Source of the DNA: an uncultured Chloroflexia bacterium
GTDB lineage: Bacteria; Chloroflexota; Dehalococcoidia; DSTF01; WHTK01
Direction of reading: 5' to 3'
Assembly (NCBI GenBank): GCA_963711035.1
Contig: CAVQCN010000001.1
Span: 1,025,942-1,089,941 of the forward strand
DNA: 64,000 bases
Both the position numbers and the translations under genes were made by a program. The notes below the pieces were generated by a model. The model did no database searches. It was not told where the DNA came from and was given only the letters and a program-made list of their open reading frames with translations. Positions 1 to 64,000 of this stretch are shown here, piece after piece; the first letter of the stretch is position 1, and every line of letters starts with the position of its first letter.

Positions 1-838
1 CGCGGATCTCGGCCAGGCGTACCAGATAGCGGTCGTACGAGTCGCCGTGAGTGCCGACCGGGATATTGAAATCGAAGCGGTCGTAGATCGAGTACGGCTC
101 GTCCTTGCGCAGGTCGAATGCCAGGCCGCAGGCGCGCAGACTGGGGCCCGTCACGCCGAAGTCGATGGCGTCTTCGATCGAGAGGGCGCCGATGTCGCGT
201 GTGCGAGCGATAAATATCTCGTTGTCCGTGAGCAGCTTGTCGAGGTCGTTTGCGCCGATCAGTGCCTGCTCGCAGACCCAGCGCACTCGCTCCTTGAAGT
301 TGAGCGGCACGTCCCAGGCGACACCGCCGGGCCGGAAGTAGGCGTACATGAGGCGGTCGCCGGAGACCTCCTCGAAGAGGTCGAGCAGGTTCTCGCGCTC
401 GCGGAAGGCGTAGACGAACGACGTACCGAAGACGCCCAGGTCGGTGCCGAAGGCGCCGAGGAACATGAAGTGGCTGGAGATGCGGTTGAGCTCCGCCAGG
501 ATGACGCGGATGTACTGCGCCCGCTCCGGCGGCTCCAGTCCGGCCAGCTTCTCGACCGCCTGCACGTAGGTGAGCTCGGCGTTGAACTGCGCCAGGTACT
601 CAGTGCGGTCCTGGTAGCCGATCGCCTGGCGGTAGTCCATGTTCTCGGACAGTTTCTCGGCGCCGCGGTGCATGTAGCCAATGTGAGGAACGACGTCTTT
701 GACGACCTCACCGTCGATGTCGAGCACCATGCGGAAGACGCCGTGCGTCGCCGGGTGCTGCGGCCCGATGTTGATGTTGAGGTCGAGAGTCTCGAACTCG
801 TGCTCGGTGACGATGTCAGCGTCGTGGTTGAACGTCAC
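1..838 (-). CDS. nuoD: NADH-quinone oxidoreductase subunit D, 5' portion; the 3' end lies beyond the window start
   Basis: Reverse-strand translation from GTG at 836-838 (RBS GGAGGAG 5 nt upstream) reads MTFNHDADIVTEHEFETLDLNINIGPQHPATHGVFRMVLDIDGEVVKDVVPHIGYMHRGAEK..., a clear NuoD/49-kDa subunit. It is missing from the ORF track because it runs off the edge. It lies directly downstream of nuoC. Confidence 0.9.
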   Translation of the reverse strand, partial: MTFNHDADIVTEHEFETLDLNINIGPQHPATHGVFRMVLDIDGEVVKDVVPHIGYMHRGAEKLSENMDYRQAIGYQDRTEYLAQFNAELTYVQAVEKLAGLEPPERAQYIRVILAELNRISSHFMFLGAFGTDLGVFGTSFVYAFRERENLLDLFEEVSGDRLMYAYFRPGGVAWDVPLNFKERVRWVCEQALIGANDLDKLLTDNEIFIARTRDIGALSIEDAIDFGVTGPSLRACGLAFDLRKDEPYSIYDRFDFNIPVGTHGDSYDRYLVRLAEIR

Positions 839-841
839 TCG

Positions 842-1438
842 TTACTCCTCCGCCGCTTCTACGTCGAAACCGGAGCCGGGCGGGATGTGGCCTGCACGCG
901 GCATTTCGGTACCGAGGCTTTCGCCCTGCCAGACCTCCAGCGGCGCCAGGGGGTTGTCCTTGCGTAGCGGGAAGTGGTCCAGCATGTCGTCGGGCAGCAG
1001 AATCGGCACCAGGTTTGGGTGGCCGTCGAAGACGATGCCGAACATGTCGCGGCATTCGCGCTCGTGCCAGTCGGCGGCGCGCCAGAGGTCGGACGCCGAC
1101 GGGATGTGCGGGTCTTCGATGGGGACTTTGGCCTTGATCGTCACGTTGTGACGGTGCGTGTAGGAGTAGAGGTGATAGACGACCTCGAGACCCTCATCCT
1201 CGTAATCGACGCCGCTGAGGTTGCGCAGGAAATCGAAGGCGAGCTTGTCGTTCGTCTTCGCGGCCTCGAGGACCTGGTGGGCGTCGTCGCGGCTAATGAC
1301 CAGGAGCACGTCGAGCGCGCCCTGGATAGCCTGCATCTGCACGTTGGGGAGGGCTTCCTTGAAGAGATCGGCTACAGAACCGGCGGGCGGCTCGACAACT
1401 TCTGCTTCGGGGGTACGTCGCCTGTCCTCTGGACTCAT
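842..1438 (-). CDS. nuoC: NADH-quinone oxidoreductase subunit C (30 kDa subunit)
   Basis: Internal ATG at 1436-1438 of track ORF 842..1735 gives [40 protein letters not shown]...[12 protein letters not shown]...[12 protein letters not shown]. It overlaps the nuoB stop by 4 nt (ATGA). Confidence 0.9.
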
Positions 1439-2223
1439 CCGACCGTGTTGCGCTCCTCCATGATTTTGTTCTGCAGCGCGATGAAGCCATCGATCAGCGC
1501 TTCCGGCCTCGGCGGGCAGCCCGGCACGTACACGTCGACGGGGATGATCTTGTCCACGCCCTGCAGGACGCGGTCGTAGCGGGTGTAGGGGCCGCCGTTG
1601 GTGGCGCAGGCGCCCATCGAGATCACCCACTTCGGGTTCGGCATCTGCTGGTAGAGCAGCTTCACGGCCGGCGCCATCTTCTTGGTCACGGTGCCGGCGA
1701 CGATCATCACGTCGCACTGCCTTGGCGACGGCCACGGCACGATGCCGAAGCGGTCGAGGTCGTGATGTGCCATATACGTGGCGATCATCTCGATGGCGCA
1801 GCAGGCCAGGCCGAAGGTCATCGGCCAGAGCGAGGACTTGCGAGCGGCGGCGATGATGTAGTCGGCGGGCACCTGCATGATTCCGGGCAAGACCTGACGA
1901 TACAGGGCCTTCGGGCTCTCGATCTCGACCGGCGTGAGGCGCTGCTGCTCGAGCTGGATGCCGAGCGACACAGGACGGGACGTGACGGCGATGGCCTCGG
2001 GAGCCTCGGGCTGCGGCACACGGCCAGGAACGGCGGAGCCGGCTTCCAAGGGCCGGTTGCCCTGGCCGGTCGTTGCGGCGGCCGGTGCAGACTCGCTGGC
2101 AGCCGCGGGCGCTACTTCCGGAGCCGCGGCTGCGGGCTCGCTGGGCGGTGTGGCGGCGGCTTCAGGCTCACCGGCAGCGGCTTCGTTCGTCACCTCGGGC
2201 GTGCCTTCTTCGTTTACTTCCAT
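1435..2223 (-). CDS. nuoB: NADH-quinone oxidoreductase subunit B (20 kDa, Fe-S) with an ~80-aa Pro/Ala/Glu-rich N-terminal extension
   Basis: [16 protein letters not shown]...[19 protein letters not shown] motifs; preceded by low-complexity segment [44 protein letters not shown]. Confidence 0.9.
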
Positions 2224-2582
2224 TCCAAAGCACCCTTCTTCCAGGCGTAGCCAAGGCCGGCGCCCAGAATGATGATGAAGACAATCATGGAGTACAGCGC
2301 CGTATCACCGATCTGGACGAAGGACACGGCCCACGGGAAGAGGAACACGGCCTCGACGTCGAAGATCAGGAACAGGATCGCGTACACGTAGTAGCGGACG
2401 TGGAGCGAGGTGCGGCTATGGCCGATTGGCAACATACCGCACTCGTACGGGGTGCCTTTTTCACGGTTCGGGGAGTACGGGGCGAGGAGCTTGGCGCCGA
2501 TGATGGCCGTCAGAACAAGGATGCAGCCAATGCCTGCCGCCAGCAGAACTGCGAGATAGTTCTCGAAGAGTGCTTGCATCAA
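2214..2582 (-). CDS. nuoA: NADH-quinone oxidoreductase subunit A
   Basis: 122-aa membrane protein [23 protein letters not shown]...PYECG...[24 protein letters not shown] typical of NuoA; first gene of the nuoABCD block. Confidence 0.9.
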
Positions 2583-2776
2583 GCCTGCCCTTGCTAGATT
2601 GCCGATAAGGGCGCAATGACGCCTGAAAAGGCGCCTCCCCCAACCTCCGGTAGCCTAGCATCGGCCCTATCTACGGTCAAACAACTTTGGGGGCGGTTAT
2701 GGAGTGCCTTTTGAACACCAGATCGAGGCATTGAGAACGCTCCTTGTCTCCGAGGTGAAGCCTGCCGTGGGAGGGT

Positions 2777-2986
2777 TCAGGCGTCCTCGAAGTCGCTCCG
2801 CTCGATATCCAAATCTCGGAGAATCGCCCTCAGTGTGCCGGTGGGGATATCTCTCGATCCCCAATTCGGCACCGTAGTCCTTCGTCTATTGGCGGCGTTG
2901 AGCCAGACTTCATGATCGCCGCGGGCCTGGCGGTCGAAGCGGCAGCCAAGCCTCCGCAGCTTGCGAGTGAGTTCACGATAGGTCAA
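2777..2986 (-). CDS. hicA: Type II toxin HicA (YcfA-like mRNA interferase)
   Basis: 69 aa MTYRELTRKLRRLGCRFDRQARGDHEVWLNAANRRRTTVPNWGSRDIPTGTLRAILRDLDI matches the HicA fold signature; overlaps upstream hicB by 4 nt. Confidence 0.8.
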   Translation of the reverse strand: MTYRELTRKLRRLGCRFDRQARGDHEVWLNAANRRRTTVPNWGSRDIPTGTLRAILRDLDIERSDFEDA

Positions 2987-3243
2987 ACAGCGACCAGGAT
3001 TTCGCCCAACGTATCTGGTCCAGTCTCTGATGCCAGCGCTTCAACCTCAGGCGGAAGCGCGTCGCCGTGCTCCCTGTATGACTCGAGAAAGGCAGAGGCC
3101 ACGGACTGGACGTTCTCCAGAGCCTCCGCTGCTGTGTCGCCCCACGCGCGACAGCCCGGGAGCACAGGGATTTCGGCCGCGTACTTGCCGCCGCTATCTT
3201 CCGACGGTTCGGCCAGAGAGACGGGTAGCCTGTAGAGCTTCAC
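2983..3243 (-). CDS. hicB: Type II antitoxin HicB (UPF0150 family)
   Basis: 86 aa MKLYRLPVSLAEPSEDSGGKYAAEIPVLPGCRAWGDTAAEALENVQSVASAFLE...; GTG start at 3243 with AAGGAG 6 nt upstream. Confidence 0.75.
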   Translation of the reverse strand: MKLYRLPVSLAEPSEDSGGKYAAEIPVLPGCRAWGDTAAEALENVQSVASAFLESYREHGDALPPEVEALASETGPDTLGEILVAV

Positions 3244-6007
3244 AGTGGCTCCTTACCCCAACTCCGCCAGGCGTGCTTCGACGTCCGCGAGACGTGCCTG
3301 CCGCCGCTTCGAGCCGCTCGCGCGCGGCGGCGACGACCTCGGCGGGTGCGTTGGCCGTGAAGCGCTCGTTCGATAGCTGGGCCTGCGAGCTGGTGACGGC
3401 CGCTTGCGCCTGCGCTCGTTGCTTCTCCAGGTTGGCGCGCTCAGCGGTGAAGTCGAAAAGGCCGGCCAGCGGCAGGATGACCTGGGCGCCGTCCAGCACC
3501 GCCGTTGCCACGCCTTCGGCGGGCGCCTCGCCCCGTTCGGCGATGATGTGCAGCGGCCGCACGCGGGCCAGGTTTTCGATGGCGGCGGTGTGGCGTGACA
3601 TCGCCGCGCCCATGAGGACGTACGTCTCGATCCAGCGGCCTGCGTCGATGTGGCGCTCACGGCGCAGGTTGCGCACCGAGCGCACGATGTCGAGCACCAG
3701 TGCCATCTCTCGCTCCGCCGCGTCGTCGCGCCAGACCTCGGAGGGCTGCGGGTAGGCCGCCAGCATGATCATCTCGGCATCGGCCTCGGGCAGGTGGCTG
3801 CGGACATTGCCCGTGCCGGACCAGATCTCTTCCGTGACGTAGGGCATGTAGGGATGCAGCAGCCGCAGACAGGTATCGAGGACGTGAACAAGCACAGGCA
3901 GGGGCGAGTCGCCGCCATCGCTGCGCAGGCGGGTCTTGGCGATCTCGACGTACCAGTCGCAGAACTCGTCCCAGATGAACTCCTGGATCTCGCGGCCGGC
4001 CTCGCCCAGCTCGAAGCGCTCCATAAGCCGGTCGGCGTTGGCGACGAGGCGTTCGAGGCGCGACAGGATCCAGCGGTCCTCGACGGGCCTCGCGTCCTTC
4101 GCGGCCGGGTCGAGGGCTTCGGCGCGCTGGCCCTGTTCTAAATATGGAAGGATGAAGCGCGAGACGTTCCAGAGCTTGTTGGCAAAGTTGCGCGCCGCCT
4201 CCATGCGCGGCTCTTCCAGGCGCTGGTCGTTGCCGGTGCCGCCGGCCGTGACGAGCTTGTAGCGCAGCGCGTCGGAGCCGTAGCGCGAGGCCAGCACCAG
4301 CGGGTCGACGCCGTTGCCCTTCGACTTGCTCATGCGCTGGCCCTGGTCGTCGCGCACCGTGCCGTGGAAGTAGACGTGCTCGAAGGGCACGTCGTTCATG
4401 GCGTAGATGCCGGTCATGATCATGCGCGCGACCCACAGGAAGATGATGTCGTAGCCCGTCTCCATGACGGAGGTGGGGTAGAAGTAGCGCAGATCGGCGG
4501 TGTCGTCCGGCCAGCCGAGGGTCGACATCGGCCACAGCGCGGACGAGAACCAGGTGTCGAGCGTGTCCTCGTCCTGGATCAGTGCCTCGCCGCCGCAGTT
4601 GGCGCACGCCTTCGGGTCTTCGACCGCGACGGTCATCTCGCCGCACGTATCGCAGTACCAGACCGGGATACGGTGACCCCACCAGATCTGCCGCGAGATG
4701 CACCAGTCCTTGATGTTCTCCAGCCAGTTCTCGTAGACGCGCGTGTGGCGCTCCGGCACCATCTTGACCTGCGTCGTCTTGCCGTCCGGGTTCGTCCAAC
4801 CCTCTCGCACCGCCCGCAGTGCGTCGCCGGCCAGGGAGCGCGGCGTGCCGTCCGGCAGCGTGTCGTACTGCTGGTTCATGGCCACGAACCACTGCTCCGA
4901 CATGAGCGGCTCGACGACGCTGCCACAGCGGTCGCAGACACCGACCGCGTGCGTGTAGGGCTCTTCCTTGACCAGCAGGCCCTGCTCCCGCAGGTCGGCC
5001 ACGATGGCGTCGCGGGCGGCGAAGCGGTCCATGCCGTCGTAGGGCCCGGCTTCATTGTTCATGCGGCCGTCCGGGGCGATGGCGCTAATCAGCGGCAGGC
5101 CGTGGCGCTCGCCGATCTCGAAGTCGACCGGGTCGTGGCCTGGCGTCACCTTGAGGGCGCCGGTACCGAAGACGGGGTCGATGGCGTCGTCCGGGATGAT
5201 AGGCAGCGGCCGGCCGATGATCGGCAGGCGCGCCTTCGTGCCTTGCAGGTGCTTGTAGCGCTCGTCGTCCGGGTGCACCGCGATGGCGCTGTCGGCGACG
5301 ATCGTCTCGGGCCGCGTCGTGGCGATGGTGATGAACTCGCCGGTCTCCTTCTCCTGCGCGTCGAGCAGCGGGTAGCGCACGTGCCAGAGGAACGAGCTGA
5401 GCTCGACGTGATCGACTTCGAGGTCGCTGAGGGCGCTCTGGCAGCCGGGGCACCAGTTGATCAGGCGGTTGCCGCGGTAGATCAGCCCCTTCTCGTAGAG
5501 GTCGACGAAGATGGTGCGCACCGCCTTGGCCGGGCCCGGGTCCATCGTGAAGCGCTCGCGCGTCCAGTCGGCCGAGATGCCCAGGCGCTTGTGCTGCTCG
5601 AAGATACGGGCGCGGTTCTTGTTGACGAAGTCCCACGTGCGCTCGAGGAAGGCGGCGCGGCCGATGTCACGGCGGCTCAGGCCCTCTGCGGCCAGCTGAC
5701 GCTCGATCAGTGTGTGCACGGCAATGGCTGCATGGTCGACGCCGGGCAGCCAGAGGGTCGAGCGGCCCTGCATGCGGCGCCAGCGCACCAGGATGTCCTC
5801 GACCGTATCCATCATGGCGTGACCGAGGTGCAGCTCGCCGGTGAGGTTGGGCGGCGGCATGATGACCGTGAAGGGCTCTTTGGCGTCGTCTACCTGGGGC
5901 GTGAAGGCGCCGGATTGCTCCCAGCGCTGGTAGATCGAGGCCTCGACGGCGGCCGGGTTGTAGGCCTTGGGCATCTCTTCACGGGTACGAGTTGGCTCTG
6001 TCGTCAT
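3194..6007 (-). CDS. valS: Valine--tRNA ligase; the true stop is probably at 3253-3255 in the +1 frame (see findings)
   Basis: 937-aa ORF with HIGH-type PPPNLTGELHLGH, KMSKSKGN, editing domain and C-terminal coiled coil. The last ~20 codons of the track frame are Arg/Gly-rich and overlap hicB. Confidence 0.95.
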   Translation of the reverse strand: MTTEPTRTREEMPKAYNPAAVEASIYQRWEQSGAFTPQVDDAKEPFTVIMPPPNLTGELHLGHAMMDTVEDILVRWRRMQGRSTLWLPGVDHAAIAVHTLIERQLAAEGLSRRDIGRAAFLERTWDFVNKNRARIFEQHKRLGISADWTRERFTMDPGPAKAVRTIFVDLYEKGLIYRGNRLINWCPGCQSALSDLEVDHVELSSFLWHVRYPLLDAQEKETGEFITIATTRPETIVADSAIAVHPDDERYKHLQGTKARLPIIGRPLPIIPDDAIDPVFGTGALKVTPGHDPVDFEIGERHGLPLISAIAPDGRMNNEAGPYDGMDRFAARDAIVADLREQGLLVKEEPYTHAVGVCDRCGSVVEPLMSEQWFVAMNQQYDTLPDGTPRSLAGDALRAVREGWTNPDGKTTQVKMVPERHTRVYENWLENIKDWCISRQIWWGHRIPVWYCDTCGEMTVAVEDPKACANCGGEALIQDEDTLDTWFSSALWPMSTLGWPDDTADLRYFYPTSVMETGYDIIFLWVARMIMTGIYAMNDVPFEHVYFHGTVRDDQGQRMSKSKGNGVDPLVLASRYGSDALRYKLVTAGGTGNDQRLEEPRMEAARNFANKLWNVSRFILPYLEQGQRAEALDPAAKDARPVEDRWILSRLERLVANADRLMERFELGEAGREIQEFIWDEFCDWYVEIAKTRLRSDGGDSPLPVLVHVLDTCLRLLHPYMPYVTEEIWSGTGNVRSHLPEADAEMIMLAAYPQPSEVWRDDAAEREMALVLDIVRSVRNLRRERHIDAGRWIETYVLMGAAMSRHTAAIENLARVRPLHIIAERGEAPAEGVATAVLDGAQVILPLAGLFDFTAERANLEKQRAQAQAAVTSSQAQLSNERFTANAPAEVVAAARERLEAAAGTSRGRRSTPGGVGVRSHCEALQATRLSGRTVGR

Positions 6008-6076
6008 AGCAAGAGCCAGTATACCCAGCGTTTGCGGAGTGGCAGTAGCGCCTCAGCCTTCGGTTCGCGGAGGTGG

Positions 6077-6424
6077 TCAGGCGCGAGCAAGCACGAGGCC
6101 GATCCCCGCCAGGATGAGCGAGAGGCTCGACTGAGGAACAGTGCCAACACGCTCGGTCAACAAAGAACGGTCGAGCGTGACAATCTGCGAGACGTTGGCC
6201 ACGGAGTCGCGGGGCAGATTGGTAACCTCGGCACTGAGCATGACATTGCCAGGAGCGTTCGCCCAGCCCAGATTGCTGGTTAGAGCAACACAGACGACGG
6301 TTCGGATAGCACTTCGATTGAAAGCATCCCCTTGGACCACGACTACTGGTCTACGGAAGCCTGGTCCCGAACCAGACGGTTCCGGCAGGTCGGCCCAGCA
6401 GATGTCGCCTTGTTCGATCACCAC
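6077..6424 (-). CDS. PemK/MazF-family type II toxin (mRNA interferase)
   Basis: 115 aa MVIEQGDICWADLPEPSGSGPGFRRPVVVVQGDAFNRSAIRTVVCVALTSNL...; classic MazF/PemK N-terminus; overlaps upstream antitoxin by 7 nt. Confidence 0.8.
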   Translation of the reverse strand: MVIEQGDICWADLPEPSGSGPGFRRPVVVVQGDAFNRSAIRTVVCVALTSNLGWANAPGNVMLSAEVTNLPRDSVANVSQIVTLDRSLLTERVGTVPQSSLSLILAGIGLVLARA

Positions 6425-6660
6425 TCAGTTGCGGCCAGCGTTCGTCGCGCCGTTGCCGAGACGAAGCGGTCATCGTTCTCTGAGTCGCCGATCTCTTCGA
6501 GAGCCCTGTTGAGGGCGGCAGTCACCTCGTCCTGCGAATGGCGGGATACATATTCTCGGAGTGCGTCCGCATATACCTCGCTGCGGTGGCGTTTGGAAAG
6601 TCGAACCAGCCGTTCAACCGCGTGGAAGAGATCATCTGGAAGCGAAATCGCGGTTTTCAT
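6418..6660 (-). CDS. Ribbon-helix-helix antitoxin (CopG/MazE-like); start may be upstream at 6732
   Basis: MKTAISLPDDLFHAVERLVRLSKRHRSEVYADALREYVSRH... RHH fold; ATG at 6658-6660; track ORF extends to a TTG at 6732. Confidence 0.65.
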   Translation of the reverse strand: MKTAISLPDDLFHAVERLVRLSKRHRSEVYADALREYVSRHSQDEVTAALNRALEEIGDSENDDRFVSATARRTLAATEW

Positions 6661-6740
6661 ACCCTGAGTATAACTCTGACCATCTCCCATTACGAGAAAG
6701 CGCCTGCTCGTCGCAGCTCCAAGGATACTCAACGGGAGTA

Positions 6741-7591
6741 TTCAATCCGGCGAGGTGACGTGGCCCTTGAGCCCGCCGTCGCCCGTGTTCGGGCGGCTGG
6801 ATCGTGCCGGATGAGGGCGTGGCGATTGGTGGTGGCGCTGATGTCGGCGTCGCTTCGGGCGCCGGCGTGGCCGTTTCGACAGCCTCGGGCGCCGGCGTCG
6901 GAGGTTCGGGCGCTGAGCGCGCGGCGCTGATCGCCTGCAGCAGTCCGTTCAGGGGCACGCTGCCGGTGATCGACCAGATCTCGCCGTACGGCGACGAACC
7001 GGCCGGGATTACCAGCTGCGCTTCGGCGCCGGGCAGGTAGGCGTCCAGCAACGGCTTGCTGATCGCCAGCCAGGGTCCGTCTGGCAGCAGTTCGACGGTC
7101 TCGTTATCGACGATGTGGTAGACGAGGCCGGCCCAGCCGAACTCGTCGCCGGTATCGCTGAACAGGACCAGGTAGCGTTCTCCCACCTGGTAGTGGTTGG
7201 CGGCCAGAGGGCAGGAGCTTATCGTGCCGTGGGCTTCGCTCTCGCGCAGGCGCTGCTCGAGGAGTTGGCGCTGGTAGGCGTCGACCTCGATTTGAGCCGG
7301 CGCGGTGCCGGCGCGTACGAGCACGACGCTCAGCGTTGCGCCGACACCGGTCAGGTCGAAGCCCTCGTACGGATTGATGCCGTTCGGCGGCGTGGCGTCG
7401 ATGGGCGGCTGGCTGTTCTCCGGCCCGCCGACCGCCGTCGCCTCGACGATTGCGATCAGTCCGCGCTGCGGGCGGCTTCGTCGATGGTCGCCGGGCCGGG
7501 GCCGGTACAGGCGAGGGCCGGCGGCGCCGGCGTGTTGACCCTCATCAGGGCAAGCATGGCGAGCAGGAAGGCCACGAAGACCACCAAAAGG
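6741..7591 (-). pseudogene. Secreted Pro/Thr-rich surface protein, interrupted by two 1-nt indels; C-terminus carries PPNTGDGGLK but no TM/basic tail
   Basis: Signal peptide MMKRLLVVFVAFLLAMLALMRVNTPAPPALA|C from ATG 7589-7591 stops after 48 codons. A frame change at a CCC/GGG run near 7470 continues into track ORF 6632..7324. A further shift at a GGG run near 6792 gives ...SSGTIQPPNTGDGGLKGHVTSPD* ending at TGA 6741-6743. Confidence 0.5.
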
Positions 7592-7632
7592 CGCTTCATC
7601 ATATGAAGGAAAACGTCACGTTGACTCCGAAG

Positions 7633-8242
7633 TTAATGCCGGTCAAGGAGCCCGCCGTCGCCCGCGTTCGGAGGAGTGACGGTTGGCCCTTGAACCGGAC
7701 CGCAGTCGGCCAGACATGCACCCGCGTTCGTAGGAAGGGCGGTTGGCACCGCCGGAGGCGTCGCCTCTGTTGTCGGCTTGGCAGTTGGCGCCGGGCCGGC
7801 AGGAGCCGTGGTGGGGCTGGGGCCTGGCGTCGGGCAGGGGCCGGGGTCGCAGGGCGGTACGGGCGCGAAGTTGGTCAGCGTCACGCTGGTGCCGGTCGCG
7901 AGGGTGAACCACTGGTTAAACCACCAACCCTGGCCGCTCTTGAACGTGACGATGGCGCCGTCTTGCGCGCAGGCAGCGGGCTGGCCGGCGAGGCCGAGCT
8001 GCAGAACGACGTCGCTCGTGGCCGTTGAGACGTCCGCGCTGGCGCACTGCTCGCCGTCCGCGAACGCGGTGATGCTGCCGAGGCCTTGGCCCTGCGTTGA
8101 TGCCGTTGTCCGTCATGGTCTGCAGGCTGGCGGCGGGAACGATGACTTCGAACGGAGCTGCCTGCTGGCCCTGTGCCGGCGCCGCCAGCACAAGTGCCAG
8201 CAAGGCCAGTACGCCGGCGAGGCTGCCGATCGCGATGCGCAT
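7633..8242 (-). pseudogene. Second secreted Pro/Thr/Cys-rich protein, frameshifted after the signal peptide; C-terminus ...VTPPNAGDGGLLDRH
   Basis: ATG 8240-8242 (AGGAGG 7 nt upstream) gives signal peptide MRIAIGSLAGVLALLALVLAAPAQG. The frame is lost at a CCC run near 8090; the +1 frame continues ...GQGLGSITAFADGEQCASADV...PCDPGPCPTPGPSPTT... to TAA at 7633 (= track ORF 7633..7884). Confidence 0.5.
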
Positions 8243-8374
8243 AGTGAACCTCCTGGAGTCGTGGTCCCGGGCCGCGAGTCCGCCTCGGCGGAAGAGGCCG
8301 CCACGCGGCCCGGTCGCGCGACAGTGTACGAGAGCCAGCCGGGAATTACCCTGCCCGATCAGATGTTCGGGCGA

Positions 8375-8413
8375 ACCTCACCCCCTACCCCCTCTCCGAT
8401 TTCGGAGAGGGGG
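8375..8413. repeat. Left terminal inverted repeat with 11-12-bp G/C hairpin (8388-8413)
   Basis: ccccctctccg / cggagaggggg perfect stem with ATTT loop, preceded by acctcaccccc. Confidence 0.7.
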
Positions 8414-8423
8414 TTAGCCGTAG

Positions 8424-8795
8424 TCAATTGGACGCTGCCTGGATTACGTTCAGCACGGTTGGTAATGAGGTCATGACTTCGTCATTCTTGAAGCGCAGGA
8501 CGTTGAGTCCGATGTTCTCCAGGTAGGCTTGTCGATTGGAGTCATCCTCAATGCTCGTTTCGTGGATTGGCCCGTCCACTTCAACGACGAGCTTTGCTGC
8601 GTGGCAGTAGAAGTCGACGATGAACGGCCCGATAGCGTGTTGGCGCCTGAAGCGCAGGCCGTTCAGCTTGCCGCCGCGCAATTCCTGCCAGAGCATCTGC
8701 TCTGCAGACGTCGGTTCGCGCCGATGTTGTCGTGCTAACGGCTTCAGCTGCTCCCAGATCTGGGGTGGAGTTTGCCACACACGTTCTTCGTCCAT
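8424..8795 (-). CDS. DUF559 (Vsr-like endonuclease fold) domain protein
   Basis: Internal ATG 8793-8795 of track ORF 8424..9014 gives MDEERVWQTPPQIWEQLKPLARQHRREPTSAEQMLWQELRGGKLNGLRFRRQHAIGPFIVDFYCHAAKLVVEVDGPIHE...GLNVLRFKNDEV. The upstream part of the track ORF is Arg/Ser junk. Confidence 0.8.
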   Translation of the reverse strand: MDEERVWQTPPQIWEQLKPLARQHRREPTSAEQMLWQELRGGKLNGLRFRRQHAIGPFIVDFYCHAAKLVVEVDGPIHETSIEDDSNRQAYLENIGLNVLRFKNDEVMTSLPTVLNVIQAASN

Positions 8796-8823
8796 CAGAT
8801 TCTTGGCCGAAGGCCATCGTCCT

Positions 8824-8860
8824 CCCCTCTCCGATTTCGGAGAGGGGCTGGGGGTGAGGT
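8824..8860. repeat. Right terminal inverted repeat (10-bp hairpin 8824-8847 plus gggggtgaggt)
   Basis: Inverted copy of the left repeat; t8860 is shared with the cinA TGA stop (8860-8862, minus strand). Confidence 0.7.
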
Positions 8861-10092
8861 CATCGCAGCGATTGCAGCAGCATGCGCAGCGCCTGGGTGA
8901 CGGCGCGGCGCTTGATCGCCTCTCGCGACTGGGGGAAGTGGAAGCCGATGTCCTGTGACGGCACGGTGTCGCCGCCATCGAGGCTGATGTAGACCTGGCC
9001 GACCGGCGCGCCATCCTGCGGGTCGGGGCCGGCCACGCCCGTGATGCCGATGCCGATGTCGGCCTGCAGGTGCTCGCGGACGGCGGCGGCCATCGCCGAG
9101 GCCGTCTGGGCGCTGATCACGCCGTGCTCTTCGATGATCGCCGGGTCGACGCCCATCATCTCTTTGATATCGGTGGCGTAGGAGACGATGCCGCCGCGAA
9201 AGTAGGCGCTGCTGCCCGGCACGTTGGTGATCGTGTCGGCGAGCAGCCCGCCGCTGCACGACTCCATGACGGCCAGCGTCAGGCCGCGCTCTTTCAGCGA
9301 CCGGCCGGCTGAGCTCTCCAGCGTGTCGTCGTCCGCGCCCCAGACAGAGGGCCCGAGGATGCGGCGCGCCTCCTCTTCGATCGGAGTGAGCAGGGCCAGC
9401 GCCTCTTCTGGCGTCGCGGCCTTGGCGCCGATGCGCACGTGGATGCCGTCGCCGCGTGCGTAAACGCCTATCGAGGGGTTCACGGACTTGAGCAGCGGGC
9501 TCAGCATCTCGTCCACGCTGCCTTCACCGATGCCGACCGTCTTCAGGGTGCGCTTCACGAGCACCGCGCCGTCGGAGCGGCGCAGCAGTTCCGGCGCGAC
9601 CTCCTCGTCCCACATGCGCATCATTTCTGGCGGCACGCCTGGCATGGCGACGATGATCTTGCCGTCGCGTTCCACCCACCAGCCGGGAGCGGTGCCGCGT
9701 GGGTTGGGGATGTCTCGCGCCGATGGGATGAGCCAGGCCTGCTTCAGGTTGCGCTCCGGCATCACGCCGCCGGCACGGCGGGCGAACCAGGCGCGCAGCT
9801 CTTCTTCGAGGCGTGGGTCTATGGCGGGCTCTTCGTTGAGGACGGCGGCGATTGCCTCGCGCGTGAGGTCGTCCTCCGTGGGGCCGAGGCCGCCGGTGAT
9901 GATGACGAGGTCGCTCTCATCGCGGGCGTGCGACAGGACGTCGACAATGCGGCCGAGGTTGTCGCCCACGGTGTGCTTGAAGTAGACGTCGATGCCGAGC
10001 GCGGGCAGCCGCGAGGCCACATAGGCGCTGTTGGTGTCGATGATCTCACCCAGCAGGATTTCGGTGCCGACGGCCATGATCACAGCTCGCAT
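8860..10092 (-). CDS. cinA: CinA-family competence/damage-inducible protein (MoCF-binding + NMN deamidase PncC domains)
   Basis: 410 aa MRAVIMAVGTEILLGEIIDTNSAYVASRLPALGIDVYFKHTVGDN...VIITGGLGPTEDDLT...; full-length two-domain CinA. Confidence 0.9.
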   Translation of the reverse strand: MRAVIMAVGTEILLGEIIDTNSAYVASRLPALGIDVYFKHTVGDNLGRIVDVLSHARDESDLVIITGGLGPTEDDLTREAIAAVLNEEPAIDPRLEEELRAWFARRAGGVMPERNLKQAWLIPSARDIPNPRGTAPGWWVERDGKIIVAMPGVPPEMMRMWDEEVAPELLRRSDGAVLVKRTLKTVGIGEGSVDEMLSPLLKSVNPSIGVYARGDGIHVRIGAKAATPEEALALLTPIEEEARRILGPSVWGADDDTLESSAGRSLKERGLTLAVMESCSGGLLADTITNVPGSSAYFRGGIVSYATDIKEMMGVDPAIIEEHGVISAQTASAMAAAVREHLQADIGIGITGVAGPDPQDGAPVGQVYISLDGGDTVPSQDIGFHFPQSREAIKRRAVTQALRMLLQSLR

Positions 10093-10198
10093 GGTGCCTT
10101 CTCTCTTCTGGTTGAAGTGAGGTGAGCATAGCAGGGGTGAAGGAACAAGGAACCGGGAACAAGGAACAGGTTGGCCGGCTCCCTGGTTGCTGTTGCGC

Positions 10199-10444
10199 TC
10201 AGTCCGTTTCGGGGCGTGTGTGGGTCTCGACGTAGCGCATGAAAACGAAGAAGGGGATGGCGCAAAGGAGCGAAATCACGCCGAACCAGGAGGGGAAGAG
10301 CAGCAGGAAGACGCCGAATGCAATGAAGAACGACATGCCGAGCACGCAGATGATGCGCACCACGGCCAGCCAGGCCGGCGCCCGCGGCTCGCCTGCCGGA
10401 ATAGGCCAGATGTCGTCGTCGTCGTCGTGATCGTCGTTGGCCAT
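10199..10444 (-). CDS. Small two-TM membrane protein with acidic N-terminus (hypothetical), upstream of cinA
   Basis: 81 aa MANDDHDDDDDIWPIPAGEPRAPAWLAVVRIICVLGMSFFIAFGVFLLLFPSWFGVISLLCAIPFFVF...; coherent hydrophobic helices; same strand and tight spacing with cinA. Confidence 0.45.
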   Translation of the reverse strand: MANDDHDDDDDIWPIPAGEPRAPAWLAVVRIICVLGMSFFIAFGVFLLLFPSWFGVISLLCAIPFFVFMRYVETHTRPETD

Positions 10445-10538
10445 CGCCAGGGCATCCTAGCATTCTCGGCGGGCCTGGTTCGATAGGCCGCCAGTCGGTG
10501 GCTAGGTAAAGTGATCAAATGCTGTGACATCTGCCTCA

Positions 10539-10567
10539 TTGACCCGCGGAACGCTGCTGCCTAGAAT
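10539..10567 (+). promoter_or_regulatory. Sigma70-type promoter for pyrG (TTGACC-17nt-TAGAAT)
   Basis: ttgacc at 10539-10544, 17-nt spacer, tagaat at 10562-10567, about 55 nt upstream of the pyrG ATG. Confidence 0.5.
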
Positions 10568-10622
10568 GACTGATGGGCGGTAATACGGGTAGAGATCAAC
10601 CGCCAATCCCCGGAAGGGGCAC

Positions 10623-12275
10623 ATGCCAAAGTACATATTCGTAACCGGCGGGGTGATCAGCTCCGTCGGGAAGGGCATAACTACAGCGGCCCTCGGTCGC
10701 ATCCTCAAAAGCCGCCGCGTCTCCGTCTCCGTCCAGAAGCTCGACCCTTATCTCAACGTCGATCCCGGCACGATGTCGCCGTATCAGCACGGCGAAGTCT
10801 TCGTCACGAGCGACGGCGCCGAGACCGACCTGGACCTGGGCCACTACGAGCGCTTCATCGACGAGGACCTGACGCGGGCCAGCTCGCTGACCATGGGTCA
10901 GGTGTACAACGCCGTCATCCAGAAGGAGCGCCGCGGCGACTTCCTCGGCGGCACAATCCAGGCGGTGCCCCACCTGACCTCCGAGATCAAGAACCGCATT
11001 CGCGGCATCGGCCGCATCACCGGCGCGCAGGCCGTGATCATCGAGGTCGGCGGCACCGTGGGTGACATCGAGGGACAGGTGTTCCTCGAGGCGATCCGCC
11101 AGATGCGCCGCGAGGAGAATCCCGAGGATACGCTCTCGATCCACGTGACTTATCTGCCGTACATCAGCGCGACCGGCGAGCTCAAGACGAAGCCGACGCA
11201 GCACTCCGTGCAGGAGCTGCGACGCATGGGTATTCAGCCGGACGTCATCCTCTGTCGCAGCGATGCGCCCGTGACCGTTGAGACGCGTGACAAGATCGCG
11301 CTGTTCTGCGACGTCGAGCGCCGCGCCGTCGTGCCGGTGCCGACGGTACGCAGCATCTACCAGGTGCCAGCACTCCTCGAAGACGCCGGCCTCGGCGACT
11401 ACGTGGTCGAACGCATGGGCATTGACGCGGCAGGACGGGACCTCAAGGACTGGCGTCTGCTGGTGGAGCGCATGCTGAACCCTCAGGGCAGCCTCAAGGT
11501 TGCCGTCGTCGGCAAGTACGTGGAGCTGCGTGACGCCTACCTGTCGGTGAAGGAATCGTTGATCCACGCCGGCGCCTTCTTCGACCAGGACGTCGAAGTG
11601 ATCTGGATCCACTCGGAGGAAGTCGACGAGAGCAACGTCGCGGCGCATCTGCGCGGAGTCGACGCCATCGTCGTGCCGGGCGGCTTCGGTGAGCGCGGCA
11701 TTGAGGGCAAGATCCTGGCAGCGCACCACGCCCGCGAGAACGACATCCCGTATTTGGGGCTCTGTCTCGGCATGCAGGTCATGGTGGTCGAGGCGGCGCG
11801 TGCGGCACTGGGTACGGACGCGGTTAACTCGACCGAGTTCGACCGCGAGACGCCGAACCCGGTGATCAGCATGCTATCGGAGCAGGAAGGCATCAGCGAC
11901 AAGGGCGGTACGATGCGGTTGGGCTCCTACCCCTGCAAGCTGACGCCCGGGACGCGCGCCCAGGCGGCGTACGGCGTCGACGACATTCGGGAGCGCCACC
12001 GCCACCGCTACGAGTTCAACAACGCCTACCGCGAGCGCCTGGAGGCGTTCGGTCTCATCGCCAGCGGCACGTCACCGGACGGTGCGCTGGTCGAGGTCTG
12101 CGAGATTCGTGATCACCCGTTCATGGTCGGCACGCAGTTCCATCCGGAGTTTAGGTCCCGGCCCGACCGGCCGCATCCGCTGTTCCGGGAGCTGCTGCGC
12201 GCGGCGAAGGAGCGAGCGGCAGCGCAGGCTCGCAAGGCTCCGGCGGTCGAAGAGCCTGTCGTGGCCTCGAGCTAG
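10623..12275 (+). CDS. pyrG: CTP synthase
   Basis: 550 aa MPKYIFVTGGVISSVGKGITTAALGRILKSR... plus C-terminal glutamine amidotransferase domain (GLCLGMQ, HPEF). Confidence 0.95.
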   Translation: MPKYIFVTGGVISSVGKGITTAALGRILKSRRVSVSVQKLDPYLNVDPGTMSPYQHGEVFVTSDGAETDLDLGHYERFIDEDLTRASSLTMGQVYNAVIQKERRGDFLGGTIQAVPHLTSEIKNRIRGIGRITGAQAVIIEVGGTVGDIEGQVFLEAIRQMRREENPEDTLSIHVTYLPYISATGELKTKPTQHSVQELRRMGIQPDVILCRSDAPVTVETRDKIALFCDVERRAVVPVPTVRSIYQVPALLEDAGLGDYVVERMGIDAAGRDLKDWRLLVERMLNPQGSLKVAVVGKYVELRDAYLSVKESLIHAGAFFDQDVEVIWIHSEEVDESNVAAHLRGVDAIVVPGGFGERGIEGKILAAHHARENDIPYLGLCLGMQVMVVEAARAALGTDAVNSTEFDRETPNPVISMLSEQEGISDKGGTMRLGSYPCKLTPGTRAQAAYGVDDIRERHRHRYEFNNAYRERLEAFGLIASGTSPDGALVEVCEIRDHPFMVGTQFHPEFRSRPDRPHPLFRELLRAAKERAAAQARKAPAVEEPVVASS

Positions 12276-12671
12276 ATATCGAGTTTCTCCAGGTTGCAAG
12301 CAGTCGGGCCGATAAGTACAACAAGCGGAAACGATTCGAGAGAAAGAAGCATTAACCCTGGGGGCCTCTCGGACGTTAATAGAACAGGACACCTGCAACG
12401 CGCTTCTTCTCCGAGGGTGGGGTATCGATCGGATCGAGTCGAAGAGCGCACTCGCTGGACAACAGCCCTGGCCAGGAGAGCGTACTGCTGAAAGACGTGG
12501 TACCAAGAGGTTCTAATCAACCCCGCGAGAAGTTCATAAGAAGAGAGCCAGTTTACTTTTATCGGAGATGGTGGTAAGGTTGATGGTAGCCAGTTTCTCT
12601 GGCTTCGCGGCAGCATTTCTAGTCTGCCCAGCAGTACGTCCACTCATTAGTCCTAGCCTACGGAACGCCGG

Positions 12672-13964
12672 ATGACATCGGTAGAACAGCGTCGTTTTGG
12701 CCTCACCGAGCTCGAGCAGCTATCGCACGACGAGCTCGCTGCCATCAGCAACGAGCACGGAATCGAGCTCTCGCCTCACGTTCGTCGCAAACAGGATTTG
12801 ATAATGCAAATCCTCGCTGCACAGGCGGCGCAGGAAGGCGCCGTTTTCCGTGCTGGCGTGCTCGAGATCCTGGATGAGGGCGGCTACGGTTTCTTGCGCG
12901 GTCAGAACTTCCTGGCCAGCATGAGCGACGTCTACGTCTCGCAGTCCCAGGTGCGCCGCTTCGGCATGCGCACCGGCGACTACGTCACGGGCACGGTTCG
13001 CGCGCCCAAGGACAACGAGAAGTACTTCAGCTTGCTGCGCGTGGAGACGGTCAACGGCATGGAGCCGGAAGCGGCGAAGCGGCGGCCCCACTTCGAGCAC
13101 CTCACTGCCGTCTTCCCCGACATCTTGATCGATCTCGAGACGGCGTCGGACAACCTGTCGCAGCGCATCATTAACCTCGTGTCGCCGATCGGTCGCGGCC
13201 AACGCGGGCTGATCGTCTCGCCACCGAAGGCCGGTAAGACCTTCATCCTCAAGAACATCGCCAACGGCATCACGACCAACTACGAAGATATCCACCTCAT
13301 GGTCCTGCTCATCGGTGAGCGGCCGGAAGAGGTGACCGACATGCGCCGCTCCGTGGACGGCGAGGTGGTCGCGTCGACCTTCGACGAGCCGGTCGAGGAC
13401 CACGCCCACGTTTCGGAGATGGCCCTCGAGCGCGCCAAGCGTCTCGTCGAGGGCGGCAAGGACGTCGTGATTCTGCTCGACAGCATCACGCGCCTCACGC
13501 GCGCCTACAACCTCTCGATGCCGCCGTCTGGCCGCACGCTCTCGGGTGGTATCGACCCCATCGCCCTGTACCCGCCCAAGCGCTTCTTTGGCGCCGCCCG
13601 CAACACGGACGAGGGCGGCTCGCTGACCATCATCGCCACCTGCCTGATCGATACCGGAAGCCGCATGGACGAGGTCATCTACGAGGAGTTCAAAGGCACC
13701 GGTAACATGGAGCTGCACCTCGACCGCCGTCTGGCTGAGCGCCGCATCTTCCCGGCTATCGACATTGCCCGCAGCAGCACCCGTCGCGAGGAGTTGCTGC
13801 TCGATCCGGACACGCTGCGCCAGGTCTGGCTGGTGCGCCGCATGACAGCAATGATCGGCGCCAACTCCCCGAACCCGACGGAGGCGACGGAGCGCCTGCT
13901 CGACAGGCTGGCGCGGTCGCACGACAACGCCGAGTTCCTGCAAACCCTGAAGCAAGAGGCCTAG
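12672..13964 (+). CDS. rho: Transcription termination factor Rho
   Basis: 430 aa; N-terminal RNA-binding domain, Walker A GLIVSPPKAGKT, Q- and R-loops; preceded by a 396-nt untranslated leader (12276-12671). Confidence 0.95.
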   Translation: MTSVEQRRFGLTELEQLSHDELAAISNEHGIELSPHVRRKQDLIMQILAAQAAQEGAVFRAGVLEILDEGGYGFLRGQNFLASMSDVYVSQSQVRRFGMRTGDYVTGTVRAPKDNEKYFSLLRVETVNGMEPEAAKRRPHFEHLTAVFPDILIDLETASDNLSQRIINLVSPIGRGQRGLIVSPPKAGKTFILKNIANGITTNYEDIHLMVLLIGERPEEVTDMRRSVDGEVVASTFDEPVEDHAHVSEMALERAKRLVEGGKDVVILLDSITRLTRAYNLSMPPSGRTLSGGIDPIALYPPKRFFGAARNTDEGGSLTIIATCLIDTGSRMDEVIYEEFKGTGNMELHLDRRLAERRIFPAIDIARSSTRREELLLDPDTLRQVWLVRRMTAMIGANSPNPTEATERLLDRLARSHDNAEFLQTLKQEA

Positions 13965-14088
13965 GGATTGGCATCCCGCGCACAGCCGCGCGGGGTGACG
14001 GTTGACGGCGGAGCGCTTCTAAGACCGTCCGATGCTTGGTCCTTTAGACTGACGGGCCGTTTGCAGGCCAAGTGATAGCCCGAGAGAA

Positions 14089-14112
14089 CCCCGATTCGTC
14101 GGGGCTTTTTTT
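14089..14112 (+). terminator. Rho-independent terminator downstream of rho
   Basis: ccccga-ttcg-tcgggg hairpin followed by cttttttt. Confidence 0.6.
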
Positions 14113-14370
14113 CTGGTGTCGTCTGTACTGGAACACCTGATATAGATAACACTGAATAAACCTGCAAGGTTTTGTATGGAGCTCGGTTTGTCACCGATCC
14201 GTAACGTTCGCATTGACATTTCGGTGTACGATGTTGCGGTACTACGCCAGGCGGGCAAAAGAAGCGGGCTGACGGGAGTTCTCGCAGCCGAGCGGAGGTA
14301 ACGTAGTATTCGGGAAACGCCTGACCGGCTTCCTCGACCACGACCCCAGGCCCGGCGCTCGGGACTGACG

Positions 14371-15633
14371 GTGAGACAAAGCACCGGCAGGCAGTTTCGA
14401 AGGCCCCTGTTTCACGCAGTCATCATCGCCATAGCGGTGGCCACGGCCTTCTATGCTGCCTTCCTGCCCAGTCGATCCGCATCTCGCGCCGGCGTACTGG
14501 CCGAACAGGTGAACGCCTCCGGCTCTTCGGCGGAGGCGGCGTCTCAATCTCCCCAGTCGCCCACGTCTTCTGACTCCACGCAAACTCAAGGCGAAGTCAC
14601 GGTCCTCACCGCACTCGCACCCGCGGAGAACGTCATCGACCCGCTGCAGGCTGCGAAGCAGCCGTCAGAGTCGAGCGTGCAGATCAACGCGCTCGGGCCT
14701 ACTGATCCCAACGGCGACGCCACGCCCGAGTCGGGAGCGGTGGACGCGGCTCGCAATGGGTTGTGCGAGACGACGGACAGCCTGCTGTACTGCGTCTACG
14801 AAGTCCAGTCGGGCGATACGCTGACGTCGATCGCTAACAAGTTCCAGCTGCAGGGCACGGACGACGTGCCCTCGTGGCAGCTGCTGGTCCAGAGCAACAA
14901 GCCCGACATCGTCAGCGAGGACGACCTGCTGCAGATCGGCCAGAAGCTGCGCATTCCGTTGCAGGCCGGCATTGTGCACACGGTCCTCAGCAGCGAGACG
15001 CTGATCGACATCGCCGACGAGTACGGCGTGACGCCGGAGGACATCGCCGCGGTCGGCGCCAACGGCATCGGCGACGCCGATGCTCTGACCATCGGCCAGG
15101 AGCTCATCATTCCCAACCCAACGCGTCTTGCCGCTCCCGTGACGGCGGTCGACGAAAGTGTCGACGCTGCTGCGGACGCCTCGTCCGATGGCGGGTCTGG
15201 TGGTGGCGATAGCGGTGCGAACGCCGCTGCGGCTGCGGCTGCAGCAGCCGGTCCGAAGTCGGCCGCCGGCTTCATCTGGCCGGCCACCGGTCCGATTTCC
15301 AGCTACTTCGGCCCGTCCCACCCGCTGGGCATCGACATCGACCTCTTCTCCAACCCCAACGAGCCGATCGCGGCAGCGGCGGGTGGCGTCGTGACCTTTG
15401 CGGGTGGCAATACCTGCTGCTCGTACGGCCTCTACGTCACCATCGACCACGGCAATGGCTTCGTGACGCTGTACGCGCACATGTCGGTGCTGTACGTGAG
15501 CACCGGCCAAAGCGTGTCGCAGGGCGAGATCCTGGGCCTCGGTGGCAGCACCGGTTACTCGACCGGCAACCACCTGCACTTTGAGGTCCACGACCACGGC
15601 TCGATCGTCAACCCCCTCAACTACCTGCCCTGA
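14371..15633 (+). CDS. Membrane-anchored LysM-domain M23 family peptidase (cell-wall endopeptidase)
   Basis: N-terminal TM LFHAVIIAIAVATAFYAAFLP, two LysM repeats (YEVQSGDTLTSIANKF...; HTVLSSETLIDIADEYGV...), C-terminal M23 motifs HGNGFVTLYAHM...GNHLHFEV. Confidence 0.85.
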   Translation: MRQSTGRQFRRPLFHAVIIAIAVATAFYAAFLPSRSASRAGVLAEQVNASGSSAEAASQSPQSPTSSDSTQTQGEVTVLTALAPAENVIDPLQAAKQPSESSVQINALGPTDPNGDATPESGAVDAARNGLCETTDSLLYCVYEVQSGDTLTSIANKFQLQGTDDVPSWQLLVQSNKPDIVSEDDLLQIGQKLRIPLQAGIVHTVLSSETLIDIADEYGVTPEDIAAVGANGIGDADALTIGQELIIPNPTRLAAPVTAVDESVDAAADASSDGGSGGGDSGANAAAAAAAAAGPKSAAGFIWPATGPISSYFGPSHPLGIDIDLFSNPNEPIAAAAGGVVTFAGGNTCCSYGLYVTIDHGNGFVTLYAHMSVLYVSTGQSVSQGEILGLGGSTGYSTGNHLHFEVHDHGSIVNPLNYLP

Positions 15634-15803
15634 GCCGAGACAGCGGCAGTTTCCCGAACGCGGTCTCGCACGAGGCCGCGTTTCCCTTTGAAGTTGAAGG
15701 CTTTGTTGTAGGTGGATGTCAGCGCAAACGATGGGTCGCCGGTCGGTATCCGACAGGCTTCTTCGTCAGTCGTCCTTCGCGCAGCTCGCCGCCACGCTAA
15801 TGG

Positions 15804-16430
15804 CTAGCCGCGGAAGGTGAGCAGGGCGACTGTAGTGTCGTTGGGCAGGTTGCTCTTCGTGATGCTGAGGCGGGTCTCGGCGGGCTTTGGCTCGACGCCG
15901 AGCTCTTTAAGGAAGCGGTCGACGCCGTCCAGCTCAGCCGTCGAGTTCTCCGTTTTGTACATCATCGGGATGACGAGCTTGGGCTCGATCATGCTCACCG
16001 TCTCGGCCGCCTTGCTGGCGTCGAGCACGTCGCCGCCGCCCACCGGCAGGATCAGGACCTCGGCCGTGCTGAAGATGGAAGCGTCGTCGGCGTGCGGCGT
16101 CTGGGCGATATCGCCGAGGTGGCAGATGCGTACGTCGTCCATGTCGATGATGTAAGCAATGTTGCGGCCGGTCGGCGCGCCGTGGTCGGTGCGTACGGCC
16201 GTGATCATGACGTTGGCGATGTCGTATTCGCCGGCCCCTTCGAGCACCTTGTAGTCGCCGGTGATGGCCTGCAGATAGTTGTTCTCGGGCTTGTCCTTGC
16301 TGATCGTGATGATGTCGGCGGCTATCTTGCCGATCTTGTAGCCCGTGTTGGGCGCACAGGGGTTGGTGACGAGGGTTGCGTCGCGGCCGCGCAGCCGGAA
16401 GCAGCCGTGACCGAGCCAGTAGATTTCCAT
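15804..16430 (-). CDS. MBL-fold metal-dependent hydrolase (UPF0173 family)
   Basis: Internal ATG 16428-16430 gives MEIYWLGHGCFRLRG...TNPCAPNTGYKI...HLGDIAQ; the upstream 77 codons of the track ORF are Ser/Cys-rich junk. Confidence 0.8.
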   Translation of the reverse strand: MEIYWLGHGCFRLRGRDATLVTNPCAPNTGYKIGKIAADIITISKDKPENNYLQAITGDYKVLEGAGEYDIANVMITAVRTDHGAPTGRNIAYIIDMDDVRICHLGDIAQTPHADDASIFSTAEVLILPVGGGDVLDASKAAETVSMIEPKLVIPMMYKTENSTAELDGVDRFLKELGVEPKPAETRLSITKSNLPNDTTVALLTFRG

Positions 16431-16497
16431 ATACCTGCAGCATAGAGCAGGAACCGTGAACACGGAACAGGGAGCCAGGATCCGGGGCGCGAAGCCC

Positions 16498-18114
16498 CTA
16501 GGACGGCACGAATCGTTGCAGTAGTGGGAGACGGGCGACCAGCATGAATGGCTCGCGGCAGCGCATGAGCAGGGTTGAGGCGAGGTAGACGAGGCCTCCG
16601 GCGCCACCCGCACCGACCAGGATGACGAAGGCCTGTAGCCAGCGCTCCGGGTCCAGGCCAAGGCCGCTTTGTAGCAGGACCCGCATCGCGCCGACGGCTG
16701 CGGCCGTGAGCAGCAGGGCGATGACGAAGCGCAGCAGCGTGTAGCGAAACTCGGGGTCGGCGAGGCCCGGCATGCGGCGAGCGAGCAGGACGACGAGGGT
16801 TGAGAACTCGACGACCGCTGCGAGCGACAGCGCCAGGCCGAGGCCGCGTACCTCCATCGGCCCCACCAGCAGAGCCGCCAGCACGACGTTGACGACCATC
16901 GACCCGATGGCGACGCCGACGGGCGTGCGCGTGTCGCCCTGAGCGTAGAAGCCTCGGCTCAGGATCTCGATGCCGCTATGGGCGAAGAGGCCGATGGCGT
17001 AGAAGCGCAACGCCTGCGCCGTGAGCGTGCTCGATTCGACGTCGAAAGCGCCGTGCTGCAGCAGGACGACGACGAGCGGTCGCGCCAGCAGCAGCAGGCC
17101 GACGCCGATAGGCAGGCTGAGATAGAGGATGAGACGTAGCGCCCGTGACAGCGTGTGGCCGAACTCGGCGTCGTTTCTGGCGGCCTGGTCGGCCAGCGTC
17201 GGGAATGCGGCCGTCGAAATCGCCATACCGACGACGCCCAGCGGCGTCATGACGATGAGCCAGGCGAAGTTCACGGCGGAGATAGCCCCGGATTCGAGCT
17301 TGGAGGCGAAGTACACTGCCACGAAGTAGAAGCTGATCTGGCTCGCCGCCAGACCCAGCACCCGCGGTGCCATCAGTGTGCCGACCTCGCGCACGGCATG
17401 GTCGCGCCAGTTGGCGACGGCGCGGTAGACCATGCCCGCGGCCTTGAGGTCGGGCAGCTGCACCGCCAGGTGGAAGGCGGCGCCGGCCACGACGCCCGCC
17501 GCCAGCACCTTGACGTCCTTCGAGATGAGCGCGGCGACGATGATCGAGAGGTTGTAGAGCATGGGCGCCACGGCCGGCGTGATGAAGTGCCGGCGCGCGT
17601 TGAGGATGCCCATGAACATGCCGCTGACCGAGAACAGGATGGGGGAGAGGAGCATGATGCGCGTCAGCTTGACCGCCAGGTCCTGCAGCTCCGCCTCCTG
17701 GCCGGTGTCTTTGCCGAGTCCTGGCGCCAGCAGCGGCACGATGACGGGCGCCAGCACGAAGGCGACGACGGCGAAGACCAGCGTCGCTGCCAGCACGAGG
17801 TTGATGATCGAGCTGGCGAGGCGCCAGGCTGCCTCTTCGCCGTCACGCACGCGCACGCCGGCGAAGACGGGGATGAAGGCGCTTGCCAGCGTGGCACCCG
17901 CCAGCAGCTGGAAGACGAGGTCGGGCATGCGAAATGCGACCCAGTAGGCGTCCAGTTGGGGGCTGGTGCCGAAGGAGCCGGCGATGATGACGCTGCGCAG
18001 CAGGCCAAGGACGCGGCTGCCCATGAATCCCGCCGCCACGACCAGCGCGGCGATCGCCAGGCTCTGGCTGCGGAGCAGTGAGCGGGACGGCTGCGGGTCT
18101 GTCGCCACCGGCAA
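16498..18114 (-). CDS. murJ: Lipid II flippase MurJ (MviN)
   Basis: 538 aa, ~14 TM, motifs SRVLGLLRSVIIAGSFGTSPQLDAYWVAFRMPDLVFQLLAG. Confidence 0.9.
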   Translation of the reverse strand: MPVATDPQPSRSLLRSQSLAIAALVVAAGFMGSRVLGLLRSVIIAGSFGTSPQLDAYWVAFRMPDLVFQLLAGATLASAFIPVFAGVRVRDGEEAAWRLASSIINLVLAATLVFAVVAFVLAPVIVPLLAPGLGKDTGQEAELQDLAVKLTRIMLLSPILFSVSGMFMGILNARRHFITPAVAPMLYNLSIIVAALISKDVKVLAAGVVAGAAFHLAVQLPDLKAAGMVYRAVANWRDHAVREVGTLMAPRVLGLAASQISFYFVAVYFASKLESGAISAVNFAWLIVMTPLGVVGMAISTAAFPTLADQAARNDAEFGHTLSRALRLILYLSLPIGVGLLLLARPLVVVLLQHGAFDVESSTLTAQALRFYAIGLFAHSGIEILSRGFYAQGDTRTPVGVAIGSMVVNVVLAALLVGPMEVRGLGLALSLAAVVEFSTLVVLLARRMPGLADPEFRYTLLRFVIALLLTAAAVGAMRVLLQSGLGLDPERWLQAFVILVGAGGAGGLVYLASTLLMRCREPFMLVARLPLLQRFVPS

Positions 18115-18199
18115 ATGCTAGCACGCGGCCGACGTTGCTCTGACCGTGGGCCTGGGCTATAGTTCGCCTTTTCCGAGTCGTGATCCTGCGAGGACGGCG

Positions 18200-18823
18200 A
18201 TGTACATTCCCAAGCCATTCCGGGTCGATGACGTCTCAACTCTGCGAGCGTTCATGGAGGCCTACAACTTCGCGACGGTCATCAGCGATGGCTCAAGCGG
18301 CCTGGTCGCCAGTCATTTGCCGTTGCTGGTCAACGCGGATGACGAAGGCCACATCACGCTGCTCGGGCATATGGCGCGTGCCAATTCGCAGTGGCGCGAT
18401 TTCGAGGATGGCGTCGAGGTGCTGGCGACGTTTCACGGTCCGCATGGGTACGTTACGCCCAGGCTATACGATGACCCGATAAGTGTCCCGACATGGAATT
18501 ACATGGTCGTCCACGCCTACGGCAACCCCCGGTTGTTGCGTGAGGACGCGGCGAAGCGTAACGCGCTTGCTGAGCTGGTCGAGTTCCACGAGGCAGGCGC
18601 GGGCAACCCGTGGCGACTCGATCTTCCCGAGGACTATCTGGCTCGAATGACAGATCAGATCGTGGCCTTCCAGATCGTGGTAGACCGGCTCGAGGGCAAG
18701 TTCAAGCTGAGTCAGAACCGTCCATCGGCCGATCGTCTCAACGTGGCGCAGAGCTTCGAGGGGTCCGATCCGATGCTGCGCGCGTTGGGTCAGGCGATGC
18801 GTAACGCCGGCGAGCGAGTCTGA
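18200..18823 (+). CDS. FMN-binding negative transcriptional regulator (PaiB family)
   Basis: ATG at 18200 with GAGGA 5 nt upstream gives MYIPKPFRVDDVSTLRAFMEAYNFATVI...NYMVVHAYG...; PaiB-like. Confidence 0.75.
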   Translation: MYIPKPFRVDDVSTLRAFMEAYNFATVISDGSSGLVASHLPLLVNADDEGHITLLGHMARANSQWRDFEDGVEVLATFHGPHGYVTPRLYDDPISVPTWNYMVVHAYGNPRLLREDAAKRNALAELVEFHEAGAGNPWRLDLPEDYLARMTDQIVAFQIVVDRLEGKFKLSQNRPSADRLNVAQSFEGSDPMLRALGQAMRNAGERV

Positions 18824-18899
18824 GCGTTCTGGACAGAGTCCGGCCCGCTGGGGTACGATCCGGTCTACACACCCGATTCGCATTTGCGAGGAGAACACC

Positions 18900-19322
18900 T
18901 TGGCTCACAGTCGATCTGCCCTCAAGCGCTGGCGACAGTCGCTCATGCGCCGCGACCGCAACCGCTCCATCAAGAGCCGCACCCGGACGCTCGTCAACAA
19001 GGCCATGACGTCGGTGGGAACCGACTCGGCCGAGGCGTCCGTCAAGGCGGCGGTGAGCGCGCTGGACCGGGCCGCGCAGGACGGAATCATCCACAAGAAC
19101 GCGGCCGCGCGCGGCAAGTCGCGGCTGCTGAAGCGCTATAACCTGGCCACGGCATCGGCGGTCGCGGCGGCAGCTGCCGCCGGCGAGACGCCTACGCCGG
19201 AGAGCGGCACCAAGGGCAGGACATCTTCGCGCTCGTCTTCGACTCGCAGCCGCACTACGCGCAGCACGAGCGAGAAGACGCCAGACAAGACGCCGCGCAC
19301 GCGGAGCCGCAAGTCCGAATAG
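18900..19322 (+). CDS. rpsT: 30S ribosomal protein S20 with ~55-aa Ala/Ser/Thr/Arg-rich C-terminal extension; TTG start
   Basis: MAHSRSALKRWRQSLMRRDRNRSIKSRTRTLVNKA... S20 core, then AAAAAGETPTPESGTKGRTSSRSSSTRSRTTRSTSEKTP tail. Confidence 0.85.
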   Translation: MAHSRSALKRWRQSLMRRDRNRSIKSRTRTLVNKAMTSVGTDSAEASVKAAVSALDRAAQDGIIHKNAAARGKSRLLKRYNLATASAVAAAAAAGETPTPESGTKGRTSSRSSSTRSRTTRSTSEKTPDKTPRTRSRKSE

Positions 19323-19343
19323 TTCGGTCCATCTGAGGGCGCC

Positions 19344-20390
19344 ATGAAGGCCTGCGTCTTTCACGCACCGGGTGAAGTCAGCGTCGTCGACATGCCGCCG
19401 CCCGAGCCCGGCCACGGCGAAATCTTGCTGCGCATTGGCGCTACCGGCCTCTGTCACTCCGACGTTCGCGTCTACAAGGGCGAGAAGTATGCCAAGCCCG
19501 GCGTCGTCCCCGGCCATGAGACCGCGGGCGTCGTCGTCGGCATCGGCGGCGGCGTCAAAGGCTTCGCCGAGGGCGACAAGGTGGCGCTCTGTCCGATCAT
19601 CGCCTGCGGCATTTGCGAGTTCTGCCGCGCCGGCAAGCGCAACCGCTGCCCCTCGCGCCTCACGCTGGGCTACGACGAGAACGGTGGCATGGCCGAGTAC
19701 ATGGTCGTGCCCAACTCGATCATCCGCATGGGCCACGTCTTCCACCTGCCAGAAGGCCTCTCGCTCTCACTGGCGTCGCTACTGGAGCCGACCTCCTGCG
19801 TCCTCAACTCGCTGGAGCTGCTCGGTGTCGGCGCCGGGACGCTGCTTCTGCTGATCGGCGGCGGTCCTATGGGCCTGCTGCACCTCGTCCTGGCGCAGCA
19901 GCTCGGCGCCATGGTCGTCGTCAGCGAGCCGGACGAGGGCCGGCGCAGCTGGGCGCGCAAGCTCGGCGCCTTCGAGACGATCGACCCGATGGCGCAGGAC
20001 ACGGCGGCCGTGATCAAGGAGATCAGCGACGGCGCCGGCGCGGACGTGACCATCGTGACCGCCGGCATCTCCGCCGCGGCAGCGACGGCGCTGGGTACGG
20101 TGAAGCGCCAGGGCAATATAGGCCTCTTCGCAGGCTTCCCTCCCAAGTCGGTGGTGGAGCTCGACCCCAACGTGATCCACTACAACGAGATCGTCCTGAC
20201 CGGTTCGCAGAACGCCAACATTGACCAGTACCGCCGCACGCTGGAGATGCTGCCGCGCCTCGGCGACCTGCGGCAGCTCGTCACGCACAGCTTCACGATC
20301 GACAACGCGCCGATGGCGTACGAGTCGCGCCTCGACAAAGAAGGCCTCAAGTCCGAGGTCTACTTCCCTGACGTCCTCAACAGCAACTAG
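19344..20390 (+). CDS. Zinc-dependent alcohol dehydrogenase (MDR family, threonine/sorbitol dehydrogenase-like)
   Basis: 348 aa, GHETAGVV, structural-zinc CPIIACGICEFCRAGKRNRCP, Rossmann LLLIGGGPMGLL. Confidence 0.85.
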   Translation: MKACVFHAPGEVSVVDMPPPEPGHGEILLRIGATGLCHSDVRVYKGEKYAKPGVVPGHETAGVVVGIGGGVKGFAEGDKVALCPIIACGICEFCRAGKRNRCPSRLTLGYDENGGMAEYMVVPNSIIRMGHVFHLPEGLSLSLASLLEPTSCVLNSLELLGVGAGTLLLLIGGGPMGLLHLVLAQQLGAMVVVSEPDEGRRSWARKLGAFETIDPMAQDTAAVIKEISDGAGADVTIVTAGISAAAATALGTVKRQGNIGLFAGFPPKSVVELDPNVIHYNEIVLTGSQNANIDQYRRTLEMLPRLGDLRQLVTHSFTIDNAPMAYESRLDKEGLKSEVYFPDVLNSN

Positions 20391-20591
20391 CTGCGAGCTT
20401 TCAGCGGCGAGATAGTTCGTCGTCATTGCGAGGAGCGCCAGCGACGTGGCAATCTCGGTCGGTCGGGCCGTCCTCGGACGTGGCCGTGTCAGGATTGCAG
20501 CGTCTCTACCGTGATGGAAGCAGCCCCCGCAGCCCCAGATTGCCGCGCCTTGCTGCCGCAATGGCTTGCAATGACAACGCGGAGCCGACGG

Positions 20592-22001
20592 TCAGGGAGA
20601 CTGCGTCGGGGACGCGAAGGCGGCGTCGACGCGCGCGTCCGAGCCGAGGATGACGACGATGTCGGCGTTCGAGGTGCGCAGAGAGGCGTCGGCGGCGGTG
20701 GCCTTGCGGATGCTGGACGAAGGGACGCTGAGCCAGCCGGCCAGGCGCTGCGCCGTGTACGTTTTCCCGGTGAAGTCGATGATCTGGGTGGTCGCGCTCG
20801 TCGTGGCGGCGTTGTTCACGGCGATGAGCGAGGACTGCGGTATGCCGAGGCTGGTGAAGTAGTCGATAGCCTGGGTGGCGGCGCCGTCGACGCCGGTGGC
20901 GTTCTGCACCTCGACGGTGGCGTTTTCGGTGTTCAGCTTGTTGTCGGCCAGGAAGGCGTCAACGATCTGCTTGACGCCCTCCTCCGAGGGCAGCAGGACC
21001 TCTGCACCCGTGGACGGAATCGTATACGGCGTCGTCGCAGGGGCGAGCGACATGAGTGTGATCTGATCCTGGTGGATCTGCGTTGCCAGCCGGGCGAAGC
21101 CGGGGATCTGCTGATCGTTGATGTCAGTCGTAATCGTGTCCTTGTAGCGCTTCCAGAGGCTGACCATGTTGTCGACGCTGCTGAGCAGGTTCAGGCTCGT
21201 TGCCTTGTCCATGACGGCGAAGATGACGAGTTGCTGGCGCAGGATGCGGTCGAGGTCGCTGGAGTTGAAGCGCGTGCGGGAGAAGCAGAGCGCGTCGCTG
21301 GCATCCATGTGGTGCATGCCGGCGTCGAAGATGCAGGGGTAGTAGTCGCCAAGCAGCTCCGTTTCCGAGTAGTACGGGTCGTCCACGGCGAGGCTCGGGG
21401 GCACATCAACGTCGATGCCGCCCAGGCTGTCGATGATCTTCTTGAAGCCCTGGAAATCGATCAAGACGTAGTAGTCGATCTTGATGCCCAGCAGGTTCTC
21501 GACCGTCGTCTCCACGGTCCTGATACCACCGCCGGGGTAGTGACCGTTTTCGCCGTAGATGTAGGCGGTGTTGACTCGGTCCTGGAAGGTGCCGTTCGGC
21601 GACGGGATGTTGACCCAGAGGTCGCGCGGGATCGCCAGGCCTCGCGCGGTCTTCGTGCCGGGATCGATGCTCAGGACGAACATGGTGTCGGTGCGGGAGG
21701 GCGCGTTGCCTTCGTAGGGGCGGCGGTCCAGGCCCATGACAAGGATGTTGATGCGTCCGCCGCTACCTATGTTGCTCGTGTTGCCTTTGTCGATGCCCGG
21801 CACGTTGCCGAGGATGCCGCCTATCTGGATCTCGTTGCCCGGGAAGAAGATCTGGTCGATCTGCGTGGCGACGACCAGCGCGGTGTAAAAGGCGCCAACG
21901 GCGAGCACGAGGATGCCGGCAATGAAGAGTATCCGATTGCGTGCTTTGGGCCGGGAACGTCTGCGGGGAGGTGGCGCGTCATTGCGCGAGCGACGGGACA
22001 T
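20592..22001 (-). CDS. LCP-family (LytR-CpsA-Psr) cell-envelope polymer transferase
   Basis: 469 aa; N-terminal basic tail + TM (RILFIAGILVLAVGAFYTALVV); LCP core TDTMFVLSIDPGTKTARGLAIPRDLWVNIP. Confidence 0.85.
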   Translation of the reverse strand: MSRRSRNDAPPPRRRSRPKARNRILFIAGILVLAVGAFYTALVVATQIDQIFFPGNEIQIGGILGNVPGIDKGNTSNIGSGGRINILVMGLDRRPYEGNAPSRTDTMFVLSIDPGTKTARGLAIPRDLWVNIPSPNGTFQDRVNTAYIYGENGHYPGGGIRTVETTVENLLGIKIDYYVLIDFQGFKKIIDSLGGIDVDVPPSLAVDDPYYSETELLGDYYPCIFDAGMHHMDASDALCFSRTRFNSSDLDRILRQQLVIFAVMDKATSLNLLSSVDNMVSLWKRYKDTITTDINDQQIPGFARLATQIHQDQITLMSLAPATTPYTIPSTGAEVLLPSEEGVKQIVDAFLADNKLNTENATVEVQNATGVDGAATQAIDYFTSLGIPQSSLIAVNNAATTSATTQIIDFTGKTYTAQRLAGWLSVPSSSIRKATAADASLRTSNADIVVILGSDARVDAAFASPTQSP

Positions 22002-22136
22002 CGCTATTGAACGTATCGTGCGGAGAAATCGGCGTCAAGTTGTTCACATGTCAGGCAACGCGGCTCGCCCTTGCCGGTTGACAGCCCGATCGGCTGGCGC
22101 CTACCATCGGCGCGTCCTGACATAAGGAGAGATGGC

Positions 22137-22901
22137 ATGAACTACGAGCGGCTGCAGCTGCGCCGCGACGGTTCCGTAGCGCGTATCGTCTTGGCGCGTC
22201 CCGCCGAGGCGAACCGCGTCGATCTGCGGCTGCTGCGCGAGCTCACCGGCGCGGCGGAGCAGTTGTCCGATGCAACCGACGTGCGTGTCGTCGTCGTCGA
22301 AGCGGAGGGCAACGACTTCTGCGCCGGCTGGGCGCCGGACGCTCGCGAGGCGCTGCTGGGATCAGGCCTGGACGCTGTCGATCCGTTCGGGCCCATCGCC
22401 GGCTTGCCGGTGCCGGTCGTGGCGGCGCTGCACGGTGAGGTGAGCAGCGCCGGCCTCGAGCTGGCGCTGTGCTGCGACGTCCGCATCGCCGCGGAGGACG
22501 CACGTTTCTCGATGCCTGAGGTATCGGAGGGCATTCTGCCGCTGGCGGGCGGCAGCCAGCGGCTGCCGCGCATCGTCGGACGGGCGCAGGCGCTCTCGAT
22601 GCTGCTGCTGAGCGAGCCGGTCGATGCGCCGGCGGCGTACGCCTGCGGTCTCGTCAGCCGAGTGGTCGCGAAGCAGGATCTGGAGGCCGAGGTGACGGCG
22701 CTGGCCGGTACGATCAACTCGCGTGGTCCTTTGGGCGTGCGCTACGCCAAGGAAGCCGCGTCGCGCGGTGTTGAGATGTCACTCGAGCAAGGGCTGCGCT
22801 TCGAGACCGATCTCTCGATCATTCTGCAGACCACGCGCGACCGTGCGGAAGGGCTGAAGGCGTTCTTCGAGAAGCGGCCGCCGCAGTTCGAGGGCCGCTA
22901 A
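22137..22901 (+). CDS. Enoyl-CoA hydratase/isomerase (crotonase) family protein
   Basis: ATG 22137 with AAGGAGAG 7 nt upstream; MNYERLQLRRDGSVARIVLARP...FCAGWA...VAALHGEVSSAGLELALCCDVRIAAEDARF. Confidence 0.85.
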   Translation: MNYERLQLRRDGSVARIVLARPAEANRVDLRLLRELTGAAEQLSDATDVRVVVVEAEGNDFCAGWAPDAREALLGSGLDAVDPFGPIAGLPVPVVAALHGEVSSAGLELALCCDVRIAAEDARFSMPEVSEGILPLAGGSQRLPRIVGRAQALSMLLLSEPVDAPAAYACGLVSRVVAKQDLEAEVTALAGTINSRGPLGVRYAKEAASRGVEMSLEQGLRFETDLSIILQTTRDRAEGLKAFFEKRPPQFEGR

Positions 22902-22995
22902 AGGTTTGCATTCCGCGCACGAGGTTCGCGAGAGGCGCTTCTTTGAAGGCGCGCAGACGGTATGATTACGTTCACACTTCTTAGAGGGGGAGCCC

Positions 22996-23259
22996 ATGCA
23001 GATCATTCTCGAATCTGACGAAGCCTGGTCGATCATGAGCCTCGTCGTCGCGCAGGTGCTCGATCAGGTCGATCTGTCGGAGGAAGGCCAGACCGTCGTC
23101 CGTCGCTGGCGCAGCGATCATAACGATGGCACCACCGAGATGTCCGAGCTCACGGTCTCGATGAACGAAGCCCTGGGTACGGTTCTGGACGAGAAGACGA
23201 CCCGCCTGGTGCGGCGCAAGGGCTGGTACGTTTCCACGGGCGGGGAGCGCCAGGCATGA
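22996..23259 (+). CDS. Small acidic hypothetical protein (87 aa), paralog A
   Basis: MQIILESDEAWSIMSLVVAQVLDQVDLSEEGQTVVRRWRSDH...; clear paralog of the next ORF; ATGA overlap. Confidence 0.5.
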   Translation: MQIILESDEAWSIMSLVVAQVLDQVDLSEEGQTVVRRWRSDHNDGTTEMSELTVSMNEALGTVLDEKTTRLVRRKGWYVSTGGERQA

Positions 23260-23495
23260 AAGTCGAATTTGAAACCGAAGAAGCCTGGGACCTGATGTCT
23301 CACGTCATCGGTCGCATGCTCGAAGAGTGCGAGCTGTCTGATTCCGACCGCGCTCGCATCCGGCGCTGGAAGAGCGACGAGATGCGCGTCACCAGCCAGG
23401 AGATGAAGGTCCTGGGCGAGAAGATCAACACCGATCTGGAGCAGACTTTCGCCCGCAAGAGCCGCAGCCAGATCCGCAAACCCGACTGGCGCTGA
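23256..23495 (+). CDS. Small acidic hypothetical protein (79 aa), paralog B
   Basis: MKVEFETEEAWDLMSHVIGRMLEECELSDSDRARIRRWKSDE...; shares EEAW..MS.V....L.....S......RRW.SD with paralog A. Confidence 0.5.
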   Translation: MKVEFETEEAWDLMSHVIGRMLEECELSDSDRARIRRWKSDEMRVTSQEMKVLGEKINTDLEQTFARKSRSQIRKPDWR

Positions 23496-23592
23496 GCCAG
23501 TGCATGGCGCGCAAACCGCGCGGAGTGTCTCCGCAATGCGGATCGTGAGAGAAGCCGTCCAGCGGTGGGTGCTCGTGTAGTGGGGAGTTGTT

Positions 23593-24318
23593 TTGGCTGA
23601 GGAGAGCCTGCTCCTGGAACAGCAGGGTGGTATCGCCTGGCTGACTCTGAACCGGCCCCAGGTGCACAACGCCATCAACCTGGAGCTGCGCGACGCGCTG
23701 TGGGCAGCGCTCGACGCCGTCAGCCTCGATCCAGATGTGGGCGTGCTCGTCTTTCGCGGCGCCGGTGAGCGGGCGTTCTCGGCCGGCGCAGACCTCGCCG
23801 ACTTCGGTACGGCGTCGTCGTTCACGGAGGCGCGTCGAGGCCGCCGCGAGCGTGACCTCTGGGGGCGCCTCGCCTTCTTCGAGAAACCCATGATCGCGGC
23901 GGTGCAGGGCTTCGCGCTCGGCGCCGGCTGCGAGCTCAGCCTGTACTGCGACCTGCGTATCGCCGCCCCGGAGGCGCGCTTCGGTCTGCCGGAGGTGTCG
24001 CTAGGGTATCTGCCGACGGCGGGTGGCAGCCAGACGCTACCACGCATCGCGGGACTGGGACGTGCCCTGCACATGATCTGCAGCGGCGTGGCTGTCCCGG
24101 CGCAGCAAGCGCTGGAGTACGGCATCATCCACGAAGTCGTGCCTCGCGACCAGCTTTACGCGCGGGCGGAGGCGCTGGCGCAGCGCTTGCTGGCGCAACC
24201 GGCAGAGGTGCTGAAAGCGACCAAGGCGGCCGTGCTGCAGGGCCTGGACATGAGCCTGGAGACCGGCCTGCGCTTCGAGGCGGCGCAGCGTTCCTCTCCG
24301 TCACACCTTCCCCGTTAA
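23593..24318 (+). CDS. Enoyl-CoA hydratase/isomerase family protein (second paralog; TTG start)
   Basis: 241 aa ...GIAWLTLNRPQVHNAINLEL...FSAGADL...MIAAVQGFALGAGCELSLYCDLRIAAPEARFGLPE. Confidence 0.85.
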   Translation: MAEESLLLEQQGGIAWLTLNRPQVHNAINLELRDALWAALDAVSLDPDVGVLVFRGAGERAFSAGADLADFGTASSFTEARRGRRERDLWGRLAFFEKPMIAAVQGFALGAGCELSLYCDLRIAAPEARFGLPEVSLGYLPTAGGSQTLPRIAGLGRALHMICSGVAVPAQQALEYGIIHEVVPRDQLYARAEALAQRLLAQPAEVLKATKAAVLQGLDMSLETGLRFEAAQRSSPSHLPR

Positions 24319-24365
24319 GTCGGCGTCGTTTTATCCTAGGCGTCACAAGCAGCGAGAGGGCGCTG

Positions 24366-25934
24366 ATGAATCCAGCCGAGTTTCTCACCATTAGCAGTGC
24401 GGTCCTGCCCGACCGTGAAGCGCTCGTCTCCGGCGACGGCAGCAAGCGCATCACGTACGCAGAGATGGCCTCCCGTGTGACGCGGCTGGCCAACGCCCTC
24501 GTCGGAATGGGCGTGGAGCAGGGCACCCGCGTGGCGCTGATGTCGACGAACTCCCCCGAGTGCGTCGAGGTCTATTACGCGACGGCCAAGCTGGGCGGCT
24601 GCTTCGTGCCGATCAACTACCGCGCCAAGCGCGAAGAGCTCTCGTACATGCTCAACGCGTCGGGCGCCACCGTCTTGTTCATCGAGAGCCGTTACCTGGA
24701 GCTGCTCGCGTCCGTGCGCGCCGAGCTCGAGACTTTGCGCGAGGTCGTCGTACTCGACCGCGAGGTCGAAGCTATGCCGACCTACGATGCGCTGCTGGCC
24801 GGCGCCGGGGAAGACGAGCTCTTCATAGACGTCGACCTGAGCCAGCCGACGGCGCTGATCTTCACTTCGGGTACGACGGCACTGCCCAAGGGCGTCGAGC
24901 TCACGTTCATGAATCTGGCGCTGTACGTGCTGAACACGATGAGCCCGGCCGACCCGACTACGCCGCCCGAGAAGACGCTCGTCTCGGTGACCGTGGCGCA
25001 CGTGGCCGGTCTCACTGCGATCCTGTCCTCGATCTGGGGCGGTCGCACGCTCGTGACGCTGTCGCAGTTCGACCCGGAAGGCTGGCTGCTCGCCGTGCAG
25101 CGCGAGGGCGTGACCCACAGCTTCGTGGTTCCGACGATGCTGAAGCGCATTATGGACAGCCCGGTCTTCGACCGCCATGACCTCAGCTCCCTGCAGCTCA
25201 TCACCTACGGCGCCGCGCCGATGCCGTTCGACGTCGTCTGTCGCGCCATTGAGGTATTCAGCTGCGGCCTGATGAATGCTTACGGCCAGACCGAAAGCAC
25301 GTCGTCTCTTACCTACCTGGGGCCGGAAGACCATCGTATGGACGGCTCTGAGGAGGAGAACGCGCTCAAGTTCCACCGCCTGCGCTCCGTCGGCCGGCCC
25401 ATGGACGACGTCGAGATCGCAATCATGGACCCGAAGGGCCGGCCGCTGTCCCGGGGCGAAGAGGGCGAGATCTGCGTCAAGAGCGCGCGGGTCATGAAGG
25501 AGTATCTCAACCAGGTCGAGGCCACGTCTGAAGCCGTGCAGGACGGCTGGCTGCACACCGGCGACCAGGGTTACCTTGACGAAGAGAACTATTTGTTCAT
25601 TACGGGCCGCGTGAAGGACCTGATCATCCGCGGCGGCGAGAACATTTCCCCCGGCGAAATCGAGTCCATTCTCGAGGGCCATCCCGAGATCGACGAGGCA
25701 GCCGTCATCGGCGTGCCGGATTCAGAGTGGGGCGAGGCGGTGAAGGCAATCGTGGTGCCGGTGCCGGGCGCTGAGGCCACGGTGGACGACATCCGCAGCT
25801 ACTGCCGCGAGCACCTCTCCAGCTACAAGACGCCGGCTTACGTCGCCTTCCTGGATGAGCTGCCGCGCAACCCGATGGGCAAGGTGCTCAAAACGGATCT
25901 GCGCCGCGAGCACGGCGGCGCCGACAACAACTGA
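24366..25934 (+). CDS. AMP-dependent acyl-CoA synthetase (fatty-acid--CoA ligase)
   Basis: 522 aa; AMP-binding motifs LIFTSGTTALPKGV, YGQTE, GWLHTGD, ...PRNPMGKVLK. Confidence 0.9.
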   Translation: MNPAEFLTISSAVLPDREALVSGDGSKRITYAEMASRVTRLANALVGMGVEQGTRVALMSTNSPECVEVYYATAKLGGCFVPINYRAKREELSYMLNASGATVLFIESRYLELLASVRAELETLREVVVLDREVEAMPTYDALLAGAGEDELFIDVDLSQPTALIFTSGTTALPKGVELTFMNLALYVLNTMSPADPTTPPEKTLVSVTVAHVAGLTAILSSIWGGRTLVTLSQFDPEGWLLAVQREGVTHSFVVPTMLKRIMDSPVFDRHDLSSLQLITYGAAPMPFDVVCRAIEVFSCGLMNAYGQTESTSSLTYLGPEDHRMDGSEEENALKFHRLRSVGRPMDDVEIAIMDPKGRPLSRGEEGEICVKSARVMKEYLNQVEATSEAVQDGWLHTGDQGYLDEENYLFITGRVKDLIIRGGENISPGEIESILEGHPEIDEAAVIGVPDSEWGEAVKAIVVPVPGAEATVDDIRSYCREHLSSYKTPAYVAFLDELPRNPMGKVLKTDLRREHGGADNN

Positions 25935-25974
25935 CGCCGGGCAACTCGACTGGCTGCTGCATAACCCACGTGTG

Positions 25975-26445
25975 TGGCCGACTTCGCTGAGGGCCAGACC
26001 CTTCGCTCCGCTCAGAGTGACAACGCAGCAGGTGTGTCATGCTGAGCGCCCGCGAAGCATCTCCCGGTGCCCCACGCCTCGACGTTCCGTGCATCCGCAC
26101 GGCCAGGACCACGTGTCGTCTTACGGATGGCGCAGCGTCCTGACGCTGGCCCGGGAGGCCTGCCCGCGCCTGGCGGTATCGGGGTTCGCCCCGACCGCAG
26201 CCGGGAGACCCTTCGCTCCACTCAGGGTGACAACGCAGCAGGCGTCATGCTGAGCGCCCGCGAAGCATCTCCCGGTAACCCAGCGCGGCGTCGTTTCAAA
26301 GCATACGCACGGCCAAGACCACGCGCCGCAATACAGCTGCCCCTGCGTCCTTACGGTGGCCCGCCGACCTGCCCGCCGGTTTCGGGGTTCGTACCGCCCG
26401 CGACGGGGAGACCCTTCGCTCCGCTCAGGGTGACAGCATTGCCGT
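25975..26445. repeat. Tandem array (about 2.3 copies of a ~210-bp unit), each unit containing a REP-like hairpin motif
   Basis: agacccttcgctcc(g/a)ctcag(a/g)gtgacaacgcagcagg...gtcatgctgagcgcccgcgaagcatctcccggt at 25996-26068 and 26206-26276, partial third copy at 26409-26440; flanking acgcacggccaagaccacg...cgtccttacgg...ctgcccgc...tcggggttcg also repeated. Confidence 0.6.
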
Positions 26446-26457
26446 AACGTACGAGAG

Positions 26458-27186
26458 CTATGTTTCGTCCTCTGTGTAGGGCGGTAGAGGCTCCAGCGGC
26501 GCCGCACCGTGGGTGGAGAAGCGGGCCCAGAGAGCCGCGGCGAGGGCATCGCTGGCCCTGCGATAGCCGGGGCAGTCGAAACGCAGGCGCGAGTCGTCGA
26601 AATCGACGTCGAAGTAGCTGCACTGGTGCGGATCTGCAGACTGTTCGTTCAGAAAGGGCCGGAAATGGCGGCAGCTGACGCACATGGCCGTCTCTGAGAC
26701 CTGATGGCCCATCTCAAGGCCCCGCACGAGCTTCATCAGGGCCCTCAGCAGCACTGTCTGCTCCGTCTCTGAGAGCGCTTCGGCGGCGCCGGTCAGGGCG
26801 CTGGATCCTTGAGATAGCCCTTCGGCGCGTTTTTCGCCCTCGCTCGTCAGGCGTATGGCCACGGCGCGGCCGTCGTCAGGCGCTGCCGTGCGCCTCAGAA
26901 GCCGTTTTTCGACCAGAGAAGAGACGGAATCGCTGGCTGAGGCGGGTGTGACGCCCAGACGCGCGGCTACCGCCGCCAACCGCATGCCTTCAGGCACACC
27001 GCGCAGGGTCGAGAGGATGGCCGCCTGCGTCGGTGTGAGGCGCTGATCGGCGCTGAGATGGCGAATTCCGCTGCGAAGCGCTCGTGAGATTGCTTCCTCT
27101 GCGATGCTCAGATGGCGACCAAAGTGAATTCGCCTGTCGTTTTCATCATACATAGCTAGGAATCCTAACGAGTTCTCAGCATACAA
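26458..27186 (-). CDS. MarR-family transcriptional regulator with Cys-rich C-terminal extension
   Basis: wHTH core ...LTPTQAAILSTLRGVPEGMRLAAVAARLGVTPASASDSVSSLVEKRLLRR...; C-terminal ~70 aa carry CVSCRHF...C...C. Confidence 0.8.
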   Translation of the reverse strand: MYAENSLGFLAMYDENDRRIHFGRHLSIAEEAISRALRSGIRHLSADQRLTPTQAAILSTLRGVPEGMRLAAVAARLGVTPASASDSVSSLVEKRLLRRTAAPDDGRAVAIRLTSEGEKRAEGLSQGSSALTGAAEALSETEQTVLLRALMKLVRGLEMGHQVSETAMCVSCRHFRPFLNEQSADPHQCSYFDVDFDDSRLRFDCPGYRRASDALAAALWARFSTHGAAPLEPLPPYTEDET

Positions 27187-27224
27187 CCGAAATCTCGTGA
27201 GGTCGAGCGGAGGATGAGGTGTTG

Positions 27225-30200
27225 TTACGCGACGCCTGCTGCGGCCGAGGTCAGGTCGCGCAGCTGATTGCGCAGGCCGCCGTCCAGCGCGGCACTGGGC
27301 AACTGCAGCTCGAAGTTCTCGCCACCGCGCGTACGGATGGTAAGGAAGATGGCGTCCGCGCCGGGGTGCGACTGCAGGAGTCGGAAGAGCTCGGCCAGGC
27401 GTGCCTGGTCGGCGGCTTCGTCCGGCGTCTCGTCGAGGGTGAGCCGCAGCGGAGCCGGCGTGGCGGTCTCCTGCGGCAGGTCGGCGGAGTAGACGCCACG
27501 TTCCTCGGCCACGGCGAGCGTGGTTGTGGGCGGCGGAGCGGGTTCGGCCGCGCCCGGGCGTTCCTCCAGGACGGAGGCAGGCTCAGGGCTGGCTTGCGGC
27601 TCGTCTTCGGTGGGTTCGAGCGCGGCTGGCGGCGGCGCTGGGGCGGTCTTGTGACCGTTACCATTGCCGTTGGCGTATGGGCGAGGCGGCACGTCGAGCG
27701 AGACGTTCGCCAGCCAGGACGGCGGCGTGAAGTCGGGCGTGAAGAGCTCGACTTCCTGCACGCCGGCGGAGAGACGCTCGCCGCGCTCTCGCACGCGCAC
27801 CTGCATCAAGACGATGCTGCCGGTGTTCCATATCTCCATCGTGCGCTCGTAGATGTCGGGCCAGACCGTGACCTCCAGCGTGCCGGAAAGGTCCGTGACC
27901 TCGGCGGCAATGAAGCTGCGTCCGTCGCGCGTCGCCAGGCGTCGCGAAGAGCCAACGAGCCCGGCGATGATGAAGTCGCGGCCCTGCGCCGGCAGGTCGG
28001 CGAGCAGCTCGGGCGTCATCTCGTTGCACAGGGCCGTCGTGTATGGCGCGAGCTGCGAGGCGGCGTGTGTGAACGGGTGCTCCGACAGCCAAATGCCCAG
28101 CAGCTCTTTTTCCCATGCAAGCAGCTCGCTCTTGGGCAGGGGTGTCGATTCGAGGTCGATGCCGGAAAGCGGCGTCGCGACTTCGTCGCCGAAGAGGTCG
28201 AACATCGTCGTTTGGCCGGTCTCTTTGAGCTTCTGAGCGCCCTGCGAAATGCTGAGGATGCGGTCCAGGTTGGCGAGCATGGAGCCTCGCGCGTCGGAGC
28301 CGCCGACGACGGAGTCAAAGGCGCCGGCCTTGATCAGGCTTTCGAGAGCGCGCTTATTGACGTTGCGCGGGTTGATGGTGCGACAGAAGTCGTCGAGCGT
28401 CGCGAAGCCCGTCTCGCCGCGCGACTCGATCAGCGACTCGGCAGCGCCGGAGCCGACGTTCTTGATCATGGCCAGGCCGAAGCGAATGCCGGTTCGGCCG
28501 TCCTCCGTCGCCTCGAGCGAGAAGTTCGGCTGGCTGCGGTTGACGTCGGGTGGCAGCACGGGCACGCCGAGACGGACGCATTCGTTGTAAGCCTGTGCGA
28601 TGCGGTCCAGGGTGCCAGCCGGGTGGCTGTCGGCGCCCATGAGGACGGCGCAGAGGTACTCCTCGGCGTAGTTCGCTTTGAGGTAGGCCGTCTGGTAGGC
28701 GATGGTCCCGTAGGAGTAGGAGTGCGCCTTGTTGAACGCGTAGCCGGCGAAGGGCTCAATCAGGTCGAAGACCTTGCGCGCGTCCTCCTCCGAGTAGCCC
28801 TTCGCGATGGCGCCGTTCATGAAGCGATCGCGCTCGGCCTGCATCATGGCGGCGATCTTCTTGCCCATCGCCTTGCGCATGATGTCGGCCTGGCCCAGCG
28901 TGTAGCCGCCGAACTTCTGCGCGATCTTCAGCACCTGGTCCTGGAAGACGATGACGCCGTAGGTCTCGTCCAGGATGTCGGCCAGGTCGGGGTGCGGGTT
29001 GCTCACCTGCTCCAGGCCATGCTTGGCGCGGCAGAAGGTGCCGATGTGCTGCATCGGGCCCGGGCGGTACAGCGCGACGAGCGCGGCGAGGTCACCTATC
29101 GAAGTGGGCTTCAGCTCCTGCACGGCGCGGCGCATGCCCGCCGATTCGAGCTGGAAGACGCCGAACGTTTCGCCCTGGCCCAGCATTTCGAAGCTCTTGG
29201 TGTCGCCGTCCGGCAGGTGGGCTAAGTCGATGTTGACGCCGTGACGCTGGTTGATGAGCTCGACGGCGCGTTCAAGGATGGTCAGGTTCGAGAGGCCCAG
29301 GAAGTCCATCTTCACCAGGCCTATGGCCGCTACCTGCTCCATGGCGTACTGCGTCGTCGGCATCGCCTGGGCGTCGCCGCGCGCCGGGCGGGCCAGCGGC
29401 AGGTGCTCGACCAGCGGGTCGGTGCTGATCACGACGCCTGCCGCGTGGGTGCCGGCGTTGCGGGCCACGCCCTCCAGCTTGCGCGCCGAGTCGACCAGGT
29501 TGCGGATCTGCGTATCCGTCTCGTAGGCGGTGCGCAGCTCGGCCGATTCGTTGAGGGCCCGCTCGAGGGTCATGTGCAGCGCGTTGGGGATGAGGCGCGC
29601 GACGCGGTCGACGTCGGCGTAGCTCATGGCCAACGCGCGGCCGACGTCGCGTACTGCGGCCTTGGCGCCAAGCGTGCCGAAAGTGATGATCTGCGCCACG
29701 CGGTCGCTACCGTAGCGGTTTGCGGCGAAGCGCAGTACTTCCTCGCGCCGCTCGTCGGAGAAGTCGAAGTCGACGTCGGGCGCTTCGGGGCGTTCCAGGT
29801 TGAGGAAGCGCTCGAAGACCAGGTTCGCGGCCAGCGGATCGATGTCGGTGACGCCGAGGCAGTAGAGCACGAGGCTGGCGGCGGCGCTGCCGCGCACGCC
29901 CATGCGGATGCCCTGCGAGCGCGCGAAGGTCGCGATCTCGCGCACGATATGGATGTAGTTGGTGAAGCCGGTCTGCTGCACGACGTCGAGCTCGTAGCGC
30001 AGGCGGTCCTCGGCGTCCGGACCGGAGTTGGGCAGCAGGCGGTGCAGACCCTCCCAGCAGAGGCGTGTCAGATACTCGTGAGACGACTCGCCCGGCGGCA
30101 GCTCCGGCTCCGGCAGGTGCAGGCGGCCGAACTCGAGCGTGAGGTCGCACTGCTCGGCGATCTTCCAGGTGTTGTCGATCGCCTCCGGGAAGTCGCGGAA

Positions 30201-30947
30201 GCCATCGCGCATCTCGGCTTCGGAGCGGACGTAGTAGGACGGGTCGGAGAGGCGCATGCGCTTCTCTTCCTGCACCGTCGCATTCGTGCCGATGCAGAGC
30301 AGCACGTCGTGGATGTCGTGGTCGTCTTTGTTGAGGTAGTGCGAGTCGTTGGTCGCGACGAGGGGGATGCCCATCTCGCGCGACATGTCGATGATGACCT
30401 TCTTGGCCTGGTCGAACTCGGGCAGGTCATGGTCCTGGATCTCGAGATAGTAGCCGTCGAACACGTCGCGGTACCAGCTGGCCGTGGCCTTCGCCTCGTC
30501 GATGCGGCCGTCGAGGATGAGGCGGTGCAGCTCGCCCGACGGGCAGCCCGAGAGGGCGATGATGCCTTCGCTGTGCTGCGCCATGAGCTCGCGGTCGATG
30601 CGGGGGCGGTAGTAGTAGCCCTCGAGGTGGGAGCTGGTCACCAGTTTGAGCAGGTTGCGGTAGCCGGTGTTGTTCTTTGCCAGCAGGGTCAGGTGAAAGG
30701 GCTGCTTGTCACCGGTGTCGCGGGTCAGCCGCGACCCGGGCGCCACGTAGGCCTCGACGCCGATGATGGGTTTGATGTCCTGGGCGCGGGCGGCGCGATA
30801 GAAGTCGATGGCGCCGTAGAGGGCGCCGTGATCGGTCATGGCGACGGCTTCCTGGCCCAGCTCCTTGACGCGCTCCATGAGCGGGTGAATGCGGGTCAGG
30901 CCGTCGAGCAGCGAGTACTCAGTGTGAAGGTGTAGGTGCGTAAACAT
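27225..30947 (-). CDS. dnaE: DNA polymerase III subunit alpha
   Basis: 1240 aa MFTHLHLHTEYSLLDGLTRIHPLMERVKELGQEAVAMTDHGALYGAIDFY... PHP + polymerase core + OB domain; low-complexity Pro/Ala/Glu tail. Confidence 0.97.
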   Translation of the reverse strand: MFTHLHLHTEYSLLDGLTRIHPLMERVKELGQEAVAMTDHGALYGAIDFYRAARAQDIKPIIGVEAYVAPGSRLTRDTGDKQPFHLTLLAKNNTGYRNLLKLVTSSHLEGYYYRPRIDRELMAQHSEGIIALSGCPSGELHRLILDGRIDEAKATASWYRDVFDGYYLEIQDHDLPEFDQAKKVIIDMSREMGIPLVATNDSHYLNKDDHDIHDVLLCIGTNATVQEEKRMRLSDPSYYVRSEAEMRDGFRDFPEAIDNTWKIAEQCDLTLEFGRLHLPEPELPPGESSHEYLTRLCWEGLHRLLPNSGPDAEDRLRYELDVVQQTGFTNYIHIVREIATFARSQGIRMGVRGSAAASLVLYCLGVTDIDPLAANLVFERFLNLERPEAPDVDFDFSDERREEVLRFAANRYGSDRVAQIITFGTLGAKAAVRDVGRALAMSYADVDRVARLIPNALHMTLERALNESAELRTAYETDTQIRNLVDSARKLEGVARNAGTHAAGVVISTDPLVEHLPLARPARGDAQAMPTTQYAMEQVAAIGLVKMDFLGLSNLTILERAVELINQRHGVNIDLAHLPDGDTKSFEMLGQGETFGVFQLESAGMRRAVQELKPTSIGDLAALVALYRPGPMQHIGTFCRAKHGLEQVSNPHPDLADILDETYGVIVFQDQVLKIAQKFGGYTLGQADIMRKAMGKKIAAMMQAERDRFMNGAIAKGYSEEDARKVFDLIEPFAGYAFNKAHSYSYGTIAYQTAYLKANYAEEYLCAVLMGADSHPAGTLDRIAQAYNECVRLGVPVLPPDVNRSQPNFSLEATEDGRTGIRFGLAMIKNVGSGAAESLIESRGETGFATLDDFCRTINPRNVNKRALESLIKAGAFDSVVGGSDARGSMLANLDRILSISQGAQKLKETGQTTMFDLFGDEVATPLSGIDLESTPLPKSELLAWEKELLGIWLSEHPFTHAASQLAPYTTALCNEMTPELLADLPAQGRDFIIAGLVGSSRRLATRDGRSFIAAEVTDLSGTLEVTVWPDIYERTMEIWNTGSIVLMQVRVRERGERLSAGVQEVELFTPDFTPPSWLANVSLDVPPRPYANGNGNGHKTAPAPPPAALEPTEDEPQASPEPASVLEERPGAAEPAPPPTTTLAVAEERGVYSADLPQETATPAPLRLTLDETPDEAADQARLAELFRLLQSHPGADAIFLTIRTRGGENFELQLPSAALDGGLRNQLRDLTSAAAGVA

Positions 30948-31049
30948 ATTCGCGTTGTGACGGGTTCAGTATAGTCCAGACGGCCCTTGGCCGAGCGGGA
31001 AGTTATGTTATCGTTGCGTTGACTTTGCCGGTTCGCGGCAGTCTCCGTT

Positions 31050-31373
31050 ATGAGGTTCCACCTAAAGAGACCCACCCTCAAGTCGTCGGTTCCCTGGGTA
31101 GCGCAGCTGGCGCTGGCCGCGATCCTCTTTCAGGTTACCGCCATCGATCACGACCTCGGTCTCGCCGGTGACGAGATGAACCACGTGGCGCACTCGACGC
31201 ACTGCCACGGCGCCGCTGCTGGCTGCGCGGACCAGGGCGGCATGCTCTCGCTGGCCCTGCCCCAGCTGCCGCGACTATCTACTCCCGACCCTACGCCCTT
31301 CGAGACGCACGTCGATTACGTAACTCCGGCGGAGCCCTTCCTGGGCGTTCCCTTCGAGCCTCCCCAGCTCTAG
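31050..31373 (+). CDS. Hypothetical secreted protein with His/Cys cluster (possible metal-binding), upstream of the copper cluster
   Basis: 107 aa, signal-like WVAQLALAAILFQVTA, HVAHSTHCHGAAAGC motif; no obvious RBS. Confidence 0.35.
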   Translation: MRFHLKRPTLKSSVPWVAQLALAAILFQVTAIDHDLGLAGDEMNHVAHSTHCHGAAAGCADQGGMLSLALPQLPRLSTPDPTPFETHVDYVTPAEPFLGVPFEPPQL

Positions 31374-31542
31374 ATTTCGCGGCTCCGCCGCGACGTTTAT
31401 CCATCGTTGTCCAGGCTGGTTGCGGGCGCTTTGCCTGCGGTTTCATTGCTGCTGCTCAGCGGCGGCAGAACGTTGGCCGCGCACGTGCTAGCTTGGTGTG
31501 AGCATCGGTCTCGCTTCGCGGGATCGAGGAGGATATTCCCCC

Positions 31543-32565
31543 ATGCGAAAGCTCTTTGCAGCTGTCGTCGTGTTGGGGGCGGCTCTGGTCGCCCTCGGTC
31601 CGGCGCAGCTCAGCCTGGCGCACTCGCGCCCGGTTCGTTTCGATCCGTCACCCGGCGCCGTGCTCGACGCGGCGCCCTCAACCATTACCGGCTGGTTCAC
31701 CAGCGACATTCGCAGCGACGAGAACTCGTTCATCCAGGTCCTCGACGGCTCCGGCCAACGCGTCGACCAGGGTGACACGCAGCTCAGCACTGACCGGCGC
31801 GAGATGTCGGTCGCGCTGCAGTCAGGCCTCGGTGATGGCGCCTATCTGGTGCACTGGAGCACCCACGACGACGCCGACGGCGAGGTCTTCTCCGGCTGCC
31901 ACTACATCTTTGTGGGGCAGGCGGCGGCAGACGCGGCTGCGTCGAATAGTGTCGCCCTGGACGGCGGCGCCGATTGCCCCGGCACTGTGACTGAGGACAA
32001 TGGCGGCGCTGCTATCGACATCAGCGTCAAGACCAGCGGCACCAGCGCGACCGTGACGATCAACCCAACCGACTTCACGGCGAGGGCGCCCGATGGCACC
32101 TCGGTGGACCCAAACTTCGGCCACTACCACATCTACCTGGACAAGCTACCGCTGGACCAGCTCGAAGGCGGCGACCACCACGACGACTCGGCGATGGCGG
32201 GTATGAGCGATTCGAGTACGCCGGTGGCGGATATGAGCAACTCGGCGGCAACGCCGATGGCCCAGATGGAGGCGCCGAGCGCCGACGCCGCCAACCTGGT
32301 GGAGAACCCGATCATGGCGTTCAGCAACAGCTACACGTTTACCAACCTGCAGCCCGGCGTTCACACGATCGCCGTTGCTTTGAACCACGACAACCACACG
32401 CCGTTTAACCCGCCCGTGATCGCCACGCAGAGCTTCTCCATCAAGGGCTCGACGAGCAGCAGCGGTAGCAATGGCGTGCCCTTGTGGACCTTGTTCGTGA
32501 CCGGTGGTCTGGCCGTCGTGGGCTTGGTCGTCGGCGCGTACGGCTTGACGAAAAAGTCCGCGTAA
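31543..32565 (+). CDS. CopC-domain copper-binding protein with second His/Met-rich domain and C-terminal TM anchor
   Basis: ATG 31543 (GGAGG upstream); signal peptide; CopC fold (AHSRPVRFDPSPGAVL...GAYLVHWSTHDDADGEVFSG); HYHIYLD and MAGMSDS...MSNS...MAQM segment; terminal WTLFVTGGLAVVGLVVGAYGLTKKSA. Confidence 0.8.
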   Translation: MRKLFAAVVVLGAALVALGPAQLSLAHSRPVRFDPSPGAVLDAAPSTITGWFTSDIRSDENSFIQVLDGSGQRVDQGDTQLSTDRREMSVALQSGLGDGAYLVHWSTHDDADGEVFSGCHYIFVGQAAADAAASNSVALDGGADCPGTVTEDNGGAAIDISVKTSGTSATVTINPTDFTARAPDGTSVDPNFGHYHIYLDKLPLDQLEGGDHHDDSAMAGMSDSSTPVADMSNSAATPMAQMEAPSADAANLVENPIMAFSNSYTFTNLQPGVHTIAVALNHDNHTPFNPPVIATQSFSIKGSTSSSGSNGVPLWTLFVTGGLAVVGLVVGAYGLTKKSA

Positions 32566-32580
32566 TCGTGGAGGACTGAC

Positions 32581-34936
32581 GTGAGGATGAGTGGTCGATT
32601 AGCGGCTCTGCTGTTGCTGATAGCGCTGGCGATCGGTGTTTCGATTGGCGGCGGCGATCGCGTGGCGGAGGCGCATGCCCTTCTGGTGCGTGCCGATCCT
32701 CCCGTGAACTCGCAGCTGCGCACGCCGCCGACCGAGCTCACCCTGTACTTCAGCGAGCCCCTGGAGCAGAAGTACAGCACCGTTCGGGTGGTGGACCAGA
32801 ACAACGCGCGCGTCGACGACCACGTGGAGTTCGACGACACCAACAACGCGGTGATGCACGTCTTTCTCAAGGACGTGCAGCCTGGCTACATCACGGTAGA
32901 CTGGGCGACTGTCTCGCTGGTAGACGGTCACCGAGTTACTGGCAGCTACCCACTCACCATCCTCAATCCTGACGGCAGCGTGCCGGCCGGCAAACCACCG
33001 TCGGCCGGCAGCTCCGTCAGTGGCACCAACGCTGACGTGATCCGCGTCATCGCGAAGTGGTTCATCCTGGCCGGCGCTGCCTTCCTCACCGGCGCGATGG
33101 CCTTTGTCGTCTTCATCTCGCCGATCTTCCAGGGCCCGGCTGCCGAGCGTTCCCGGCGGGCGCTGGACCGCGTCGCGCTGATAATCGCCGGTGTGTCGCT
33201 GGTGGTGATGCTGCTGGCGGGGCTCCTCGAGCTACAAAGGCAGGCGCACATCATCGGCGTCAGTATCAGCTCCGTGCTCGATACTCGTTGGGGGCGGCGC
33301 TGGCTGGCACGGCTGGTCGTCACTGGCGTCATCGTCGTGCTGACAGCCAGCCTCGTCGTTACGAAGCCCGGCTCAGCGCGCCGTCTTGTCGGCGGGCTGG
33401 GGTTCATCGGCTGCCTGGGCTTCCTGGGGCTCGTCTCGAGCGTCAGCCACAGCGCGGCAGGCGATGGCGCCTTCTGGGCGGCCGGCGCCGACTTCATTCA
33501 TCTGCTGACGGCGTCGCTGTGGATCGGACTGCTCGCCCTCATGGCCGTCATGTTCATCTACGGCCGGCGTCTGGCGGACGGTGAGCGCTACCAGGTGCTC
33601 GCGGCCGGCCTGCAGCGCTTCTCCGCGATCGCCGTGATCAGCCTGGCGCTGTTGCTGTTCACCGGCACTTTCAACGCCGTGATCGAGGTGGGACAGCTCT
33701 CCGACCTGCTGCACTCCGGCTACGGCTTCACGCTGCTGCTCAAGCTGCTGCTGATCATCCCGTTGCTGGCCGTCGGCATCGTGAACGCGTACATCCTGCG
33801 GCCCGAACTCGTCACGGAGCTGGCGGTGCCGGGCAACCCGCAGGGCCATCGAGAGACGCTGCGCCATCTGGAGGCACGGCTGCGCAACTTGATCCGGGTC
33901 GAGCTGGCGCTGGCGCTGGGTGTGCTGGCGATCGTCGCCGTGCTCGTGCAGCTGACGCCGACCCGAGGACGGCTCGATGTGGGCGGTCAGGCGGGCAAGT
34001 ACATTCAATCGATGGATCAGGATGGCATCTCCGCCACGCTGGTGGTCGACCCGAACCAGCCCGGCATCAATACGTTCGAGGTCGATATCACGGGCGCCGT
34101 CGATACGGTGCAGCAGGTGCGGCTCGACTTCACCCAGCCCGGCACCAACGAGGCGCGCCTCGTCCTCGAGGCTTCCAACTCCAACCCGGCGTATTTCTAC
34201 CTGGGCAAGGGCCCGTACCTGGGTCAGCCTGGCGACTGGCAGATCGGCGTCGACATCCGGCGCAGCGTTGGCAACGACCTGCTCCTGCCGTTCAAAGTAA
34301 CCGTGCCGGCCAGTCCGTCGGCGTCGGCAACCAGCCCGGAGAATGCCTTCGCCTTCCCTGTGTCGCTGACCGTTGGCTCGGCCGCGTTGCTGGCCCTTGC
34401 CGGCGTCCTGGCGCTGGGCTTCGTCTACGCAGGCGTGGCGCGTCCGGGCCGGCCGGGTGGCTACGCCGGCCCGATCGCGATCGGGCTGGCGGGTCATATG
34501 CCTCGCTGGCGTCCCGCGTATTCCCTCGGTGGGCTGATCATCATCGGCGTTGGCCTTGGATCTGCTATTCGGGGCTCATTCGCATTCGGCGTTGTCGAAC
34601 AAGCAGGCGACGGCGGGCAATCCCGTCCCGTCGACGGCTGCGTCGATCCAGCGCGGCGAGACGTTGTTCATGAACAACTGCACGCAGTGTCACGGCCAGG
34701 ACGGTCGCGGCGACGGGCCCCTCGCCAACTCGCTGCCTATCAAGCCCGCCAACCTGTACGACCACGTTCCGTACCACGCGGACCAGTTCTTCTTCAGCCT
34801 CATGACCAACGGCATCGCCGGCTATATGCCGGGGTTCAAGGACACGATCAGCGAGCAGGACCGCTGGAACATCCTCAACTTCCTGCGCAGCAAGTTCGGC
34901 CAGCAGCCGGCCACGTCGCTGGCCGGCTCACCGTGA
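32581..34936 (+). CDS. CopC-CopD fusion (copper resistance/transport) continuing into a class I cytochrome c domain; reading frame broken at a GGGG run near 34571-34574
   Basis: N-terminal CopC (AHALLVRADPPVNSQL...), ~8-TM CopD region; track frame decays into Arg-rich junk after ...IIIGVGLGSAI; adjacent ORF 34550..34936 has CTQCHG (CxxCH) cytochrome c domain but no signal peptide. Confidence 0.75.
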
Positions 34937-34973
34937 TGGCGGGGCGCTCGGGGCCGCGTGCTACGATGCACTC

Positions 34974-35258
34974 GTGAATGACCTGTACGAGCGCGTCGAC
35001 CAGGCGCTGGACGAGATCCGGCCTTACATCCACTCCCATGCCGGCGATGTGAACATCGTCGACGTGACCGACGACGGCGTCGTCAAACTGCAGATGGTGG
35101 GCACCTGCCATGGCTGCCCCATGAGCATGCTGACCCTGCGCCTCGGCATCGAGCGCATCCTCATGGAGAAGGTCGAGGGCGTCAAAGAGGTCGTCTCGCT
35201 ACGCCCAGACGACTTCGATTTGGAAGCGCCGGACGAGGCTGACGCCGCCGGCAGCTGA
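34974..35258 (+). CDS. NifU-like (Nfu) Fe-S cluster scaffold domain protein
   Basis: 94 aa ...IRPYIHSHAGDVNIVDVTDDGVVKLQMVGTCHGCPMSMLTLRLGIERIL. Confidence 0.8.
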   Translation: MNDLYERVDQALDEIRPYIHSHAGDVNIVDVTDDGVVKLQMVGTCHGCPMSMLTLRLGIERILMEKVEGVKEVVSLRPDDFDLEAPDEADAAGS

Positions 35259-35385
35259 GTTACTGACCACCGACGAATCTCCTACACCGCGCCGTTGTTG
35301 CCCTGAGCCGTCGCTCTGTGTCTAATGCGCCCATGCCTGCCTGTGCGGGCCCTGCGAGAGAGAACAAGGAAGGGCGTGGCAACTC

Positions 35386-36252
35386 GTGGAATCCAACCTG
35401 CCGCTCGGTATCAGCCAGGGACTCGACCTGACGAAGCTCGATTCGATTACGCCGGAGGAGCTCAACAACAACCTGTTCGCCGGCTGGCGCTGGCGTGGCT
35501 CGCTTTACAACGTCTACGCCCAGAGCCTGATGCTCGATTTCAACCCTGAGTTCGCGAAACTGCATCGCTGGAACGCGGACCTCTTCGCCCAGCCCAACGC
35601 GACCAACGTCGTGCTCTTCAGCATGCAGAACCTGCACAGCTACATGATGAGTGGCTGGGAGGTTGGTATCCTCAACGAGTTCCATGCCTTGCGCCGTAAC
35701 GGCATGACGCTGAACCAGCTGATGGAGATCGTCCTGTTCGGGCAGCTTCACGCCGGCATGCGCGGTCTCGGCCACGTCTATCGCGCCGTCGGCGACCTCA
35801 TCCCCGTCTGGAAGGACCCGGATCAGCCCGTCCCCTGGCCCGACGGCTGGGCTCCCGACCCGGACGCCTTCAAGTCCGGCCTCGACATGTCCCAGCGCCG
35901 CATGACCGATGCGGATCGCAAGAACCTGACTGACTGGTACGAGAGGACGATCGGTGAGGTGCCCAACTCGGTTGCCTTCGCGATGAAACGCTACCCGGAG
36001 TTCCTCAAGATCACGCGTGCCAAGTGGGAGGTAGCGATCCGGACGCTGCCGAAGCAGGTCGTCCCCTACATTCTCCTGCGGCACAACACGATTACGAACA
36101 ACGAGGAAGGTCTGCGGGAAGCGACGCTCCTGGCGAAGGCCTGGGGCGTTTCTTCCACCCTGATCGTGCAGGCCATCAGCGTCTCGGCCGCCTACTTCAC
36201 CGGCCTCGAAGGGTTGTACGCGGCGCACAACGTGGTCGACGAGCTGCTCTAG
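35386..36252 (+). CDS. Hypothetical protein (288 aa), function unknown
   Basis: Balanced, non-repetitive composition; GTG start; co-directional and tightly spaced with the following NTF2-like gene; I recognise no family. Confidence 0.6.
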   Translation: MESNLPLGISQGLDLTKLDSITPEELNNNLFAGWRWRGSLYNVYAQSLMLDFNPEFAKLHRWNADLFAQPNATNVVLFSMQNLHSYMMSGWEVGILNEFHALRRNGMTLNQLMEIVLFGQLHAGMRGLGHVYRAVGDLIPVWKDPDQPVPWPDGWAPDPDAFKSGLDMSQRRMTDADRKNLTDWYERTIGEVPNSVAFAMKRYPEFLKITRAKWEVAIRTLPKQVVPYILLRHNTITNNEEGLREATLLAKAWGVSSTLIVQAISVSAAYFTGLEGLYAAHNVVDELL

Positions 36253-36261
36253 GAGGATGTC

Positions 36262-37183
36262 GTGGCGAACACACTGAGTGCTGAAGATCGCATCCGGGTG
36301 ATGGAGCTCATCGCCGACTACGCCATCAATCTGGATGGCGGCTACCTCGATCGGTACGTGGGCAGCTTCACGCCGGACGCCGCACTGACGAATCGCACCG
36401 GGAGCTACGAGGGAGAGGCGACGATCCGCGACTACGTCGGACACCTGATCGAGATCGGCCAGGCGGGTCCGGCGTCGGGCATCCGCCATTTCATCGGCCT
36501 GCCGCTGCTTCAGGGCGACGGCGATTCCTGTCACGCCAGCGCCTACCTCGCGATCCCCGGCTCGCTCGACGGCGGACCCATCGTCACCTACCTGGTGGGT
36601 GTCTACGAGCTGGACTTCGTCAAGTTGGGCGGCGATTGGCGGTTCAAGATTCGTCATTCGCGTATGGACCTGATCGGCCCCGACCGTCCCGTCGGTGAAC
36701 CGGTGACCGAGCGCAGCTTCCCCGCACCGCCGCGCCGTCAGGACTCGATGAGCGCCGAGGACAAGATCGAGGTGATCGACCTGCTGGCAGGCTACGCGTT
36801 CCTGCTGGATGGCGGCGACGCTGCCGGGTACGCGGACCAGTTCACGCCGGACGGCGTCTTCGATGGCGGTGGCGATCCGGTTCGCGGCCGCGCGGCCATC
36901 GAAGAGCTCGTCAGAGGCATCGTCGAACGCAACGCCAGTCGAGGCACGAAGATGCGCCACATGATGGGCATCCCGTCGATCCGCGGCGACTCGCAGAGCT
37001 GCGAAGCGGAGACCTATCTGCTTCTCCTCCGCCAGGCTGGTGACGGGCCGATCGAGATACGGACCATCGGCTTCTACCAGGACGAGATCGTCAAGCACGA
37101 AGGGCGCTGGCGTTTCCAGAAGCGCACGTTCCGGCCCCAGATTACGGGCGGGAGAGCAAGCGGAGGACGCGGCCGGTCGGGTA
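36262..37183 (+). CDS. Tandem NTF2-like/SnoaL-like domain protein; 3' end uncertain
   Basis: Two repeats of ...DRIRVMELIADYA...LDGGDW(R)FK(I)R... / ...DKIEVIDLLAGYAFLLDGGD...EGRWRFQKRTF; the track frame has no stop until 38211 and runs antisense through lysC; a +2-frame TAG lies at 37181-37183. Confidence 0.6.
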
Positions 37184-37188
37184 GTTCG

Positions 37189-38419
37189 TCAGGCCAGCTC
37201 GGCCGGCTCTGCTTTCTCCAGCTCGAACGCCTTGTGCAGGGCGCGCACCGCGTCGGCGACCTTGTCCTCGCTGATGATGCAGGTGATGCGGATCTCGCTG
37301 GTCGAGATCATCTCGATGTTGATGCCCGCGTCGTAGAGCGTGCGGAACATGCGCGAGGCAAAGCCGGGGGCGCTCTGAATGCCGGTACCGACGATGCTCA
37401 CCTTGCCGATGCGATCGTCGGACGCCACGCCGGCGGCGTTGAGCTGCCCTGCCACGCGTTCGACGATGGGCATGGCGCGCTCGAGGTCGCCCTTGGAGAC
37501 GGTGAACGTGAGGTCGGCCAGCCCTTCGGCGGAAGCGTTCTGGACGATCACGTCGACCGAGAGGTGCGCTTCGGCCATCGGCTCGAACACGGACGCGGCG
37601 ATGCCGGGCCGGTCGGGCACACCGCGCAGAGTGATCTTCGCGACGTCCATGTCGTGGGCGATGCCGCGCACGCGGTTGAACTGCTCCATAGCGATGCCTC
37701 CGTGGATCAGGGTGCCGGGCGCCTCCGTGAAGCTCGAGGCGACGTAAATCGGGACGTTGTACACGGCCGCGATCTCGACCGACCGCGACTGCATAATCTT
37801 CGAGCCCTTGCTGGCCAGCTCGAGCATCTCCTCGTAGGTAATCTCGGGCAGCTTGCGGGCGTCCGGCTCCACGCGGGGGTCGGCGGTGTACACGCCGTCC
37901 ACGTCGGTAAAGCGCTCGCAGCGGGCGCCGAGCACCGCGGCCATGGCGACGGCGGTCAGGTCGGAAGCGCCGCGGCCCAGGGTGGTGACGTCGAGGTCTT
38001 CGGTGATGCCCTGGAAGCCCGCGATGATGACGACGCGCCCGGCGGCGAGCTCGCGGCTCACGCGGTCGGGCTCGATGCCGAGGATGCGGGCGCGGCTGTG
38101 CACGGAGTCGGTGCGCAGGCCGGCCTGGGCGCCGGTCAGGCTAGATGGCGTCGACGCCCATGTTGTGCAACGCCATCGCCATCAGCGTGCTGGAGACGAT
38201 CTCGCCCGTAGAGAGGAGGACGTCCATCTCGCGGTCGGTGGGGTTCTGGTTGATCTGGTGCGCCAGCTCGATCAGCTCGTCGGTCGTGTCGCCCATGGCG
38301 GAGACGACGGCGACGACGTCGTTGCCCTCGGCCTTGCGGCGGGCGATGCGCTGCGCGACGGCGCGGATGCGGTCGGCGTTGGCGACGGAGGAGCCGCCGT
38401 ATTTCTGGACGATGAGCAT
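37189..38419 (-). CDS. lysC: Aspartate kinase, interrupted: N-terminal 92 codons (38141..38419) and C-terminal 304 codons (37189..38103) in different frames
   Basis: [52 protein letters not shown]...HNMGVDAI* then, in another frame, [28 protein letters not shown]...VIIAGFQG...two ACT domains. Confidence 0.85.
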
Positions 38420-38502
38420 GTAGTCATCTTAGGCGAAGCGGCATTTAGGGTGAACCGGAACCTCGACGCTGGCAGCAAGCTGAGCTCATCGGGTGCCGTA
38501 TC

Positions 38503-38523
38503 CCCTCTCCCTCAGGGAGAGGG
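38503..38523. repeat. Solo copy of the cassette-type G/C hairpin (ccctctccc-tca-gggagaggg followed by cgagggtgagc)
   Basis: Same arm sequence as the hairpins flanking the DUF559 cassette, with a different loop and similar trailing gggtgag. Confidence 0.4.
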
Positions 38524-38588
38524 CGAGGGTGAGCGGTCGTAACGCTACGTTTCTGTGTCGGGCGCCGGATGCAGGTCGGAGCGCGTGT

Positions 38589-38632
38589 CCGGGGGAGATT
38601 CTTCGCTGCGCTCAGAATGACAACGCTGCGGG
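38589..38632. repeat. Inverted copy of the REP-like motif (ccgggggagattcttcgctgcgctcagaatgacaacgctgcgg)
   Basis: Reverse complement matches gtcattctgagc...gcgaagaatctcccgg, seen at 51814-51847 and in the 25996/26206 units. Confidence 0.4.
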
Positions 38633-38642
38633 GTCCGGAGCC

Positions 38643-39101
38643 TCAGGCGCGGACGACGACGGTGCCGGCGGCCATGTCGCCGATGCGCTGGTTCTTGGAA
38701 GACGCGGCCGCAACGATGACGCCGAGCAGGTAGAGGAACGGCAGGCCGTCGATGATACGAAGGATGGTGCGGATGGCGACCTTCTGGCCGGTGAGGGTGC
38801 CGTCGACGGCGGTGACGCGGATGTTCATCACCTTCTTGCCGATCGTCTGGCCGGTCTGCGACTCGAGGACGAAGTAATAGCCCATCACGATCACGAAGAA
38901 GATCAGCGATCCCAGGGTGCCGAGTGAGGCGTTGAAGCTGGAGCCGTTGCCCGAGCTGGACGAGCCGAAGTCGCCAAACAACACGGCCAGGATTACGAAG
39001 ACCACGGCAAGGATGACGACATCGATGATCGCGGCGACGATCCGCGGACCCATGACGTTCTCTGTGGTGGTTACCTGTTCTGGTTGGGTCGCTTCATTCA
39101 T
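38643..39101 (-). CDS. RDD-family membrane protein
   Basis: 152 aa, three TM helices, conserved R...D...D (RIVAAIIDVVILAVVFV...LRIIDGLPF). Confidence 0.8.
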   Translation of the reverse strand: MNEATQPEQVTTTENVMGPRIVAAIIDVVILAVVFVILAVLFGDFGSSSSGNGSSFNASLGTLGSLIFFVIVMGYYFVLESQTGQTIGKKVMNIRVTAVDGTLTGQKVAIRTILRIIDGLPFLYLLGVIVAAASSKNQRIGDMAAGTVVVRA

Positions 39102-39186
39102 GGCGCGAGTCTAGTGGGAAGCGTAGGCGCTGAAAAGAAGCATTTTTCAGCACATTTCCGACGTGAATGGACGACAGTTCGCGGCG

Positions 39187-40059
39187 CTAGCTCTGGTCGA
39201 TAACGTGCGCGCCCTGCGTTGTCGGCGTCGTGATGATGCTGCGGCCGCTGAAGCCGCTGGCGATGGCTGCCTGCGTCATGAGCCGCGCCACGCGCTCCTC
39301 GCCGTCCTGCACCAGCGCCGCGACTGTGGAGCCGCCACCGGAGAGGTAGGCGGCCGCGGCGCCGGCGTTGCGGGCGGCCTCCATGATCGGGTTGAGGCCG
39401 GGGAAGATCTCGCCGCGCACGGGCTGGTGAATGTGGTCCTGGGTTGCCTCGTGCAGCAGGTCGTAGCGGCCGGCGCCGAGGGCGGCGACGAGCAGCGCCG
39501 AGCGGCTCAGGTTGAAGATCGTGTCGTCGCGGGAGAACTCGCGCGGCAGGCGCCGGCGGCTCTCCTGGGTGGGCATCTCGAAGTCGGGCACAAAAACGAC
39601 GACCTTGAGGTCGTCCGGCAGGGCCGCCGCCAGGTGCAGCAGCTGGGAGTCGCGTCTGACGACGATCTGCAGGCCACCGAAGAGGCAGGGCGCCATGTTG
39701 TCGGGGTGGTTCTCCAGCTTCGTGCCCAACGCCAGTAGAGTCTCGCCGTCGAGGGCGTTGTCTTGCAGGGCATTGCCGGCCAGCAGCCCGGCGGCGCGCA
39801 GCGCGGCGCTGGCGCCGAGGCCTCGTGCCAAGGGAATGGCGCCGTCCCACTCGACGGCGATGGGTGGGGCGCTGTCGGCGCCGCCAAACGTCGCCTGTAC
39901 GCCCTGCTCCACCAGCCGCTCGATACCGCTGACGCTGCGCGGCGGCCGCTTCACCGTCTCGATCGTGACGGTGGCCCAGAGGTCAAGGGCCATGCCCAGG
40001 CAGTCGAAGCCGGAGCCGAGGTTGGCGGAGGTAGCGGCGGCGCGGACGCTGATTCGCAT
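39187..40059 (-). CDS. thrB: Homoserine kinase
   Basis: 290 aa MRISVRAAATSANLGSGFDCLGMALDLW... GHMP kinase motifs (PLARGLGASAALRAAG). Confidence 0.85.
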   Translation of the reverse strand: MRISVRAAATSANLGSGFDCLGMALDLWATVTIETVKRPPRSVSGIERLVEQGVQATFGGADSAPPIAVEWDGAIPLARGLGASAALRAAGLLAGNALQDNALDGETLLALGTKLENHPDNMAPCLFGGLQIVVRRDSQLLHLAAALPDDLKVVVFVPDFEMPTQESRRRLPREFSRDDTIFNLSRSALLVAALGAGRYDLLHEATQDHIHQPVRGEIFPGLNPIMEAARNAGAAAAYLSGGGSTVAALVQDGEERVARLMTQAAIASGFSGRSIITTPTTQGAHVIDQS

Positions 40060-40237
40060 GACGGGCCTAGTGTACGCGAGGCGCTGGTTACGCCCGAGGC
40101 AACGGGTCTAGAATTTGTGTCGCAGATACGCGTGCGTTTAGCTGCTGCTCCGTTGAACGATCACCCGTGACGCTTCGGGTGTTGCACGCTGTGTGGCAGG
40201 TTGGGCGGGATGCTAATCCCTCGAGAGGAAGAGAGAC

Positions 40238-40702
40238 GTGGCTCAGATCAACATCGGCGACCAGGCGCCCGACTTCGAGACGGTCAACGACCAGGACGAA
40301 CCGGTCAAGCTCAGCGACTTTCGCGGCAAGCGCGTGGTGCTCTATTTCTACCCCAAGGACGACACGACCGGCTGCACGGCGCAGGCCTGCGGCTTCCGCG
40401 ACCACTACGCCGAGATCGAGGCCAAGGACGCGGTTGTGCTCGGTGTCAGTCCAGACGGCGTGAAGTCGCACCAGCGCTTCAAGGCCAAGCACGACCTGCC
40501 GTTCCCGCTGCTCGTGGACAGCGATCACACGATCGCGGAGGCGTACGGCGTCTGGCAGGAGAAGTCGATGTACGGCCGCAAATACATGGGCATCGTGCGC
40601 AGCCACTTCGTAATCGACGAGCAAGGTAAGGTCGTCGACGTGAAGTACAAGGTGAGCCCGGCCGACAGCGTTAGCAAGTCGATTGCGACGCTGACAGGCT
40701 GA
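40238..40702 (+). CDS. bcp: Thioredoxin-dependent peroxiredoxin Bcp
   Basis: 154 aa ...DFRGKRVVLYFYPKDDTTGCTAQACGFRD... Confidence 0.9.
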   Translation: MAQINIGDQAPDFETVNDQDEPVKLSDFRGKRVVLYFYPKDDTTGCTAQACGFRDHYAEIEAKDAVVLGVSPDGVKSHQRFKAKHDLPFPLLVDSDHTIAEAYGVWQEKSMYGRKYMGIVRSHFVIDEQGKVVDVKYKVSPADSVSKSIATLTG

Positions 40703-40783
40703 TGATTGGCAGTTACAACCCCGCTGCACTGTCTTACAATTGGTAAGCGAATGGTTTGTAAAGGCTAGAGAAGGGACGAAGAC

Positions 40784-41245
40784 ATGGCAGAGATCAAAGT
40801 CGGCGACCAGGCCCCGGACTTCGAGACGACGAGCGACAAGGGCGACAAGATCAAGCTGAGCGACTACCGCGGCAAGCGGGTCGTGCTCTACTTCTACCCC
40901 AAGGACGACACCCCCGGCTGCACGATTCAGGCCTGCGGCTTCCGCGACGTCTATACGGACGTCGAAAGCAAGAACGCCGTCGTGCTCGGCGTTAGCCCGG
41001 ACGGCGTCGACTCGCATATTGCCTTCCGCGACAAGTTCGGACTGCCCTTCCCGCTGCTGACGGACGAGGACAAGTCAATCTCGCAGACCTACGGCGTCTG
41101 GCAGGAGCGCGAGCGGGACGGCAACAAGTTCATGGGCGTTGCCCGCAGTCACTTCGTCATCGACGAGCAGGGCAAGGTCGTCGACGTGCAGTACAACGTG
41201 GCGCCCGCAGACAGCATCACGCTGTCGATGAAGACGCTGGCGTAA
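40784..41245 (+). CDS. bcp: Thioredoxin-dependent peroxiredoxin Bcp (tandem paralog)
   Basis: 153 aa ...DYRGKRVVLYFYPKDDTPGCTIQACGFRD...; highly similar to the upstream bcp. Confidence 0.9.
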   Translation: MAEIKVGDQAPDFETTSDKGDKIKLSDYRGKRVVLYFYPKDDTPGCTIQACGFRDVYTDVESKNAVVLGVSPDGVDSHIAFRDKFGLPFPLLTDEDKSISQTYGVWQERERDGNKFMGVARSHFVIDEQGKVVDVQYNVAPADSITLSMKTLA

Positions 41246-41266
41246 CTAGCTCGGGTCGAGTTCGAA

Positions 41267-41304
41267 AAGGCGCCTGCTCCCGGCAAGCAGGCGCCTTTTG
41301 TTTA
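41267..41304 (+). terminator. Rho-independent terminator after the bcp pair
   Basis: aaggcgcctgct-cccggca-agcaggcgcctt 12-bp stem followed by ttgttta. Confidence 0.7.
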
Positions 41305-41389
41305 CGTTGGAGATAGGTCATGTGCACGTAACGCGGGAAAGAGTAAAGTCCGTGCTTGTCAGAACAATCGCATAGAAGGAGGGTTCGTC

Positions 41390-42286
41390 ATGCTGCTCGT
41401 CACAGGAGGCACCGGGTTCGTAGGGTCCGCGGTGGCGGACGAGCTGCTCTCGCGGGGTGAATCCGTGGCCGTGTTGAGCCGGGACGGATCGAAGGTCCAA
41501 CAGCGCTTCGGGGATGGTATGGAGGCACGTGAGGGCGACGTGCGATATGCAGACCAGCTTGCCGTCGCGATGAAGGGCATCGATACGGTGATCGACTGCG
41601 TGCAGTTCCCGACCTCGCCGATCGAAATCCCGCGCAAGGGCTGGACCTTCGAGGAGATCGACTACAAAGGCACGTTGCACCAGGTAGACGCCGCGAAGGC
41701 GGCGGGCGTGCGCCGCTACGTCTACGTCAGCGGTGTCGGCGCTGCGGAAGACGCGGAGAAACACTGGTTCCGCTTCAAGTGGCTGGCGGAGCAGTACGTG
41801 GCCGCCAGCGGCCTGGCCTGGACCACCATCCGGCCGACCTGGATCTACGGCCCCAACGATAGCTCGCTCAATCGCCTGCTGGGCTTCAGCCGCTTTCTGC
41901 CCTTCGTGCCGCTGTTCGGCGACGGCAAGCAGGCGATGCAGCCCGTCTTCGTCAACGACGTCGCGCGGGTAGCCGTGGATGCAGCGCTGTCGCCCGCGGC
42001 CGAGGGCAAGCTCATCGAGCTCGGCGGCCCGGACGTGATGACAATGAACGAGGTGCTGCGGACGGCGCTGCATGTCATGAAACGCCGGCGCTTCATCCTG
42101 CACCAGCCTGTCTTCGTCGGTAAGCTGGCGGGTCGCCTGGCGTCGCTGCTGCCGACGCCACCGCTCAGCGCAGACGCGGTCGATTTCATCAACGCGCCGG
42201 CAGTCGCGGACAACACGGCGCTCGAACAGACGCTGCAGCCGAAGCTGACACCGCTGCGGGAAGGTCTGGAGACGTATCTCGCTTAG
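41390..42286 (+). CDS. NAD(P)H-binding SDR-family protein (NDUFA9/NmrA-like)
   Basis: 298 aa MLLVTGGTGFVGSAVADELLSRGESVAVLSR... Rossmann GxxGxxG. Confidence 0.8.
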   Translation: MLLVTGGTGFVGSAVADELLSRGESVAVLSRDGSKVQQRFGDGMEAREGDVRYADQLAVAMKGIDTVIDCVQFPTSPIEIPRKGWTFEEIDYKGTLHQVDAAKAAGVRRYVYVSGVGAAEDAEKHWFRFKWLAEQYVAASGLAWTTIRPTWIYGPNDSSLNRLLGFSRFLPFVPLFGDGKQAMQPVFVNDVARVAVDAALSPAAEGKLIELGGPDVMTMNEVLRTALHVMKRRRFILHQPVFVGKLAGRLASLLPTPPLSADAVDFINAPAVADNTALEQTLQPKLTPLREGLETYLA

Positions 42287-42951
42287 GGAATCTTGGCGTC
42301 GCTCTGCTTGATAGCGTCCCAGCCGGCGATTGCTTCCTGCACCGACGACTCCATGACGTTGGTCTGCACCTGACCGCTGATCACGCGCGTGATCACGCCG
42401 TTGGCGTCGATGAAGTAGCTCTCTGGCAGGCCGAGCGTGACGTTGTAGCGCTTGATGATCGCCTCAGTCGGGTCGTAGCCGATGGCGGTGAGCTTGATGT
42501 CGAGGTTGTTGAGGAAGGCAGAGGCGCCTTCCACCGATTCGCCGTCGTTCACGGCGATCACGGCCAGATTGCCGGCATCGGGACCGTACTGATCCAGCAT
42601 CGTCATCATGTCAGGCATCTCGTAGCGACAGGGTCCGCACCAGGACGCCCAGAAGTTGAGAAACACGGGCCGTCCGCGGTAATCGGAGAGCCGCTGGCGC
42701 TGGCCGTCGAAGGTGGAGAACTCGAAGTCTGGCGCCAGGTCGCCAGCTTCCAGGCCGACTTTCAGGCCGCTCTGGTTCGGCGTGTCGACTGACGTGTCGG
42801 CGGCGCGGACCTGCACGCTCTGGCCGCTGCTGTTGCTGACGGTGGCCTTGTCCGACTTGAAGAGCAGGCCGGCCTGCCACAGTACGAGCAACGCGATCAT
42901 CACGACGGCGGAGGCGAGGGCGAGTCGGACGAGCTGGTTTGGCTGGTTCAT
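42283..42951 (-). CDS. TlpA/ResA-like membrane-anchored thiol-disulfide oxidoreductase
   Basis: 222 aa, N-terminal TM, thioredoxin fold with FLNFWASWCGPCRYEMP. Confidence 0.85.
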   Translation of the reverse strand: MNQPNQLVRLALASAVVMIALLVLWQAGLLFKSDKATVSNSSGQSVQVRAADTSVDTPNQSGLKVGLEAGDLAPDFEFSTFDGQRQRLSDYRGRPVFLNFWASWCGPCRYEMPDMMTMLDQYGPDAGNLAVIAVNDGESVEGASAFLNNLDIKLTAIGYDPTEAIIKRYNVTLGLPESYFIDANGVITRVISGQVQTNVMESSVQEAIAGWDAIKQSDAKIP

Positions 42952-43021
42952 GGCAGAAGGAGAGCCCTCGTGGGCGAGGGCTGCTCCTTCTAGCTTACGA
43001 CGCGATGGGGTTTGCAGAAAG

Positions 43022-43189
43022 TCAGGCTACGGCGCGACTCTCCACTCTGACGGTTTCGGTAGGCGCGGGGACGGTGCGGGCGCATTGCAGACAGCGCCAC
43101 TCATTATCGTCAATGCTCTCGAGGTAAGCGGCGCCGCCGCAACGCGGACAGGCGTTCAGTCGCATGCCAATTCGCTTCTTGCTGTTCAT
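43022..43189 (-). CDS. Small zinc-ribbon protein (55 aa), not in ORF track
   Basis: MNSKKRIGMRLNACPRCGGAAYLESIDDNEWRCLQCARTVPAPTETVRVESRAVA; CxxC...CxxC; GAGGAGG 8 nt upstream of ATG 43187-43189; directly upstream of the tlpA-like gene. Confidence 0.4.
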   Translation of the reverse strand: MNSKKRIGMRLNACPRCGGAAYLESIDDNEWRCLQCARTVPAPTETVRVESRAVA

Positions 43190-43349
43190 GTTCTAGACCT
43201 CCTCACGGTCTCGGGTGTGGTACCTCTCCGTGATCGGGATCAGGCTATCTCTAATTGCTTCTCTTTCGATTACAGAGTGACTACGGCGGCGTTAAGGATC
43301 TATGAAATCGGCTGCGTGAGGCGGCGCGAGAGACTGGTAGACTTGGATC

Positions 43350-44111
43350 ATGAATCGACCGCCGCAAGCCATCTTGTTTGACATAGGGAGTACGCTCTGG
43401 AGCTCGCCTCCGGAGGACGAGGCCGCGCTGCAGCGGTGCTACGGCCGCGGCCGCGAGATCCTCCTCGAAGTGCTGCCCGGCGTGCCTCCTGTCGAGGCCC
43501 TGATCGACGCGGTCGAAGGCTACTTCGCCGAGTGGGAGGAGAACTGGCGCCGCGACTCTTCCCTCGTCACGCAGGAGCCGACTACCGCCTTCGTCGCGAC
43601 TGCCCTGGGTTCGCTGAACATCGCGCCGCCGCCGGACCAGCTGCAGCGCTTCACTGACGCCATCCTCGAGACCAGCATCTACACCGCGAAAGTGCTGGAG
43701 CCGGAGCCCGACATGGTCGAGGCGCTGGCGGCGCTGCACGGGATGGGGCTGCGCCTGGGCTGCGTCTCCAACGCCTTCATGACCGCGGCCACGTTGGACC
43801 AGATCATGACCGAGCGGGGCCTGGGGCAATACCTCGAGCTCACTGTGTCGTCCTGTGAGCTGGGCTATCGCAAACCGCACGCCGCCATCTACCATGCTGC
43901 GATCGACAAAATGAGTCTCGACCCGGCGCAGACCATGTTCGTCGGCGACCGCCTCGATGCTGACGTGGCAGGCCCGGCAGCGCTGGGCATGAGCACCGCC
44001 CTGACGCTGCAGTACCGCACGGAGGACCTGTCCAACGCCACCGTGCAGCCCGACGTGGTGATCAACCACCTGCGCGAGCTCGCGGCGTTTATCCGCGACG
44101 CAAGCGATTAG
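43350..44111 (+). CDS. HAD-superfamily hydrolase
   Basis: 253 aa ILFDIGSTLW...GCVSNAF...VGDRLDADVAG motifs I-IV. Confidence 0.8.
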   Translation: MNRPPQAILFDIGSTLWSSPPEDEAALQRCYGRGREILLEVLPGVPPVEALIDAVEGYFAEWEENWRRDSSLVTQEPTTAFVATALGSLNIAPPPDQLQRFTDAILETSIYTAKVLEPEPDMVEALAALHGMGLRLGCVSNAFMTAATLDQIMTERGLGQYLELTVSSCELGYRKPHAAIYHAAIDKMSLDPAQTMFVGDRLDADVAGPAALGMSTALTLQYRTEDLSNATVQPDVVINHLRELAAFIRDASD

Positions 44112-44209
44112 AGCAGTTCAATCCAGTCAAGCCTGATCAGAACGTCGGGCGGCGAAGCAACCGGTTTCATCGGTGTTTTGGCTTGCGCGTGGTTGCGCGG
44201 GACGCAGTC

Positions 44210-45055
44210 CTAGAGGACGCCGGCGAGGGCCAGCGCGATGACGAGCGTGCCCATGGCGATGCGATAGCGGATGAACGCGGTCAGCGGGTTGAAGCGCAGA
44301 AACCGGATCAGGAAGGCGATCGCCGCGTAGCCGACGATGGCGGCGGCGATCATGCCGATGGCGTAGACAGCGGCCTCGTTGTGGACAGTGGTGCTCTCGG
44401 CGTGGCCTCGGATGACGTCGAGGAGCTTCTTGCCGCCCGCGCCGGCGATGATCGGCGCCGAGAGCAGGAAGGCAAAGACGGCGGCCTCGTCGCGGCGGAA
44501 GCCGTCCATCATGCCGGCCGAGATCGTGATGCCGGAGCGCGAGACGCCGGGGATCAGGGCGATGGCCTGTGCGGCGCCGACCAGGAGCGCGTCGAAGGTA
44601 CTGGCAGAGCTGATGTCTCGTTCGCCGCGGCCGTAGCGATCCGCCAGCCACATCGGCAGGCAGAAGACGATGAGCATGGCGCCGACCAGTATGGGTGAAC
44701 GGAAGGCGTGGTCCGCCGAGCTTTCCAGCAGGACACCCGCGATGGCGGCCGGGATCGTGCCGACGATGAGCAGCCATGCGAGTCTTGACTCGTTCGTGAG
44801 GTCCCAACGTCGCGCCGAGATGCTGGCGATCCAGCCTCGGGCCAGGTTCCAGACGGTGACCCGAAAGTAGATGAGGACGGCTGCCAGCGTGCCGAGGTGG
44901 ATTGCGGCGTCGAACTGCAGGCCGAACTGGTTGTCGGAAAGGCCGAGGACGTGCTGGCCGATGATGAGGTGGCCGGTGGAAGAGACGGGAAGGAATTCAG
45001 TCAGACCCTGAATCACCCCGAGGATGGCAGCGTTGAGGACGTCCGACATTGCCAT
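44210..45055 (-). CDS. uppP: Undecaprenyl-diphosphate phosphatase
   Basis: 281 aa MAMSDVLNAAILGVIQGLTEFLPVSSTGHLII..., BacA/UppP signature. Confidence 0.9.
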   Translation of the reverse strand: MAMSDVLNAAILGVIQGLTEFLPVSSTGHLIIGQHVLGLSDNQFGLQFDAAIHLGTLAAVLIYFRVTVWNLARGWIASISARRWDLTNESRLAWLLIVGTIPAAIAGVLLESSADHAFRSPILVGAMLIVFCLPMWLADRYGRGERDISSASTFDALLVGAAQAIALIPGVSRSGITISAGMMDGFRRDEAAVFAFLLSAPIIAGAGGKKLLDVIRGHAESTTVHNEAAVYAIGMIAAAIVGYAAIAFLIRFLRFNPLTAFIRYRIAMGTLVIALALAGVL

Positions 45056-45149
45056 ACACGCTAGACGCCGCGCCGTTCGGTGACAAGCGGGGGAAACCCG
45101 CGTCGAAGAGCAAAGTCGACCCTACACCAGGGGTATACGCCTCCGGCAC

Positions 45150-45185
45150 GAAGAGAGGGCGCTCCACCGTGAGCGCCCTCTCTTC
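45150..45185. terminator. 15-bp perfect hairpin (gaagagagggcgctc-caccgt-gagcgccctctcttc) just 3' of the VOC gene
   Basis: Sits 20 nt downstream of the minus-strand VOC stop; no T-tract, so this may be a Rho-dependent pause or stability element. Confidence 0.4.
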
Positions 45186-45204
45186 GTGTGTTCGGTTGAG
45201 TGAG

Positions 45205-45555
45205 CTACATGCCCTTGAACAGGCCGACGATGTTGCCTTCCGGGTCGGCGAACTGGGCCATCATGCCTTCGCCCGGGATCTGCATGGGCGGCATGATCAC
45301 CTTGCCGCCGTTCGCGACGGCCGTGTCGAGCGTGGCCTGAACGTCGTCTGTCTCGACGTAGAAGGTGACGCGACCGTAGCCCGGGCCGGGCATCTCGGCG
45401 ATGCCGCCACCGATGCCGCCGGACTGCGTGTCGACGATGCCGTAGTTCATCGGGTTGTCGGCATTGACCTTCCAGCCGAAAAGGTTCGCGTAGAAGCTCT
45501 GCAGCTTCTTGCCATCTTTGCCCACGATCTCGAAGTGCGTTACCGGGTGAGGCAT
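45205..45555 (-). CDS. VOC-family (glyoxalase/bleomycin-resistance) protein
   Basis: 116 aa MPHPVTHFEIVGKDGKKLQSFYANLFGWKV.... Confidence 0.8.
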   Translation of the reverse strand: MPHPVTHFEIVGKDGKKLQSFYANLFGWKVNADNPMNYGIVDTQSGGIGGGIAEMPGPGYGRVTFYVETDDVQATLDTAVANGGKVIMPPMQIPGEGMMAQFADPEGNIVGLFKGM

Positions 45556-45821
45556 GGGAATGTCCTTTCTTCTCTCTGCCGGCCGTGTCGTTCGGCCTGA
45601 GTGTACGAGTGCTGCGTCGCACAGTGTAACGGTTGTCAGGCCCTAATTGGCGTGGTCCGTCCAGGAATCGCGGCGTGATCGCCGGACTGTCCGGAAAGCC
45701 ATGCCGCTCGTCCAGGGCTTGGGACCGTACCAGGAGACTTAATGTCGATGAAACGGTTGTGTAACCCGGACGTAAAGAGCAGCTTCTAGGCTACAACTAC
45801 AAGTTTCGCAGGAGGTTCCGG

Positions 45822-45959
45822 ATGAAAAGCGACACCAAAGGGACGGTCGACGTCAAGAACGGAATCGCTGAGGACCGTGTCGTCCTGCGAATCGTGAGGG
45901 AAGCGCTTCGATCGGAGTTTCCCCAGGTCCGCTTCGCCCCGAAGGGCGCGGCGGCCTAG
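45822..45959 (+). CDS. Candidate 45-aa small ORF with strong RBS, upstream of the ABM gene
   Basis: MKSDTKGTVDVKNGIAEDRVVLRIVREALRSEFPQVRFAPKGAAA; AGGAGG 7 nt upstream; not in the track (under 60 aa). Confidence 0.25.
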   Translation: MKSDTKGTVDVKNGIAEDRVVLRIVREALRSEFPQVRFAPKGAAA

Positions 45960-45971
45960 GGAGGTCCCCTC

Positions 45972-46349
45972 ATGGCGATTCTCAGGCTGACGTTCCTGGA
46001 ACCCAGGCGCGGCAGCGAAGACGAGGTTGAACGATTGCTGGAGGAGCTGGATGCCACGGTCGCGAACGCGCCGGGGCTGATCATGAGCTTCCTTCTCAAT
46101 CAGGAACCTCGCCGGCTGGGACGAATATCGTTCTGGCAATCCAAAGACGGTGCCAACCGAGAGGCGGCTAACTCCCATGTTCTCTCTCTGCGTTCTCGCC
46201 TGCGCCATCTCTCGGTGGACACGGAGGAAAGGCTTCTAGAGGTCACCTCGGGCTTCCTGCCCGAGGGGTTCAGCTCACTGCAGGATGCGGCCAAGTTGCG
46301 GGCGTACTTCCCCTCCTCCGCCCAACAAGTGGCCTTACCTGCCGACTAG
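45972..46349 (+). CDS. Putative antibiotic-biosynthesis-monooxygenase (ABM)-like small protein
   Basis: 125 aa; GGGAGG RBS; weak ABM-like pattern (ILRLTFLEPRRGSEDEVERLLEEL...ISFWQSKDGANRE). Confidence 0.55.
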   Translation: MAILRLTFLEPRRGSEDEVERLLEELDATVANAPGLIMSFLLNQEPRRLGRISFWQSKDGANREAANSHVLSLRSRLRHLSVDTEERLLEVTSGFLPEGFSSLQDAAKLRAYFPSSAQQVALPAD

Positions 46350-46422
46350 GAGCCCTTCGAAGGGGCCGGGACGTGCTGCCCCATTGGTCCCGGTCCCTTC
46401 TTTCCCCCTTTTGCTCTCGCTC

Positions 46423-46466
46423 CACAGTCACGACTGCTGATCGATCGACCAGCAGTCGTGACTGTG
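46423..46466. terminator. 17-bp perfect hairpin between convergent ABM and glnII genes
   Basis: cacagtcacgactgctg-atcgatcgac-cagcagtcgtgactgtg. Confidence 0.45.
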
Positions 46467-46633
46467 TGTAGACCGATTGTCATTGCGAGCCATGGCGGCG
46501 GCAGCGCGGCGTGGCGATCGGGGGTGGGGCGGAACCTTCATCCTGGCTGAGAAACGTTGGGGCTGAGAACACCGAAAGGGCCGGAGCGCTTAGCGCTCCG
46601 GCCCTCGGTGTCTTTCCCGGGATGGGCTGTCGT

Positions 46634-47632
46634 TTAGTGGTTGCCGGACACCGTGTCCATGATCAGCCGGGTCACGACGTACGGGTCGATGTTGGCGCAA
46701 GGGCGACGGTCTTCGATGTAGCCCTTGCGGTCGACCTCGACCTGCCATGGGATGCGGACGGATGCGCCGCGGTCGGAGACGCCGTAATTGAACTCTCGGT
46801 ACGAGGCGGTCTCGTGCAGGCCAGTGAGGCGGTCCTCGATGCCGAAGCCGTAGTTTTGGATGTGCAGCTCGTGGCGGCGGCCCAGCGCTTCGGCGGCAGC
46901 GACGTTGGGCTCGTAACTCTCACGCATGGCCTTGTTGGAGAAGTTGGTGTGACAGCCTGCACCATTCCAGTCGCCGCGGACCGGCTTCGGGTCGAGCGTG
47001 GCGGAGATGCCGAACTCCTCGCCGACGCGGTAGAGCAGCCAGCGCGCCAGCCAGAGTTCGTCGCTGACGGCCAGCGCTCCCAGCGGTCCGACCTGAAACT
47101 CCCACTGACCGGGCATGACCTCGGCGTTGATGCCGGAGATGCCGAGTCCGGCGGCCAGGCAGGCAGCGAGGTGCTTTTCGATCATGGGCCGTCCGAAGAC
47201 CTCGTCCGCGCCGACGCCGCAGTAGTAGCCGCCCTGTGGGGCCGGGAAGCCGGCTTCAGGAAAGCCGAGGGGCCGTGAGCCGAAGAATAGGGTGTACTCC
47301 TGCTCCAGGCCGAACCAGTAGTCCTGGTCCTTGTACATTTCCGCGATCTTGGCGCACTCGGCGCGCGTGTTCGTCGGGTGGGGCGTCATATCCACTAGCA
47401 GGACTTCGCAGAGCACCAGCTTGTTGGCGCCGCCGCGGATCGGGTCGGGACAGACGTAAACGGGCTTGAGGACGCAGTCGGAGCGATCGCCAGGGGCCTG
47501 GCTGGTCGACGAACCATCGAAGCCCCAGATGGGCATGTCGGTGTCGCCGTCCTTCATGATCTTGGTCTTGGACCGCAGCTTTGCGGTCGGTTGGGTCCCG
47601 TCAACCCAGATGTACTCAGCCATGTAGGCCAT
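46634..47632 (-). CDS. glnII: Glutamine synthetase type II (eukaryote-like GSII)
   Basis: 332 aa MAYMAEYIWVDGTQPTAKLRSKTKI... GSII catalytic motifs. Confidence 0.85.
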   Translation of the reverse strand: MAYMAEYIWVDGTQPTAKLRSKTKIMKDGDTDMPIWGFDGSSTSQAPGDRSDCVLKPVYVCPDPIRGGANKLVLCEVLLVDMTPHPTNTRAECAKIAEMYKDQDYWFGLEQEYTLFFGSRPLGFPEAGFPAPQGGYYCGVGADEVFGRPMIEKHLAACLAAGLGISGINAEVMPGQWEFQVGPLGALAVSDELWLARWLLYRVGEEFGISATLDPKPVRGDWNGAGCHTNFSNKAMRESYEPNVAAAEALGRRHELHIQNYGFGIEDRLTGLHETASYREFNYGVSDRGASVRIPWQVEVDRKGYIEDRRPCANIDPYVVTRLIMDTVSGNH

Positions 47633-47779
47633 TGGTTTCAGCTCCTCCTGTCGGTCGCACCGATGTGGTTTGTCGCGGGGCTATCACAAGTTTTATACCT
47701 GCACCACTCGTGGGGCGCCAGAGCGAAATGCGCCTCTGACGCCCGGGAAAGGGTGTTGTCATCTAATCTTAAAAATTGG

Positions 47780-48121
47780 TTACAGTGCGTCTTCGCCCCT
47801 CTCGCCCGTACGCACGCGGATCGCCTCGCTCACGGGCGAAACGAAGATCTTGCCGTCGCCGATCGAGCCGGTGCGTGCTGATTCGAGGATCACGGCGATG
47901 ACGCGCTCCGTGTCGGCGTCGCGTACGACGAGCTCGACGCGGCTCTTCGGCAGCATGTCGACCCGGTACTCTTCTCCGCCGCGGCCCGAGTGGACGATGC
48001 CCTTCTGCACGCCGCGGCCCGTGACGTTGACGATGTTGAGGCCGACGAAGCCGGCTGCCGCGAGTGCTTCCTTGACGGTCTCGAGCCGTTCCGGCCGGAC
48101 GATTGCCTCGATCTTGTTCAT
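47780..48121 (-). CDS. glnK: Nitrogen regulatory protein P-II
   Basis: 113 aa MNKIEAIVRPERLETVKEALAAAGFVGLNIVNVTGRGVQKG... T-loop. Confidence 0.9.
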   Translation of the reverse strand: MNKIEAIVRPERLETVKEALAAAGFVGLNIVNVTGRGVQKGIVHSGRGGEEYRVDMLPKSRVELVVRDADTERVIAVILESARTGSIGDGKIFVSPVSEAIRVRTGERGEDAL

Positions 48122-48142
48122 CTGAGGATGGCTCCTTCTGGA

Positions 48143-49447
48143 TTAACCGCGCGCTTCCGACCGCTCGGTGACCGGCACCGGCACGGGCTCTGGGATGACG
48201 GGGATGCCGGCGTATGGCGAGCCGCCGTCGAAGACGTAGGCACGCTCGCCGTGCTGACTGGCGTCGAGGCCGACGAGCTCGTCTTCTTCGCTGACCCGGA
48301 GCCCCATCACGGCGTCGAGCACTTTGAGCAGGATGATCGTAACCACGAACGAGTAAGCCAGCGTCACGCCGATGGCAACCAGTTGTCTGCCCAGTTGCGC
48401 GGCGTCGCCGTAGAAGAGGCCGTTGGCCACGCCGCCCACCGCAGTCGTTGCGAACAGGCCGGTAGCGATGGCGCCCCAGGCACCGCCGACGCCGTGCACG
48501 CCTACGACGTCCAACGAGTCGTCAAGGCCGGCGTGAGCGCGCAGGCGCACAGCAAAGTAACAGATGGCGCCGGCGCCGACGCCGATGATCAGCGCGGGCA
48601 GGGGCTCCACGAAGCCGGAAGCGGGCGTGATCGCTACGAGTCCGGCAACGGCGCCTGCCGCGGCGCCCACGACACTGGGCTTGCCCGTGACGATCCAGCT
48701 CAGCGCCACCCAGGTGCAGAGCGCGGCGCCTGCCGCGACATGGGTGGCGACGAAGGCGCTCGTAGCCAGCGTGCCGGCGGCCAGGGCGCTGCCGGCGTTG
48801 AAGCCGAACCATCCGAACCAGAGCAACCCGGCTCCGACGACGACCATCGTGATGTCGTGGGGTTCCATGGGCTCCCGGCCGTAGCCGTGCCGCTTGCCGT
48901 AGACGATGGCGGCGGCGAGCGCCGCGACGCCCGCGTTGACGTGCACGACGGTGCCGCCGGCGAAGTCGAGGGCGCCGAGGTGGTCGAGGCCGAGGAAGCC
49001 GCCGCCCCAGACCCAGTGTGCCACCGGGTCATAGACGATCGTCGACCACAGAAGCATGAACACGAGGAAGGTGCTGAACTTGGCGCGCTCGGCGAAGGCG
49101 CCGGTGATCAGCGCCGGTGTAATCACCGCGAACATCATCTGGAAGATCATGTACGCCTGGTGCGGCACCGTCGGCGCGTACGGCCCCGGCATCGTGGCCG
49201 AGACGTTCTTCAACCCGATATACGACAGGTCGCCGATGACGCCGCCGACGTCTGGACCGAAGGCCAGCGTGTAGCCGATGAGCACGAACTGCACCGTGAT
49301 AACGCCCAGCATCATGAAGCTGTGCATGATGGTGCCCAACACGTTCTTGCTGCGTGTCAGGCCGCCGTAGAAAAGCGCCAGCCCGGGTGTCATCAGCATG
49401 ACCAGCGCCGATGAGACCAGGAGCCAGGCAACGTCGCCAGAGTCCAT
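48143..49447 (-). CDS. amtB: Ammonium transporter
   Basis: 434 aa, 11-12 TM, Amt signatures (DFAGGTVVH). Confidence 0.92.
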   Translation of the reverse strand: MDSGDVAWLLVSSALVMLMTPGLALFYGGLTRSKNVLGTIMHSFMMLGVITVQFVLIGYTLAFGPDVGGVIGDLSYIGLKNVSATMPGPYAPTVPHQAYMIFQMMFAVITPALITGAFAERAKFSTFLVFMLLWSTIVYDPVAHWVWGGGFLGLDHLGALDFAGGTVVHVNAGVAALAAAIVYGKRHGYGREPMEPHDITMVVVGAGLLWFGWFGFNAGSALAAGTLATSAFVATHVAAGAALCTWVALSWIVTGKPSVVGAAAGAVAGLVAITPASGFVEPLPALIIGVGAGAICYFAVRLRAHAGLDDSLDVVGVHGVGGAWGAIATGLFATTAVGGVANGLFYGDAAQLGRQLVAIGVTLAYSFVVTIILLKVLDAVMGLRVSEEDELVGLDASQHGERAYVFDGGSPYAGIPVIPEPVPVPVTERSEARG

Positions 49448-49543
49448 AGATTCCCCCTCTTCTCGTCAGGCGGATCAGCTCTCCTGGCGCGTGCCCTGCG
49501 CCGGAAGACGGCCTGCGAGATGAGGCGAGGTTAGGGACGGATT

Positions 49544-49559
49544 GTTACAGCCATGTTTC
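49544..49559. promoter_or_regulatory. Candidate GlnR-type box (GTTAC-n6-GTTTC) in the amtB promoter region
   Basis: gttacagccatgtttc, ~95 nt upstream of the amtB start; resembles the actinobacterial gTnAc-n6-GaAAc consensus only loosely. Confidence 0.25.
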
Positions 49560-49605
49560 AGGCTGGTTAAAATTGGCCTAGCGGTAGGTGAATTTCAGAG
49601 ATTTG

Positions 49606-50313
49606 CTAGCCGTCAGAGGGGAAGCGATAGCCGACGTTGCGCACCGTCTCAATGTAGATCGTCGGGCCCGTCTCGATCTTGCTGCGCAGGCGCCGGATGT
49701 GCACGTCGACCGTGCGGGCGCCGCCGAAGTACTCATAGCCCCAGACGCGGTTGAGCAGGGCCTCGCGGGTGAAGACCTTGCCGCGGTTGGTCATAAGGAA
49801 GCGCAGCAGCTCGAACTCTTTGAACGTAAGGTTGACGGGCTGCTCCGCAACGAACACCTTGTAGTTCGCCAGGTCGACAACGAGCTGGCCGCTGCGCAGC
49901 ATGTTTGCGGAGTCGATGCCGGTATGGCGCCAGATGGCGCGCCGCAGCCGCAGGAGCAACTCGTCTGAGGAGATCGGCATCGTCAGGAAGTCGTCCAGTG
50001 GCCAGGCAGGGTCGATGCCCGTCATCTGGTCGGCGCGGACGAGCAGCAACAGGGGCGCTTTCGCGGACCGCAGCGGAGACTCGATAATGCGACGAGTCTC
50101 GTCCAGGTTCGCGCCGGCCTCAACGATGATGGCATCGTAATCCGGGCTGGTGAGTCCCTCTTCGGCGCGATCCGGCTCGAGGGTCAAAACCTCGATGTCG
50201 AAAGCTGAAAGGTCACGGCGGATTGCCGCCGTGCCTTCCGTCTGGTAGACAAGAAGCACTTGTTGCATGTCAAGGAGTATAGCGACCGGCACGCTAGGGT
50301 CATTAACACGCAA
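49606..50313 (-). CDS. OmpR/PhoB-family response regulator with atypical receiver domain, GlnR-like orphan
   Basis: C-terminal winged helix ...TFKEFELLRFLMTNRGKVFTREALLNRVWGYEYFGGARTVDVHIRRLRSKI; receiver region lacks a typical phospho-acceptor context; lies between amtB and glnA. Confidence 0.7.
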   Translation of the reverse strand: MRVNDPSVPVAILLDMQQVLLVYQTEGTAAIRRDLSAFDIEVLTLEPDRAEEGLTSPDYDAIIVEAGANLDETRRIIESPLRSAKAPLLLLVRADQMTGIDPAWPLDDFLTMPISSDELLLRLRRAIWRHTGIDSANMLRSGQLVVDLANYKVFVAEQPVNLTFKEFELLRFLMTNRGKVFTREALLNRVWGYEYFGGARTVDVHIRRLRSKIETGPTIYIETVRNVGYRFPSDG

Positions 50314-50383
50314 GTAATGGTTTGAATCTGAGGGGTGTCTTCAGATCCGTCTTGTAACCAAAAGTTAACCAAGTTCTCCAGGG

Positions 50384-51793
50384 ATGCGCGGAAAGGCGCT
50401 GGCTATGATGAATAACGATATGACTGCAGATGAAAGCCGTGAATTTGTCCTGCAGCAATGCCGCCAGCAGGACGTCAAGTTCATTCGGCTCTGGTTCACA
50501 GACACGCTCGGCTCCCTGAAGAGCTTTGCGATTACCTTTGAGGAGCTCGAAGGAGCGCTGGAGGAGGGCGTGGGCTTCGATGGCGGCGCCATCGAAGGTT
50601 TTGCCCGCGCCGGCGAGAGCGACATGAACGCCATCCCGGACGCGGCGACCTTTCAGCTGCTGCCGTGGCGCCCGCGCGAGCGGCGGGTGGCGCGCATGTT
50701 CTGCGACATCCATCTGCCGGACGGCTCGCCCTTCCCGGGCGACCCGCGCTACGTCCTCAAGCGCAGCCTGCAGCGCGCCGCGGCGCTAGGCTTCACGTTC
50801 TACGTCGGCCCGGAAGTGGAGTACTTCTACTTCCGGGAAGGCGACAGCAGCAGGCCGGAGCCGCTCGACCACGGCGGCTACTTCGACCTGACTCCCCTCG
50901 ACGCGGCCAGCGATCTGCGGCGCGAGACCGTGCTCACGCTGGAGGAGATGGGCATCGGCGTCGAGTCCAGCCACCACGAGGTGGCGCCGTCGCAGCACGA
51001 GGTCGACCTGCGCTATACGGACGCGCTGACGATGGCGGACAACCTGATGACGACACGTCTCGTCGTCAAGGAAGTGGCGATGGCCGCCGGCGTCTACGCG
51101 ACCTTCATGCCCAAGCCGCTCGCCAACGAGAACGGCTCCGGCATGCATTGCCACATGTCCCTGTTCCGCGGTGAGCAGAACGCCTTCTTTGACGAGAACG
51201 ACCCGTTGCACCTCTCGGCCGTAGCGCGCGGCTTCCTGGCCGGCCTGCTGCGGCACTCGCGGGAGATCACCCTGATCACGAACCAGTGGGTGAACTCCTA
51301 CAAGCGCCTCATCCCCGGCTTCGAGGCGCCGGTGCGCGTCGCCTGGAACCGCCGCGGCGCGACCGTGGCGCCGCCTCTGGTGGGCCCGAAGGAGCAGCCC
51401 GGCGGCCGCATGCCCGGCGATCTGCTGCGCGTGCCCGACTACCGGCCGGGTCGCGAGACTGCATCTCGCGTCGAGTACCGGGCGCCGGACGCGGCCTGCA
51501 ACCCGTACCTCGCGTTCGCCGCGATGCTGGCGGCCGGTCTCGAGGGTATCGAGAAAGAGTATCCGCTGCCACCGCCGCGTGACGTCCGCGACGAGGGTCA
51601 GATGGAGGACGCGCCGACCCTGCCCGGCAGCCTCTACGAGGCGCTGCTGGAGACGGAAAACAGCGTCCTGGTGCGGGAGTGTATGGGCGAGCACGTCTTC
51701 GAGAGCCTGATGGCCTCGAAGCGCATCGAATGGGAGAGCTACCGCTCGCACATTACCGACTTCGAACTGGGCCGCTACCTGCCGATCCTGTGA
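50384..51793 (+). CDS. glnA: Glutamine synthetase (GlnA family, type I-like)
   Basis: 469-aa track ORF; FIRLWFTDTLGSLKSFAI...GFDGGAIEGFA; true start is probably an internal Met (MNNDM...). Confidence 0.9.
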   Translation: MRGKALAMMNNDMTADESREFVLQQCRQQDVKFIRLWFTDTLGSLKSFAITFEELEGALEEGVGFDGGAIEGFARAGESDMNAIPDAATFQLLPWRPRERRVARMFCDIHLPDGSPFPGDPRYVLKRSLQRAAALGFTFYVGPEVEYFYFREGDSSRPEPLDHGGYFDLTPLDAASDLRRETVLTLEEMGIGVESSHHEVAPSQHEVDLRYTDALTMADNLMTTRLVVKEVAMAAGVYATFMPKPLANENGSGMHCHMSLFRGEQNAFFDENDPLHLSAVARGFLAGLLRHSREITLITNQWVNSYKRLIPGFEAPVRVAWNRRGATVAPPLVGPKEQPGGRMPGDLLRVPDYRPGRETASRVEYRAPDAACNPYLAFAAMLAAGLEGIEKEYPLPPPRDVRDEGQMEDAPTLPGSLYEALLETENSVLVRECMGEHVFESLMASKRIEWESYRSHITDFELGRYLPIL

Positions 51794-51813
51794 GCAAAGC
51801 CGGGGGCTCCACC

Positions 51814-51847
51814 TGTCATTCTGAGCCGCAGGCGAAGAATCTCCCGG
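51814..51847. repeat. REP-like motif copy (tgtcattctgagccgcaggcgaagaatctcccgg), 20 nt downstream of the glnA stop
   Basis: Same family as 38589-38632 (inverted) and the 25996/26206 units. Confidence 0.4.
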
Positions 51848-51967
51848 CATTCCGACGCGGCGTGGGCGACGCGCCCGACGCGGCACAGACGATCTGGCGC
51901 GGCCATGCGAAGGGTGGCCCGCTAGATCGCCCGCGCGGGTGCCGTCGTCGGCTCGCAGAGGGGCTTG

Positions 51968-52003
51968 CCGGGAGATGCTTCACCGCGTTCAACATGACAG
52001 CGT
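51968..52003. repeat. Inverted partial REP-like copy (ccgggagatgcttcaccgcgttcaacatgacagcg)
   Basis: The reverse complement aligns with gtcatg(c/t)tga(g/a)cgc...gaagcatctcccgg; together with the 51814 copy it forms an inverted pair ~120 nt apart. Confidence 0.35.
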
Positions 52004-52577
52004 GTCTGGGTGCTTCACCCCATCGTTGAGCACCGGTGGGCGTGCGGTCAGTCGAGGCGTCGGCCGCGGGCGTAGCGGGGACCTTAAGGTCGCCACGCGC
52101 GCCCCGTCGGGCACGACCCTGACCTCGGCGTTTTGGACGATGGCCTGTGGTTGGACGGGACGCGGCGGCAGCATGAAGGCTGCCGCTACAGATCAGGCAG
52201 CGCCGCGGCCGCTTCCTAAATGCGCGACGTAACGTAAACGCTAGGCGTAAGTTGCATGCTGCGGTGTCAGAGCTGCGTTGATCTGCGCGTTGGCGCGTGT
52301 ATAACGATGGGCAAGTTTGGCGCCAGCGCGTCTCTTCCCACACGTAGGAAACGTTAAAAATGCATAAATATAAGGGGTAACCCTCACGCTGCACGTTGAC
52401 GGCCCTGATATACTCCGTCGTGGCTGTTGGCTAAAGCAGCCGGCCGCAAAGCGGCCCCTTTCTCCTGCGCGCTTACGGGGAGGTGGCGGGCGCGACCGAC
52501 AAGGGACAGTCGGGCGTGTCTCCCAGGCGCCAAGACCGGCTCGGTCGGGTGATCGGCCGGATCACACCCTCGCGGAG

Positions 52578-53866
52578 GTGCAGAACATGCTCAAATCGTC
52601 CTGGAAGTTATTGCCTATAGCGGCGGCGTTCGCATTGGGCATCGCGGTCGTTGGCGCCCGGGGACGTCACGCACGCCTACGGCGTTCGTCGCGCTCGATT
52701 GCCAGCGCCATCGGCGTTCTCACGGTTGACATCGGTCGACGACAGCACAGGCAAGTCGGATCACTGGCGGCCGAGATGCGGTGATCTGACATCGACGCCT
52801 CGAGCCCAACGATGACAGCGGTACGCGAAACTTACACTGCACAATGGCTCAGGTGATGATTCAGAGCTCGATCGAGTCGGATCCAGGACGGCAATTCCGT
52901 TCGCTCGACACGCAGCGGTGCACGGCCAATACGACATCAGCCTCACAGTCTGCCTGACCCGTACGTCGGCTGCGATGTCGTTGACAGCTCGATTCAGCAA
53001 CTGAGCTGGTCGAGCCAGACGGCACTGTCCACCTCACCTGTCAAACGGACAACATCACGATCAAGAAGGACGCGCCCGACGACCCGAGCAAGGACTTCGA
53101 CTTCACGATCAGTGGCCCCGGTAGCGGCTGCGACGACAGCTTCACGCTGGCTGACGGCGACACCCAGTCCTACTCTTGTACGGCGAGTGATTCGACCTAC
53201 GTTGTGACGGAAGACGTTCCCACCGGCTGGTCACTTGACACGCTGACCTGCACGGACACTGGCAACGGCAGCTACGAGACGAATGTCGCCAATGGCAGCG
53301 TTTCCATTACGCTGCAGGACAACACCGACACGGTTTCCTGCACCTTCGTTGACAATCAGGTGACGGGCACCGCGACGCCGGGTACGGCCAACAGCGTTAC
53401 GCTGCAAGTCTCCACCACGACGCCGCCCTGCAACCTGCCCGTCGTCGTCATTGCGACGGTGAGGGACGCTAGTGGCGCCCTGGTCAGTGGCGCACCGGTC
53501 ACGTTCAGCGCGGCCAGCGGTGCGTTCACATCGAGCTCCGGCACCACTCAGGCTGGTGTCGTCTCCACCCTGTACACTGCGAGCGGCAATGGCGCCGCCG
53601 TGATTACGGCGACCTCCGGCTCCAAGAGCGGCACGGCGACGATCACGACGTCGAGCTGCGCAACGCCGGCCCCGACCGCAGTTGCCACGTCGACGCCGGT
53701 TCCGACCGTCTCGACCGGCAGCATCCAGCCGCCGAACACCGGTGACGCTGGTTTGAAGGACGCGGGCAGCGGCAGCTCGAGCCTGTACGGCATCATTGCT
53801 GCTATTGTGGCTATCATGTCGACTGCTGCGGCTGGCTCCATCGTGGTAGCGCGCCGCCGGTCCTAA
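52578..53866 (+). pseudogene. Cell-wall-anchored surface protein (sortase substrate) with PPNTGD sorting signal; N-terminal third disrupted by frameshifts, intact frame from 52985
   Basis: 52578 ORF encodes only a signal peptide (MQNMLKSSWKLLPIAAAFALGIAVVGA) before junk. The frame opening at 52985 has no start codon but reads a coherent repeated module (DFDFTISGPGSGCDDSFTLADGDTQSYSCTAS...VVTEDVPTGWSL...). It ends ...TGSIQPPNTGDAGLKDAGSGSSSLYGIIAAIVAIMSTAAAGSIVVARRRS*. Confidence 0.55.
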
Positions 53867-54035
53867 GTCCAGGGCCTGACAAGGCAAAACTGACGATGAG
53901 CGGCTCCAGCCTAGGCTGGAGCCGCTCATCTTGTACGGCGCCGGGTGTTTGGTTGCCGCCAGGGGGCCGGTTCCGTATTCTGGATGTCAGGCATCTCTCA
54001 GCAGGGCCTAAACCCGTCATAGAGGTCTAGCGTTC

Positions 54036-54818
54036 ATGTTCCAAGATACCGACCCCGAGGAATCCGAAGAGTCCAACGGACTCTTCGGAGGCCGACCTCC
54101 TTTGCCGATCATCGGTGGTGTCATTGCCGCCGTCGTCATCGGTCTCATCCTGGTAGTCGTCGTCTTTAGCAGCGGCGGCGGCAACGACAACAACTCCAAC
54201 GCTCTTGCCACGATCACGCCGACGAGCAAGGCCCAGAGCGGTGGATTGGCGACCGGCGGTATCCCGTCGCCGCAGGGCACCCTTGATTTGACCCGCCCGA
54301 CGGTCACCGGCGCGCCCAGCCTGACCGGCGTCGGCGCCGACGATCGTATCGTCATCCCCGCCTTCAACATCAACGCGCCTCTTACTTTCAAGACGGTGGG
54401 CGCAGACGGCGAGATGCCCAACCCGGACGGACCCGATGACGTTGCCTACTACAACTTCTCGGCCTGGCCCGGTCTGGGCGGTGCTCCCGGCCAGGGCGGC
54501 AACTCCATCTTTGCCGGTCACGTCGACTCGGGTTTCAAGGCCTGCGACCACGGCACGGTCCCGCCGCCTTGCGAGGCTGTCTTCTGGGACGTGAGTAAGC
54601 TGAAGGTTGGCGACACCATCGAGATCCACGTTAGCGGGCAGGTCTACACCTACTCCGTAACCTCGAACCAGGCAGTGGATGCGAACGGCGCCGATTGGAC
54701 TAGCATCGTTTCCGCCACGGCGCAGGAGAGCATCACGCTGATCACCTGTGGTGGCGATTTCAATACCCAGACTCACGAGTACAATCACCGGCAAGTCGTG
54801 ACGGCGGTCAGGGTTTAA
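54036..54818 (+). CDS. Sortase family transpeptidase (class E/F-like), N-terminal TM anchor
   Basis: 260 aa; TM IIGGVIAAVVIGLILVVVVF; ...RIVIPAFNINAPL...NSIFAGHVD...ITLITCGG...HEYNHRQVVTAVRV (His, Cys, Arg catalytic triad contexts). Confidence 0.85.
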   Translation: MFQDTDPEESEESNGLFGGRPPLPIIGGVIAAVVIGLILVVVVFSSGGGNDNNSNALATITPTSKAQSGGLATGGIPSPQGTLDLTRPTVTGAPSLTGVGADDRIVIPAFNINAPLTFKTVGADGEMPNPDGPDDVAYYNFSAWPGLGGAPGQGGNSIFAGHVDSGFKACDHGTVPPPCEAVFWDVSKLKVGDTIEIHVSGQVYTYSVTSNQAVDANGADWTSIVSATAQESITLITCGGDFNTQTHEYNHRQVVTAVRV

Positions 54819-54882
54819 CCTCGTGCCCGCCTCCGGCGTTAGTTAGGATGGTGGCCCGGTCAGAGGCCCAGGGAGGGAACGT

Positions 54883-55755
54883 GTGAATCTGCCGGCATTC
54901 TTGGAAGGTGTTCCGCGGTGGATGCTTCTCGCCGTGATTCCGATTACGGCGTTCGTGGTGGCTGTGGGCGTGAGCTTTGGCATGAGCGGCAGCGACAACT
55001 CGACCACGAGTGGCAGCTTGAAGCCGGACGTCGGCGCGCTGGCGGAGCTGACTACGCCCACGCCTCTTCCGACGGCGACGGTCGTTCCCACCGCTACGGT
55101 GATTCCCGTTCGCACGAGTTGTGATGAGATTGCCGGAACCCCCTACCGCTCCCAGATTGAGCGCCAGTGGTACCTGGACAACTGCACCGACACCGCGGGT
55201 GCCTCCACCGGCGGCGGCGGCACCGGCGGCACCGGCGGAAGCATTGACTACTCGACGCAGGGACCGGTGAACGCCGGCGGCGGCGAGTTCGCGCTCGGTG
55301 ACGAGCTGATCATTCCGTCCATTGGCCTCGATGCGACCGTGTATGGCGACAAGGTCGGCGGCGACGGCACGATGCCGAACCCGGTTGGCTACTTCTACGC
55401 CGTGTGGTACGACTTCAGCGCCTTCCCTGGTCTCGGCGGATACGTCGGCAACGGCAACACGGTTCTTGCCGGCCACGTCGACTGCGCTCGCTGCCACAAC
55501 GGCTCGGCCGGCGCGGCGGTCTTCTGGAACGTCCGCAACCTCTCCCCCGGTGCGAGCATCCAGTACCGGACGTCGGACGGCGTGGTGCACAACTACGTGG
55601 TAACCGCGTCGCAGGACTACACGGACGCTTCGAACTGGGGAGGAATCCTTTCGTCCGGCGCTGCGGACCTGACGCTGATCACGTGTAACGGCGTCTTTGA
55701 TCCGTCTGCGCATGAGTACAACCTGCGCCACGTCGTCTACGCCAAAGCGGTGTAG
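54883..55755 (+). CDS. Sortase family transpeptidase (tandem paralog)
   Basis: 290 aa; TM LLAVIPITAFVVAVGVSF; ...LIIPSIGLDATV...NTVLAGHVD...LTLITCNG...HEYNLRHVVYAKAV. Confidence 0.85.
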   Translation: MNLPAFLEGVPRWMLLAVIPITAFVVAVGVSFGMSGSDNSTTSGSLKPDVGALAELTTPTPLPTATVVPTATVIPVRTSCDEIAGTPYRSQIERQWYLDNCTDTAGASTGGGGTGGTGGSIDYSTQGPVNAGGGEFALGDELIIPSIGLDATVYGDKVGGDGTMPNPVGYFYAVWYDFSAFPGLGGYVGNGNTVLAGHVDCARCHNGSAGAAVFWNVRNLSPGASIQYRTSDGVVHNYVVTASQDYTDASNWGGILSSGAADLTLITCNGVFDPSAHEYNLRHVVYAKAV

Positions 55756-55777
55756 ACGCCTCGAAGTGAATGAGTAA

Positions 55778-55812
55778 CGGCCCGCTCGAGTGAGTGGGCC
55801 GTTTGCGTTGCT
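55778..55812. terminator. Hairpin between convergent sortase and comE-like genes (ggccc...gggcc followed by gtttgcgtt)
   Basis: cggcccgctcgagtgagtgggccgtttgcgtt; plausible bidirectional terminator. Confidence 0.35.
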
Positions 55813-55829
55813 GAAGGTGCTGGCGCTCA

Positions 55830-56391
55830 GCGGTGCGACGAGTTGGCTGCGCAGCGTGCCGGCTGCATCCTGTGGCCGGACGCGTGGAGTCGATTCGCCG
55901 TAGTCCTCGGGGTCGACCTCGAGTACGATCAGGGCCGGGCCACCCGACGAGAGGATGCCGGGCAGCCGCTCACGCAGCACGCCGATGTCGTCGAAGCTCT
56001 CCGACTGGTGATAGCCGGCACCGCGGCCCAGCGCGGCGAAGTCGACCTTGTCGCCGCCGGGCGTGATCTGCTTGCCTGAGGTCTCGTAGACGCGATTGAC
56101 GAGGACGAAATGGTAGTAGTTGGCCGGCTCGGCGCCGGCCACGCTGGCGAGGCCGCCCAGCTGCATGAGCAGGCTGCCATCCCCATCGATGACGTAGATG
56201 CGGCGGTCGGGCTGCGCCAGCGCCAGGCCCAGGCCCAACGACGCGGCGCCGCCCATGCAGCCGATGCAGTCGATGTGGCGCTCGCCGGCGGCGCCGGACT
56301 CTGCCCAGGGCAGGACGGAGCGCATCGTCGTAACGCTGACGCCGTCGCCTTTGGTGGCGGCGATGAGCTCGATTGCCTCGTCACGCTTCAT
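55830..56391 (-). CDS. Sulfopyruvate/phosphonopyruvate decarboxylase beta-subunit-like (TPP-binding C-terminal domain); 3' end uncertain
   Basis: Internal ATG 56389-56391 gives MKRDEAIELIAATKGDGVSVTTMRSVLPW...IDCIGCMGGAASLGLGLALAQPDRRIYVIDGDGSLLMQLGGLASV...; the track frame has no stop until 54808 and runs antisense through the sortase gene. Confidence 0.6.
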
Positions 56392-56404
56392 GCTCTGGTC
56401 CCGT

Positions 56405-56920
56405 CTAGGAGGTTGGCGCGCCGAGCAGCACAATCGTAGGACAGCGCTCCTCCCGGCTCTGGATGAAGGCCTCGCGCAGGAAATGGACGTCCTCTGGACC
56501 GTCGATCAAGTAGCAGGGCACGCCGAGTGTCTGCATAACCGGCGCGATGAGGCGCGTAGCGCTGTTCTGGCGCTCGTCGATGGGCAGATTGACGTCGCGG
56601 CCGAACTGGCCGACGACCATGCAGGTCGGCACGCGCATGTCCATGGCGATGCCGCGCAAGGCGTTCATGCCAGCAAAGACGCCGACGTTCTGGATCATGA
56701 CGAGGGGGTTGGCGCCGCCCATCCAGAGACCGGCGTTGGTGCAGACGGCCTCGTGCTCGGTGCTGAGGGTGACGAGGGTGAAGCGCGGGTCTTCGGTTAC
56801 AGCCTGCAGGAGGGTGCGCTGGTGCGTGTCGGGCACATTGACGATGTGGGTCACACCCAGCGCTACGATCTCGTCGTGCAGCAGAGCGGCCGGTACCGAC
56901 TGGACTACGGGAGTGGTCAT
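56405..56920 (-). CDS. Sulfopyruvate/phosphonopyruvate decarboxylase alpha-subunit-like (TPP enzyme N-terminal domain)
   Basis: Internal ATG gives MTTPVVQSVPAALLHDEIVALGVTHIVNVPDTHQRTLLQAV...CTNAGLWMGGANPLVMIQNVGVFAGMNALRG...; immediately upstream of the beta-like gene. Confidence 0.7.
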   Translation of the reverse strand: MTTPVVQSVPAALLHDEIVALGVTHIVNVPDTHQRTLLQAVTEDPRFTLVTLSTEHEAVCTNAGLWMGGANPLVMIQNVGVFAGMNALRGIAMDMRVPTCMVVGQFGRDVNLPIDERQNSATRLIAPVMQTLGVPCYLIDGPEDVHFLREAFIQSREERCPTIVLLGAPTS

Positions 56921-57008
56921 AAAGCTCCTCTGAGGCTGACTGAGTCGAGGGACATTATAGACGGGCCGCGGCTTGCCGCCCACGTCGCCAGATTGCAGAA
57001 TGACGAGT

Positions 57009-57100
57009 GGAGAGGTGGCAGAGTGGTTGAATGCGGCGGTCTCGAAAACCGTTATACGGGTTCTCTCGTATCCAGGGTTCGAATCCCTGCCTCTCCGCCA
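57009..57100 (+). tRNA. tRNA-Ser (anticodon CGA), type II with long variable arm, CCA encoded
   Basis: GGAGAGG acceptor 5' arm / CCTCTCC 3' arm + G + CCA; D-loop AGTGGTTGAA; anticodon loop CT-CGA-AA; variable stem-loop CGTTATACGGGTTCTCTCGTATC; T-arm CAGGGTTCGAATCCCTG. Confidence 0.9.
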
Positions 57101-57139
57101 TTCCGATTCTAAAACTTAGGTAAAGCTAGCATCGAAAGA

Positions 57140-57161
57140 GCCGCCCGAGAGGCGGCTTTTT
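57140..57161 (+). terminator. Rho-independent terminator after tRNA-Ser
   Basis: gccgcc-cgaga-ggcggc followed by ttttt. Confidence 0.6.
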
Positions 57162-57259
57162 CGTCGTTTGACAGCAGTTCTGACAGCAACCTGGGCGGAC
57201 GTTGGCAACTGTAGATGGATTTTTGGGCCGATTCGGGTCGCTTCGAAATATTCGCGGGG

Positions 57260-58265
57260 CTAGGCTTCGGCGAAAAGGACCTGCATCTTCTTCGCAGCGT
57301 CAGCATGGATGGCTGGCGTGACGTGGGAGTAGGTGTCTAGCGTCAGGGTGACTGTGCTGTGGCCGAGCAGCTCCTGGACGATCTTGGGGTTCTCGCCGCG
57401 GGCCAGGTAAAGGGTGGCTGCGGTGTGCCGCAGGTCGTGCACACGAACGCGCGGCAGGCCAGCGCGGCCGAGGATTCGGGTGAGGCAGGGCCCAGGCGAG
57501 CTTCTCTTCGATCTGCTGGCGTCGGTGCTCCCGCAGCGCCTGGGCGGTCCCTTCCGGGAAGTAAACGGTTCTCCGGCTCTTGGTCGTCTTTGGGCCAACG
57601 AAGACGAGGCCGACACCCTTTTGGCGTTGCAGAGCGCGCCGGACAATGAGGCGATTCTGGTCCAAGTCGAACTCGTCCCAGCGTAACCCAGTGGCTTCAC
57701 CAACACGGAGGCCGGTGGAGGCGAGGAGCACCCAGAGGGCATGCAGACGATGATCCTGTGTCGCCGGAAAGAAGCGCCTGACTTCGTCTTCGCTGAGAGT
57801 GTGCATCTCGTTGCGTTCGGGTCGAGGCACGCTCACCGCTTCGGAGGGATTTCGACCGATGGAGCCCCACTGCACCGCTCTCTCGAGAGCTTTGTGCAGA
57901 ACAGTGTGGACTTGGACCACAGAGCGTCGGCTGAGGCCACGTTCGATTAGATCGGCGTATGCTCGTTCGATTGCGGCCGGGGTGAGTGTGCTCAGACGAA
58001 TGCGGCCAATCAACGGCTTCAGGCGCCGAACGTTGAGGTCGTAGGACTCGTAGGTTCGCGGCCGTACGCTGCCTTCTTTAGCCCCGAGAAGTCTTCCGCG
58101 AGCATGAAGGCCACAAGACTGACCCACATGATCCATTCGTCCGGGAAGAACGGCGTCCGGGCTGGGCATCAATCGCTCGGTCGAGCGATAGCCCGTACGC
58201 CGTCCAAGGCTAGATTCGCCTATCCAAACGGCTCTCTTCGAGTGCCGATTGGACGCTTCGCCCAA
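57260..58265 (-). pseudogene. Tyrosine-type integrase, disrupted: N-terminal/core in 57300..58265, catalytic C-terminus in a different frame (57260..57742)
   Basis: Frame A: ...LRWDEFDLDQNRLIVRRALQRQKGVGLVFVGPKTTKSRRTVYFPEGTAQALREHRRQQIEEKLAW then junk; frame B: ...LGRAGLPRVRVHDLRHTAATLYLARGENPKIVQELLGHSTVTLTLDTYSHV...*. About 25-30 aa normally found between these segments are missing. Confidence 0.8.
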
Positions 58266-58344
58266 AACTCTGTGACGACCGACTTGCTATTTCAGCCCAC
58301 CAGGGCGATGTATGTCGTCGCCTTTGAAAGGAGGGCTGAGAAAC

Positions 58345-58596
58345 ATGGCGATTGAGAATCGCAACCTCGAAGCCGGATTTCGCCTGGTGGCGACCTACAA
58401 GAAGAACCAACTGGCCAGGTTGAGACTGAGGTCGCGGCTCGCTTTGGCAGCGACTACTCCGGCTGCTACGAGACGCACTTCACGGCCGCATGGCCGGGAG
58501 AAGACTGCGACGGCCCTTTCAGCCGCTGCTCGGAACACGGCCCCGGTTGCCTGGTCGAGGTCATACCTGTGCGATCGATGCAGCTACGGCGAGTGA
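58345..58596 (+). CDS. Hypothetical small Arg/Ala-rich protein in the low-GC island stretch
   Basis: Internal ATG of track ORF 58312..58596 with AGGAGG 9 nt upstream: MAIENRNLEAGFRLVATYKKNQLARLRLRS...CDRCSYGE. Confidence 0.3.
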   Translation: MAIENRNLEAGFRLVATYKKNQLARLRLRSRLALAATTPAATRRTSRPHGREKTATALSAAARNTAPVAWSRSYLCDRCSYGE

Positions 58597-58822
58597 TCAT
58601 CCAGTCAGGCGCAGTTAGCGAATTCGGCTGAACGGCGCGGCCCGGCAAAGAACCTCAGCGCCTCCTCAGCTTGCTCTACCATATGTACCTCTGCGGCGAG
58701 ACCAGAGTCGCACCGCCCGTCTTCTCTTGAGCTCCACATCACGGCCGTCGTATTTGAATAGGTAGATCAAAACTGGAAGAGCCCAAGAGCGCCGCTACAT
58801 ATTTTCCGGAGGTTGTTAACCG

Positions 58823-61345
58823 ATGAATGGGCAATCCAGCGCCGACCTGCCCGAGGCTCCCGAACCGAACCCTGAATTGACTGCTGACGCGAACGGCGAT
58901 CTAAAATCCTTGCCCCTGGCGGAAGTGGAGCAGAAATTGAGGTCGTCGCCGGATGGCCTCAGTCAAGCCGAGGCGCAGAAACGGCTGGCCCAGTACGGGC
59001 CTAACGAGATCGAAGAAACAAAAGCCAATCCGTTTCTCAAATTCCTCACCTATTTCTGGGGCCCCATTCCCTGGATGATCGAAGCCGCCGTAATCCTTTC
59101 GGCCGTCGCCCGGCACTGGCCTGACTTCGGCATCATCCTCCTGCTTCTGGTTGCCAACGCTGTGGTTGGGTTCTGGGAAGAACACCAGGCCGGCAACGCT
59201 ATCGAGGCCCTCAAGGCCAATCTGGCGATTAAGGCCCGGGTGAAAAGGGACGGGAAGTGGATAAATCCCGCGGCGCGCGAGTTGGTGCCGGGCGATGTCA
59301 TTCGCCTGCGTCTCGGCGACATTGTGCCGGCGGATGCCCGCCTGCTGGATGGCGACCCGGTGGAAGTAGACCAGTCGGCCCTGACCGGAGAGTCGCTGCC
59401 CGCAGAGCGCAAATCGGGCGACGCGGTGTTTTCCGGTTCGATCATCCGCCAGGGCGAAATCGGGGCACTGGTTTATGCCACCGGCGGTAAGACCTATTTC
59501 GGCAAGACGGCGTCGCTTGTGCAGGAGGCACACACGATCAGCCACTTTCAACGCGCGGTGCTGAAGATCGGCAATTACCTGATCATCCTGGCCGTAGCGC
59601 TGGTGGCGGTGATCATTGCGGTCTCGGTCCTGCGCGGCGACCCCATCTTGACCACGTTGCAGTTCTCCCTGGTGCTGACCGTGGCCGCGATTCCAGTGGC
59701 GATGCCGACCGTGTTGTCGGTGACCATGGCGGTCGGCGCGCGCCTTCTCGCCGGGAAGCAGGCGATTGTGAGCCGGTTGGTCGCGATCGAGGAGCTGGCG
59801 GGCGTGGACATACTGTGCGCGGACAAGACCGGCACCCTGACCCAGAACAAGCTGACGTTGGGTGATCCGTTTAGCGTGAATGATGGCGCCGTCGAGCAAG
59901 TCATCCTTAACGGAGCGCTGGCCTCACGCGCGGACAACAACGACACCATCGATCTAGCCGTCCTGGGCGGACTCAAAGACCAGGAGGCCCTGCAGAGCTA
60001 TCAGGTGGTCCATTTCCAGCCATTCGACCCCGTGCACAAGCGCACCGAAGCCACCGTCAAAGGCCAGGACGGCCAGACATTCAAAGTAACGAAGGGCGCA
60101 CCGCAGGTCATTCTGGAATTGTCCGCCAACACCCGCGAAGTGCAGCCCACCGTCGACAAGGCCGTCAACGAATTTGCGGCTCGCGGCTTTCGTTCACTCG
60201 GTGTGGCGCGAGCCGATGGCGACGACCAATGGCAGTTTGTCGGCGTGTTGCCCCTGTTCGATCCGCCTCGCGACGACGCCAGGGCGACCATCGCCACCGC
60301 GCTATCAATGGGCGTGAAGATCAAGATGGTGACGGGAGATGCGCTCGCCATCGCCAAGGAGACAGCCCAAAAGCTGGGTATGGGCGCCAACATCCTCGAT
60401 GCGACGAGCCTGGGCGACTCGAAAAGGCAGGAGACCCCAGAAGTGGCGGAATCCATCGAGAATGCCGACGGCTTCGCCCAGGTGTTCCCCGAGCACAAAT
60501 TCCACATCGTGGCTGTTCTCCAGAAACGGGGCCACATCGTCGGCATGACAGGCGACGGGGTGAATGATGCCCCGGCGCTAAAGAAGGCCGACTGCGGCAT
60601 CGCCGTTTCAAGCGCGACGGACGCGGCGCGCGCGGCGGCTTCAATCGTACTGACGACGGCCGGTTTGGCGGTGATCATTGACGCGATCAAGGAGAGCCGC
60701 CGTATCTTCCAGCGGATGAACAGCTACGCGATCTACCGCATCGCCGAGACCCTGCGTGTGCTCCTGTTCATGACCTTGGCGATTCTGATTTTCAATTTCT
60801 ATCCGGTTACAGCGGTCATGATCGTGATGCTGGCGTTGCTCAATGACGGAGCAATCCTGTCGATAGCCTATGACAACGTTCATTACAAGAATCAGCCCGA
60901 GGCTTGGAACATGCCGCTAGTGCTCGGGATCGCCACGGTCCTGGGCGTCATCGGGGTTATCTCGGCATTCGGTTTGTTCTATCTGGGTGAGCGGGTCTTT
61001 GATCTCGACCGTTCGCACGTTCAGACGTTGATGTATCTGAAGCTGTCCGTGGCGGGACATCTGACGATCTTTCTTACGCGCACGCGTGGCCCCTTTTGGT
61101 CCATACGCCCCGCACGGATTCTCTGGATAGCGGTACTCGGTACCCAAGCTATAGCGACCTTGATTGCGGTCTATGGCTTGTTCATGACACCCCTAGGCTG
61201 GGGCTGGGCCCTGTTCGTTTGGGGCTACGCTCTGGCGTGGTTTCTGGTAAATGACCGCGTGAAATTGCTAGCGTACCGGATTCTTGATCCCGCCAAAGCC
61301 AACATAAGGCCGGATTTGACGTCACAGCTCACCATGCCGGCCTAA
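58823..61345 (+). CDS. P-type ATPase, plasma-membrane H+-ATPase-like (type IIIA)
   Basis: 840 aa; TGES, CADKTGTLTQNKLTL, MVTGDALAIAKETAQKLGM, GDGVNDAPALKKADCGIAV, 10 TM; GGAGG RBS; A/T-ending codons (aaa, gaa, att) unlike the flanking core genes. Confidence 0.92.
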   Translation: MNGQSSADLPEAPEPNPELTADANGDLKSLPLAEVEQKLRSSPDGLSQAEAQKRLAQYGPNEIEETKANPFLKFLTYFWGPIPWMIEAAVILSAVARHWPDFGIILLLLVANAVVGFWEEHQAGNAIEALKANLAIKARVKRDGKWINPAARELVPGDVIRLRLGDIVPADARLLDGDPVEVDQSALTGESLPAERKSGDAVFSGSIIRQGEIGALVYATGGKTYFGKTASLVQEAHTISHFQRAVLKIGNYLIILAVALVAVIIAVSVLRGDPILTTLQFSLVLTVAAIPVAMPTVLSVTMAVGARLLAGKQAIVSRLVAIEELAGVDILCADKTGTLTQNKLTLGDPFSVNDGAVEQVILNGALASRADNNDTIDLAVLGGLKDQEALQSYQVVHFQPFDPVHKRTEATVKGQDGQTFKVTKGAPQVILELSANTREVQPTVDKAVNEFAARGFRSLGVARADGDDQWQFVGVLPLFDPPRDDARATIATALSMGVKIKMVTGDALAIAKETAQKLGMGANILDATSLGDSKRQETPEVAESIENADGFAQVFPEHKFHIVAVLQKRGHIVGMTGDGVNDAPALKKADCGIAVSSATDAARAAASIVLTTAGLAVIIDAIKESRRIFQRMNSYAIYRIAETLRVLLFMTLAILIFNFYPVTAVMIVMLALLNDGAILSIAYDNVHYKNQPEAWNMPLVLGIATVLGVIGVISAFGLFYLGERVFDLDRSHVQTLMYLKLSVAGHLTIFLTRTRGPFWSIRPARILWIAVLGTQAIATLIAVYGLFMTPLGWGWALFVWGYALAWFLVNDRVKLLAYRILDPAKANIRPDLTSQLTMPA

Positions 61346-61659
61346 GAAACGTAGGAGACAGGCCTCACGCTTGGCGTCGCGGTTGGGTAATTCCTCCAGC
61401 TCTGTTTCGTCCGACTCCGGTAGAGTCAGCCCTTCTGTCTTCTGACGAGGGCCGGGTTTCAAGCGGGCTGCGCTCCCAGCCGTTCACTGGCAAAAGATAC
61501 CAGGCAGCACCAGATGCCCGGAGTTGGCCAGCCATGGTTTCGGCGACGAAGTAGCGCCCAGCGAACTCTTCGTGTGACAGCTCCCGCCCGACCGTATCAA
61601 CGACGCATTGAAGAATGCATTGCGAGCGGAAAGGCTCACGGCGCCGACTTGGGCCATAA

Positions 61660-61911
61660 CTAGGTGTCGCTTGGCTGGGATGATCGGTCCGGTGCGGCGG
61701 CGCAAACAACGCCGAGGATGTGAACCATGTTCCCATCCGAGAACACGATCACGTGCCGGATTTCCTTCACCTCCAAGCTTCTCTTTCCCTGAGAGCCGGA
61801 TTCAATATCCAGGATTTCCCCAACGTGCATTGCCAGGAAGGGCGTAGAAGACTCGTAGCTTGCCAGCAGCGCATCAGTGCCCTCCTCGTAGACCTCCAGC
61901 TTGTAGTTCAT
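61660..61911 (-). CDS. Hypothetical 83-aa protein
   Basis: MNYKLEVYEEGTDALLASYESSTPFLAMHVGEILDIESGSQGKRSLEVKEIRHVIVFSDG...; no family recognised. Confidence 0.35.
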   Translation of the reverse strand: MNYKLEVYEEGTDALLASYESSTPFLAMHVGEILDIESGSQGKRSLEVKEIRHVIVFSDGNMVHILGVVCAAAPDRSSQPSDT

Positions 61912-62034
61912 CGCCTTCTCCTGTTTAGCTTCACAGGTGCGCAGCCAGACAACTACCCAGAACGGGTCGCCGACGAATCGTCGCCTGTGATTCTCTGCGA
62001 GAGTTAAGTGCGGTTCCTGAGCTGCACGGGCTTC

Positions 62035-62349
62035 TCAAGGCAGGTGATGGTGCAGATGAAAGCCAACGTGGCCTGCGTCTGGCCGATGGATCGAAGAATC
62101 CCGGATCGCCGCGCGTGTGAGCCTCAGGATGGCCGTACCATTTTCCTCGCGCTCGACCGTATCCGAGTTGAGCCACCAATCGGGCGCAAACTGGATGTCG
62201 AGCTTGAAGCACGAGTCACTTACTTCCTCGACCCGGCCCAATTCAAAGCCGTCCAAACTGTAAACCAGCGTGCCAATCGGTGGCGTGGTCGATGATGACA
62301 CCATGCCTGTTTCCTTTCCACGATCGAGTCGAGGGGTGAAGCTCGGCAC
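62035..62349 (-). CDS. Hypothetical small protein, possibly PRC-barrel-like; start may be at the internal Met (MVSSS...)
   Basis: ...PIGTLVYSLDGFELGRVEEVSDSCFKLDIQFAPDWWLNSDTVEREENGTAILRLTRAAI pattern resembles small PRC-barrel/DUF2171 proteins. Confidence 0.4.
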   Translation of the reverse strand: MPSFTPRLDRGKETGMVSSSTTPPIGTLVYSLDGFELGRVEEVSDSCFKLDIQFAPDWWLNSDTVEREENGTAILRLTRAAIRDSSIHRPDAGHVGFHLHHHLP

Positions 62350-62398
62350 CTCTGCAGCGAGCTAGTTCAAGCCATGGTCAGACCGGAAGCGATCAGCC

Positions 62399-63100
62399 TC
62401 ACTGGCGGTTGAGATTTTGGACTTCGAGGTTCTCTCTGACTTCGACTACACCCGGCACGCGGCTGGCAACTGCTTCGGCGTTTTCGGCGTCTTCAAGGCT
62501 GGATACGCTGCCGCGCAATTCTGCTATCCCGCCCTCGACGCTGACCTGGACCTGTAGATCGGTGGTGGCGGCGTCCTCTCTAAGCTCCCGCCGGATGGCT
62601 GCGGCAATCGAACCGTCACTGTAGCGCTCGCCCAGAGTCGATGATTCGACAACGGCCGAATCGTCTGAACTGAACTCGAAGCCGCCAAGGATCTCACCCT
62701 CAGGCGTCAGGACAGGGTCGGTCGGCGGGACGTAGACGTCGTCGCCTTCGGAGATGTCCTCGTCGCTGGTGAAGCCACTCGGACCCTCAGCGCCAAGAGT
62801 AGTGCTGACGATCACCTGATCGCCGAAATCGCCAGGCTCCAGGGTCTGGTTTTTGGACGCCTCCGTTGTTTCGCTGCCAAGAGCCCCCGATGGAACGTCC
62901 ATCAGCTCCAGGTTGTCCACGATGCGCTTGCTCGGCGCGATGGCAGACACGATATCCATCGCCGCCTGGCGTTGCTCTTCCGAGCCGATCAGGCCGCTGA
63001 GAACAATTGCCGTCGCCGTCTCCTCGACAGCTGCATAGACCCCGGCTTGCTCTGCAAGTTGCTGTTCGATGTCGTTGCTTGTTCCAGCCATCAATGACAC
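62399..63100 (-). CDS. BON-domain protein (OsmY-like, two BON repeats)
   Basis: ...AAMDIVSAIAPSKRIVDNLEL... and ...VQVSVEGGIAELRGSVSSLEDAENAEAVASRVPGVVEVRENLEV BON signatures separated by an acidic linker. Confidence 0.8.
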   Translation of the reverse strand: MSLMAGTSNDIEQQLAEQAGVYAAVEETATAIVLSGLIGSEEQRQAAMDIVSAIAPSKRIVDNLELMDVPSGALGSETTEASKNQTLEPGDFGDQVIVSTTLGAEGPSGFTSDEDISEGDDVYVPPTDPVLTPEGEILGGFEFSSDDSAVVESSTLGERYSDGSIAAAIRRELREDAATTDLQVQVSVEGGIAELRGSVSSLEDAENAEAVASRVPGVVEVRENLEVQNLNRQ

Positions 63101-63104
63101 TCCC

Positions 63105-63635
63105 TTACGCCGGTCGGAAGACCAGCACTGGCACCACGCCGGCCGCGATCACGGCTCCGGTGACGCTGCCGTGAATGAGCCCGCTGAGCCCGGAGCGGCC
63201 GTGAGTCGACATTGCCACGAGGTCAATGTTGCGCTGTTTGACGAAGTCGAGGATTACGTTTGCCGGCTTTTCGTCTAGGATGACCTCAGTTTGCACTTGG
63301 AGCCCGGCCGACCTGAGTGCTTCGGCCTTGTCAGCCAGGTAGTCTTTGGCCTCGTCTTCGACTCTCGCAAAGGTCTGACCGCGAAATTCATGCTCACCGG
63401 GCCGAGGCTCCACGGGCCTCTGCACCGCGCCTACTCCTCCGAACTGGGATACAGCGCTGCCCGCCTGCTCGAATCGCATCTCCGCGACGGCCTCAGACGA
63501 AGCGGCGCCGGTGAAAGGCGGCTCGATCACGAGCAACAGGAAGACGTTTGCGCCACTATCCTTTGCTATCGCTGCCGCTTTCGGAAGGATGGCCTCGGAC
63601 TCCGAAGAACCGTCGAGCGTCGCCAAGATATTCAT
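63105..63635 (-). CDS. Universal stress protein (UspA family)
   Basis: 176 aa MNILATLDGSSESEAILPKAAAIA...IDLVAMSTHGRSGLSGLIHGSVTGAVIAAGVVPVLVF. Confidence 0.85.
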   Translation of the reverse strand: MNILATLDGSSESEAILPKAAAIAKDSGANVFLLLVIEPPFTGAASSEAVAEMRFEQAGSAVSQFGGVGAVQRPVEPRPGEHEFRGQTFARVEDEAKDYLADKAEALRSAGLQVQTEVILDEKPANVILDFVKQRNIDLVAMSTHGRSGLSGLIHGSVTGAVIAAGVVPVLVFRPA

Positions 63636-64000
63636 TCCACCCTGCCTTCATACACGTTTTGGTCTCTGCACCATGGAGTGCTGCCCCATGGATCGGGGTT
63701 GTCATTGCAGCAAGGAGCACTCCTGCTGCATTAACTATGACCTCTTTGCTCAGCAACCGGCAGGGCCGGATGACTGGTTCTGGGAGGGCATGCTGGCCTG
63801 ACAGCCTTTGGTGGCTGCTCCCAAGATGAGCGAACTCTGCTCTCGGGTTCTCGCGAGCAGGGCCCTGGTCGGAATCATTCCAAGCCTGGACAGACGGCCG
63901 AACGGCTCTCTTTCTTACCAACTTATAGCACTGGGGAGGCAGCTCTCGCGCCAACTATTCTGACGTCAGGTTGGATGGAAGGAACCATAAGAACTGCACT

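Follow-up and report, generated by a model that had tools for sequence, protein, structure and literature searches.

A BIME-like array of YGTC-tagged hairpins in a Chloroflexia genome belongs to a widespread hairpin class linked to GIY-YIG (Ssn-type) nuclease genes

The window analysed here is the whole 64,000-nucleotide stretch of DNA from an uncultured Chloroflexia bacterium (GCA_963711035.1, CAVQCN010000001.1:1025942-1089941). Within the window, two convergent genes, encoding an acyl-CoA synthetase and a MarR-family regulator (marR; dnaE lies next beyond it), are separated by a spacer of 523 bp, most of which is taken up by a tandem array (Table 1). Tandem Repeats Finder (TRF) reported a period of 210 with 2.1 copies (80% matches, score 540; 25996-26435), and a repeat search of the window placed the unit starts at 25996, 26206 and 26409 (spacings of 210 and 203), with a related copy at 38596. 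An initial annotation of this DNA had described a ~210-bp unit repeated 2.3 times between convergent synthetase and marR genes; the repeat was thus reproduced, and the convergent flanks were confirmed by Pfam. The range of GC content among codon phases was 0.09-0.15 at 25.9-26.5 kb versus >0.4 in most neighbouring genes, which mostly have a GC3 of 0.87-0.90 and a GC2 of 0.41-0.45 (the periodicity of marR is weaker), and the ORFs overlapping the array showed no codon-position periodicity in GC by phase. The array is therefore non-coding by GC periodicity, and the unrecognised coding sequence that the annotation had considered was not found. Intrinsic terminators and sigma-70-like promoters were searched for in the spacer, and neither was detected. 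Readings of the array as a hammerhead or other ribozyme, a CRISPR, an intrinsic terminator or a coding region were excluded on sequence, GC periodicity and the terminator search.

What is found again at other loci is not this 210-bp unit but a smaller element. The basic unit is an oriented hairpin of 28 nt, YGTC-A NNN T-GA-GC-(G..A loop)-GC-GA-A N'N'N' T-CTC (carried, for example, by TGTCATTCTGAGCGAAGCGAAGAATCTC). On one strand its 5-bp stem continues through a tandem G.A/A.G and two G-C pairs to a G..A loop; an unpaired YGTC flanks it on the 5′ side and CTC on the 3′ side. With a covariance model of the hairpin trained on 62 diverse copies, eight copies (H1 to H8) were identified in the window at 39-51 bits (E <= 4e-11; cmsearch), the next match reaching only 13.5 bits. 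All eight fall exactly at places where the motif had been noticed before. The three copies that had been assigned to three loci outside the array are all real, but they occupy two loci; similarly, the imperfect palindrome described earlier (gctcag..gtgaca...tgtcat..ctgagc) is present, but it is the junction of two head-to-head copies. The secondary structure that had been suggested resides in the single copy, each being its own self-folding, covarying 28-nt hairpin. YGTC-A is present in all eight window copies, as is a C directly after the stem (8/8), and their stems differ yet remain complementary. The inner pair of H8 carries A-T in place of G-C, a compensatory change.

Table 1. Coordinates of the array, its hairpin copies and neighbouring features in the window.
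Feature	Position	Strand	Basis
AMP-binding acyl-CoA synthetase, flanking gene, outside the element	24366..25934	+	Pfam PF00501, PF13193
Tandem array, 210-bp unit x 2.1-2.3	25996..26435	.	TRF, repeat search, unit alignment, GC periodicity
MarR-family regulator (marR), flanking gene, outside the element	26458..27186	-	Pfam PF12802
H1, stem ACTCT/AGGGT, loop GGA	25991..26025	-	cmsearch 41.7 bits, E 5.8e-12
H2, stem ATGCT/AGCAT, loop GCCC; left end of U1	26032..26067	+	cmsearch 42.6 bits
H3, stem ACCCT/AGGGT, inner pair T.G; right end of U1	26201..26235	-	cmsearch 44.3 bits
H4, core as in H2; left end of U2	26240..26275	+	cmsearch 40.4 bits
H5, right end of U2	26404..26438	-	cmsearch 49.4 bits
H6, solo, stem ATTCT/AGAAT	38591..38625	-	cmsearch 50.6 bits
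RDD-family gene	38643..39101	-	
H7, extra C-G pair, loop GCA; left end of U3	51811..51847	+	cmsearch 41.5 bits
H8, stem ATGTT/AGCAT; right end of U3, tail-to-tail with H7	51968..52002	-	cmsearch 39.3 bits
U3, 186 bp, downstream of glnA	51811..52002		
Possible degenerate long-loop relative (GTCATTGCAAGCC...GGCAATCTG)	20532..20579	-	weak, cmsearch 7.9 bits
Possible degenerate relative without 3′ stem (GTCATTGCGAGCC...GGCGATC)	46478..46520	+	sequence; missed by the covariance model

The evidence for the fold is comparative and not thermodynamic, since the predicted free energies (-2 to -9 kcal/mol) are no better than those of shuffled sequences; the whole array is likewise not significant. For the pairing test, a search pattern in which three positions on either side of the stem were unconstrained was applied to viral and genome contigs and then to a separate metagenome set. 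Among the matches listed, all three free positions were paired in 268 of the 279 de-duplicated viral and genome copies (259 of the 268 by Watson-Crick pairs, with 15 stem types; shuffle mean 153, maximum 168) and in 126 of the 131 metagenome copies (shuffle mean 66, maximum 78). Of the cells in a model-derived alignment (129 distinct metagenome copies), 99.4% are paired, six of the seven pairs have changes on both sides, and 96 double-change cells were counted versus 22 +/- 3 in shuffles (none of 500 shuffles being as high), while sliding the partner column as a control left only 30-57% pairing. This alignment was fitted to the covariance model; the pattern-based test is independent of that fit. 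The first stem pair is A-T in 128 of the 129 metagenome copies, and the loop, 3-5 nt in length, is always G(N)nA, closed by C-G atop the invariant tandem G.A/A.G. At position -1, T accounts for 80% and C for 16% of the copies, and among 32 copies found by the model only, with no pattern selection, the G, T and C of the tag are 97-100% conserved and the C after the stem 100%. Orthologous phage sites carry either ACCCT/AGGGT or ATGCT/AGCAT stems. A comparison of G.T with A.C pairs as a test for the folding strand gave 23:15 (p = 0.26), which does not single out either strand. The pairing tests indicate that the hairpin structure is under selection, and a hairpin so weak yet so highly conserved suggests a recognition site more than a physical barrier.

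Five of the eight copies form the array, where their orientation alternates (H1-, H2+, H3-, H4+, H5-) and short linkers (12-14 nt) alternate with long ones (~130-145 nt), an arrangement likewise found in BIMEs. The gap between H1 and H2 is 14 nt, the model matches are separated by 133 nt (H2-H3), 4 nt (H3-H4) and 128 nt (H4-H5), and at the head-to-head junctions the cores lie 12-14 nt apart. The array can also be parsed as two adjoining TGTCA...TGACA units, U1 (198 bp) and U2 (193 bp), plus a solo end: H1, the right end of a truncated unit, which stands head-to-head with H2. U1 and U2 are ~79% identical with their spacers included, and the linker ACGCAGCAGG occurs repeatedly in the array, from which it follows that the array originated through tandem duplication rather than independent insertions. 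U3 has the architecture of U1 and U2 with an unrelated spacer. No homology between the spacers of the window units and other loci was found, U1 and U2 being the sole related pair.

Outside the window, three collections each yielded at least 120 contigs with the hairpin: IMG/VR (GC content from 33 to 70%), genome assemblies (about 20 phyla) and metagenomes. Cultured phages and plasmids seldom carry it. The phyla include Chloroflexota (many), Acidobacteriota, Nitrospirota, Bacteroidota, Bacillota, Cyanobacteriota, Planctomycetota and Verrucomicrobiota, among others; Omnitrophota, Saccharibacteria, Gemmatimonadota and several classes of Pseudomonadota are further carriers. Pedobacter nototheniae and Silvibacterium bohemicum (L215 and L232) are examples of carriers in culture. 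Close pairs are mainly tail-to-tail, with tail-to-tail versus head-to-head ratios of 78:8 and 43:5 among the matches listed in two sets; the window array itself holds two head-to-head pairs. Tandem arrays were also seen elsewhere, with periods of 87 bp (L058), 105 bp (L132) and 247 bp (L241). The unit of L241, a related Dehalococcoidia contig, is a mosaic of the hairpin, a CCCTCTCCC...GGGAGAGGG palindrome and a GTAG-tagged REP. Furthermore, a hairpin-bounded element of ~190 bp, homologous over its full length, occurs in both orientations in six metagenome contigs, and no target-site duplication was detected at these elements, whose flanks are unrelated.

In phages, copies occur in frame as 27-nt insertions inside a structural-gene family, one homologue carrying a whole dimer in frame, and different small palindromes occupy one and the same gene junction in related phages. 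A clean empty site was not found when filled and empty sites were compared in related phages. Clustering of the genes within 1.5 kb of copies yielded, above the reporting cut-off, only phage structural genes of related phages, and no autonomous parent was found between copies 0.5-4 kb apart, where the bracketed ORFs are ordinary genes. The Rfam scan that had been suggested at the outset returned no matching family: Rfam 15 gave a single tRNA for the window at the gathering threshold, and nothing relevant for the array at E <= 10 or for five foreign loci, all bearing canonical copies, at E <= 1. A literal search of the searchable literature for the hairpin sequence retrieved only unrelated primers. 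The hairpin is accordingly treated as a new class, in that it was not found described in Rfam or the searchable literature.

A candidate partner of the hairpin is suggested by the Ssn system. SsnA, a 94-aa single-domain GIY-YIG protein, binds and cuts a 28-nt form of dRS3 (NTS), as ssDNA only (Chenal et al. 2025, Nat Commun, PMC11893778); the system restricts transformation in N. meningitidis, and bacterial SsnA homologues are flanked by their own ‘Ssn-related motifs’ (SRM). According to the published figure, ssnA is present in 81% of the genomes in which SRMs exceed 200 copies. The GTC on the 5′ side of the stem is a determinant of cleavage and the C after the stem is the main determinant of binding (PMC11893778). 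When loci containing the present hairpin were searched with GIY-YIG probes (phmmer), eight GIY-YIG ORFs were found. Five of the six complete COG2827-type genes are bracketed by hairpins on both sides within ~100 nt (L105; L201, Syntrophales; L227, Chloroflexota; and two in L266), the other complete gene (L195) being without good hairpin copies, and a truncated gene (L187) has a hairpin pair just upstream. Such bracketing applies to five of seven GIY-YIG genes versus 21 of 2372 other called genes (odds ratio about 280, p = 2e-9). The hairpin-linked proteins are 91-97 aa long and match PF01541 only, and their Tyr5, Tyr16 and Glu63 align with Y6, Y17 and E64 of SsnA, which are the residues mutated in that study (PMC11893778).

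The linkage was also seen from the side of the protein. Among viral loci fetched by the protein alone, six of six are flanked by tagged hairpins: one by the present type (L376, which duplicates the L105 contig and so is not independent), three by canonical motifs of NTS type that fit the published expression and two by other GTCATTCC variants. The GIY-YIG proteins beside NTS-type motifs are 42-53% identical to the hairpin-adjacent ones. Close homologues of the Chloroflexota protein from four independent assemblies have strong adjacent copies in three: genes are bracketed in L384 and in L381/L382 (a Dehalococcoidales MAG), two copies lie downstream in L394, and only a weak variant (14 bits) is present in L383 (Dehalococcoidales). 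Among the matches listed, close homologues (70-76% identity) are found in Chloroflexia, Dehalococcoidales, Anaerolineae, Acidobacteria, Planctomycetota, Verrucomicrobiae, Deltaproteobacteria and Cyanobacteria, a taxonomic spread that mirrors the range of the hairpin. The partner of the hairpin is thus a GIY-YIG Ssn-type nuclease and not a RAYT transposase as in classical REPs, and the bracketed genes, judged by sequence arrangement, correspond to the NTS-ssnA-NTS architecture of Ssn nucleases.

The present hairpin and SRM/NTS share many features: (i) both are oriented hairpins of 28 nt in which an unpaired HGTC directly precedes the stem, the stem begins A-T/Y, and a C comes immediately behind it; (ii) both have a G..A loop closed by G-C, hundreds of copies, clusters around genes and a broad spread; (iii) both flank, on both sides, genes for ~94-aa single-domain GIY-YIG proteins (of cd10448 type in the published system), here in other genomes. 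They differ in that NTS is a perfect palindrome, whereas the present stem has an invariant tandem G.A/A.G (TGA-GC...GC-GAA); in that the present tail is CTC and not CYRG/CCA; in the present predominance of tail-to-tail dimers and ~190-bp units; and in the occurrence of the present hairpin in Chloroflexota and many phyla that are unnamed in the text of PMC11893778. The published SRM search string, HGTCWYN(0-2)YYVSBRHN(0-5)WNVSBRGN(0-2)RNCYNB (PMC11893778), matches NTS but none of four tested copies or of the eight window copies, as the TGA-GC core breaks the YYVSBRH block. The hairpin is therefore filed as a new sequence class of the Ssn system rather than as an example of the published motif, the string being an operational search string and not a biochemical definition.

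A second affinity is with the CGTC/TGTC-tagged REP superfamily, which includes Neisseria dRS3 and Rickettsia RPE (Di Nocera et al. 2013, PMC3733652). Its members have A-T-starting stems of 8-9 fully complementary base pairs, short loops (4-5 nt) and a 3-nt tail, lie close to the 3′ ends of ORFs and at times within genes, and lack a dedicated transposase. The tag, the A-T first pair, the short loop and the unpaired 3-nt tail are all shared with the present hairpin, as are locations near ORF 3′ ends and between convergent or same-direction genes, occasional in-frame copies and the lack of a dedicated transposase. However, perfect palindromes characterise all four published families (for example, GTC-ATTCCCGC-GAAA-GCGGGAAT-CCA), whereas the present stem has nine positions, of which 6-7 are the invariant non-Watson-Crick G.A/A.G, and loops of 3-5 nt versus the published 4-5. 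The published tails are mostly CCA and the published pairs mostly head-to-head, in contrast to the CTC tail and the tail-to-tail ratios given above. Translations of the present hairpin gave no match to the published intragenic peptides of CGTC/TGTC repeats, and Chloroflexi are not among the hosts reported for CGTC repeats (PMC3733652). Cyanobacterial SDRs (Elhai et al. 2008) are alike in being 21-27 nt long and in inserting in genes and other repeats; they are reported only in Nostocaceae (PMC5861425), which takes them out as an identity for the hairpin, and they are set apart from it by description.

The array is, then, an ordinary kind of feature, a REP/BIME-like cluster, and its hairpin class is Ssn-linked and widespread. 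By analogy with the characterised systems, we consider it probable that the array is a BIME-like cluster of CGTC/TGTC-tagged, Ssn-related hairpins that are likely targets of an Ssn-type nuclease in single-stranded form. The copies would most likely be places where a small single-domain GIY-YIG (Ssn-type) nuclease, its gene lying outside the window in the same genome, recognises and cleaves ssDNA, with Neisseria NTS/SsnA as the model for cleavage. No GIY-YIG ORF was found in the 64-kb window and the source contig is absent from the best 120 homologue matches, which counts against this reading, so that an ssn gene in this genome is putative. In this reading the family has spread, possibly aided by the nuclease, in three forms (solo copies, tail-to-tail dimers and ~190-bp TGTCA...TGACA units that lack target duplications), and the tandem duplication of one unit with its linker followed at the window locus. 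By the same analogy, the hairpin may have a role in mobility or recombination.

A bolder version of the nuclease reading, which we regard as unlikely, is that hairpin and GIY-YIG gene together form a self-propagating ssDNA mobile system in which the nuclease acts in a transposase- or homing-like manner, with a new Ssn specificity for the tandem G.A. Such a system would explain the TGTCA...TGACA ends without duplications, the 27-nt phage insertions and the gene-junction hot spots, together with the 70-76% protein identity across phyla. If true, it would amount to GIY-YIG-driven DNA mobility distinct from HUH and DDE transposition, and to a new and very widespread Ssn cleavage specificity around tandem G.A.

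The position of copies relative to genes bears on a reading at the RNA level. Three window copies start in sense orientation 21-23 nt past stop codons, the cores of H7 and H6 beginning 21 nt past the stops of glnA (which ends at 51793) and the RDD-family gene (H6 thus also lying upstream of lysC) and that of H5 beginning 23 nt past the stop of marR; H1 lies 57 nt past the synthetase stop and antisense to the synthetase. Among the matches listed in the first two collections, sense copies outnumber antisense ones 111:48 up to 60 nt beyond ORF ends (p = 6e-7) and 34:5 up to 15 nt; among the matches listed, solo copies after ORF ends are 33:13 in favour of sense (p = 0.0045), while gene 5′ ends show no bias (56:56). 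The smaller metagenome set gave a weaker 20:10 overall and 7:6 for solo copies. Only ORFs of >= 100 aa were counted, and the ORF calls are crude. We regard the post-stop sense bias as real; its strength is uncertain because of the weaker metagenome set. The enrichment at gene ends anticipated by the initial annotation thus holds in other genomes, and its description of a REP-like hairpin, intergenic and often downstream of genes, was right in kind: the array is non-coding and BIME-like in layout, and copies favour positions after stops. In the sense orientation the folding strand is the non-template strand, which is also that of the mRNA. A post-stop sense bias is not predicted under a pure ssDNA-site model.

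The same bias would follow if the hairpin were a structured 3′-UTR RNA, protein-binding or mRNA-stabilising, that is selected in sense after the stops of bacterial and phage genes, its behaviour as a DNA repeat being secondary. Both the tandem G.A and the G..A loop are motifs well suited to RNA, and the predicted stability of the sense RNA exceeds that of the antisense by ~1.4 kcal/mol. Effects on 3′-UTRs are documented for E. coli REPs and offer a precedent. We nevertheless consider this reading improbable: no Rfam family matches, the predicted folds are weak (-4.6 to -9 kcal/mol) and their z-scores not significant, U-tracts are lacking and no terminators were found, many copies are antisense, intragenic or in inverted dimers, the bias is weak in the second data set, SsnA is inactive on RNA (PMC11893778), and the gene linkage indicates a DNA nuclease. 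The RNA and DNA-nuclease readings are compatible and not mutually exclusive.

Likeness to short extragenic palindromes raises the possibility of a classical REP/REPIN mobilised in trans by a Y1 HUH transposase (RAYT or TIRYT), with the hairpins as ssDNA substrates. As in E. coli REP/BIME and Pseudomonas REPIN-RAYT, there is a conserved 5′ tetranucleotide, a hairpin with a 3-nt tail, inverted doublets and mosaic, alternating tandem clusters, often mixed with other motifs (compare L241), and no target-site duplication; some window tails (GGGGAGAC) also resemble the published TIRYT repeat motif GGGGWSAS. However, the tag is YGTC and not GTAG/GTGG, and, unlike classical REPs, which are for the most part species-specific (PMC6006769), the hairpin is conserved across phyla. 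Moreover, no Y1 transposase ORF was found in 1.96 Mb around copies plus the window (phmmer with four Y1 probes, a search validated by its retrieval of genuine PF01797 proteins), and the gene family that is bracketed is GIY-YIG instead. At four independent TIRYT loci, the flanking repeats are GGGGTCAGGCTT..., in agreement with GGGGWSAS, and the model detects no hairpin, so the likeness of the GGGGAGAC tails is coincidental. The RAYT/TIRYT reading is thus largely refuted, and we hold it to be very unlikely.

A conventional MITE derived from an IS with a DDE transposase, with hairpins as terminal inverted repeats, would suit the ~190-bp inverted-end units, with their unrelated flanks, both orientations and full-length homology in six metagenome contigs, whose size and ends U1 to U3 share, but is highly improbable given that target-site duplications are lacking, that the arms covary internally and two arms often have different stems (neither of which inverted repeats need), that solo 28-nt copies are frequent, as are in-frame 27-nt insertions, and that no transposase lies between copies 0.5-4 kb apart.

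Under the preferred reading of Ssn-related hairpins, a concrete identity can be given to a repeat that automated annotation overlooks, or converts to spurious small ORFs, in Chloroflexota, Acidobacteriota and many little-studied phyla besides, and in their phages. As the SRM string misses this class, censuses that employ the string probably undercount Ssn-linked repeats. Ssn enzymes are under development as site-specific cutters of single-stranded DNA, and the tandem G.A core predicts a new specificity. At three loci in relatives, the segment between synthetase and dnaE holds other genes, no array and no marR; this variability fits the reported link between repeats and variable regions and, as an idea, repeats that mark recombination-prone regions. 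Finally, two possible degenerate relatives of the hairpin lie elsewhere in the window (Table 1), and the 20532-20579 candidate is 84% complementary to 46477-46508.

Outside the window, the settings of the GTCA hairpin (the 28-nt oriented repeat) include the ends of a MITE-like element, tandem arrays and phage reading frames. The MITE-like family, of ~190 bp, is present in both orientations in marine and other metagenomes, with full-length identities of 73-85%; its members have the exact ends TGTCA...TGACA, such that the hairpin forms the terminal inverted repeat, and no target-site duplication was found at the elements on the six metagenome contigs. Long tandem arrays of the hairpin also occur in unrelated taxa (L132 and L058). 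Moreover, in a family of phage structural genes encoding a ~400-aa protein (L036, L046, L047, L073, L108, L117 and L118), the hairpin lies in frame at a constant position and encodes the peptide EETLRSAQGD or EMLRSAQHD, with the stem differences between orthologues being compensatory. In one homologue, a whole inverted hairpin dimer is in frame (L010 11866-11990).

At the TIRYT loci (subclass 2.1), genes encoding Y1_Tnp plus Bac_DnaA_C are flanked by their own ~28-nt inverted repeats, several copies of which are in tandem in L252. These repeats start with GGGGTCAGGCTT, confirming the published GGGGWSAS motif.

The window has, at three sites, a second family of small palindromes, of the form CCCCTCTCC-loop-GGAGAGGGG and often followed by GGGTGAGGG. 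The 247-bp mosaic array of L241, a related Dehalococcoidia contig, includes this family too, adjoining a REP tagged with GTAG as well as the GTCA hairpin; the family may be another cross-phylum element. Within the window, two further sites, 84% alike over 32 nt, resemble the hairpin in sequence and look like relatives of it with a long loop or a truncation, despite scores at noise level under its covariance model.

Coordinates of repeats and other features in the window and at outside loci (L numbers)
Feature	Location	Strand	Remarks
MITE-like element, ~190 bp	L277 1437-1629
MITE-like element, ~190 bp	L330 3608-3800
MITE-like element, ~190 bp	L335 6331-6524
MITE-like element, ~190 bp	L344 7267-7460
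MITE-like element, ~190 bp	L354 2688-2877
MITE-like element, ~190 bp	L371 4330-4521
Hairpin tandem array	L132 3563-4219		Bacteroidaceae MAG; 7 copies, one orientation, 105-bp period
Hairpin tandem array	L058 8593-8969		5 dimers, 87-bp period
TIRYT flanking repeats	L244 2442-2473/3418-3449
TIRYT flanking repeats	L252 2449-2475		and copies
TIRYT flanking repeats	L253 2449-2476/3436-3463
TIRYT flanking repeats	L254 2455-2483/3996-4024
Second-family palindrome	window 8382-8412 and 8824-8854
Second-family palindrome	window 38503-38535
Second-family palindrome	L241 2390-2430		plus repeats
Possible hairpin relative	window 20532-20579	-	GTCATTGC(G/A)AGCCAT...
Possible hairpin relative	window 46478-46520	+	GTCATTGC(G/A)AGCCAT...
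lysC (aspartate kinase)	window 37189-38419	-	two ORFs; 1-nt frameshift, junction near 38105-38140
Direct repeat, 300 nt	window 40234-40533 and 40780-41079		75% identical; copies 546 nt apart
tRNA, 89 nt	window 57009-57097		long variable arm; Rfam 59.6 bits; anticodon loop reads CGA

The segment between the acyl-CoA synthetase gene and dnaE varies as a whole among relatives (L241-L243): one harbours a DUF5990 gene there, and two have an ORF of 111 aa together with a luciferase-like gene. In the window, the codon-position GC periodicity of marR (26458-27186), at 0.67/0.52/0.71, is weak relative to that of its neighbours. The segment, including marR, looks variable or acquired. The region of ~1.4 kb downstream of glnA (51794-53200), at the beginning of which lies the 186-bp hairpin-bounded unit U3, exhibited no codon-position GC periodicity, no Pfam-annotatable ORF and no Rfam match.

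The lysC translation runs to GVDAI*, resuming in the next frame as SLTGAQAG; the frameshift is either an assembly indel or the mark of a pseudogene. The direct repeat probably represents a duplicated domain or paralogous genes, and the tRNA, the only Rfam match in the window, is probably tRNA-Ser.

Follow-up and report, generated by a model that had tools for sequence, protein, structure and literature searches.

A CopC–CopD–YtkA–cytochrome c fusion gene in a Chloroflexota genome, most likely split by an assembly indel

YcnJ of Bacillus subtilis carries a CopC domain, an eight-helix transmembrane (TM) CopD core and an extracytoplasmic YtkA-like domain in one chain (PMC12362106, PMC13344008). 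The site and manner of Cu(II) reduction in YcnJ/CopD import have been described as an open question (PMC12362106). Escherichia coli YobA–YebZ likewise combines a CopC-type Cu(II) binder with an eight-TM CopD (PMC8689200, PMC11923076), and two conserved outward-facing histidines of YebZ (H135/H154) are needed for uptake (PMC11923076). CopD–cytochrome c fusions are also in the literature. They account for about 4% of proteobacterial CopD, an example being the CopD of Methylosinus trichosporium OB3b, with a cytochrome cbb3-domain (PMC11923076). Outside copper transport, the Thioalkalivibrio paradoxus cytochrome c552 seen in 7O9U serves a tri-copper enzyme as redox partner, and its His83 has been proposed as the electron-transfer residue (PMC9456337).

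We analyzed a 64-kb stretch of DNA (the window) that holds a gene with the YcnJ domain order, broken near its 3' end. In our main reading, with a probability of about 0.7, the locus encodes, as one gene, a YcnJ-type copper importer with its own c-type cytochrome, the break is an assembly indel, and the cell makes an intact fusion of ~784 aa, for which we propose a haem-to-Cu(II) mechanism. The parts of the gene and its neighbors are as follows.

31498..32565, + strand: upstream operon partner, a membrane-anchored CopC-domain protein (Pfam CopC 1.9e-10), 15 nt before the fusion gene
32581..34573, + strand: frame-A part, with signal peptide, CopC, CopD, YtkA-like domain, TM9 and TM10; codon log-odds +358
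34554..34576, + strand: frame-break interval with a single extra nucleotide, including GGATCTG (34558-34564) and GGGG (34571-34574), from deletion scan, conservation and orthologue codons
34571..34936, + strand: frame-C part, with a G-A-H-S-H motif and a class I cytochrome c domain; TGA at 34934-34936
34575..34977, + strand: out-of-frame tail of the annotated ORF, ~134 codons; 16% Arg, log-odds −82 bits, GC3 0.52
34974..35258, + strand: downstream NifU-like gene (Pfam NifU 1.4e-23)

The ORF list gives the gene as ORF 32581..34977 (+), encoding 798 aa in which Pfam recognized CopC and CopD, followed by Arg-rich, non-coding-like sequence. Candidate starts are GTG 32581 and ATG 32587, and a Shine–Dalgarno sequence (GGAGGA) is located at 32569-32574. 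The deposited protein (P0001) begins at the ATG and is identical to the window's product, nonsense tail included; in the public record it stands as a 796-aa 'CopCD' from which the cytochrome is missing. The first-pass annotation had described this frame as turning Arg-rich past ...GVGLGSAI, and composition agreed with it: the Arg content was 6% upstream vs 16% in the tail, and GC3 decreased from 0.84 to 0.52. The protein homologue search returned no homologue aligning with the tail. Judged by these sequence properties, the tail at 34575..34977 is non-coding sequence.

The same annotation had called the adjacent ORF a cytochrome c with no export signal, which was confirmed. ORF 34550..34936, in the +1 frame, encodes 128 aa with a codon log-odds of +63 and a GC3 of 0.91. 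Pfam identified it as a CxxCH cytochrome c, and its translation and hydropathy profile contained no hydrophobic N-terminus, no signal peptide and no anchor of its own. The frame-C stretch runs for 121 codons without a stop and keeps all invariant residues.

Deletion of one base joined the two frames into a 784-aa product. Candidate repairs were scored with an HMM built solely from 91 intact homologues. The as-is product scored 818.8 bits, whereas repaired products scored 1053.8–1057.4 bits, a gap much larger than chance would give, supporting the earlier claim of a single gene split by one extra nucleotide. In the deletion scan, removal of 1 nt anywhere in ~34554-34576 restored the gene. Deletion at 34560-62 gave 1057.4 bits, deletion at 34568-70 gave 1055.3 bits and deletion within the G run gave 1053.8 bits. 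The extra base had been assigned to the GGGG run. The run does exist at 34571-34574, but the site is not fixed to it, and upstream deletions score slightly better. The residue following TM10 (position 664) is Gly in 76 of the 91 homologues, then x-His (His666), and Arg was never seen at the Gly position. In the window, GGG GCT CAT reads G-A-H and is already in the cytochrome frame. Because the Gly is kept in that frame, the switch more likely lies 1–14 nt upstream of the G run. The sequence places the extra base within 34554-34576 and no more closely; the score differences are small, and GGGG is one candidate, not the best-scoring one.

In 91 full-length homologues (727–878 aa, ≤57% identity), CopC, CopD and a C-terminal CxxCH are found in one chain, and about 90 proteins in the databases, spread over several phyla, show the architecture as a continuous chain of ~780 aa. 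The gene is also uninterrupted in two syntenic loci, L001 (4465..6804, 779 aa) and L002 (6551..8947, 798 aa), whose flanking genes are 75–80% identical to those of the window. The upstream CopC protein, which has a sub-threshold DUF4399-like region, keeps its position in both loci. The adjacent NifU-like gene is 78–80% identical there and is probably outside the copper system. The fusion gene itself is ~52% identical to its orthologues vs ~78% for the flanks; its cytochrome part, at 64–66%, is the second-best conserved domain. Because ~90 homologues, including the two syntenic orthologues, are uninterrupted, the CopC–CopD–cytochrome c fusion is, from sequence comparison, the native state. These ~90 proteins and the fusions in PMC11923076 also mean that the novelty implied by the first-pass annotation does not hold.

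The separate-gene arrangement was not seen among the relatives searched. The homologue clade P0088–P0093 naturally has no cytochrome, and such forms end after TM9; cytochrome genes were sought downstream of them and none was found. Among other public members, P0100 has obvious frame noise and P0046 is truncated. The protein search found no second assembly of the species in the searched collections, the next-best match being 57% identical.

Strands in the window were called by codon log-odds tiling, and two more split genes were found. In an aspartokinase gene, a one-base insertion at 38141-38150 leaves Pfam AA_kinase positions 1-100 and 114-234 in two frames; after repair the gene encodes 408 aa with 77% identity over 404 aa to the L002 orthologue. 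A gene for a secreted protein, continuous in four homologues, has a one-base insertion at ~8077-8110 that divides it. All three lesions are +1 insertions, and the downstream sequence is fully conserved in each. This makes three frameshifts among ~55 genes. Because three independent +1 insertions occur within 64 kb, one of them in aspartokinase, the frame break most probably reflects an indel introduced in the assembly, not a feature of the organism. The evidence is circumstantial; the 1.3-Mb source contig, whose length suggests assembly from long reads, is also counted among the points for an artefact. The three insertions likewise argue against a biological reading of the split.

A homopolymer error at the G run was considered and rejected. 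The window contains 225 G4/C4 runs, and the aspartokinase lesion lies in ATCTAG, where no base occurs three or more times in a row; the insertions are thus not confined to homopolymers, and there is no prior reason to favor GGGG. In CopCD (GG[ATC]TG) as in aspartokinase (CCAT[CT]AG), the best-fit lesion sits within an ATCT tetranucleotide, which may be a coincidence because the motif is common.

Other candidates were not one-base lesions. An integrase gene (57260..58286) was considered as a 1-nt frameshift, but ~18 profile positions are missing between its halves, indicating an internal deletion. It adjoins tRNA-Ser and is clearly a genuine decayed gene. The remaining abutting same-strand ORF pairs (NuoA/B/C, AmtB/P-II, Usp/BON and two ECH genes) have complete domains and are normal operon junctions.

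The best-surviving alternative to the assembly error is a genuine, very recent mutation, by which the protein would be CopC–CopD–YtkA ending in TM10 and a nonsense tail of ~134 residues, its haem domain lost in a fresh pseudogene or truncation. We consider this rather unlikely. It agrees with the presence of the extra base in the deposited sequence and with the fast evolution of the fusion gene relative to its flanks, and the cytochrome-less clade suggests that the haem module is dispensable for the core, making its loss tolerable in evolution. However, those natural forms stop after TM9, not after TM10 and a long tail. With 121 open codons, intact invariant residues and a GC3 of 0.91, the mutation would also need to be extremely recent. 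At least one gene in the window, the integrase, has truly decayed, and three frameshifts in ~55 genes could also fit a lineage accumulating pseudogenes; yet two more +1 insertions in conserved genes within 64 kb are not easily accounted for by separate recent mutations when the bacterium is free-living.

A functional break, either a programmed +1 ribosomal frameshift or separate translation of the cytochrome from TTG 34550, is very improbable: its only support is that each of the two frames is open, the downstream one being intact, whereas the frame change is absent at this site from ~90 homologues and both syntenic orthologues, the 0 frame continues for 134 codons past the site with no stop and no rare codon, a conserved frame change with a slippery or stall signal was not found, TTG 34550 has no preceding Shine–Dalgarno sequence, a 128-aa product lacking signal peptide and anchor could not be exported for haem attachment, and one-base lesions in unrelated genes speak against a dedicated signal.

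With the break read as an assembly error, the repaired protein was divided into the following domains before the cytochrome.

32581..32673, + strand: signal peptide, aa 1-31; hydrophobic peak aa 7-25, AF2 helix 5-22
32674..32958, + strand: CopC domain, aa 32-126; PF04234, 59.1 bits (cut-off 23.3), E=8.8e-16; AF2 beta-sandwich 35-127
33028..33960, + strand: CopD core with 8 TM helices, aa ~150-460; 8 hydrophobic peaks, 8 long AF2 helices 153-455, pLDDT mostly >87
34000..34305, + strand: YtkA-like extracytoplasmic beta-sandwich, aa 474-575; AF2 strands 474-575, profile match to PDB 9LL2
34372..34437, + strand: TM9, aa ~598-619, outside to inside; hydropathy peak 601-619, AF2 helix 598-618
34513..34572, + strand: TM10, aa ~645-664, inside to outside; hydropathy peak 645-663, AF2 helix 646-664, pLDDT <50

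Cleavage of the signal peptide probably occurs after A-E-A, so that the mature protein would begin with His32; in the profile alignment, position 32 matches residue 1 of the YcnJ CopC structure 9C14. The candidate histidine-brace Cu(II) ligands H32, D115 and H117 are conserved in 98%, 100% and 100% of the 91 homologues, respectively. The profile score above threshold and the His/Asp/His ligands both place the domain in CopC (the C0-1 Cu(II)-only class), and Cu(II) binding is predicted. CopD was recognized by PF05425 at aa 344-455 (71.9 bits, cut-off 32.1, E=6.6e-20), and its eight TM helices are those of the family. Its residues H290, D304, H307, W314 and E441 are invariant among the homologues.

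PF13115 matched the YtkA-like region below threshold (13.2 bits, E=0.14) over profile positions 4-84 of 85; homologues P0101 and P0107 exceeded the cut-off, with 33.4 and 31.9 bits, respectively. A profile match to PDB 9LL2, a 'copper resistance protein', had E=1.4e-5. Profile, homologues, AF2 and 9LL2 together indicated a YtkA-like domain after CopD, as in YcnJ-type fusions. The loop after TM9 (aa 620-644) is Arg-rich (4 K+R, 0 D+E), with an AF2 helix at 629-639, and is predicted to be cytoplasmic. In TM10, L652, G656, L659 and G660 are conserved among the homologues. TM10 is the putative membrane anchor and export signal of the haem domain, in a region where AF2 confidence is low.

The haem motif CTQCH lies at 34679-34693 (C700, C703 and H704). 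Pfam matched the domain to Cytochrome_CBB3 (PF13442, 3.8e-11, 43.6 bits) and Cytochrom_C (PF00034, 1.5e-09, 39.5 bits). In the 91 homologues, C700, C703 and H704 are 100% conserved and the axial M749 is 99% conserved; H728, H732 and D734 are also invariant. CxxCH with a distal Met ligand is the pattern of class I c-type cytochromes, and haem binding and redox activity are predicted. AF2 gave pLDDT values of 84–95 across the haem domain (aa 681-770), and the protein ends 14 residues past the cytochrome domain. The closest solved relatives are 7O9U and 9VR0 (E~3e-20 in a single-sequence search and 3.7e-31 in a profile search). In the alignment to 7O9U, Met103 corresponds to M749 and His83 to H728.

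Attachment of c-type haem requires a location outside the cytoplasmic membrane. Hydropathy and AF2 gave 10 TM helices between the exported CopC and the cytochrome. Because this number is even, the haem domain is predicted to lie outside the membrane, in agreement with the outward-facing cytochrome proposed earlier.

The protein would thus run from signal peptide through CopC (outside), eight-TM CopD, YtkA-like domain (outside), TM9, cytoplasmic loop and TM10 to a mono-haem His/Met cytochrome c (outside). We propose that CopC would capture Cu(II), that electrons from the respiratory chain would reach the tethered haem domain, and that the haem domain would pass them to copper on CopC or at the CopD entrance (His290/His307), making Cu(I) for translocation. 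The direction of electron transfer and its acceptor are those that we infer. 'Redox-coupled copper handling', the function suggested by the first-pass annotation, is a reasonable proposal, with some support from the closest solved cytochrome. A built-in cupric reductase, in which the tethered haem reduces Cu(II) held by CopC or at the CopD entrance with respiratory electrons and so gates import, is a plausible role, which we offer tentatively, at less than even odds. The idea of haem as reductase is not new to this window. Alternatively, the haem could serve Cu(I) oxidation, or thiol/Sco-type chemistry as the proteobacterial fusions hint.

The sequence feature matters mainly as a warning about annotation. 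Any gene inventory drawn from this genome will list too few intact genes, the aspartokinase and secreted-protein genes being broken as well. The intact family is a large, uncharacterized CopC–CopD–YtkA–cytochrome c group in Chloroflexota with a differently built proteobacterial counterpart. For the Cu(II)-reduction step, a transporter that carries its own haem group is an obvious and experimentally convenient candidate. If the reductase proposal is true, recurrent, independently organized CopD–cytochrome fusions would mark the missing reduction step of CopCD/YcnJ uptake, and this family would offer, within one polypeptide, a natural system for studying cupric reduction in import.

Among known systems, T. 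paradoxus cytochrome c552 (7O9U, 9VR0; PMC9456337) shares CxxCH, the axial Met and the surface His with the haem domain, and a copper centre is its partner in electron exchange. Unlike the tethered haem domain here, it is free in the periplasm, is made with a signal peptide of its own and has disordered, His-rich ends; its electrons come from thiocyanate dehydrogenase, and it is not connected with copper transport. YobA–YebZ is encoded by separate genes and has neither YtkA nor cytochrome. The invariant H290/H307 may be equivalent to YebZ H135/H154.

The OB3b-type fusion likewise has its cytochrome C-terminal to CopD. In OB3b-type loci, the cytochrome follows CopD directly and is itself followed by a Sco1/thioredoxin-like domain of ~200 aa that has a His-rich tail; in the window protein, YtkA, TM9 and TM10 are inserted before the cytochrome, and there is no Sco1/thioredoxin domain. 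A scan with the haem motif CHGx[TSD]G[RHT]GDG also retrieved OB3b-type loci among the matches listed; the CopD–cytochrome association recurs there in a second architecture, in Proteobacteria and Vulcanimicrobiota.

YcnJ has the same CopC, eight-TM CopD and YtkA-like order. Its CopC structure (9C14) is the best PDB match of the CopC domain here (E=6.1e-22), other PDB CopC entries matched too, and conservation extends to the His at the mature N-terminus and to the Asp/His ligands. The window locus has no ycnI or ycnK neighbors; the anchored CopC/DUF4399-like protein lies upstream instead. YcnJ lacks TM9, TM10 and the cytochrome, whereas the window protein has all three.

In the window, the CopC-CopD reading frame begins with a signal peptide and is followed by a cytochrome frame, open from 34538. 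The features of the split gene are as follows.

32581-34936, plus strand: CopC-CopD-YtkA-cytochrome c fusion gene, split by one extra base
32581..34977, plus strand: first ORF, 798 aa; Pfam CopC at aa 32-126 (8.8e-16) and Pfam CopD at aa 344-455 (6.6e-20)
34538 to the TGA at 34934-34936, plus strand: cytochrome frame, with CTQCH at 34679-34693; Pfam Cytochrome_CBB3 (3.8e-11) and Cytochrom_C (1.5e-09)

The coding character of the first ORF was gone entirely past ...GVGLGSAI. Compared with the upstream part, the tail had an Arg content of 16% versus 6% and a codon log-odds of -82 versus +358 bits, and GC3 dropped from 0.84 to 0.52. The cytochrome frame had a GC3 of 0.91 and a log-odds of +63. 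Its sole start is TTG at 34550, where no Shine-Dalgarno sequence was found, and the product from this start has no hydrophobic N-terminus. Removal of one base from the GGGG at 34571-34574 gave a single product of 784 aa.

A protein search with the repaired product found 170 relatives at E <= 1e-10, with query coverage of 95-99% in the closest ones. Ninety-one of them were full-length (727-878 aa, CxxCH at the C-terminal side) and carried CopC, CopD, and cytochrome c on one chain, at identities of up to 57%. An HMM was built from these 91 intact homologues alone; it scored the as-is product at 818.8 bits and the repaired products at 1053.8-1057.4 bits. The first-pass annotation had proposed one gene with one extra base, and these scores upheld it. 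The best match, P0001 (796 aa, NCBI and ENA, on a contig of 1,295,826 bp), is the window's own gene as deposited, including the junk tail; therefore, the extra base is present in the public assembly. In a genome scan, the matches listed included an unbroken fusion gene in many Dehalococcoidia, other Chloroflexota, Thermomicrobia, and Limnocylindria.

Two loci from other genomes, L001 and L002, were syntenic with the window. In all three, minus-strand DnaE comes first, then a small ORF rich in His, an anchored protein with a CopC domain, the fusion gene, and finally NifU. The fusion orthologues are single ORFs.

L001 4465..6804: fusion orthologue, 779 aa
L002 6551..8947: fusion orthologue, 798 aa

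CopD-cytochrome c fusions are thus found in related taxa, both as the 91 single-chain homologues and at these two loci, and the fused form is the native state of the gene. Against L001 and L002, the fusion gene was about 52% identical, whereas the flanking DnaE, NifU, and aspartokinase were 75-80% identical. Its best conserved parts were CopC (63-70%) and the cytochrome (64-66%), and the least conserved was TM9-loop-TM10 (35-37%). Two upstream genes are likely partners in its copper system.

31050-31373, plus strand: ORF of 107 aa; contains HVAHSTHCHG, a stretch rich in His and Cys; no Pfam match; syntenic in L001, L002, and a further locus, L005
31498-32565, plus strand: protein of 355 aa; CopC domain with a predicted N-terminal His in the mature form, HYHIY region resembling DUF4399, and a predicted membrane anchor at the C-terminus; also syntenic in both L001 and L002

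The first-pass annotation put the extra base in the G run; the peptide would then read ...SAI-R-AHSHS. This placement is unproven and slightly disfavoured. At the site of its Arg, 76 of the 91 homologues have Gly and none has Arg; x-His follows, with His in 79 of 91. The L001 and L002 orthologues both read L-G-x-x-x-G-x-H. In the window, the codons GGG GCT CAT (G-A-H) already belong to the cytochrome frame, so the frame switch more likely lies just upstream. Every single-base deletion was scanned against the HMM.

Deletion at 34560-34562: GVGLGLLFGAH, 1057.4 bits
Deletion at 34568-34570: SAIGAH, 1055.3 bits
Deletion in the G run: SAIRAH, 1053.8 bits

The first of these also best matched L002 (GGA CTC TGG CTC GGC GGT CAC). 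The scores are a few bits apart and therefore localise the lesion to about 34554-34576, no finer. GGGG is commonplace here; the window holds 225 G4 or C4 runs.

The window was tiled with a codon-usage model, and each same-strand handover of coding signal between frames was inspected. Two more single-base insertions were found, in an aspartokinase and in a secreted protein.

38141..38428, minus strand: aspartokinase 5' part, 95 aa; AA_kinase profile positions 1-100
37189..38103, minus strand: aspartokinase 3' part, 304 aa; AA_kinase positions 114-234 and ACT domains
7633..8377, minus strand: secreted protein, function not assigned; frame junction at about 8077-8110

The aspartokinase runs to ...GVDAI*, then resumes one frame over; L002 is unbroken at ...GVEAISLSGAQAGMRTSSVH. 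A one-base deletion at 38141-38150 (minus-strand context GCC ATC T AGC) restored a 408-aa enzyme that shares 77% identity with the syntenic L002 orthologue across 404 residues. The secreted protein has its signal peptide and FEVxxP motif in one frame and a Cys-containing LGSITAFADGEQC core with a Pro/Thr-rich tail in another. Both parts were on one chain in all four homologues found (P0121-P0124), some of which have a duplicated core domain; P0123 (174 aa) is collinear with the repaired protein. The best-fit extra base fell in an ATCT tetranucleotide twice, at 34558-34564 in the fusion gene (GG[ATC]TG) and at 38141-38149 in the aspartokinase (CCAT[CT]AG, coding strand), which may reflect a context-specific basecalling error or coincidence.

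The remaining abutting ORF pairs were rejected as frameshifts, being normal operon junctions. One gene is truly decayed: an integrase/tyrosine recombinase (57260..58286, minus strand) lies in two frames, and about 18 profile positions absent between its halves indicate an internal deletion. It adjoins tRNA-Ser(CGA) (57009-57100, plus strand) and is probably what is left of an integrated element. Two ORFs continue about 350 codons beyond their domains, antisense to neighbouring genes, and may have lost their natural stops by further indels near the 3' end.

36262-38211, plus strand: tandem SnoaL_4 protein, domains ending at aa 289
54808-56505, minus strand: TPP enzyme beta subunit, sulfopyruvate/phosphonopyruvate-decarboxylase-like

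The 64 kb thus hold three independent +1 insertions. None of the three sites has a long homopolymer, the sequence downstream of each is perfectly conserved, and one insertion hits a core biosynthetic enzyme, the aspartokinase. The 121 out-of-frame codons of the fusion gene retain every invariant residue, including N680, G692, C700, C703, H704, H728, H732, D734, and M749 (repaired-protein numbering), and only one domain of the protein is better conserved than this cytochrome part. Frame errors in the family are not confined to this assembly: the relative P0100 alternates several Cys/Arg-rich nonsense stretches with conserved sequence, and P0046 ends abruptly within the cytochrome domain. With two further insertions nearby and an out-of-frame cytochrome that keeps every invariant residue, the split is probably not a biological event, and an assembly indel error is its most likely cause (probability about 0.7). 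A genuine, very recent frameshift ranks second and is unlikely. Programmed frameshifting or separate translation of the cytochrome is not credible, since the break occurs in no homologue, a stall signal is absent, and a cytochrome made on its own would lack an export signal. The outcome is a corrected fusion-gene model and a warning of indel noise in this assembly.

The layout of the intact protein was derived from Pfam, hydropathy, residue conservation across the 91 homologues, and an AlphaFold2 model (mean pLDDT 82.5, pTM 0.72).

aa 1-31: signal peptide; if cleaved after AEA, the mature chain would begin at His32
aa 32-126: CopC beta-sandwich; H32, D115, and H117 essentially invariant
aa ~150-460: eight CopD helices; H290, D304, H307, W314, and E441 invariant
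aa 474-575: YtkA-like beta-sandwich; PF13115 falls below threshold here and exceeds it in the relatives P0101 and P0107; PDB 9LL2, 1.4e-5
aa 598-619: TM9, then a loop rich in Arg that contains a short helix
aa 645-664: TM10, low-confidence model
aa 664-668: G-x-H-x-H/D, conserved, where TM10 ends on the outer side
aa 688-770: cytochrome c, pLDDT 84-95

The best PDB match of the CopC domain was B. subtilis YcnJ CopC (9C14, 6.1e-22); the alignment starts at residue 1 of 9C14, consistent with a candidate Cu(II) histidine brace. Ten TM helices lie between the exported CopC and the cytochrome, and the loop joining TM9 to TM10 carries positive charge. The predicted location of the haem domain is therefore the outer side of the membrane, as the first-pass annotation had supposed. 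Haem attachment needs this location. The protein is a YcnJ-type CopC-CopD-YtkA importer extended by a hairpin of TM helices and by a haem module. The CopC-CopD-YtkA proteins of a sister clade (P0088-P0093, about 640 aa; L081/L082 3001-4932) stop soon after TM9, without TM10 or cytochrome, so TM10 and the cytochrome behave as an optional module. No cytochrome gene is adjacent to the sister-clade genes at L081/L082; their neighbours encode NHL/SGL beta-propeller-like proteins.

The closest solved relatives of the haem domain were structures of Thioalkalivibrio paradoxus cytochrome c552 (7O9U and 9VR0; 3e-20 by sequence, about 1e-31 by profile). This His/Met mono-haem protein has an unusually exposed haem and is the electron partner of a tri-copper thiocyanate dehydrogenase; its surface His83, beside a haem propionate, was proposed as an electron-transfer residue (PMC9456337). 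Corresponding residues were taken from alignment offsets.

7O9U Cys55, Cys58, and His59: C700, C703, and H704
7O9U Met103: M749
7O9U His83: H728, invariant

For YcnJ import, it is stated as unresolved if Cu(II) is reduced and at what site (PMC12362106). On the most economical reading, which we infer tentatively, the tethered cytochrome would hand respiratory electrons to copper on CopC or on the CopD entrance histidines, and this transfer would give Cu(I) for transport. The family lends itself to testing the site of copper reduction in CopD-mediated uptake.

The CopC-CopD-cytochrome architecture is not new. The Chloroflexota arrangement is abundant in sequence databases, labelled just 'copper transport protein' at JGI, and the window's gene is a member, apparently mis-assembled; no functional study of any such CopC-CopD-YtkA-cytochrome c protein was found in the literature. 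CopC-CopD fusions and YcnJ are already well described. In Proteobacteria, about 4% of CopD sequences, the CopD of M. trichosporium OB3b among them, bear a cytochrome cbb3-type domain and then a Sco1/thioredoxin-like domain (PMC11923076). The same genome scan, on the haem motif, gave this second order (CopD, cytochrome, Sco/thioredoxin-like domain) in Alphaproteobacteria, Acetobacteraceae, and Vulcanimicrobiota among the matches listed. In contrast, the Chloroflexota proteins have YtkA, TM9, TM10, and cytochrome, without a Sco domain. They are a different build of the same idea as the proteobacterial CopD-cytochrome fusions.

Follow-up and report, generated by a model that had tools for sequence, protein, structure and literature searches.

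The locus analysed here raises the question whether a surface protein that ends in PPNTGD, and not in LPxTG or LAxTG, is a genuine sortase substrate, and whether the two sortase-like genes directly downstream belong with it. The observations that carry our answer are domains, motif conservation, synteny, catalytic residues, fold and RNA covariation, in the window (by which we mean the whole 64-kb stretch of DNA, with coordinates counted from its first letter) and in related loci. On these we consider, with a probability of roughly 80%, that we are dealing with a surface-display operon, dependent on sortase, in a soil bacterium of the Dehalococcoidia (Chloroflexota) that makes peptidoglycan; peptidoglycan genes found in the window are MurJ (E 7e-101) and a LysM-M23 peptidase. 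The module represents a known system in a variant found throughout the lineage; less ordinary are its leader RNA and the motif-bearing proteins that have no membrane helix. The features of the locus are as follows.

52406-52414, + strand: extended -10 promoter-like element TGATATACT, recurrent in orthologous loci, with a putative function
52415-52592, + strand: structured 5′ leader RNA of ~165 nt, from covariance model R1
52587-52658, + strand: signal peptide of the substrate, matched to orthologue N-termini and out of frame with the remainder
52659-52984, + strand: frame-scrambled remnant of the variable N-terminal domain
52985-53866, + strand: in-frame C-terminal two thirds of the substrate, from Pfam, AlphaFold, Foldseek and motif conservation
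about 53054-53353, + strand: SpaA_4/CnaB-like domain, from Pfam
about 53444-53647, + strand: Big_1 Ig-like domain, from Pfam
53723-53755, 53783-53851 and 53852-53863, + strand: IQPPNTGDAGL, transmembrane (TM) helix and RRRS of the sorting signal, preceded by a Pro/Thr linker, by direct reading
53895-53930, + strand: 16-bp GC-rich hairpin, terminator- or attenuator-like, between the substrate and sortase genes
54036-54818, + strand: sortase 1 (clade A), with N-terminal membrane anchor, Gly/Thr/Pro linker and catalytic domain (PF04203, E 2.6e-16)
54883-55755, + strand: sortase 2 (clade C paralogue), with membrane anchor, Cys-containing segment, Gly-rich linker and catalytic domain (PF04203, E 2.7e-16)

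The sorting signal was considered first on its own layout. PPNTGD (53729-53746) is followed, after the extended IQPPNTGDAGL, by a 9-residue spacer, a 23-residue hydrophobic helix (LYGIIAAIVAIMSTAAAGSIVVA), RRRS and the stop codon at 53864-53866, so that the tripartite architecture given in the preliminary description can be read directly in every part. From motif start to C-terminus there are 44 aa, as in a tripartite layout of about 35-45 aa, and the same distance is 38-44 aa across the surveyed loci. Position 1 is Pro, not the Leu of an LPXTG-type signal; PPNTG with its TM helix and RRRS agrees with the (S/P)PXTG definition, which asks for [SP]-P-x-T-G and then a TM helix with no fewer than 2 basic residues (PMC4155245). 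The curated sorting-signal models all score this tail under their cutoffs (LPXTG_anchor TIGR01167, 10.2 vs 15.9; Gram_pos_anchor PF00746, 12.3 vs 20), and in the NCBIfam release no model reaches cutoff on the IxPPxTGD[AG]GL signal. The variant domains of NCBIfam (GVDTG_CTERM NF058571, Rumino_NPXTG NF033846 and Microco_LAVTG NF058582) resemble it as lineage-specific LPXTG-like C-terminal domains; the best match among them is GVDTG_CTERM, with 17.4 bits against a cutoff of 29.

The motif also recurs well above chance expectation. PPxTGDAGL is invariant across the window substrate and five orthologues (31-56% identical to it), there being just five homologues because low-complexity words saturated the candidate list of the search. 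When the survey is extended to the window and ~80 related Dehalococcoidia/Chloroflexota loci, 97 ORFs have a TM helix and a basic tail, and 62 of these carry Px[TS]G no more than 32 aa upstream, as against 113 of 3221 (3.5%) in a background window. We therefore read the PPxTG-type signal as a conserved, lineage-typical sorting signal and not as linker. The contrary case, raised in the preliminary description itself, was a canonical LPxTG or LAxTG motif elsewhere, PPNTG being then a piece of the linker; within the 64-kb window no such motif was found together with a TM helix and a basic tail, and PPxTG signals stand beside homologous sortases in dozens of Dehalococcoidia/Chloroflexota MAGs. Pro is neither strict nor unique at position 1, which in the wider sortase family is P in 36, G in 10, L in 8 and A in 7 cases. 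Conservation equal to that of the motif is seen in the residues past the presumed cleavage site (G-[DSN]-[AG]-G-L), and these differ by type of sortase cluster (G[DE][AG]G[LI] in A-C loci; G[TNS]GGY[LIM]GQ[DN] and others in A-B-A loci), and therefore recognition probably extends to the prime side.

A known signal close to it is that of Clostridioides difficile SrtB, which cuts PPKTG between T and G and links the product to mDAP (PMC4155245, PMC4591827); PPxTG is therefore not unprecedented. The (S/P)PXTG signals of that organism, e.g. in CD2831, resemble ours in having Pro or Ser, and not Leu, at position 1, often have Asp after Gly (SPKTGD, like PPNTGD in the window) and are likewise tripartite (PMC4155245, PMC4591827). 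CD2831 also has a CnaB-like domain and an RNA leader, a c-di-GMP-II riboswitch, in likeness to the window substrate (PMC4155245, PMC4591827). On the other hand, C. difficile belongs to a different phylum and has a single class B sortase that is not beside its substrates, whereas two class-F-like paralogues lie directly downstream in the window, and the window leader is not a c-di-GMP riboswitch by Rfam. A conserved Ile at -3 together with the prime-side G-[DS]-[AG]-G-L is a feature of the Chloroflexota loci surveyed, and the comparison covered these loci. Of the lineage-specific sortase/signal pair that had been proposed, a conserved and lineage-typical signal stands, while the uniqueness does not, since Pro is not strict and PPxTG is already proven in C. 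difficile.

The body of the substrate was expected to carry prealbumin/SdrD-B-like repeats. A prealbumin-like SpaA_4 domain (PF24514) is present with 48.1 bits against a gathering cutoff of 27.3, followed by one Big_1 Ig-like domain which at 32.5 bits is below its cutoff of 34.9; repeated SdrD-B modules are absent. An isopeptide bond may form in the SpaA_4 domain: Lys (ITIKK), Glu (VTEDVPTGW) and Asn (FVDN) stand where the residues of such a triad would be expected, and they recur in 3 of 5 orthologues (P0121-P0123). In the AlphaFold model the substrate has two beta-sandwich domains (pLDDT 80-95) and a terminal helix, and Foldseek returned intimin/invasin Ig domains and an isopeptide adhesin.

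The beginning of the gene needs a correction. It had been placed at 52985, which is merely the first codon past an in-frame stop, the first start codon of that frame being GTG at 53204. The signal peptide (MLKSSWKLLPIAAAFALGIAVVGA) is found at 52587-52658 in a different frame and matches the orthologue N-termini (M..SWKLLPLAA..ALG). Between the two, in 52659-52984, short peptides colinear with the orthologues are spread across all three frames with stops between them, and the GC3 periodicity that is strong from 53000 onward is missing. This stretch is frame-scrambled and therefore a pseudogene or an assembly artefact; as assembled, the gene is not intact and cannot yield an exported protein. 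We lean towards an artefact, in which the consensus of this long-read MAG went wrong at a strain-variable hotspot. A real pseudogene, i.e. genuine decay of the 5′ third by indels and stops, with the sortases serving other substrates or declining too, we rate at somewhat under even odds. At least 6 frame changes and several in-frame stops within ~330 nt, next to an intact flanking glnA and two intact sortases, are what decay would leave; frameshifts also occur in genes A and B described below. Exact-protein look-up in a collection of 5.8 billion proteins gave no record for the 220-aa ORF of the substrate, so that decay is also in line with a large collection that holds no product of this gene. 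Yet the span of 52587-53866 (1280 nt) keeps nearly the orthologue length (417-421 aa), the orthologue-like peptides are still colinear, and the remaining 880 nt are fully in frame with a strong GC3 bias, which is unexpected under neutral decay. Several further long-read MAGs (L002, L007, L202/203, L207 and L208) have, moreover, frameshifts in the same 5′ region, two of them with a split glnA as well, and other genes of the window are frameshifted too, the integrase being split and the TPP gene being without its stop. In three pairs of 99% identical loci the N-terminal domain of the substrate collects mismatches and indels, when the sortase genes have none (2 pairs) or few (the third). This domain is a hotspot of strain-level diversity, where the consensus of a mixed population could plausibly fail. 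A diversity-generating retroelement was discarded as the cause, for no template-like repeat was found within 8 kb and no reverse transcriptase was seen in the loci.

Upstream of the gene, each of the 16 orthologous loci examined has TGnTA[TA]A[ACT]T at 167-223 nt before its start codon. A generic -35/-10 scan gave no match, which fits the extended -10 type. The leader that follows is composed of the hairpins P1, P2, P4 and P5, a conserved core ACGGGGAGGTGGCGGG and the SD sequence GGAGGTG (52574-52580) ahead of ATG at 52587. All 23 loci have it upstream of the substrate gene; with covariance model R1 the window scores 97 bits and the 22 others 79-158 bits, and elsewhere in 867 kb no score exceeds 16 bits. 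The covariation score is 0.374, as compared to 0.202 in shuffles (0 of 500 reach 0.374) and at most 0.145 with slid partners. Double changes occur in 4 of 5 pairs of P1 and 6 of 7 each of P2 and P5, and P4 folds in all 23 leaders. The pseudoknot (GGGA:UCCC), an inner P3 and a helix that would sequester the SD (GCGC:GUGC) are pairable in ~86-91% of cells and lie beyond the covariation test because they are nearly invariant. A known riboswitch was rejected, as Rfam gave no match for the leader of the window or of a second locus (L013), either at gathering score or at E ≤ 10; the pattern ACGGGGAN{1,4}GTGGCGGGN{0,1}GCG retrieved at least 80 metagenome loci, and none among those listed fits model R1. 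The leader is a well-supported candidate for a new class of cis-regulatory RNA tied to surface-protein expression, its regulatory role being a prediction.

As the preliminary description stated, two paralogous membrane-anchored sortases follow directly, 38% identical to each other and each with a Pfam Sortase domain (peptidase C60, E ~3e-16; 59.9 bits in both ORFs against a cutoff of 26.6) and a His-Cys-Arg triad. The triad columns (His162, Cys238 and Arg252 in sortase 1 numbering) do not vary across an alignment of 24 homologues to which both window enzymes belong, with the TLxTC-like Cys, His and Arg of the sortase superfamily in place. Sortase 1 has a conserved Cys170/Cys179 pair, and a Cys-x8-Cys loop after the catalytic His (GxKAC...PPPC) is conserved in it and absent from sortase 2. 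Its catalytic domain is modelled mostly at pLDDT above 90; Foldseek returned 117 PDB matches at E ≤ 0.001, of which the best 50 are all sortases, and the model thereby shows the eight-stranded beta-barrel fold of sortases. A profile search of the PDB gave a best E of 2e-5. A protein identical to sortase 1 is on record (P0001, on a 1.3-Mb contig).

The class of these enzymes is another matter. The tandem pair had been likened to class E, which the HMM classification proposed along with it overturns: the class E model (NCBIfam NF033747, cutoff 160 bits) gives 24.6 bits for sortase 1 and no match for sortase 2. Class B models match neither at E ≤ 0.1. The best curated class is F (NF033748; Cutibacterium acnes SrtF) with 73.3 and 65.3 bits for sortases 1 and 2, yet against a cutoff of 166, and both enzymes are far below every curated sortase class cutoff. 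Close homologues are named 'class F sortase [Dehalococcoidia bacterium]' by NCBI. By these scores the enzymes would form a clade that resembles class F but stays below its threshold; assignment from structure was abandoned, because Foldseek does not separate classes A, C, D and E (E ~1e-8, TM 0.5-0.7). The physiological role of class F is unknown (PMC13251363) and its sole characterised member recognises LPXTG (PMC8225981), which differs from the PPNTG of the window, as does the Cys-x8-Cys loop of window sortase 1. The class E pairs of Streptomyces (SrtE1/SrtE2, LAXTG) are alike in being paired paralogous housekeeping-type sortases of a high-GC monoderm with one variant motif residue, but their motif varies at position 2 (Ala) and that of the window at position 1 (Pro). 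We know of no coupling of class E genes to a single adjacent substrate.

The arrangement of the genes is shared by other loci. Tandem sortase ORFs (2-4) come after at least one substrate in 48 of 81 sources, in the fixed paralogue order A-C, A-B-A or A-A-B-A, with clade C always after clade A in loci of the window type. The gene order glnA, SpaA_4 protein, two sortases, TPP enzyme is the same in L002 and L202, and 16 of 17 orthologous loci have, 5-52 nt past the stop of the substrate gene, a hairpin comparable to that of the window (dG -21 to -42 kcal/mol, sequence not conserved). An arrangement of this kind, a CnaB/SpaA-type isopeptide-domain protein and then sortase paralogues in fixed order, recalls Gram-positive pilus islands, the more so where related loci have 3-4 substrates and 3-4 sortases, and pilus class C sortases (E ~1e-8) are among the top Foldseek matches. 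One sortase might then link monomers head-to-tail via lysine in class C style and the other anchor the fibre. We find this improbable, as classes A, D and E match structurally as well, the window locus has one substrate alone, and ten substrates of multi-sortase clusters contain Big_1/Invasin_D3 only and no pilin Pfam family (FctA, VWA tip etc.). Across these ten and the orthologue alignment no pilin-motif lysine, pilin family or tip/base partners were found, unlike in pilus islands, and the N-terminal region where the lysine would be expected is hypervariable.

For the surface-display operon, we propose that the extended -10 promoter and the ~165-nt structured leader drive a gene for a Sec-exported stalk protein. 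This protein would consist of a strain-variable N-terminal head, the CnaB-type SpaA_4 domain, the Big_1 Ig-like domain, the Pro/Thr linker and the tripartite signal, and a strong hairpin would separate its gene from the two membrane-anchored paralogues. The exported precursor would be kept in the membrane by its TM helix and basic tail; the active-site Cys of a sortase would cut the Thr-Gly bond (PPNT|GD), and an amine of lipid II or of a peptidoglycan stem peptide would resolve the thioacyl intermediate, by which the protein becomes wall-fixed. For both enzymes a peptide such as GSIQPPNTGDAGLK is the predicted substrate. The paralogues probably divide the labour, e.g. between the adjacent tripartite substrate and dispersed short-tail PPxTGDGGL proteins like A and B; cleavage site, acceptor, division of labour and regulation are each predictions. 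The two dispersed genes are:

7633-8242, - strand: gene A, a secreted protein with signal peptide, frameshift near 8105, uncharacterised Cys-containing domain and Pro-rich linker; it lacks a TM helix and ends VTPPNAGDGGLLDRH-stop
6741-7606, - strand: gene B, a second secreted protein with signal peptide and two frameshifts, one near 7470 and the other at the motif (near 6790); it lacks a full TM helix and ends IQPP/NTGDGGLKGHVTSPD-stop

Both genes were described earlier as truncated motif-bearing proteins. They exist, and the motif of gene B is broken by an extra base in the C-run of CCGCCCGAAC, but truncation, for which we considered the toxin-antitoxin insertion as a cause, is not borne out. 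Among 154 homologue clusters found for gene A, at least 33 of 150 stop 1-12 aa past [IVL]xPPx[TAV]G[DSN][AG]GL and have neither TM helix nor basic tail, and stops inside contigs were verified as real. Because the same short tails occur in many independent homologues, truncation was dropped for A and by analogy for B: gene A is a natural short-tail protein, of a family in which such an end is normal, and gene B would be one likewise. Pfam has no family for either, the homologue search with the body of gene B returned only itself (P0126), and no curated sorting-domain model was found for the TM-less form of the signal.

Classical sortase sorting requires the precursor to be retained in the membrane, and motif-bearing proteins with no TM helix are therefore a misfit with it. 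That conflict, with at least 33 of 150 gene A homologues stopping a few residues past the motif, is what would favour taking IxPPxTG[DS][AG]GL not, or not solely, as a sortase signal but as a tag that serves another protease, non-covalent binding to the wall, or secretion, with sortase adjacency reflecting shared surface biology; we judge this very improbable, since in dozens of loci the identical extended motif stands directly upstream of sortases, at 38-44 aa from the C-terminus and ahead of a TM helix and a basic tail, its PxTG core is common to proven sortase motifs, and a short-tail protein is present within a sortase cluster (L046 1837-3579). Keeping to sortase sorting, we advance a more tentative joint reading, at odds well short of even, in which I-x-P-P-x-T|G-[DS]-[AG]-G-L is read with its prime-side half being sufficient, the TM-less proteins are true substrates, and the leader is riboswitch-like and sequesters the ribosome-binding site. 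The short-tail substrates would be genes A and B, at least 33 homologue clusters and the gene in a sortase cluster, joined to the wall or to the anchored stalk protein by one of the two dedicated paralogues, and sortase sorting would here be independent of membrane retention.

To our knowledge, nearly all known sortases come from Firmicutes and Actinobacteria, and in the searchable literature we found nothing on the sortase signals of Dehalococcoidia/Chloroflexota. What our survey offers is a defined signal that can be tested across a large uncultured lineage of soil bacteria. This PPxTG signal would be missed with the motifs listed in a 2025 isopeptide survey (LP.T[GAND], NP.TG, LP.GA, LA.TG, NPQTN, IP.TG). 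The fixed paralogue order and the cluster-specific residues past the cleavage site suggest prime-side specificity, which is of interest to mechanism studies and to the engineering of sortase ligation. For genes A and B, short tails are of greater interest than truncation would be: should the TM-less proteins prove to be real substrates, membrane retention would not be the universal requirement of the textbooks.

The region around the surface-protein gene is a genuine sortase-substrate operon; the core observation of the preliminary description holds, but its gene boundaries and sortase class were wrong.

Features of the window bearing on the sortase system
52406-52592, plus strand: extended -10 element followed by a structured leader RNA (about 165 nt), ahead of the substrate gene
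52587-53866, plus strand: substrate (surface-protein) gene
53895-53930: perfect 16-bp, GC-rich hairpin in the gap from the substrate stop to sortase 1
54036-54818, plus strand: sortase 1
54883-55755, plus strand: sortase 2
8242-7633, minus strand: gene A, secreted protein with signal peptide, Pro-rich linker and the end VTPPNAGDGGLLDRH-stop
7606-6741, minus strand: gene B, secreted protein with signal peptide, Pro-rich linker and the end IQPP(frameshift)NTGDGGLKGHVTSPD-stop

The tandem sortase pair proposed to follow the substrate was confirmed, as both ORFs directly behind it match Pfam Sortase (59.9 bits against a cutoff of 26.6) and retain the catalytic triad His, Cys and Arg at alignment positions that do not vary over 24 homologues. 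AlphaFold models the catalytic domain of sortase 1 (residues about 71-260) with confidence, and among the PDB matches of Foldseek the 50 listed are without exception sortases (classes A, C, D and E, with E about 1e-8 each). No close relative has a solved structure; in a profile search of the PDB sequences the best E-value was 2e-5. The suggested resemblance to class E did not survive HMM classification with NCBIfam, in which class E scored 24.6 bits, the class B model matched neither sortase, and class F was nearest for both, with 73 and 65 bits that lie far under the cutoff of 166. Among the hundreds of homologues of sortase 1 those with a name bear the designation 'class F sortase [Dehalococcoidia bacterium]', and a sortase identical to sortase 1 of the window is also present in run ERR11718636. 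Scanning a single genome for each species gave 435 relatives, of which the best 79 loci are all from Chloroflexota MAGs, mostly Dehalococcoidia, except for one titled Patescibacteria group. Class F sortases are still without a known role (PMC13251363). The window also encodes a LysM-plus-M23 peptidase on the plus strand and a MurJ lipid II flippase on the minus strand (14302-18117; E 7e-101 for MurJ), from which it follows that the organism makes peptidoglycan, the expected acceptor. Dehalococcoides, unlike this lineage of the Dehalococcoidia, is without peptidoglycan.

The PPNTGD motif was found where it had been placed, at 53729-53746, in a frame that ends ...PVPTVSTGSIQPPNTGDAGLKDAGSGSSSLYGIIAAIVAIMSTAAAGSIVVARRRS. 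For motif statistics we used the window and about 80 loci, with 97 ORFs that have a C-terminal hydrophobic helix and a basic tail. In 62 of the 97, Px[TS]G lies at most 32 aa upstream of the helix (3.5% in a background window), and the distance from the start of the motif to the C-terminus is 38-44 aa. In these 62 ORFs position 1 is P (36), G (10), L (8) or A (7), position 2 is always Pro, position 4 is T (58) or S (4), and the next residue is always Gly, followed by [DSNT], [GA] and then G; three positions ahead of position 1 there is an aliphatic residue (I 41, V 11). PPxTGDAGL shows no variation between the window sequence and five orthologues that are 31-56% identical to it. The preliminary description had named canonical LPxTG/LAxTG substrates elsewhere in the genome as evidence that would speak against it, and within the 64-kb window no such signal with a TM helix and basic tail was found. 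Curated sorting-signal models gave no match to the substrate tail at cutoff, the best being GVDTG_CTERM (17.4 against 29). A CopC-domain protein ending in a hydrophobic helix and KK tail, followed by a CopC-CopD fusion (31492-34974, plus strand), was rejected as a further substrate; it has no PxTG motif and forms a copper-handling pair with the fusion.

Across the lineage 2-4 tandem sortase ORFs stand behind at least one substrate in 48 of 81 sources, and three loci (L002, L202, L203) are syntenic with the window, with glnA, a SpaA_4 protein, two sortases and a TPP enzyme. Clustering of 165 catalytic domains gave the sortase clades A, B and C; in window-type loci the order is always A then C, while other loci are A-B-A or A-A-B-A, and the residues past the predicted scissile bond vary with the cluster type.

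Prime-side residues by sortase-cluster type
A-C loci: G[DE][AG]G[LI]
A-B-A loci: G[TNS]GGY[LIM]GQ[DN], GEGDD, GSGPAG, GQGGSG
A-A-B-A loci: GEGSSG, GGGSD, GSGGSE

This sequence pattern points to a division of labour between the paralogues, with recognition on the prime side of the signal. Sortase 1 has a Cys170-Cys179 loop, which may contact the prime side. In 16 of 17 orthologous loci the substrate stop is followed by a strong hairpin, whose sequence is not conserved. This hairpin probably works as a terminator or attenuator controlling the ratio of substrate to sortase, and it suggests more transcription of the substrate gene than of the sortase genes. At the other end of the locus, the TPP_enzyme_C gene (54808-56433, minus strand) lacks the stop expected from the length of its counterpart in L002 (187 aa). 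Its frame runs on for 541 codons to 54808, antisense across sortase 2; the gene has probably lost its stop or contains an indel error. A tRNA gene (57009-57097, plus strand) is followed by a tyrosine integrase that falls into two overlapping frames (57260-57742 and 57300-58265, minus strand) and is intact at the corresponding place in L002. With these genes, 57009-58265 looks like a candidate integration site beside the sortase locus.

The leader is an undescribed structured RNA with covarying hairpins P1, P2, P4 and P5, for which Rfam gave no match even at E<=10. It lies upstream of the substrate in 23 of 23 orthologous loci (window, L002, L003, L005-L015, L020, L031, L202-L208; 16 examined first and 7 fetched later), and in each of them a TGnTAtAmT element precedes the start codon by 167-223 nt. 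Its covariance model R1 scores 79-158 bits on the 23 loci and nothing else above 16 bits in 867 kb. The alignment of the 23 sequences has 87% pairing cells, compared with 77% after shuffling, and a covariation score of 0.374, compared with 0.202 after shuffling; none of 500 shuffles attained either value, and slid partners gave a covariation score of no more than 0.145. Double changes occur in 4 of 5, 6 of 7 and 6 of 7 pairs of helices P1, P2 and P5, respectively; P4 is a hairpin in all 23 with very different length and sequence. The conserved core is purine-rich (ACGGGGA..GTGGCGGG), and its possible pseudoknot with UYCCC, as well as a putative SD-sequestering helix, are pairable but invariant. 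In the minimum-free-energy fold of the window leader the SD is buried (z-score -1.78).

The substrate gene does not begin at 52985 as had been proposed, since this is only the codon right after an in-frame stop, in a frame that stays open to the stop at 53864-53866 and has its first start codon, GTG, at 53204. Orthologues are 315-440 aa long with an N-terminal signal peptide (M..SWKLLPLAA..ALG), and a signal peptide of this type is present at 52587-52658 behind a GGAGGTG ribosome-binding site, in a frame different from the rest. Between them (52659-52984) short peptides colinear with the orthologues are scattered over all three frames with stops between, and GC3 periodicity, strong and constant over 53000-53860, is lost. 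No protein from this gene was found in a collection of 5.8 billion proteins. In the assembly the substrate gene is therefore disrupted over its 5′ third. Its body has one SpaA_4 (CnaB-type) and one Big_1-like Ig domain in Pfam in place of the SdrD-B-like repeats reported before, and is modelled as two beta-sandwiches resembling intimin/invasin domains and an isopeptide adhesin.

In pairs of loci about 99% identical overall, mismatches and indels concentrate in the substrate N-terminal domain (L204 and L205 at 2600-2800, L006 and L204 at 4600-5600, L005 and L206). One 200-nt bin of this domain holds 24 mismatches and 9 gap positions, whereas the sortase genes show no differences in two pairs and few in the third. 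The head domain is thus a hotspot of strain-level diversity, with no DGR-like template repeat nearby. The same gene part is frameshifted in other long-read MAGs (L002, L007, L202/203, L207, L208). In L207 and L208, both ENA long-read contigs, glnA is split by frameshifts along with the substrate gene, which shows that indel errors are generally frequent in some long-read MAGs of the lineage. Apparent indel damage within the window also affects genes A and B, the two-frame integrase and the TPP-enzyme gene without stop; the large housekeeping genes examined seem to be full-length. The preferred reading, with a probability of about 0.6, is a consensus artefact that arose at a polymorphic hotspot, and real decay to a pseudogene is a tenable second one.

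The PPxTG-type motif has a precedent in C. difficile, whose SrtB leaves LPETG uncut but cleaves SPKTG, PPKTG, SPSTG and SPQTG at the T-G bond (PMC4155245). CD2831, the protein with PPKTG, becomes attached to mDAP, and its control is by a c-di-GMP-II riboswitch (PMC4591827). The published tails SPKTGD share with PPNTGD the Asp after Gly. However, SrtB is of class B while the window sortases are class-F-like, the phylum is different, and the window locus has an adjacent sortase paralogue pair and an extended conserved motif context. The literature searched yielded no paper on sortase signals of Dehalococcoidia or Chloroflexota, and the motif list used in a 2025 survey of isopeptide domains would miss PPxTG.

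Genes A and B had been taken for truncated, and no full TM helix was found downstream of their motifs in any frame. A PemK/MazF-type toxin (E 9e-24) with a weak RHH/VapB-like antitoxin upstream lies directly downstream of gene B (6077-6732, minus strand). The body of gene A, an uncharacterised Cys-containing domain family, has 154 homologue clusters in a full HMMER search. Of 150, at least 33 end in [IVL]xPPx[TAV]G[DSN][AG]GL plus 1-12 residues without a hydrophobic helix, and about 47 have the classical motif, TM helix and basic tail. Over the secreted short-tail proteins as a whole (genes A and B, L046 1837-3579, L209 4194-5681, P0127-P0170) the end reads IxPPx[TA]G[DS][AG]GL plus 1-15 residues. 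The short-tailed P0127 gene lies in the interior of a 5.8-kb contig, and the genes at L209 4194-5681 (P0142) and L046 1837-3579, the latter within a sortase cluster, have no TM-coding sequence downstream in any frame. With the stops so verified and homologues of this kind so numerous, the short tail is a natural architecture and not a truncation. In the classical sortase model the hydrophobic tail holds the precursor in place for the sortase. The TM-less short tails are at odds with this retention model and are the least ordinary feature tied to the sortase finding.
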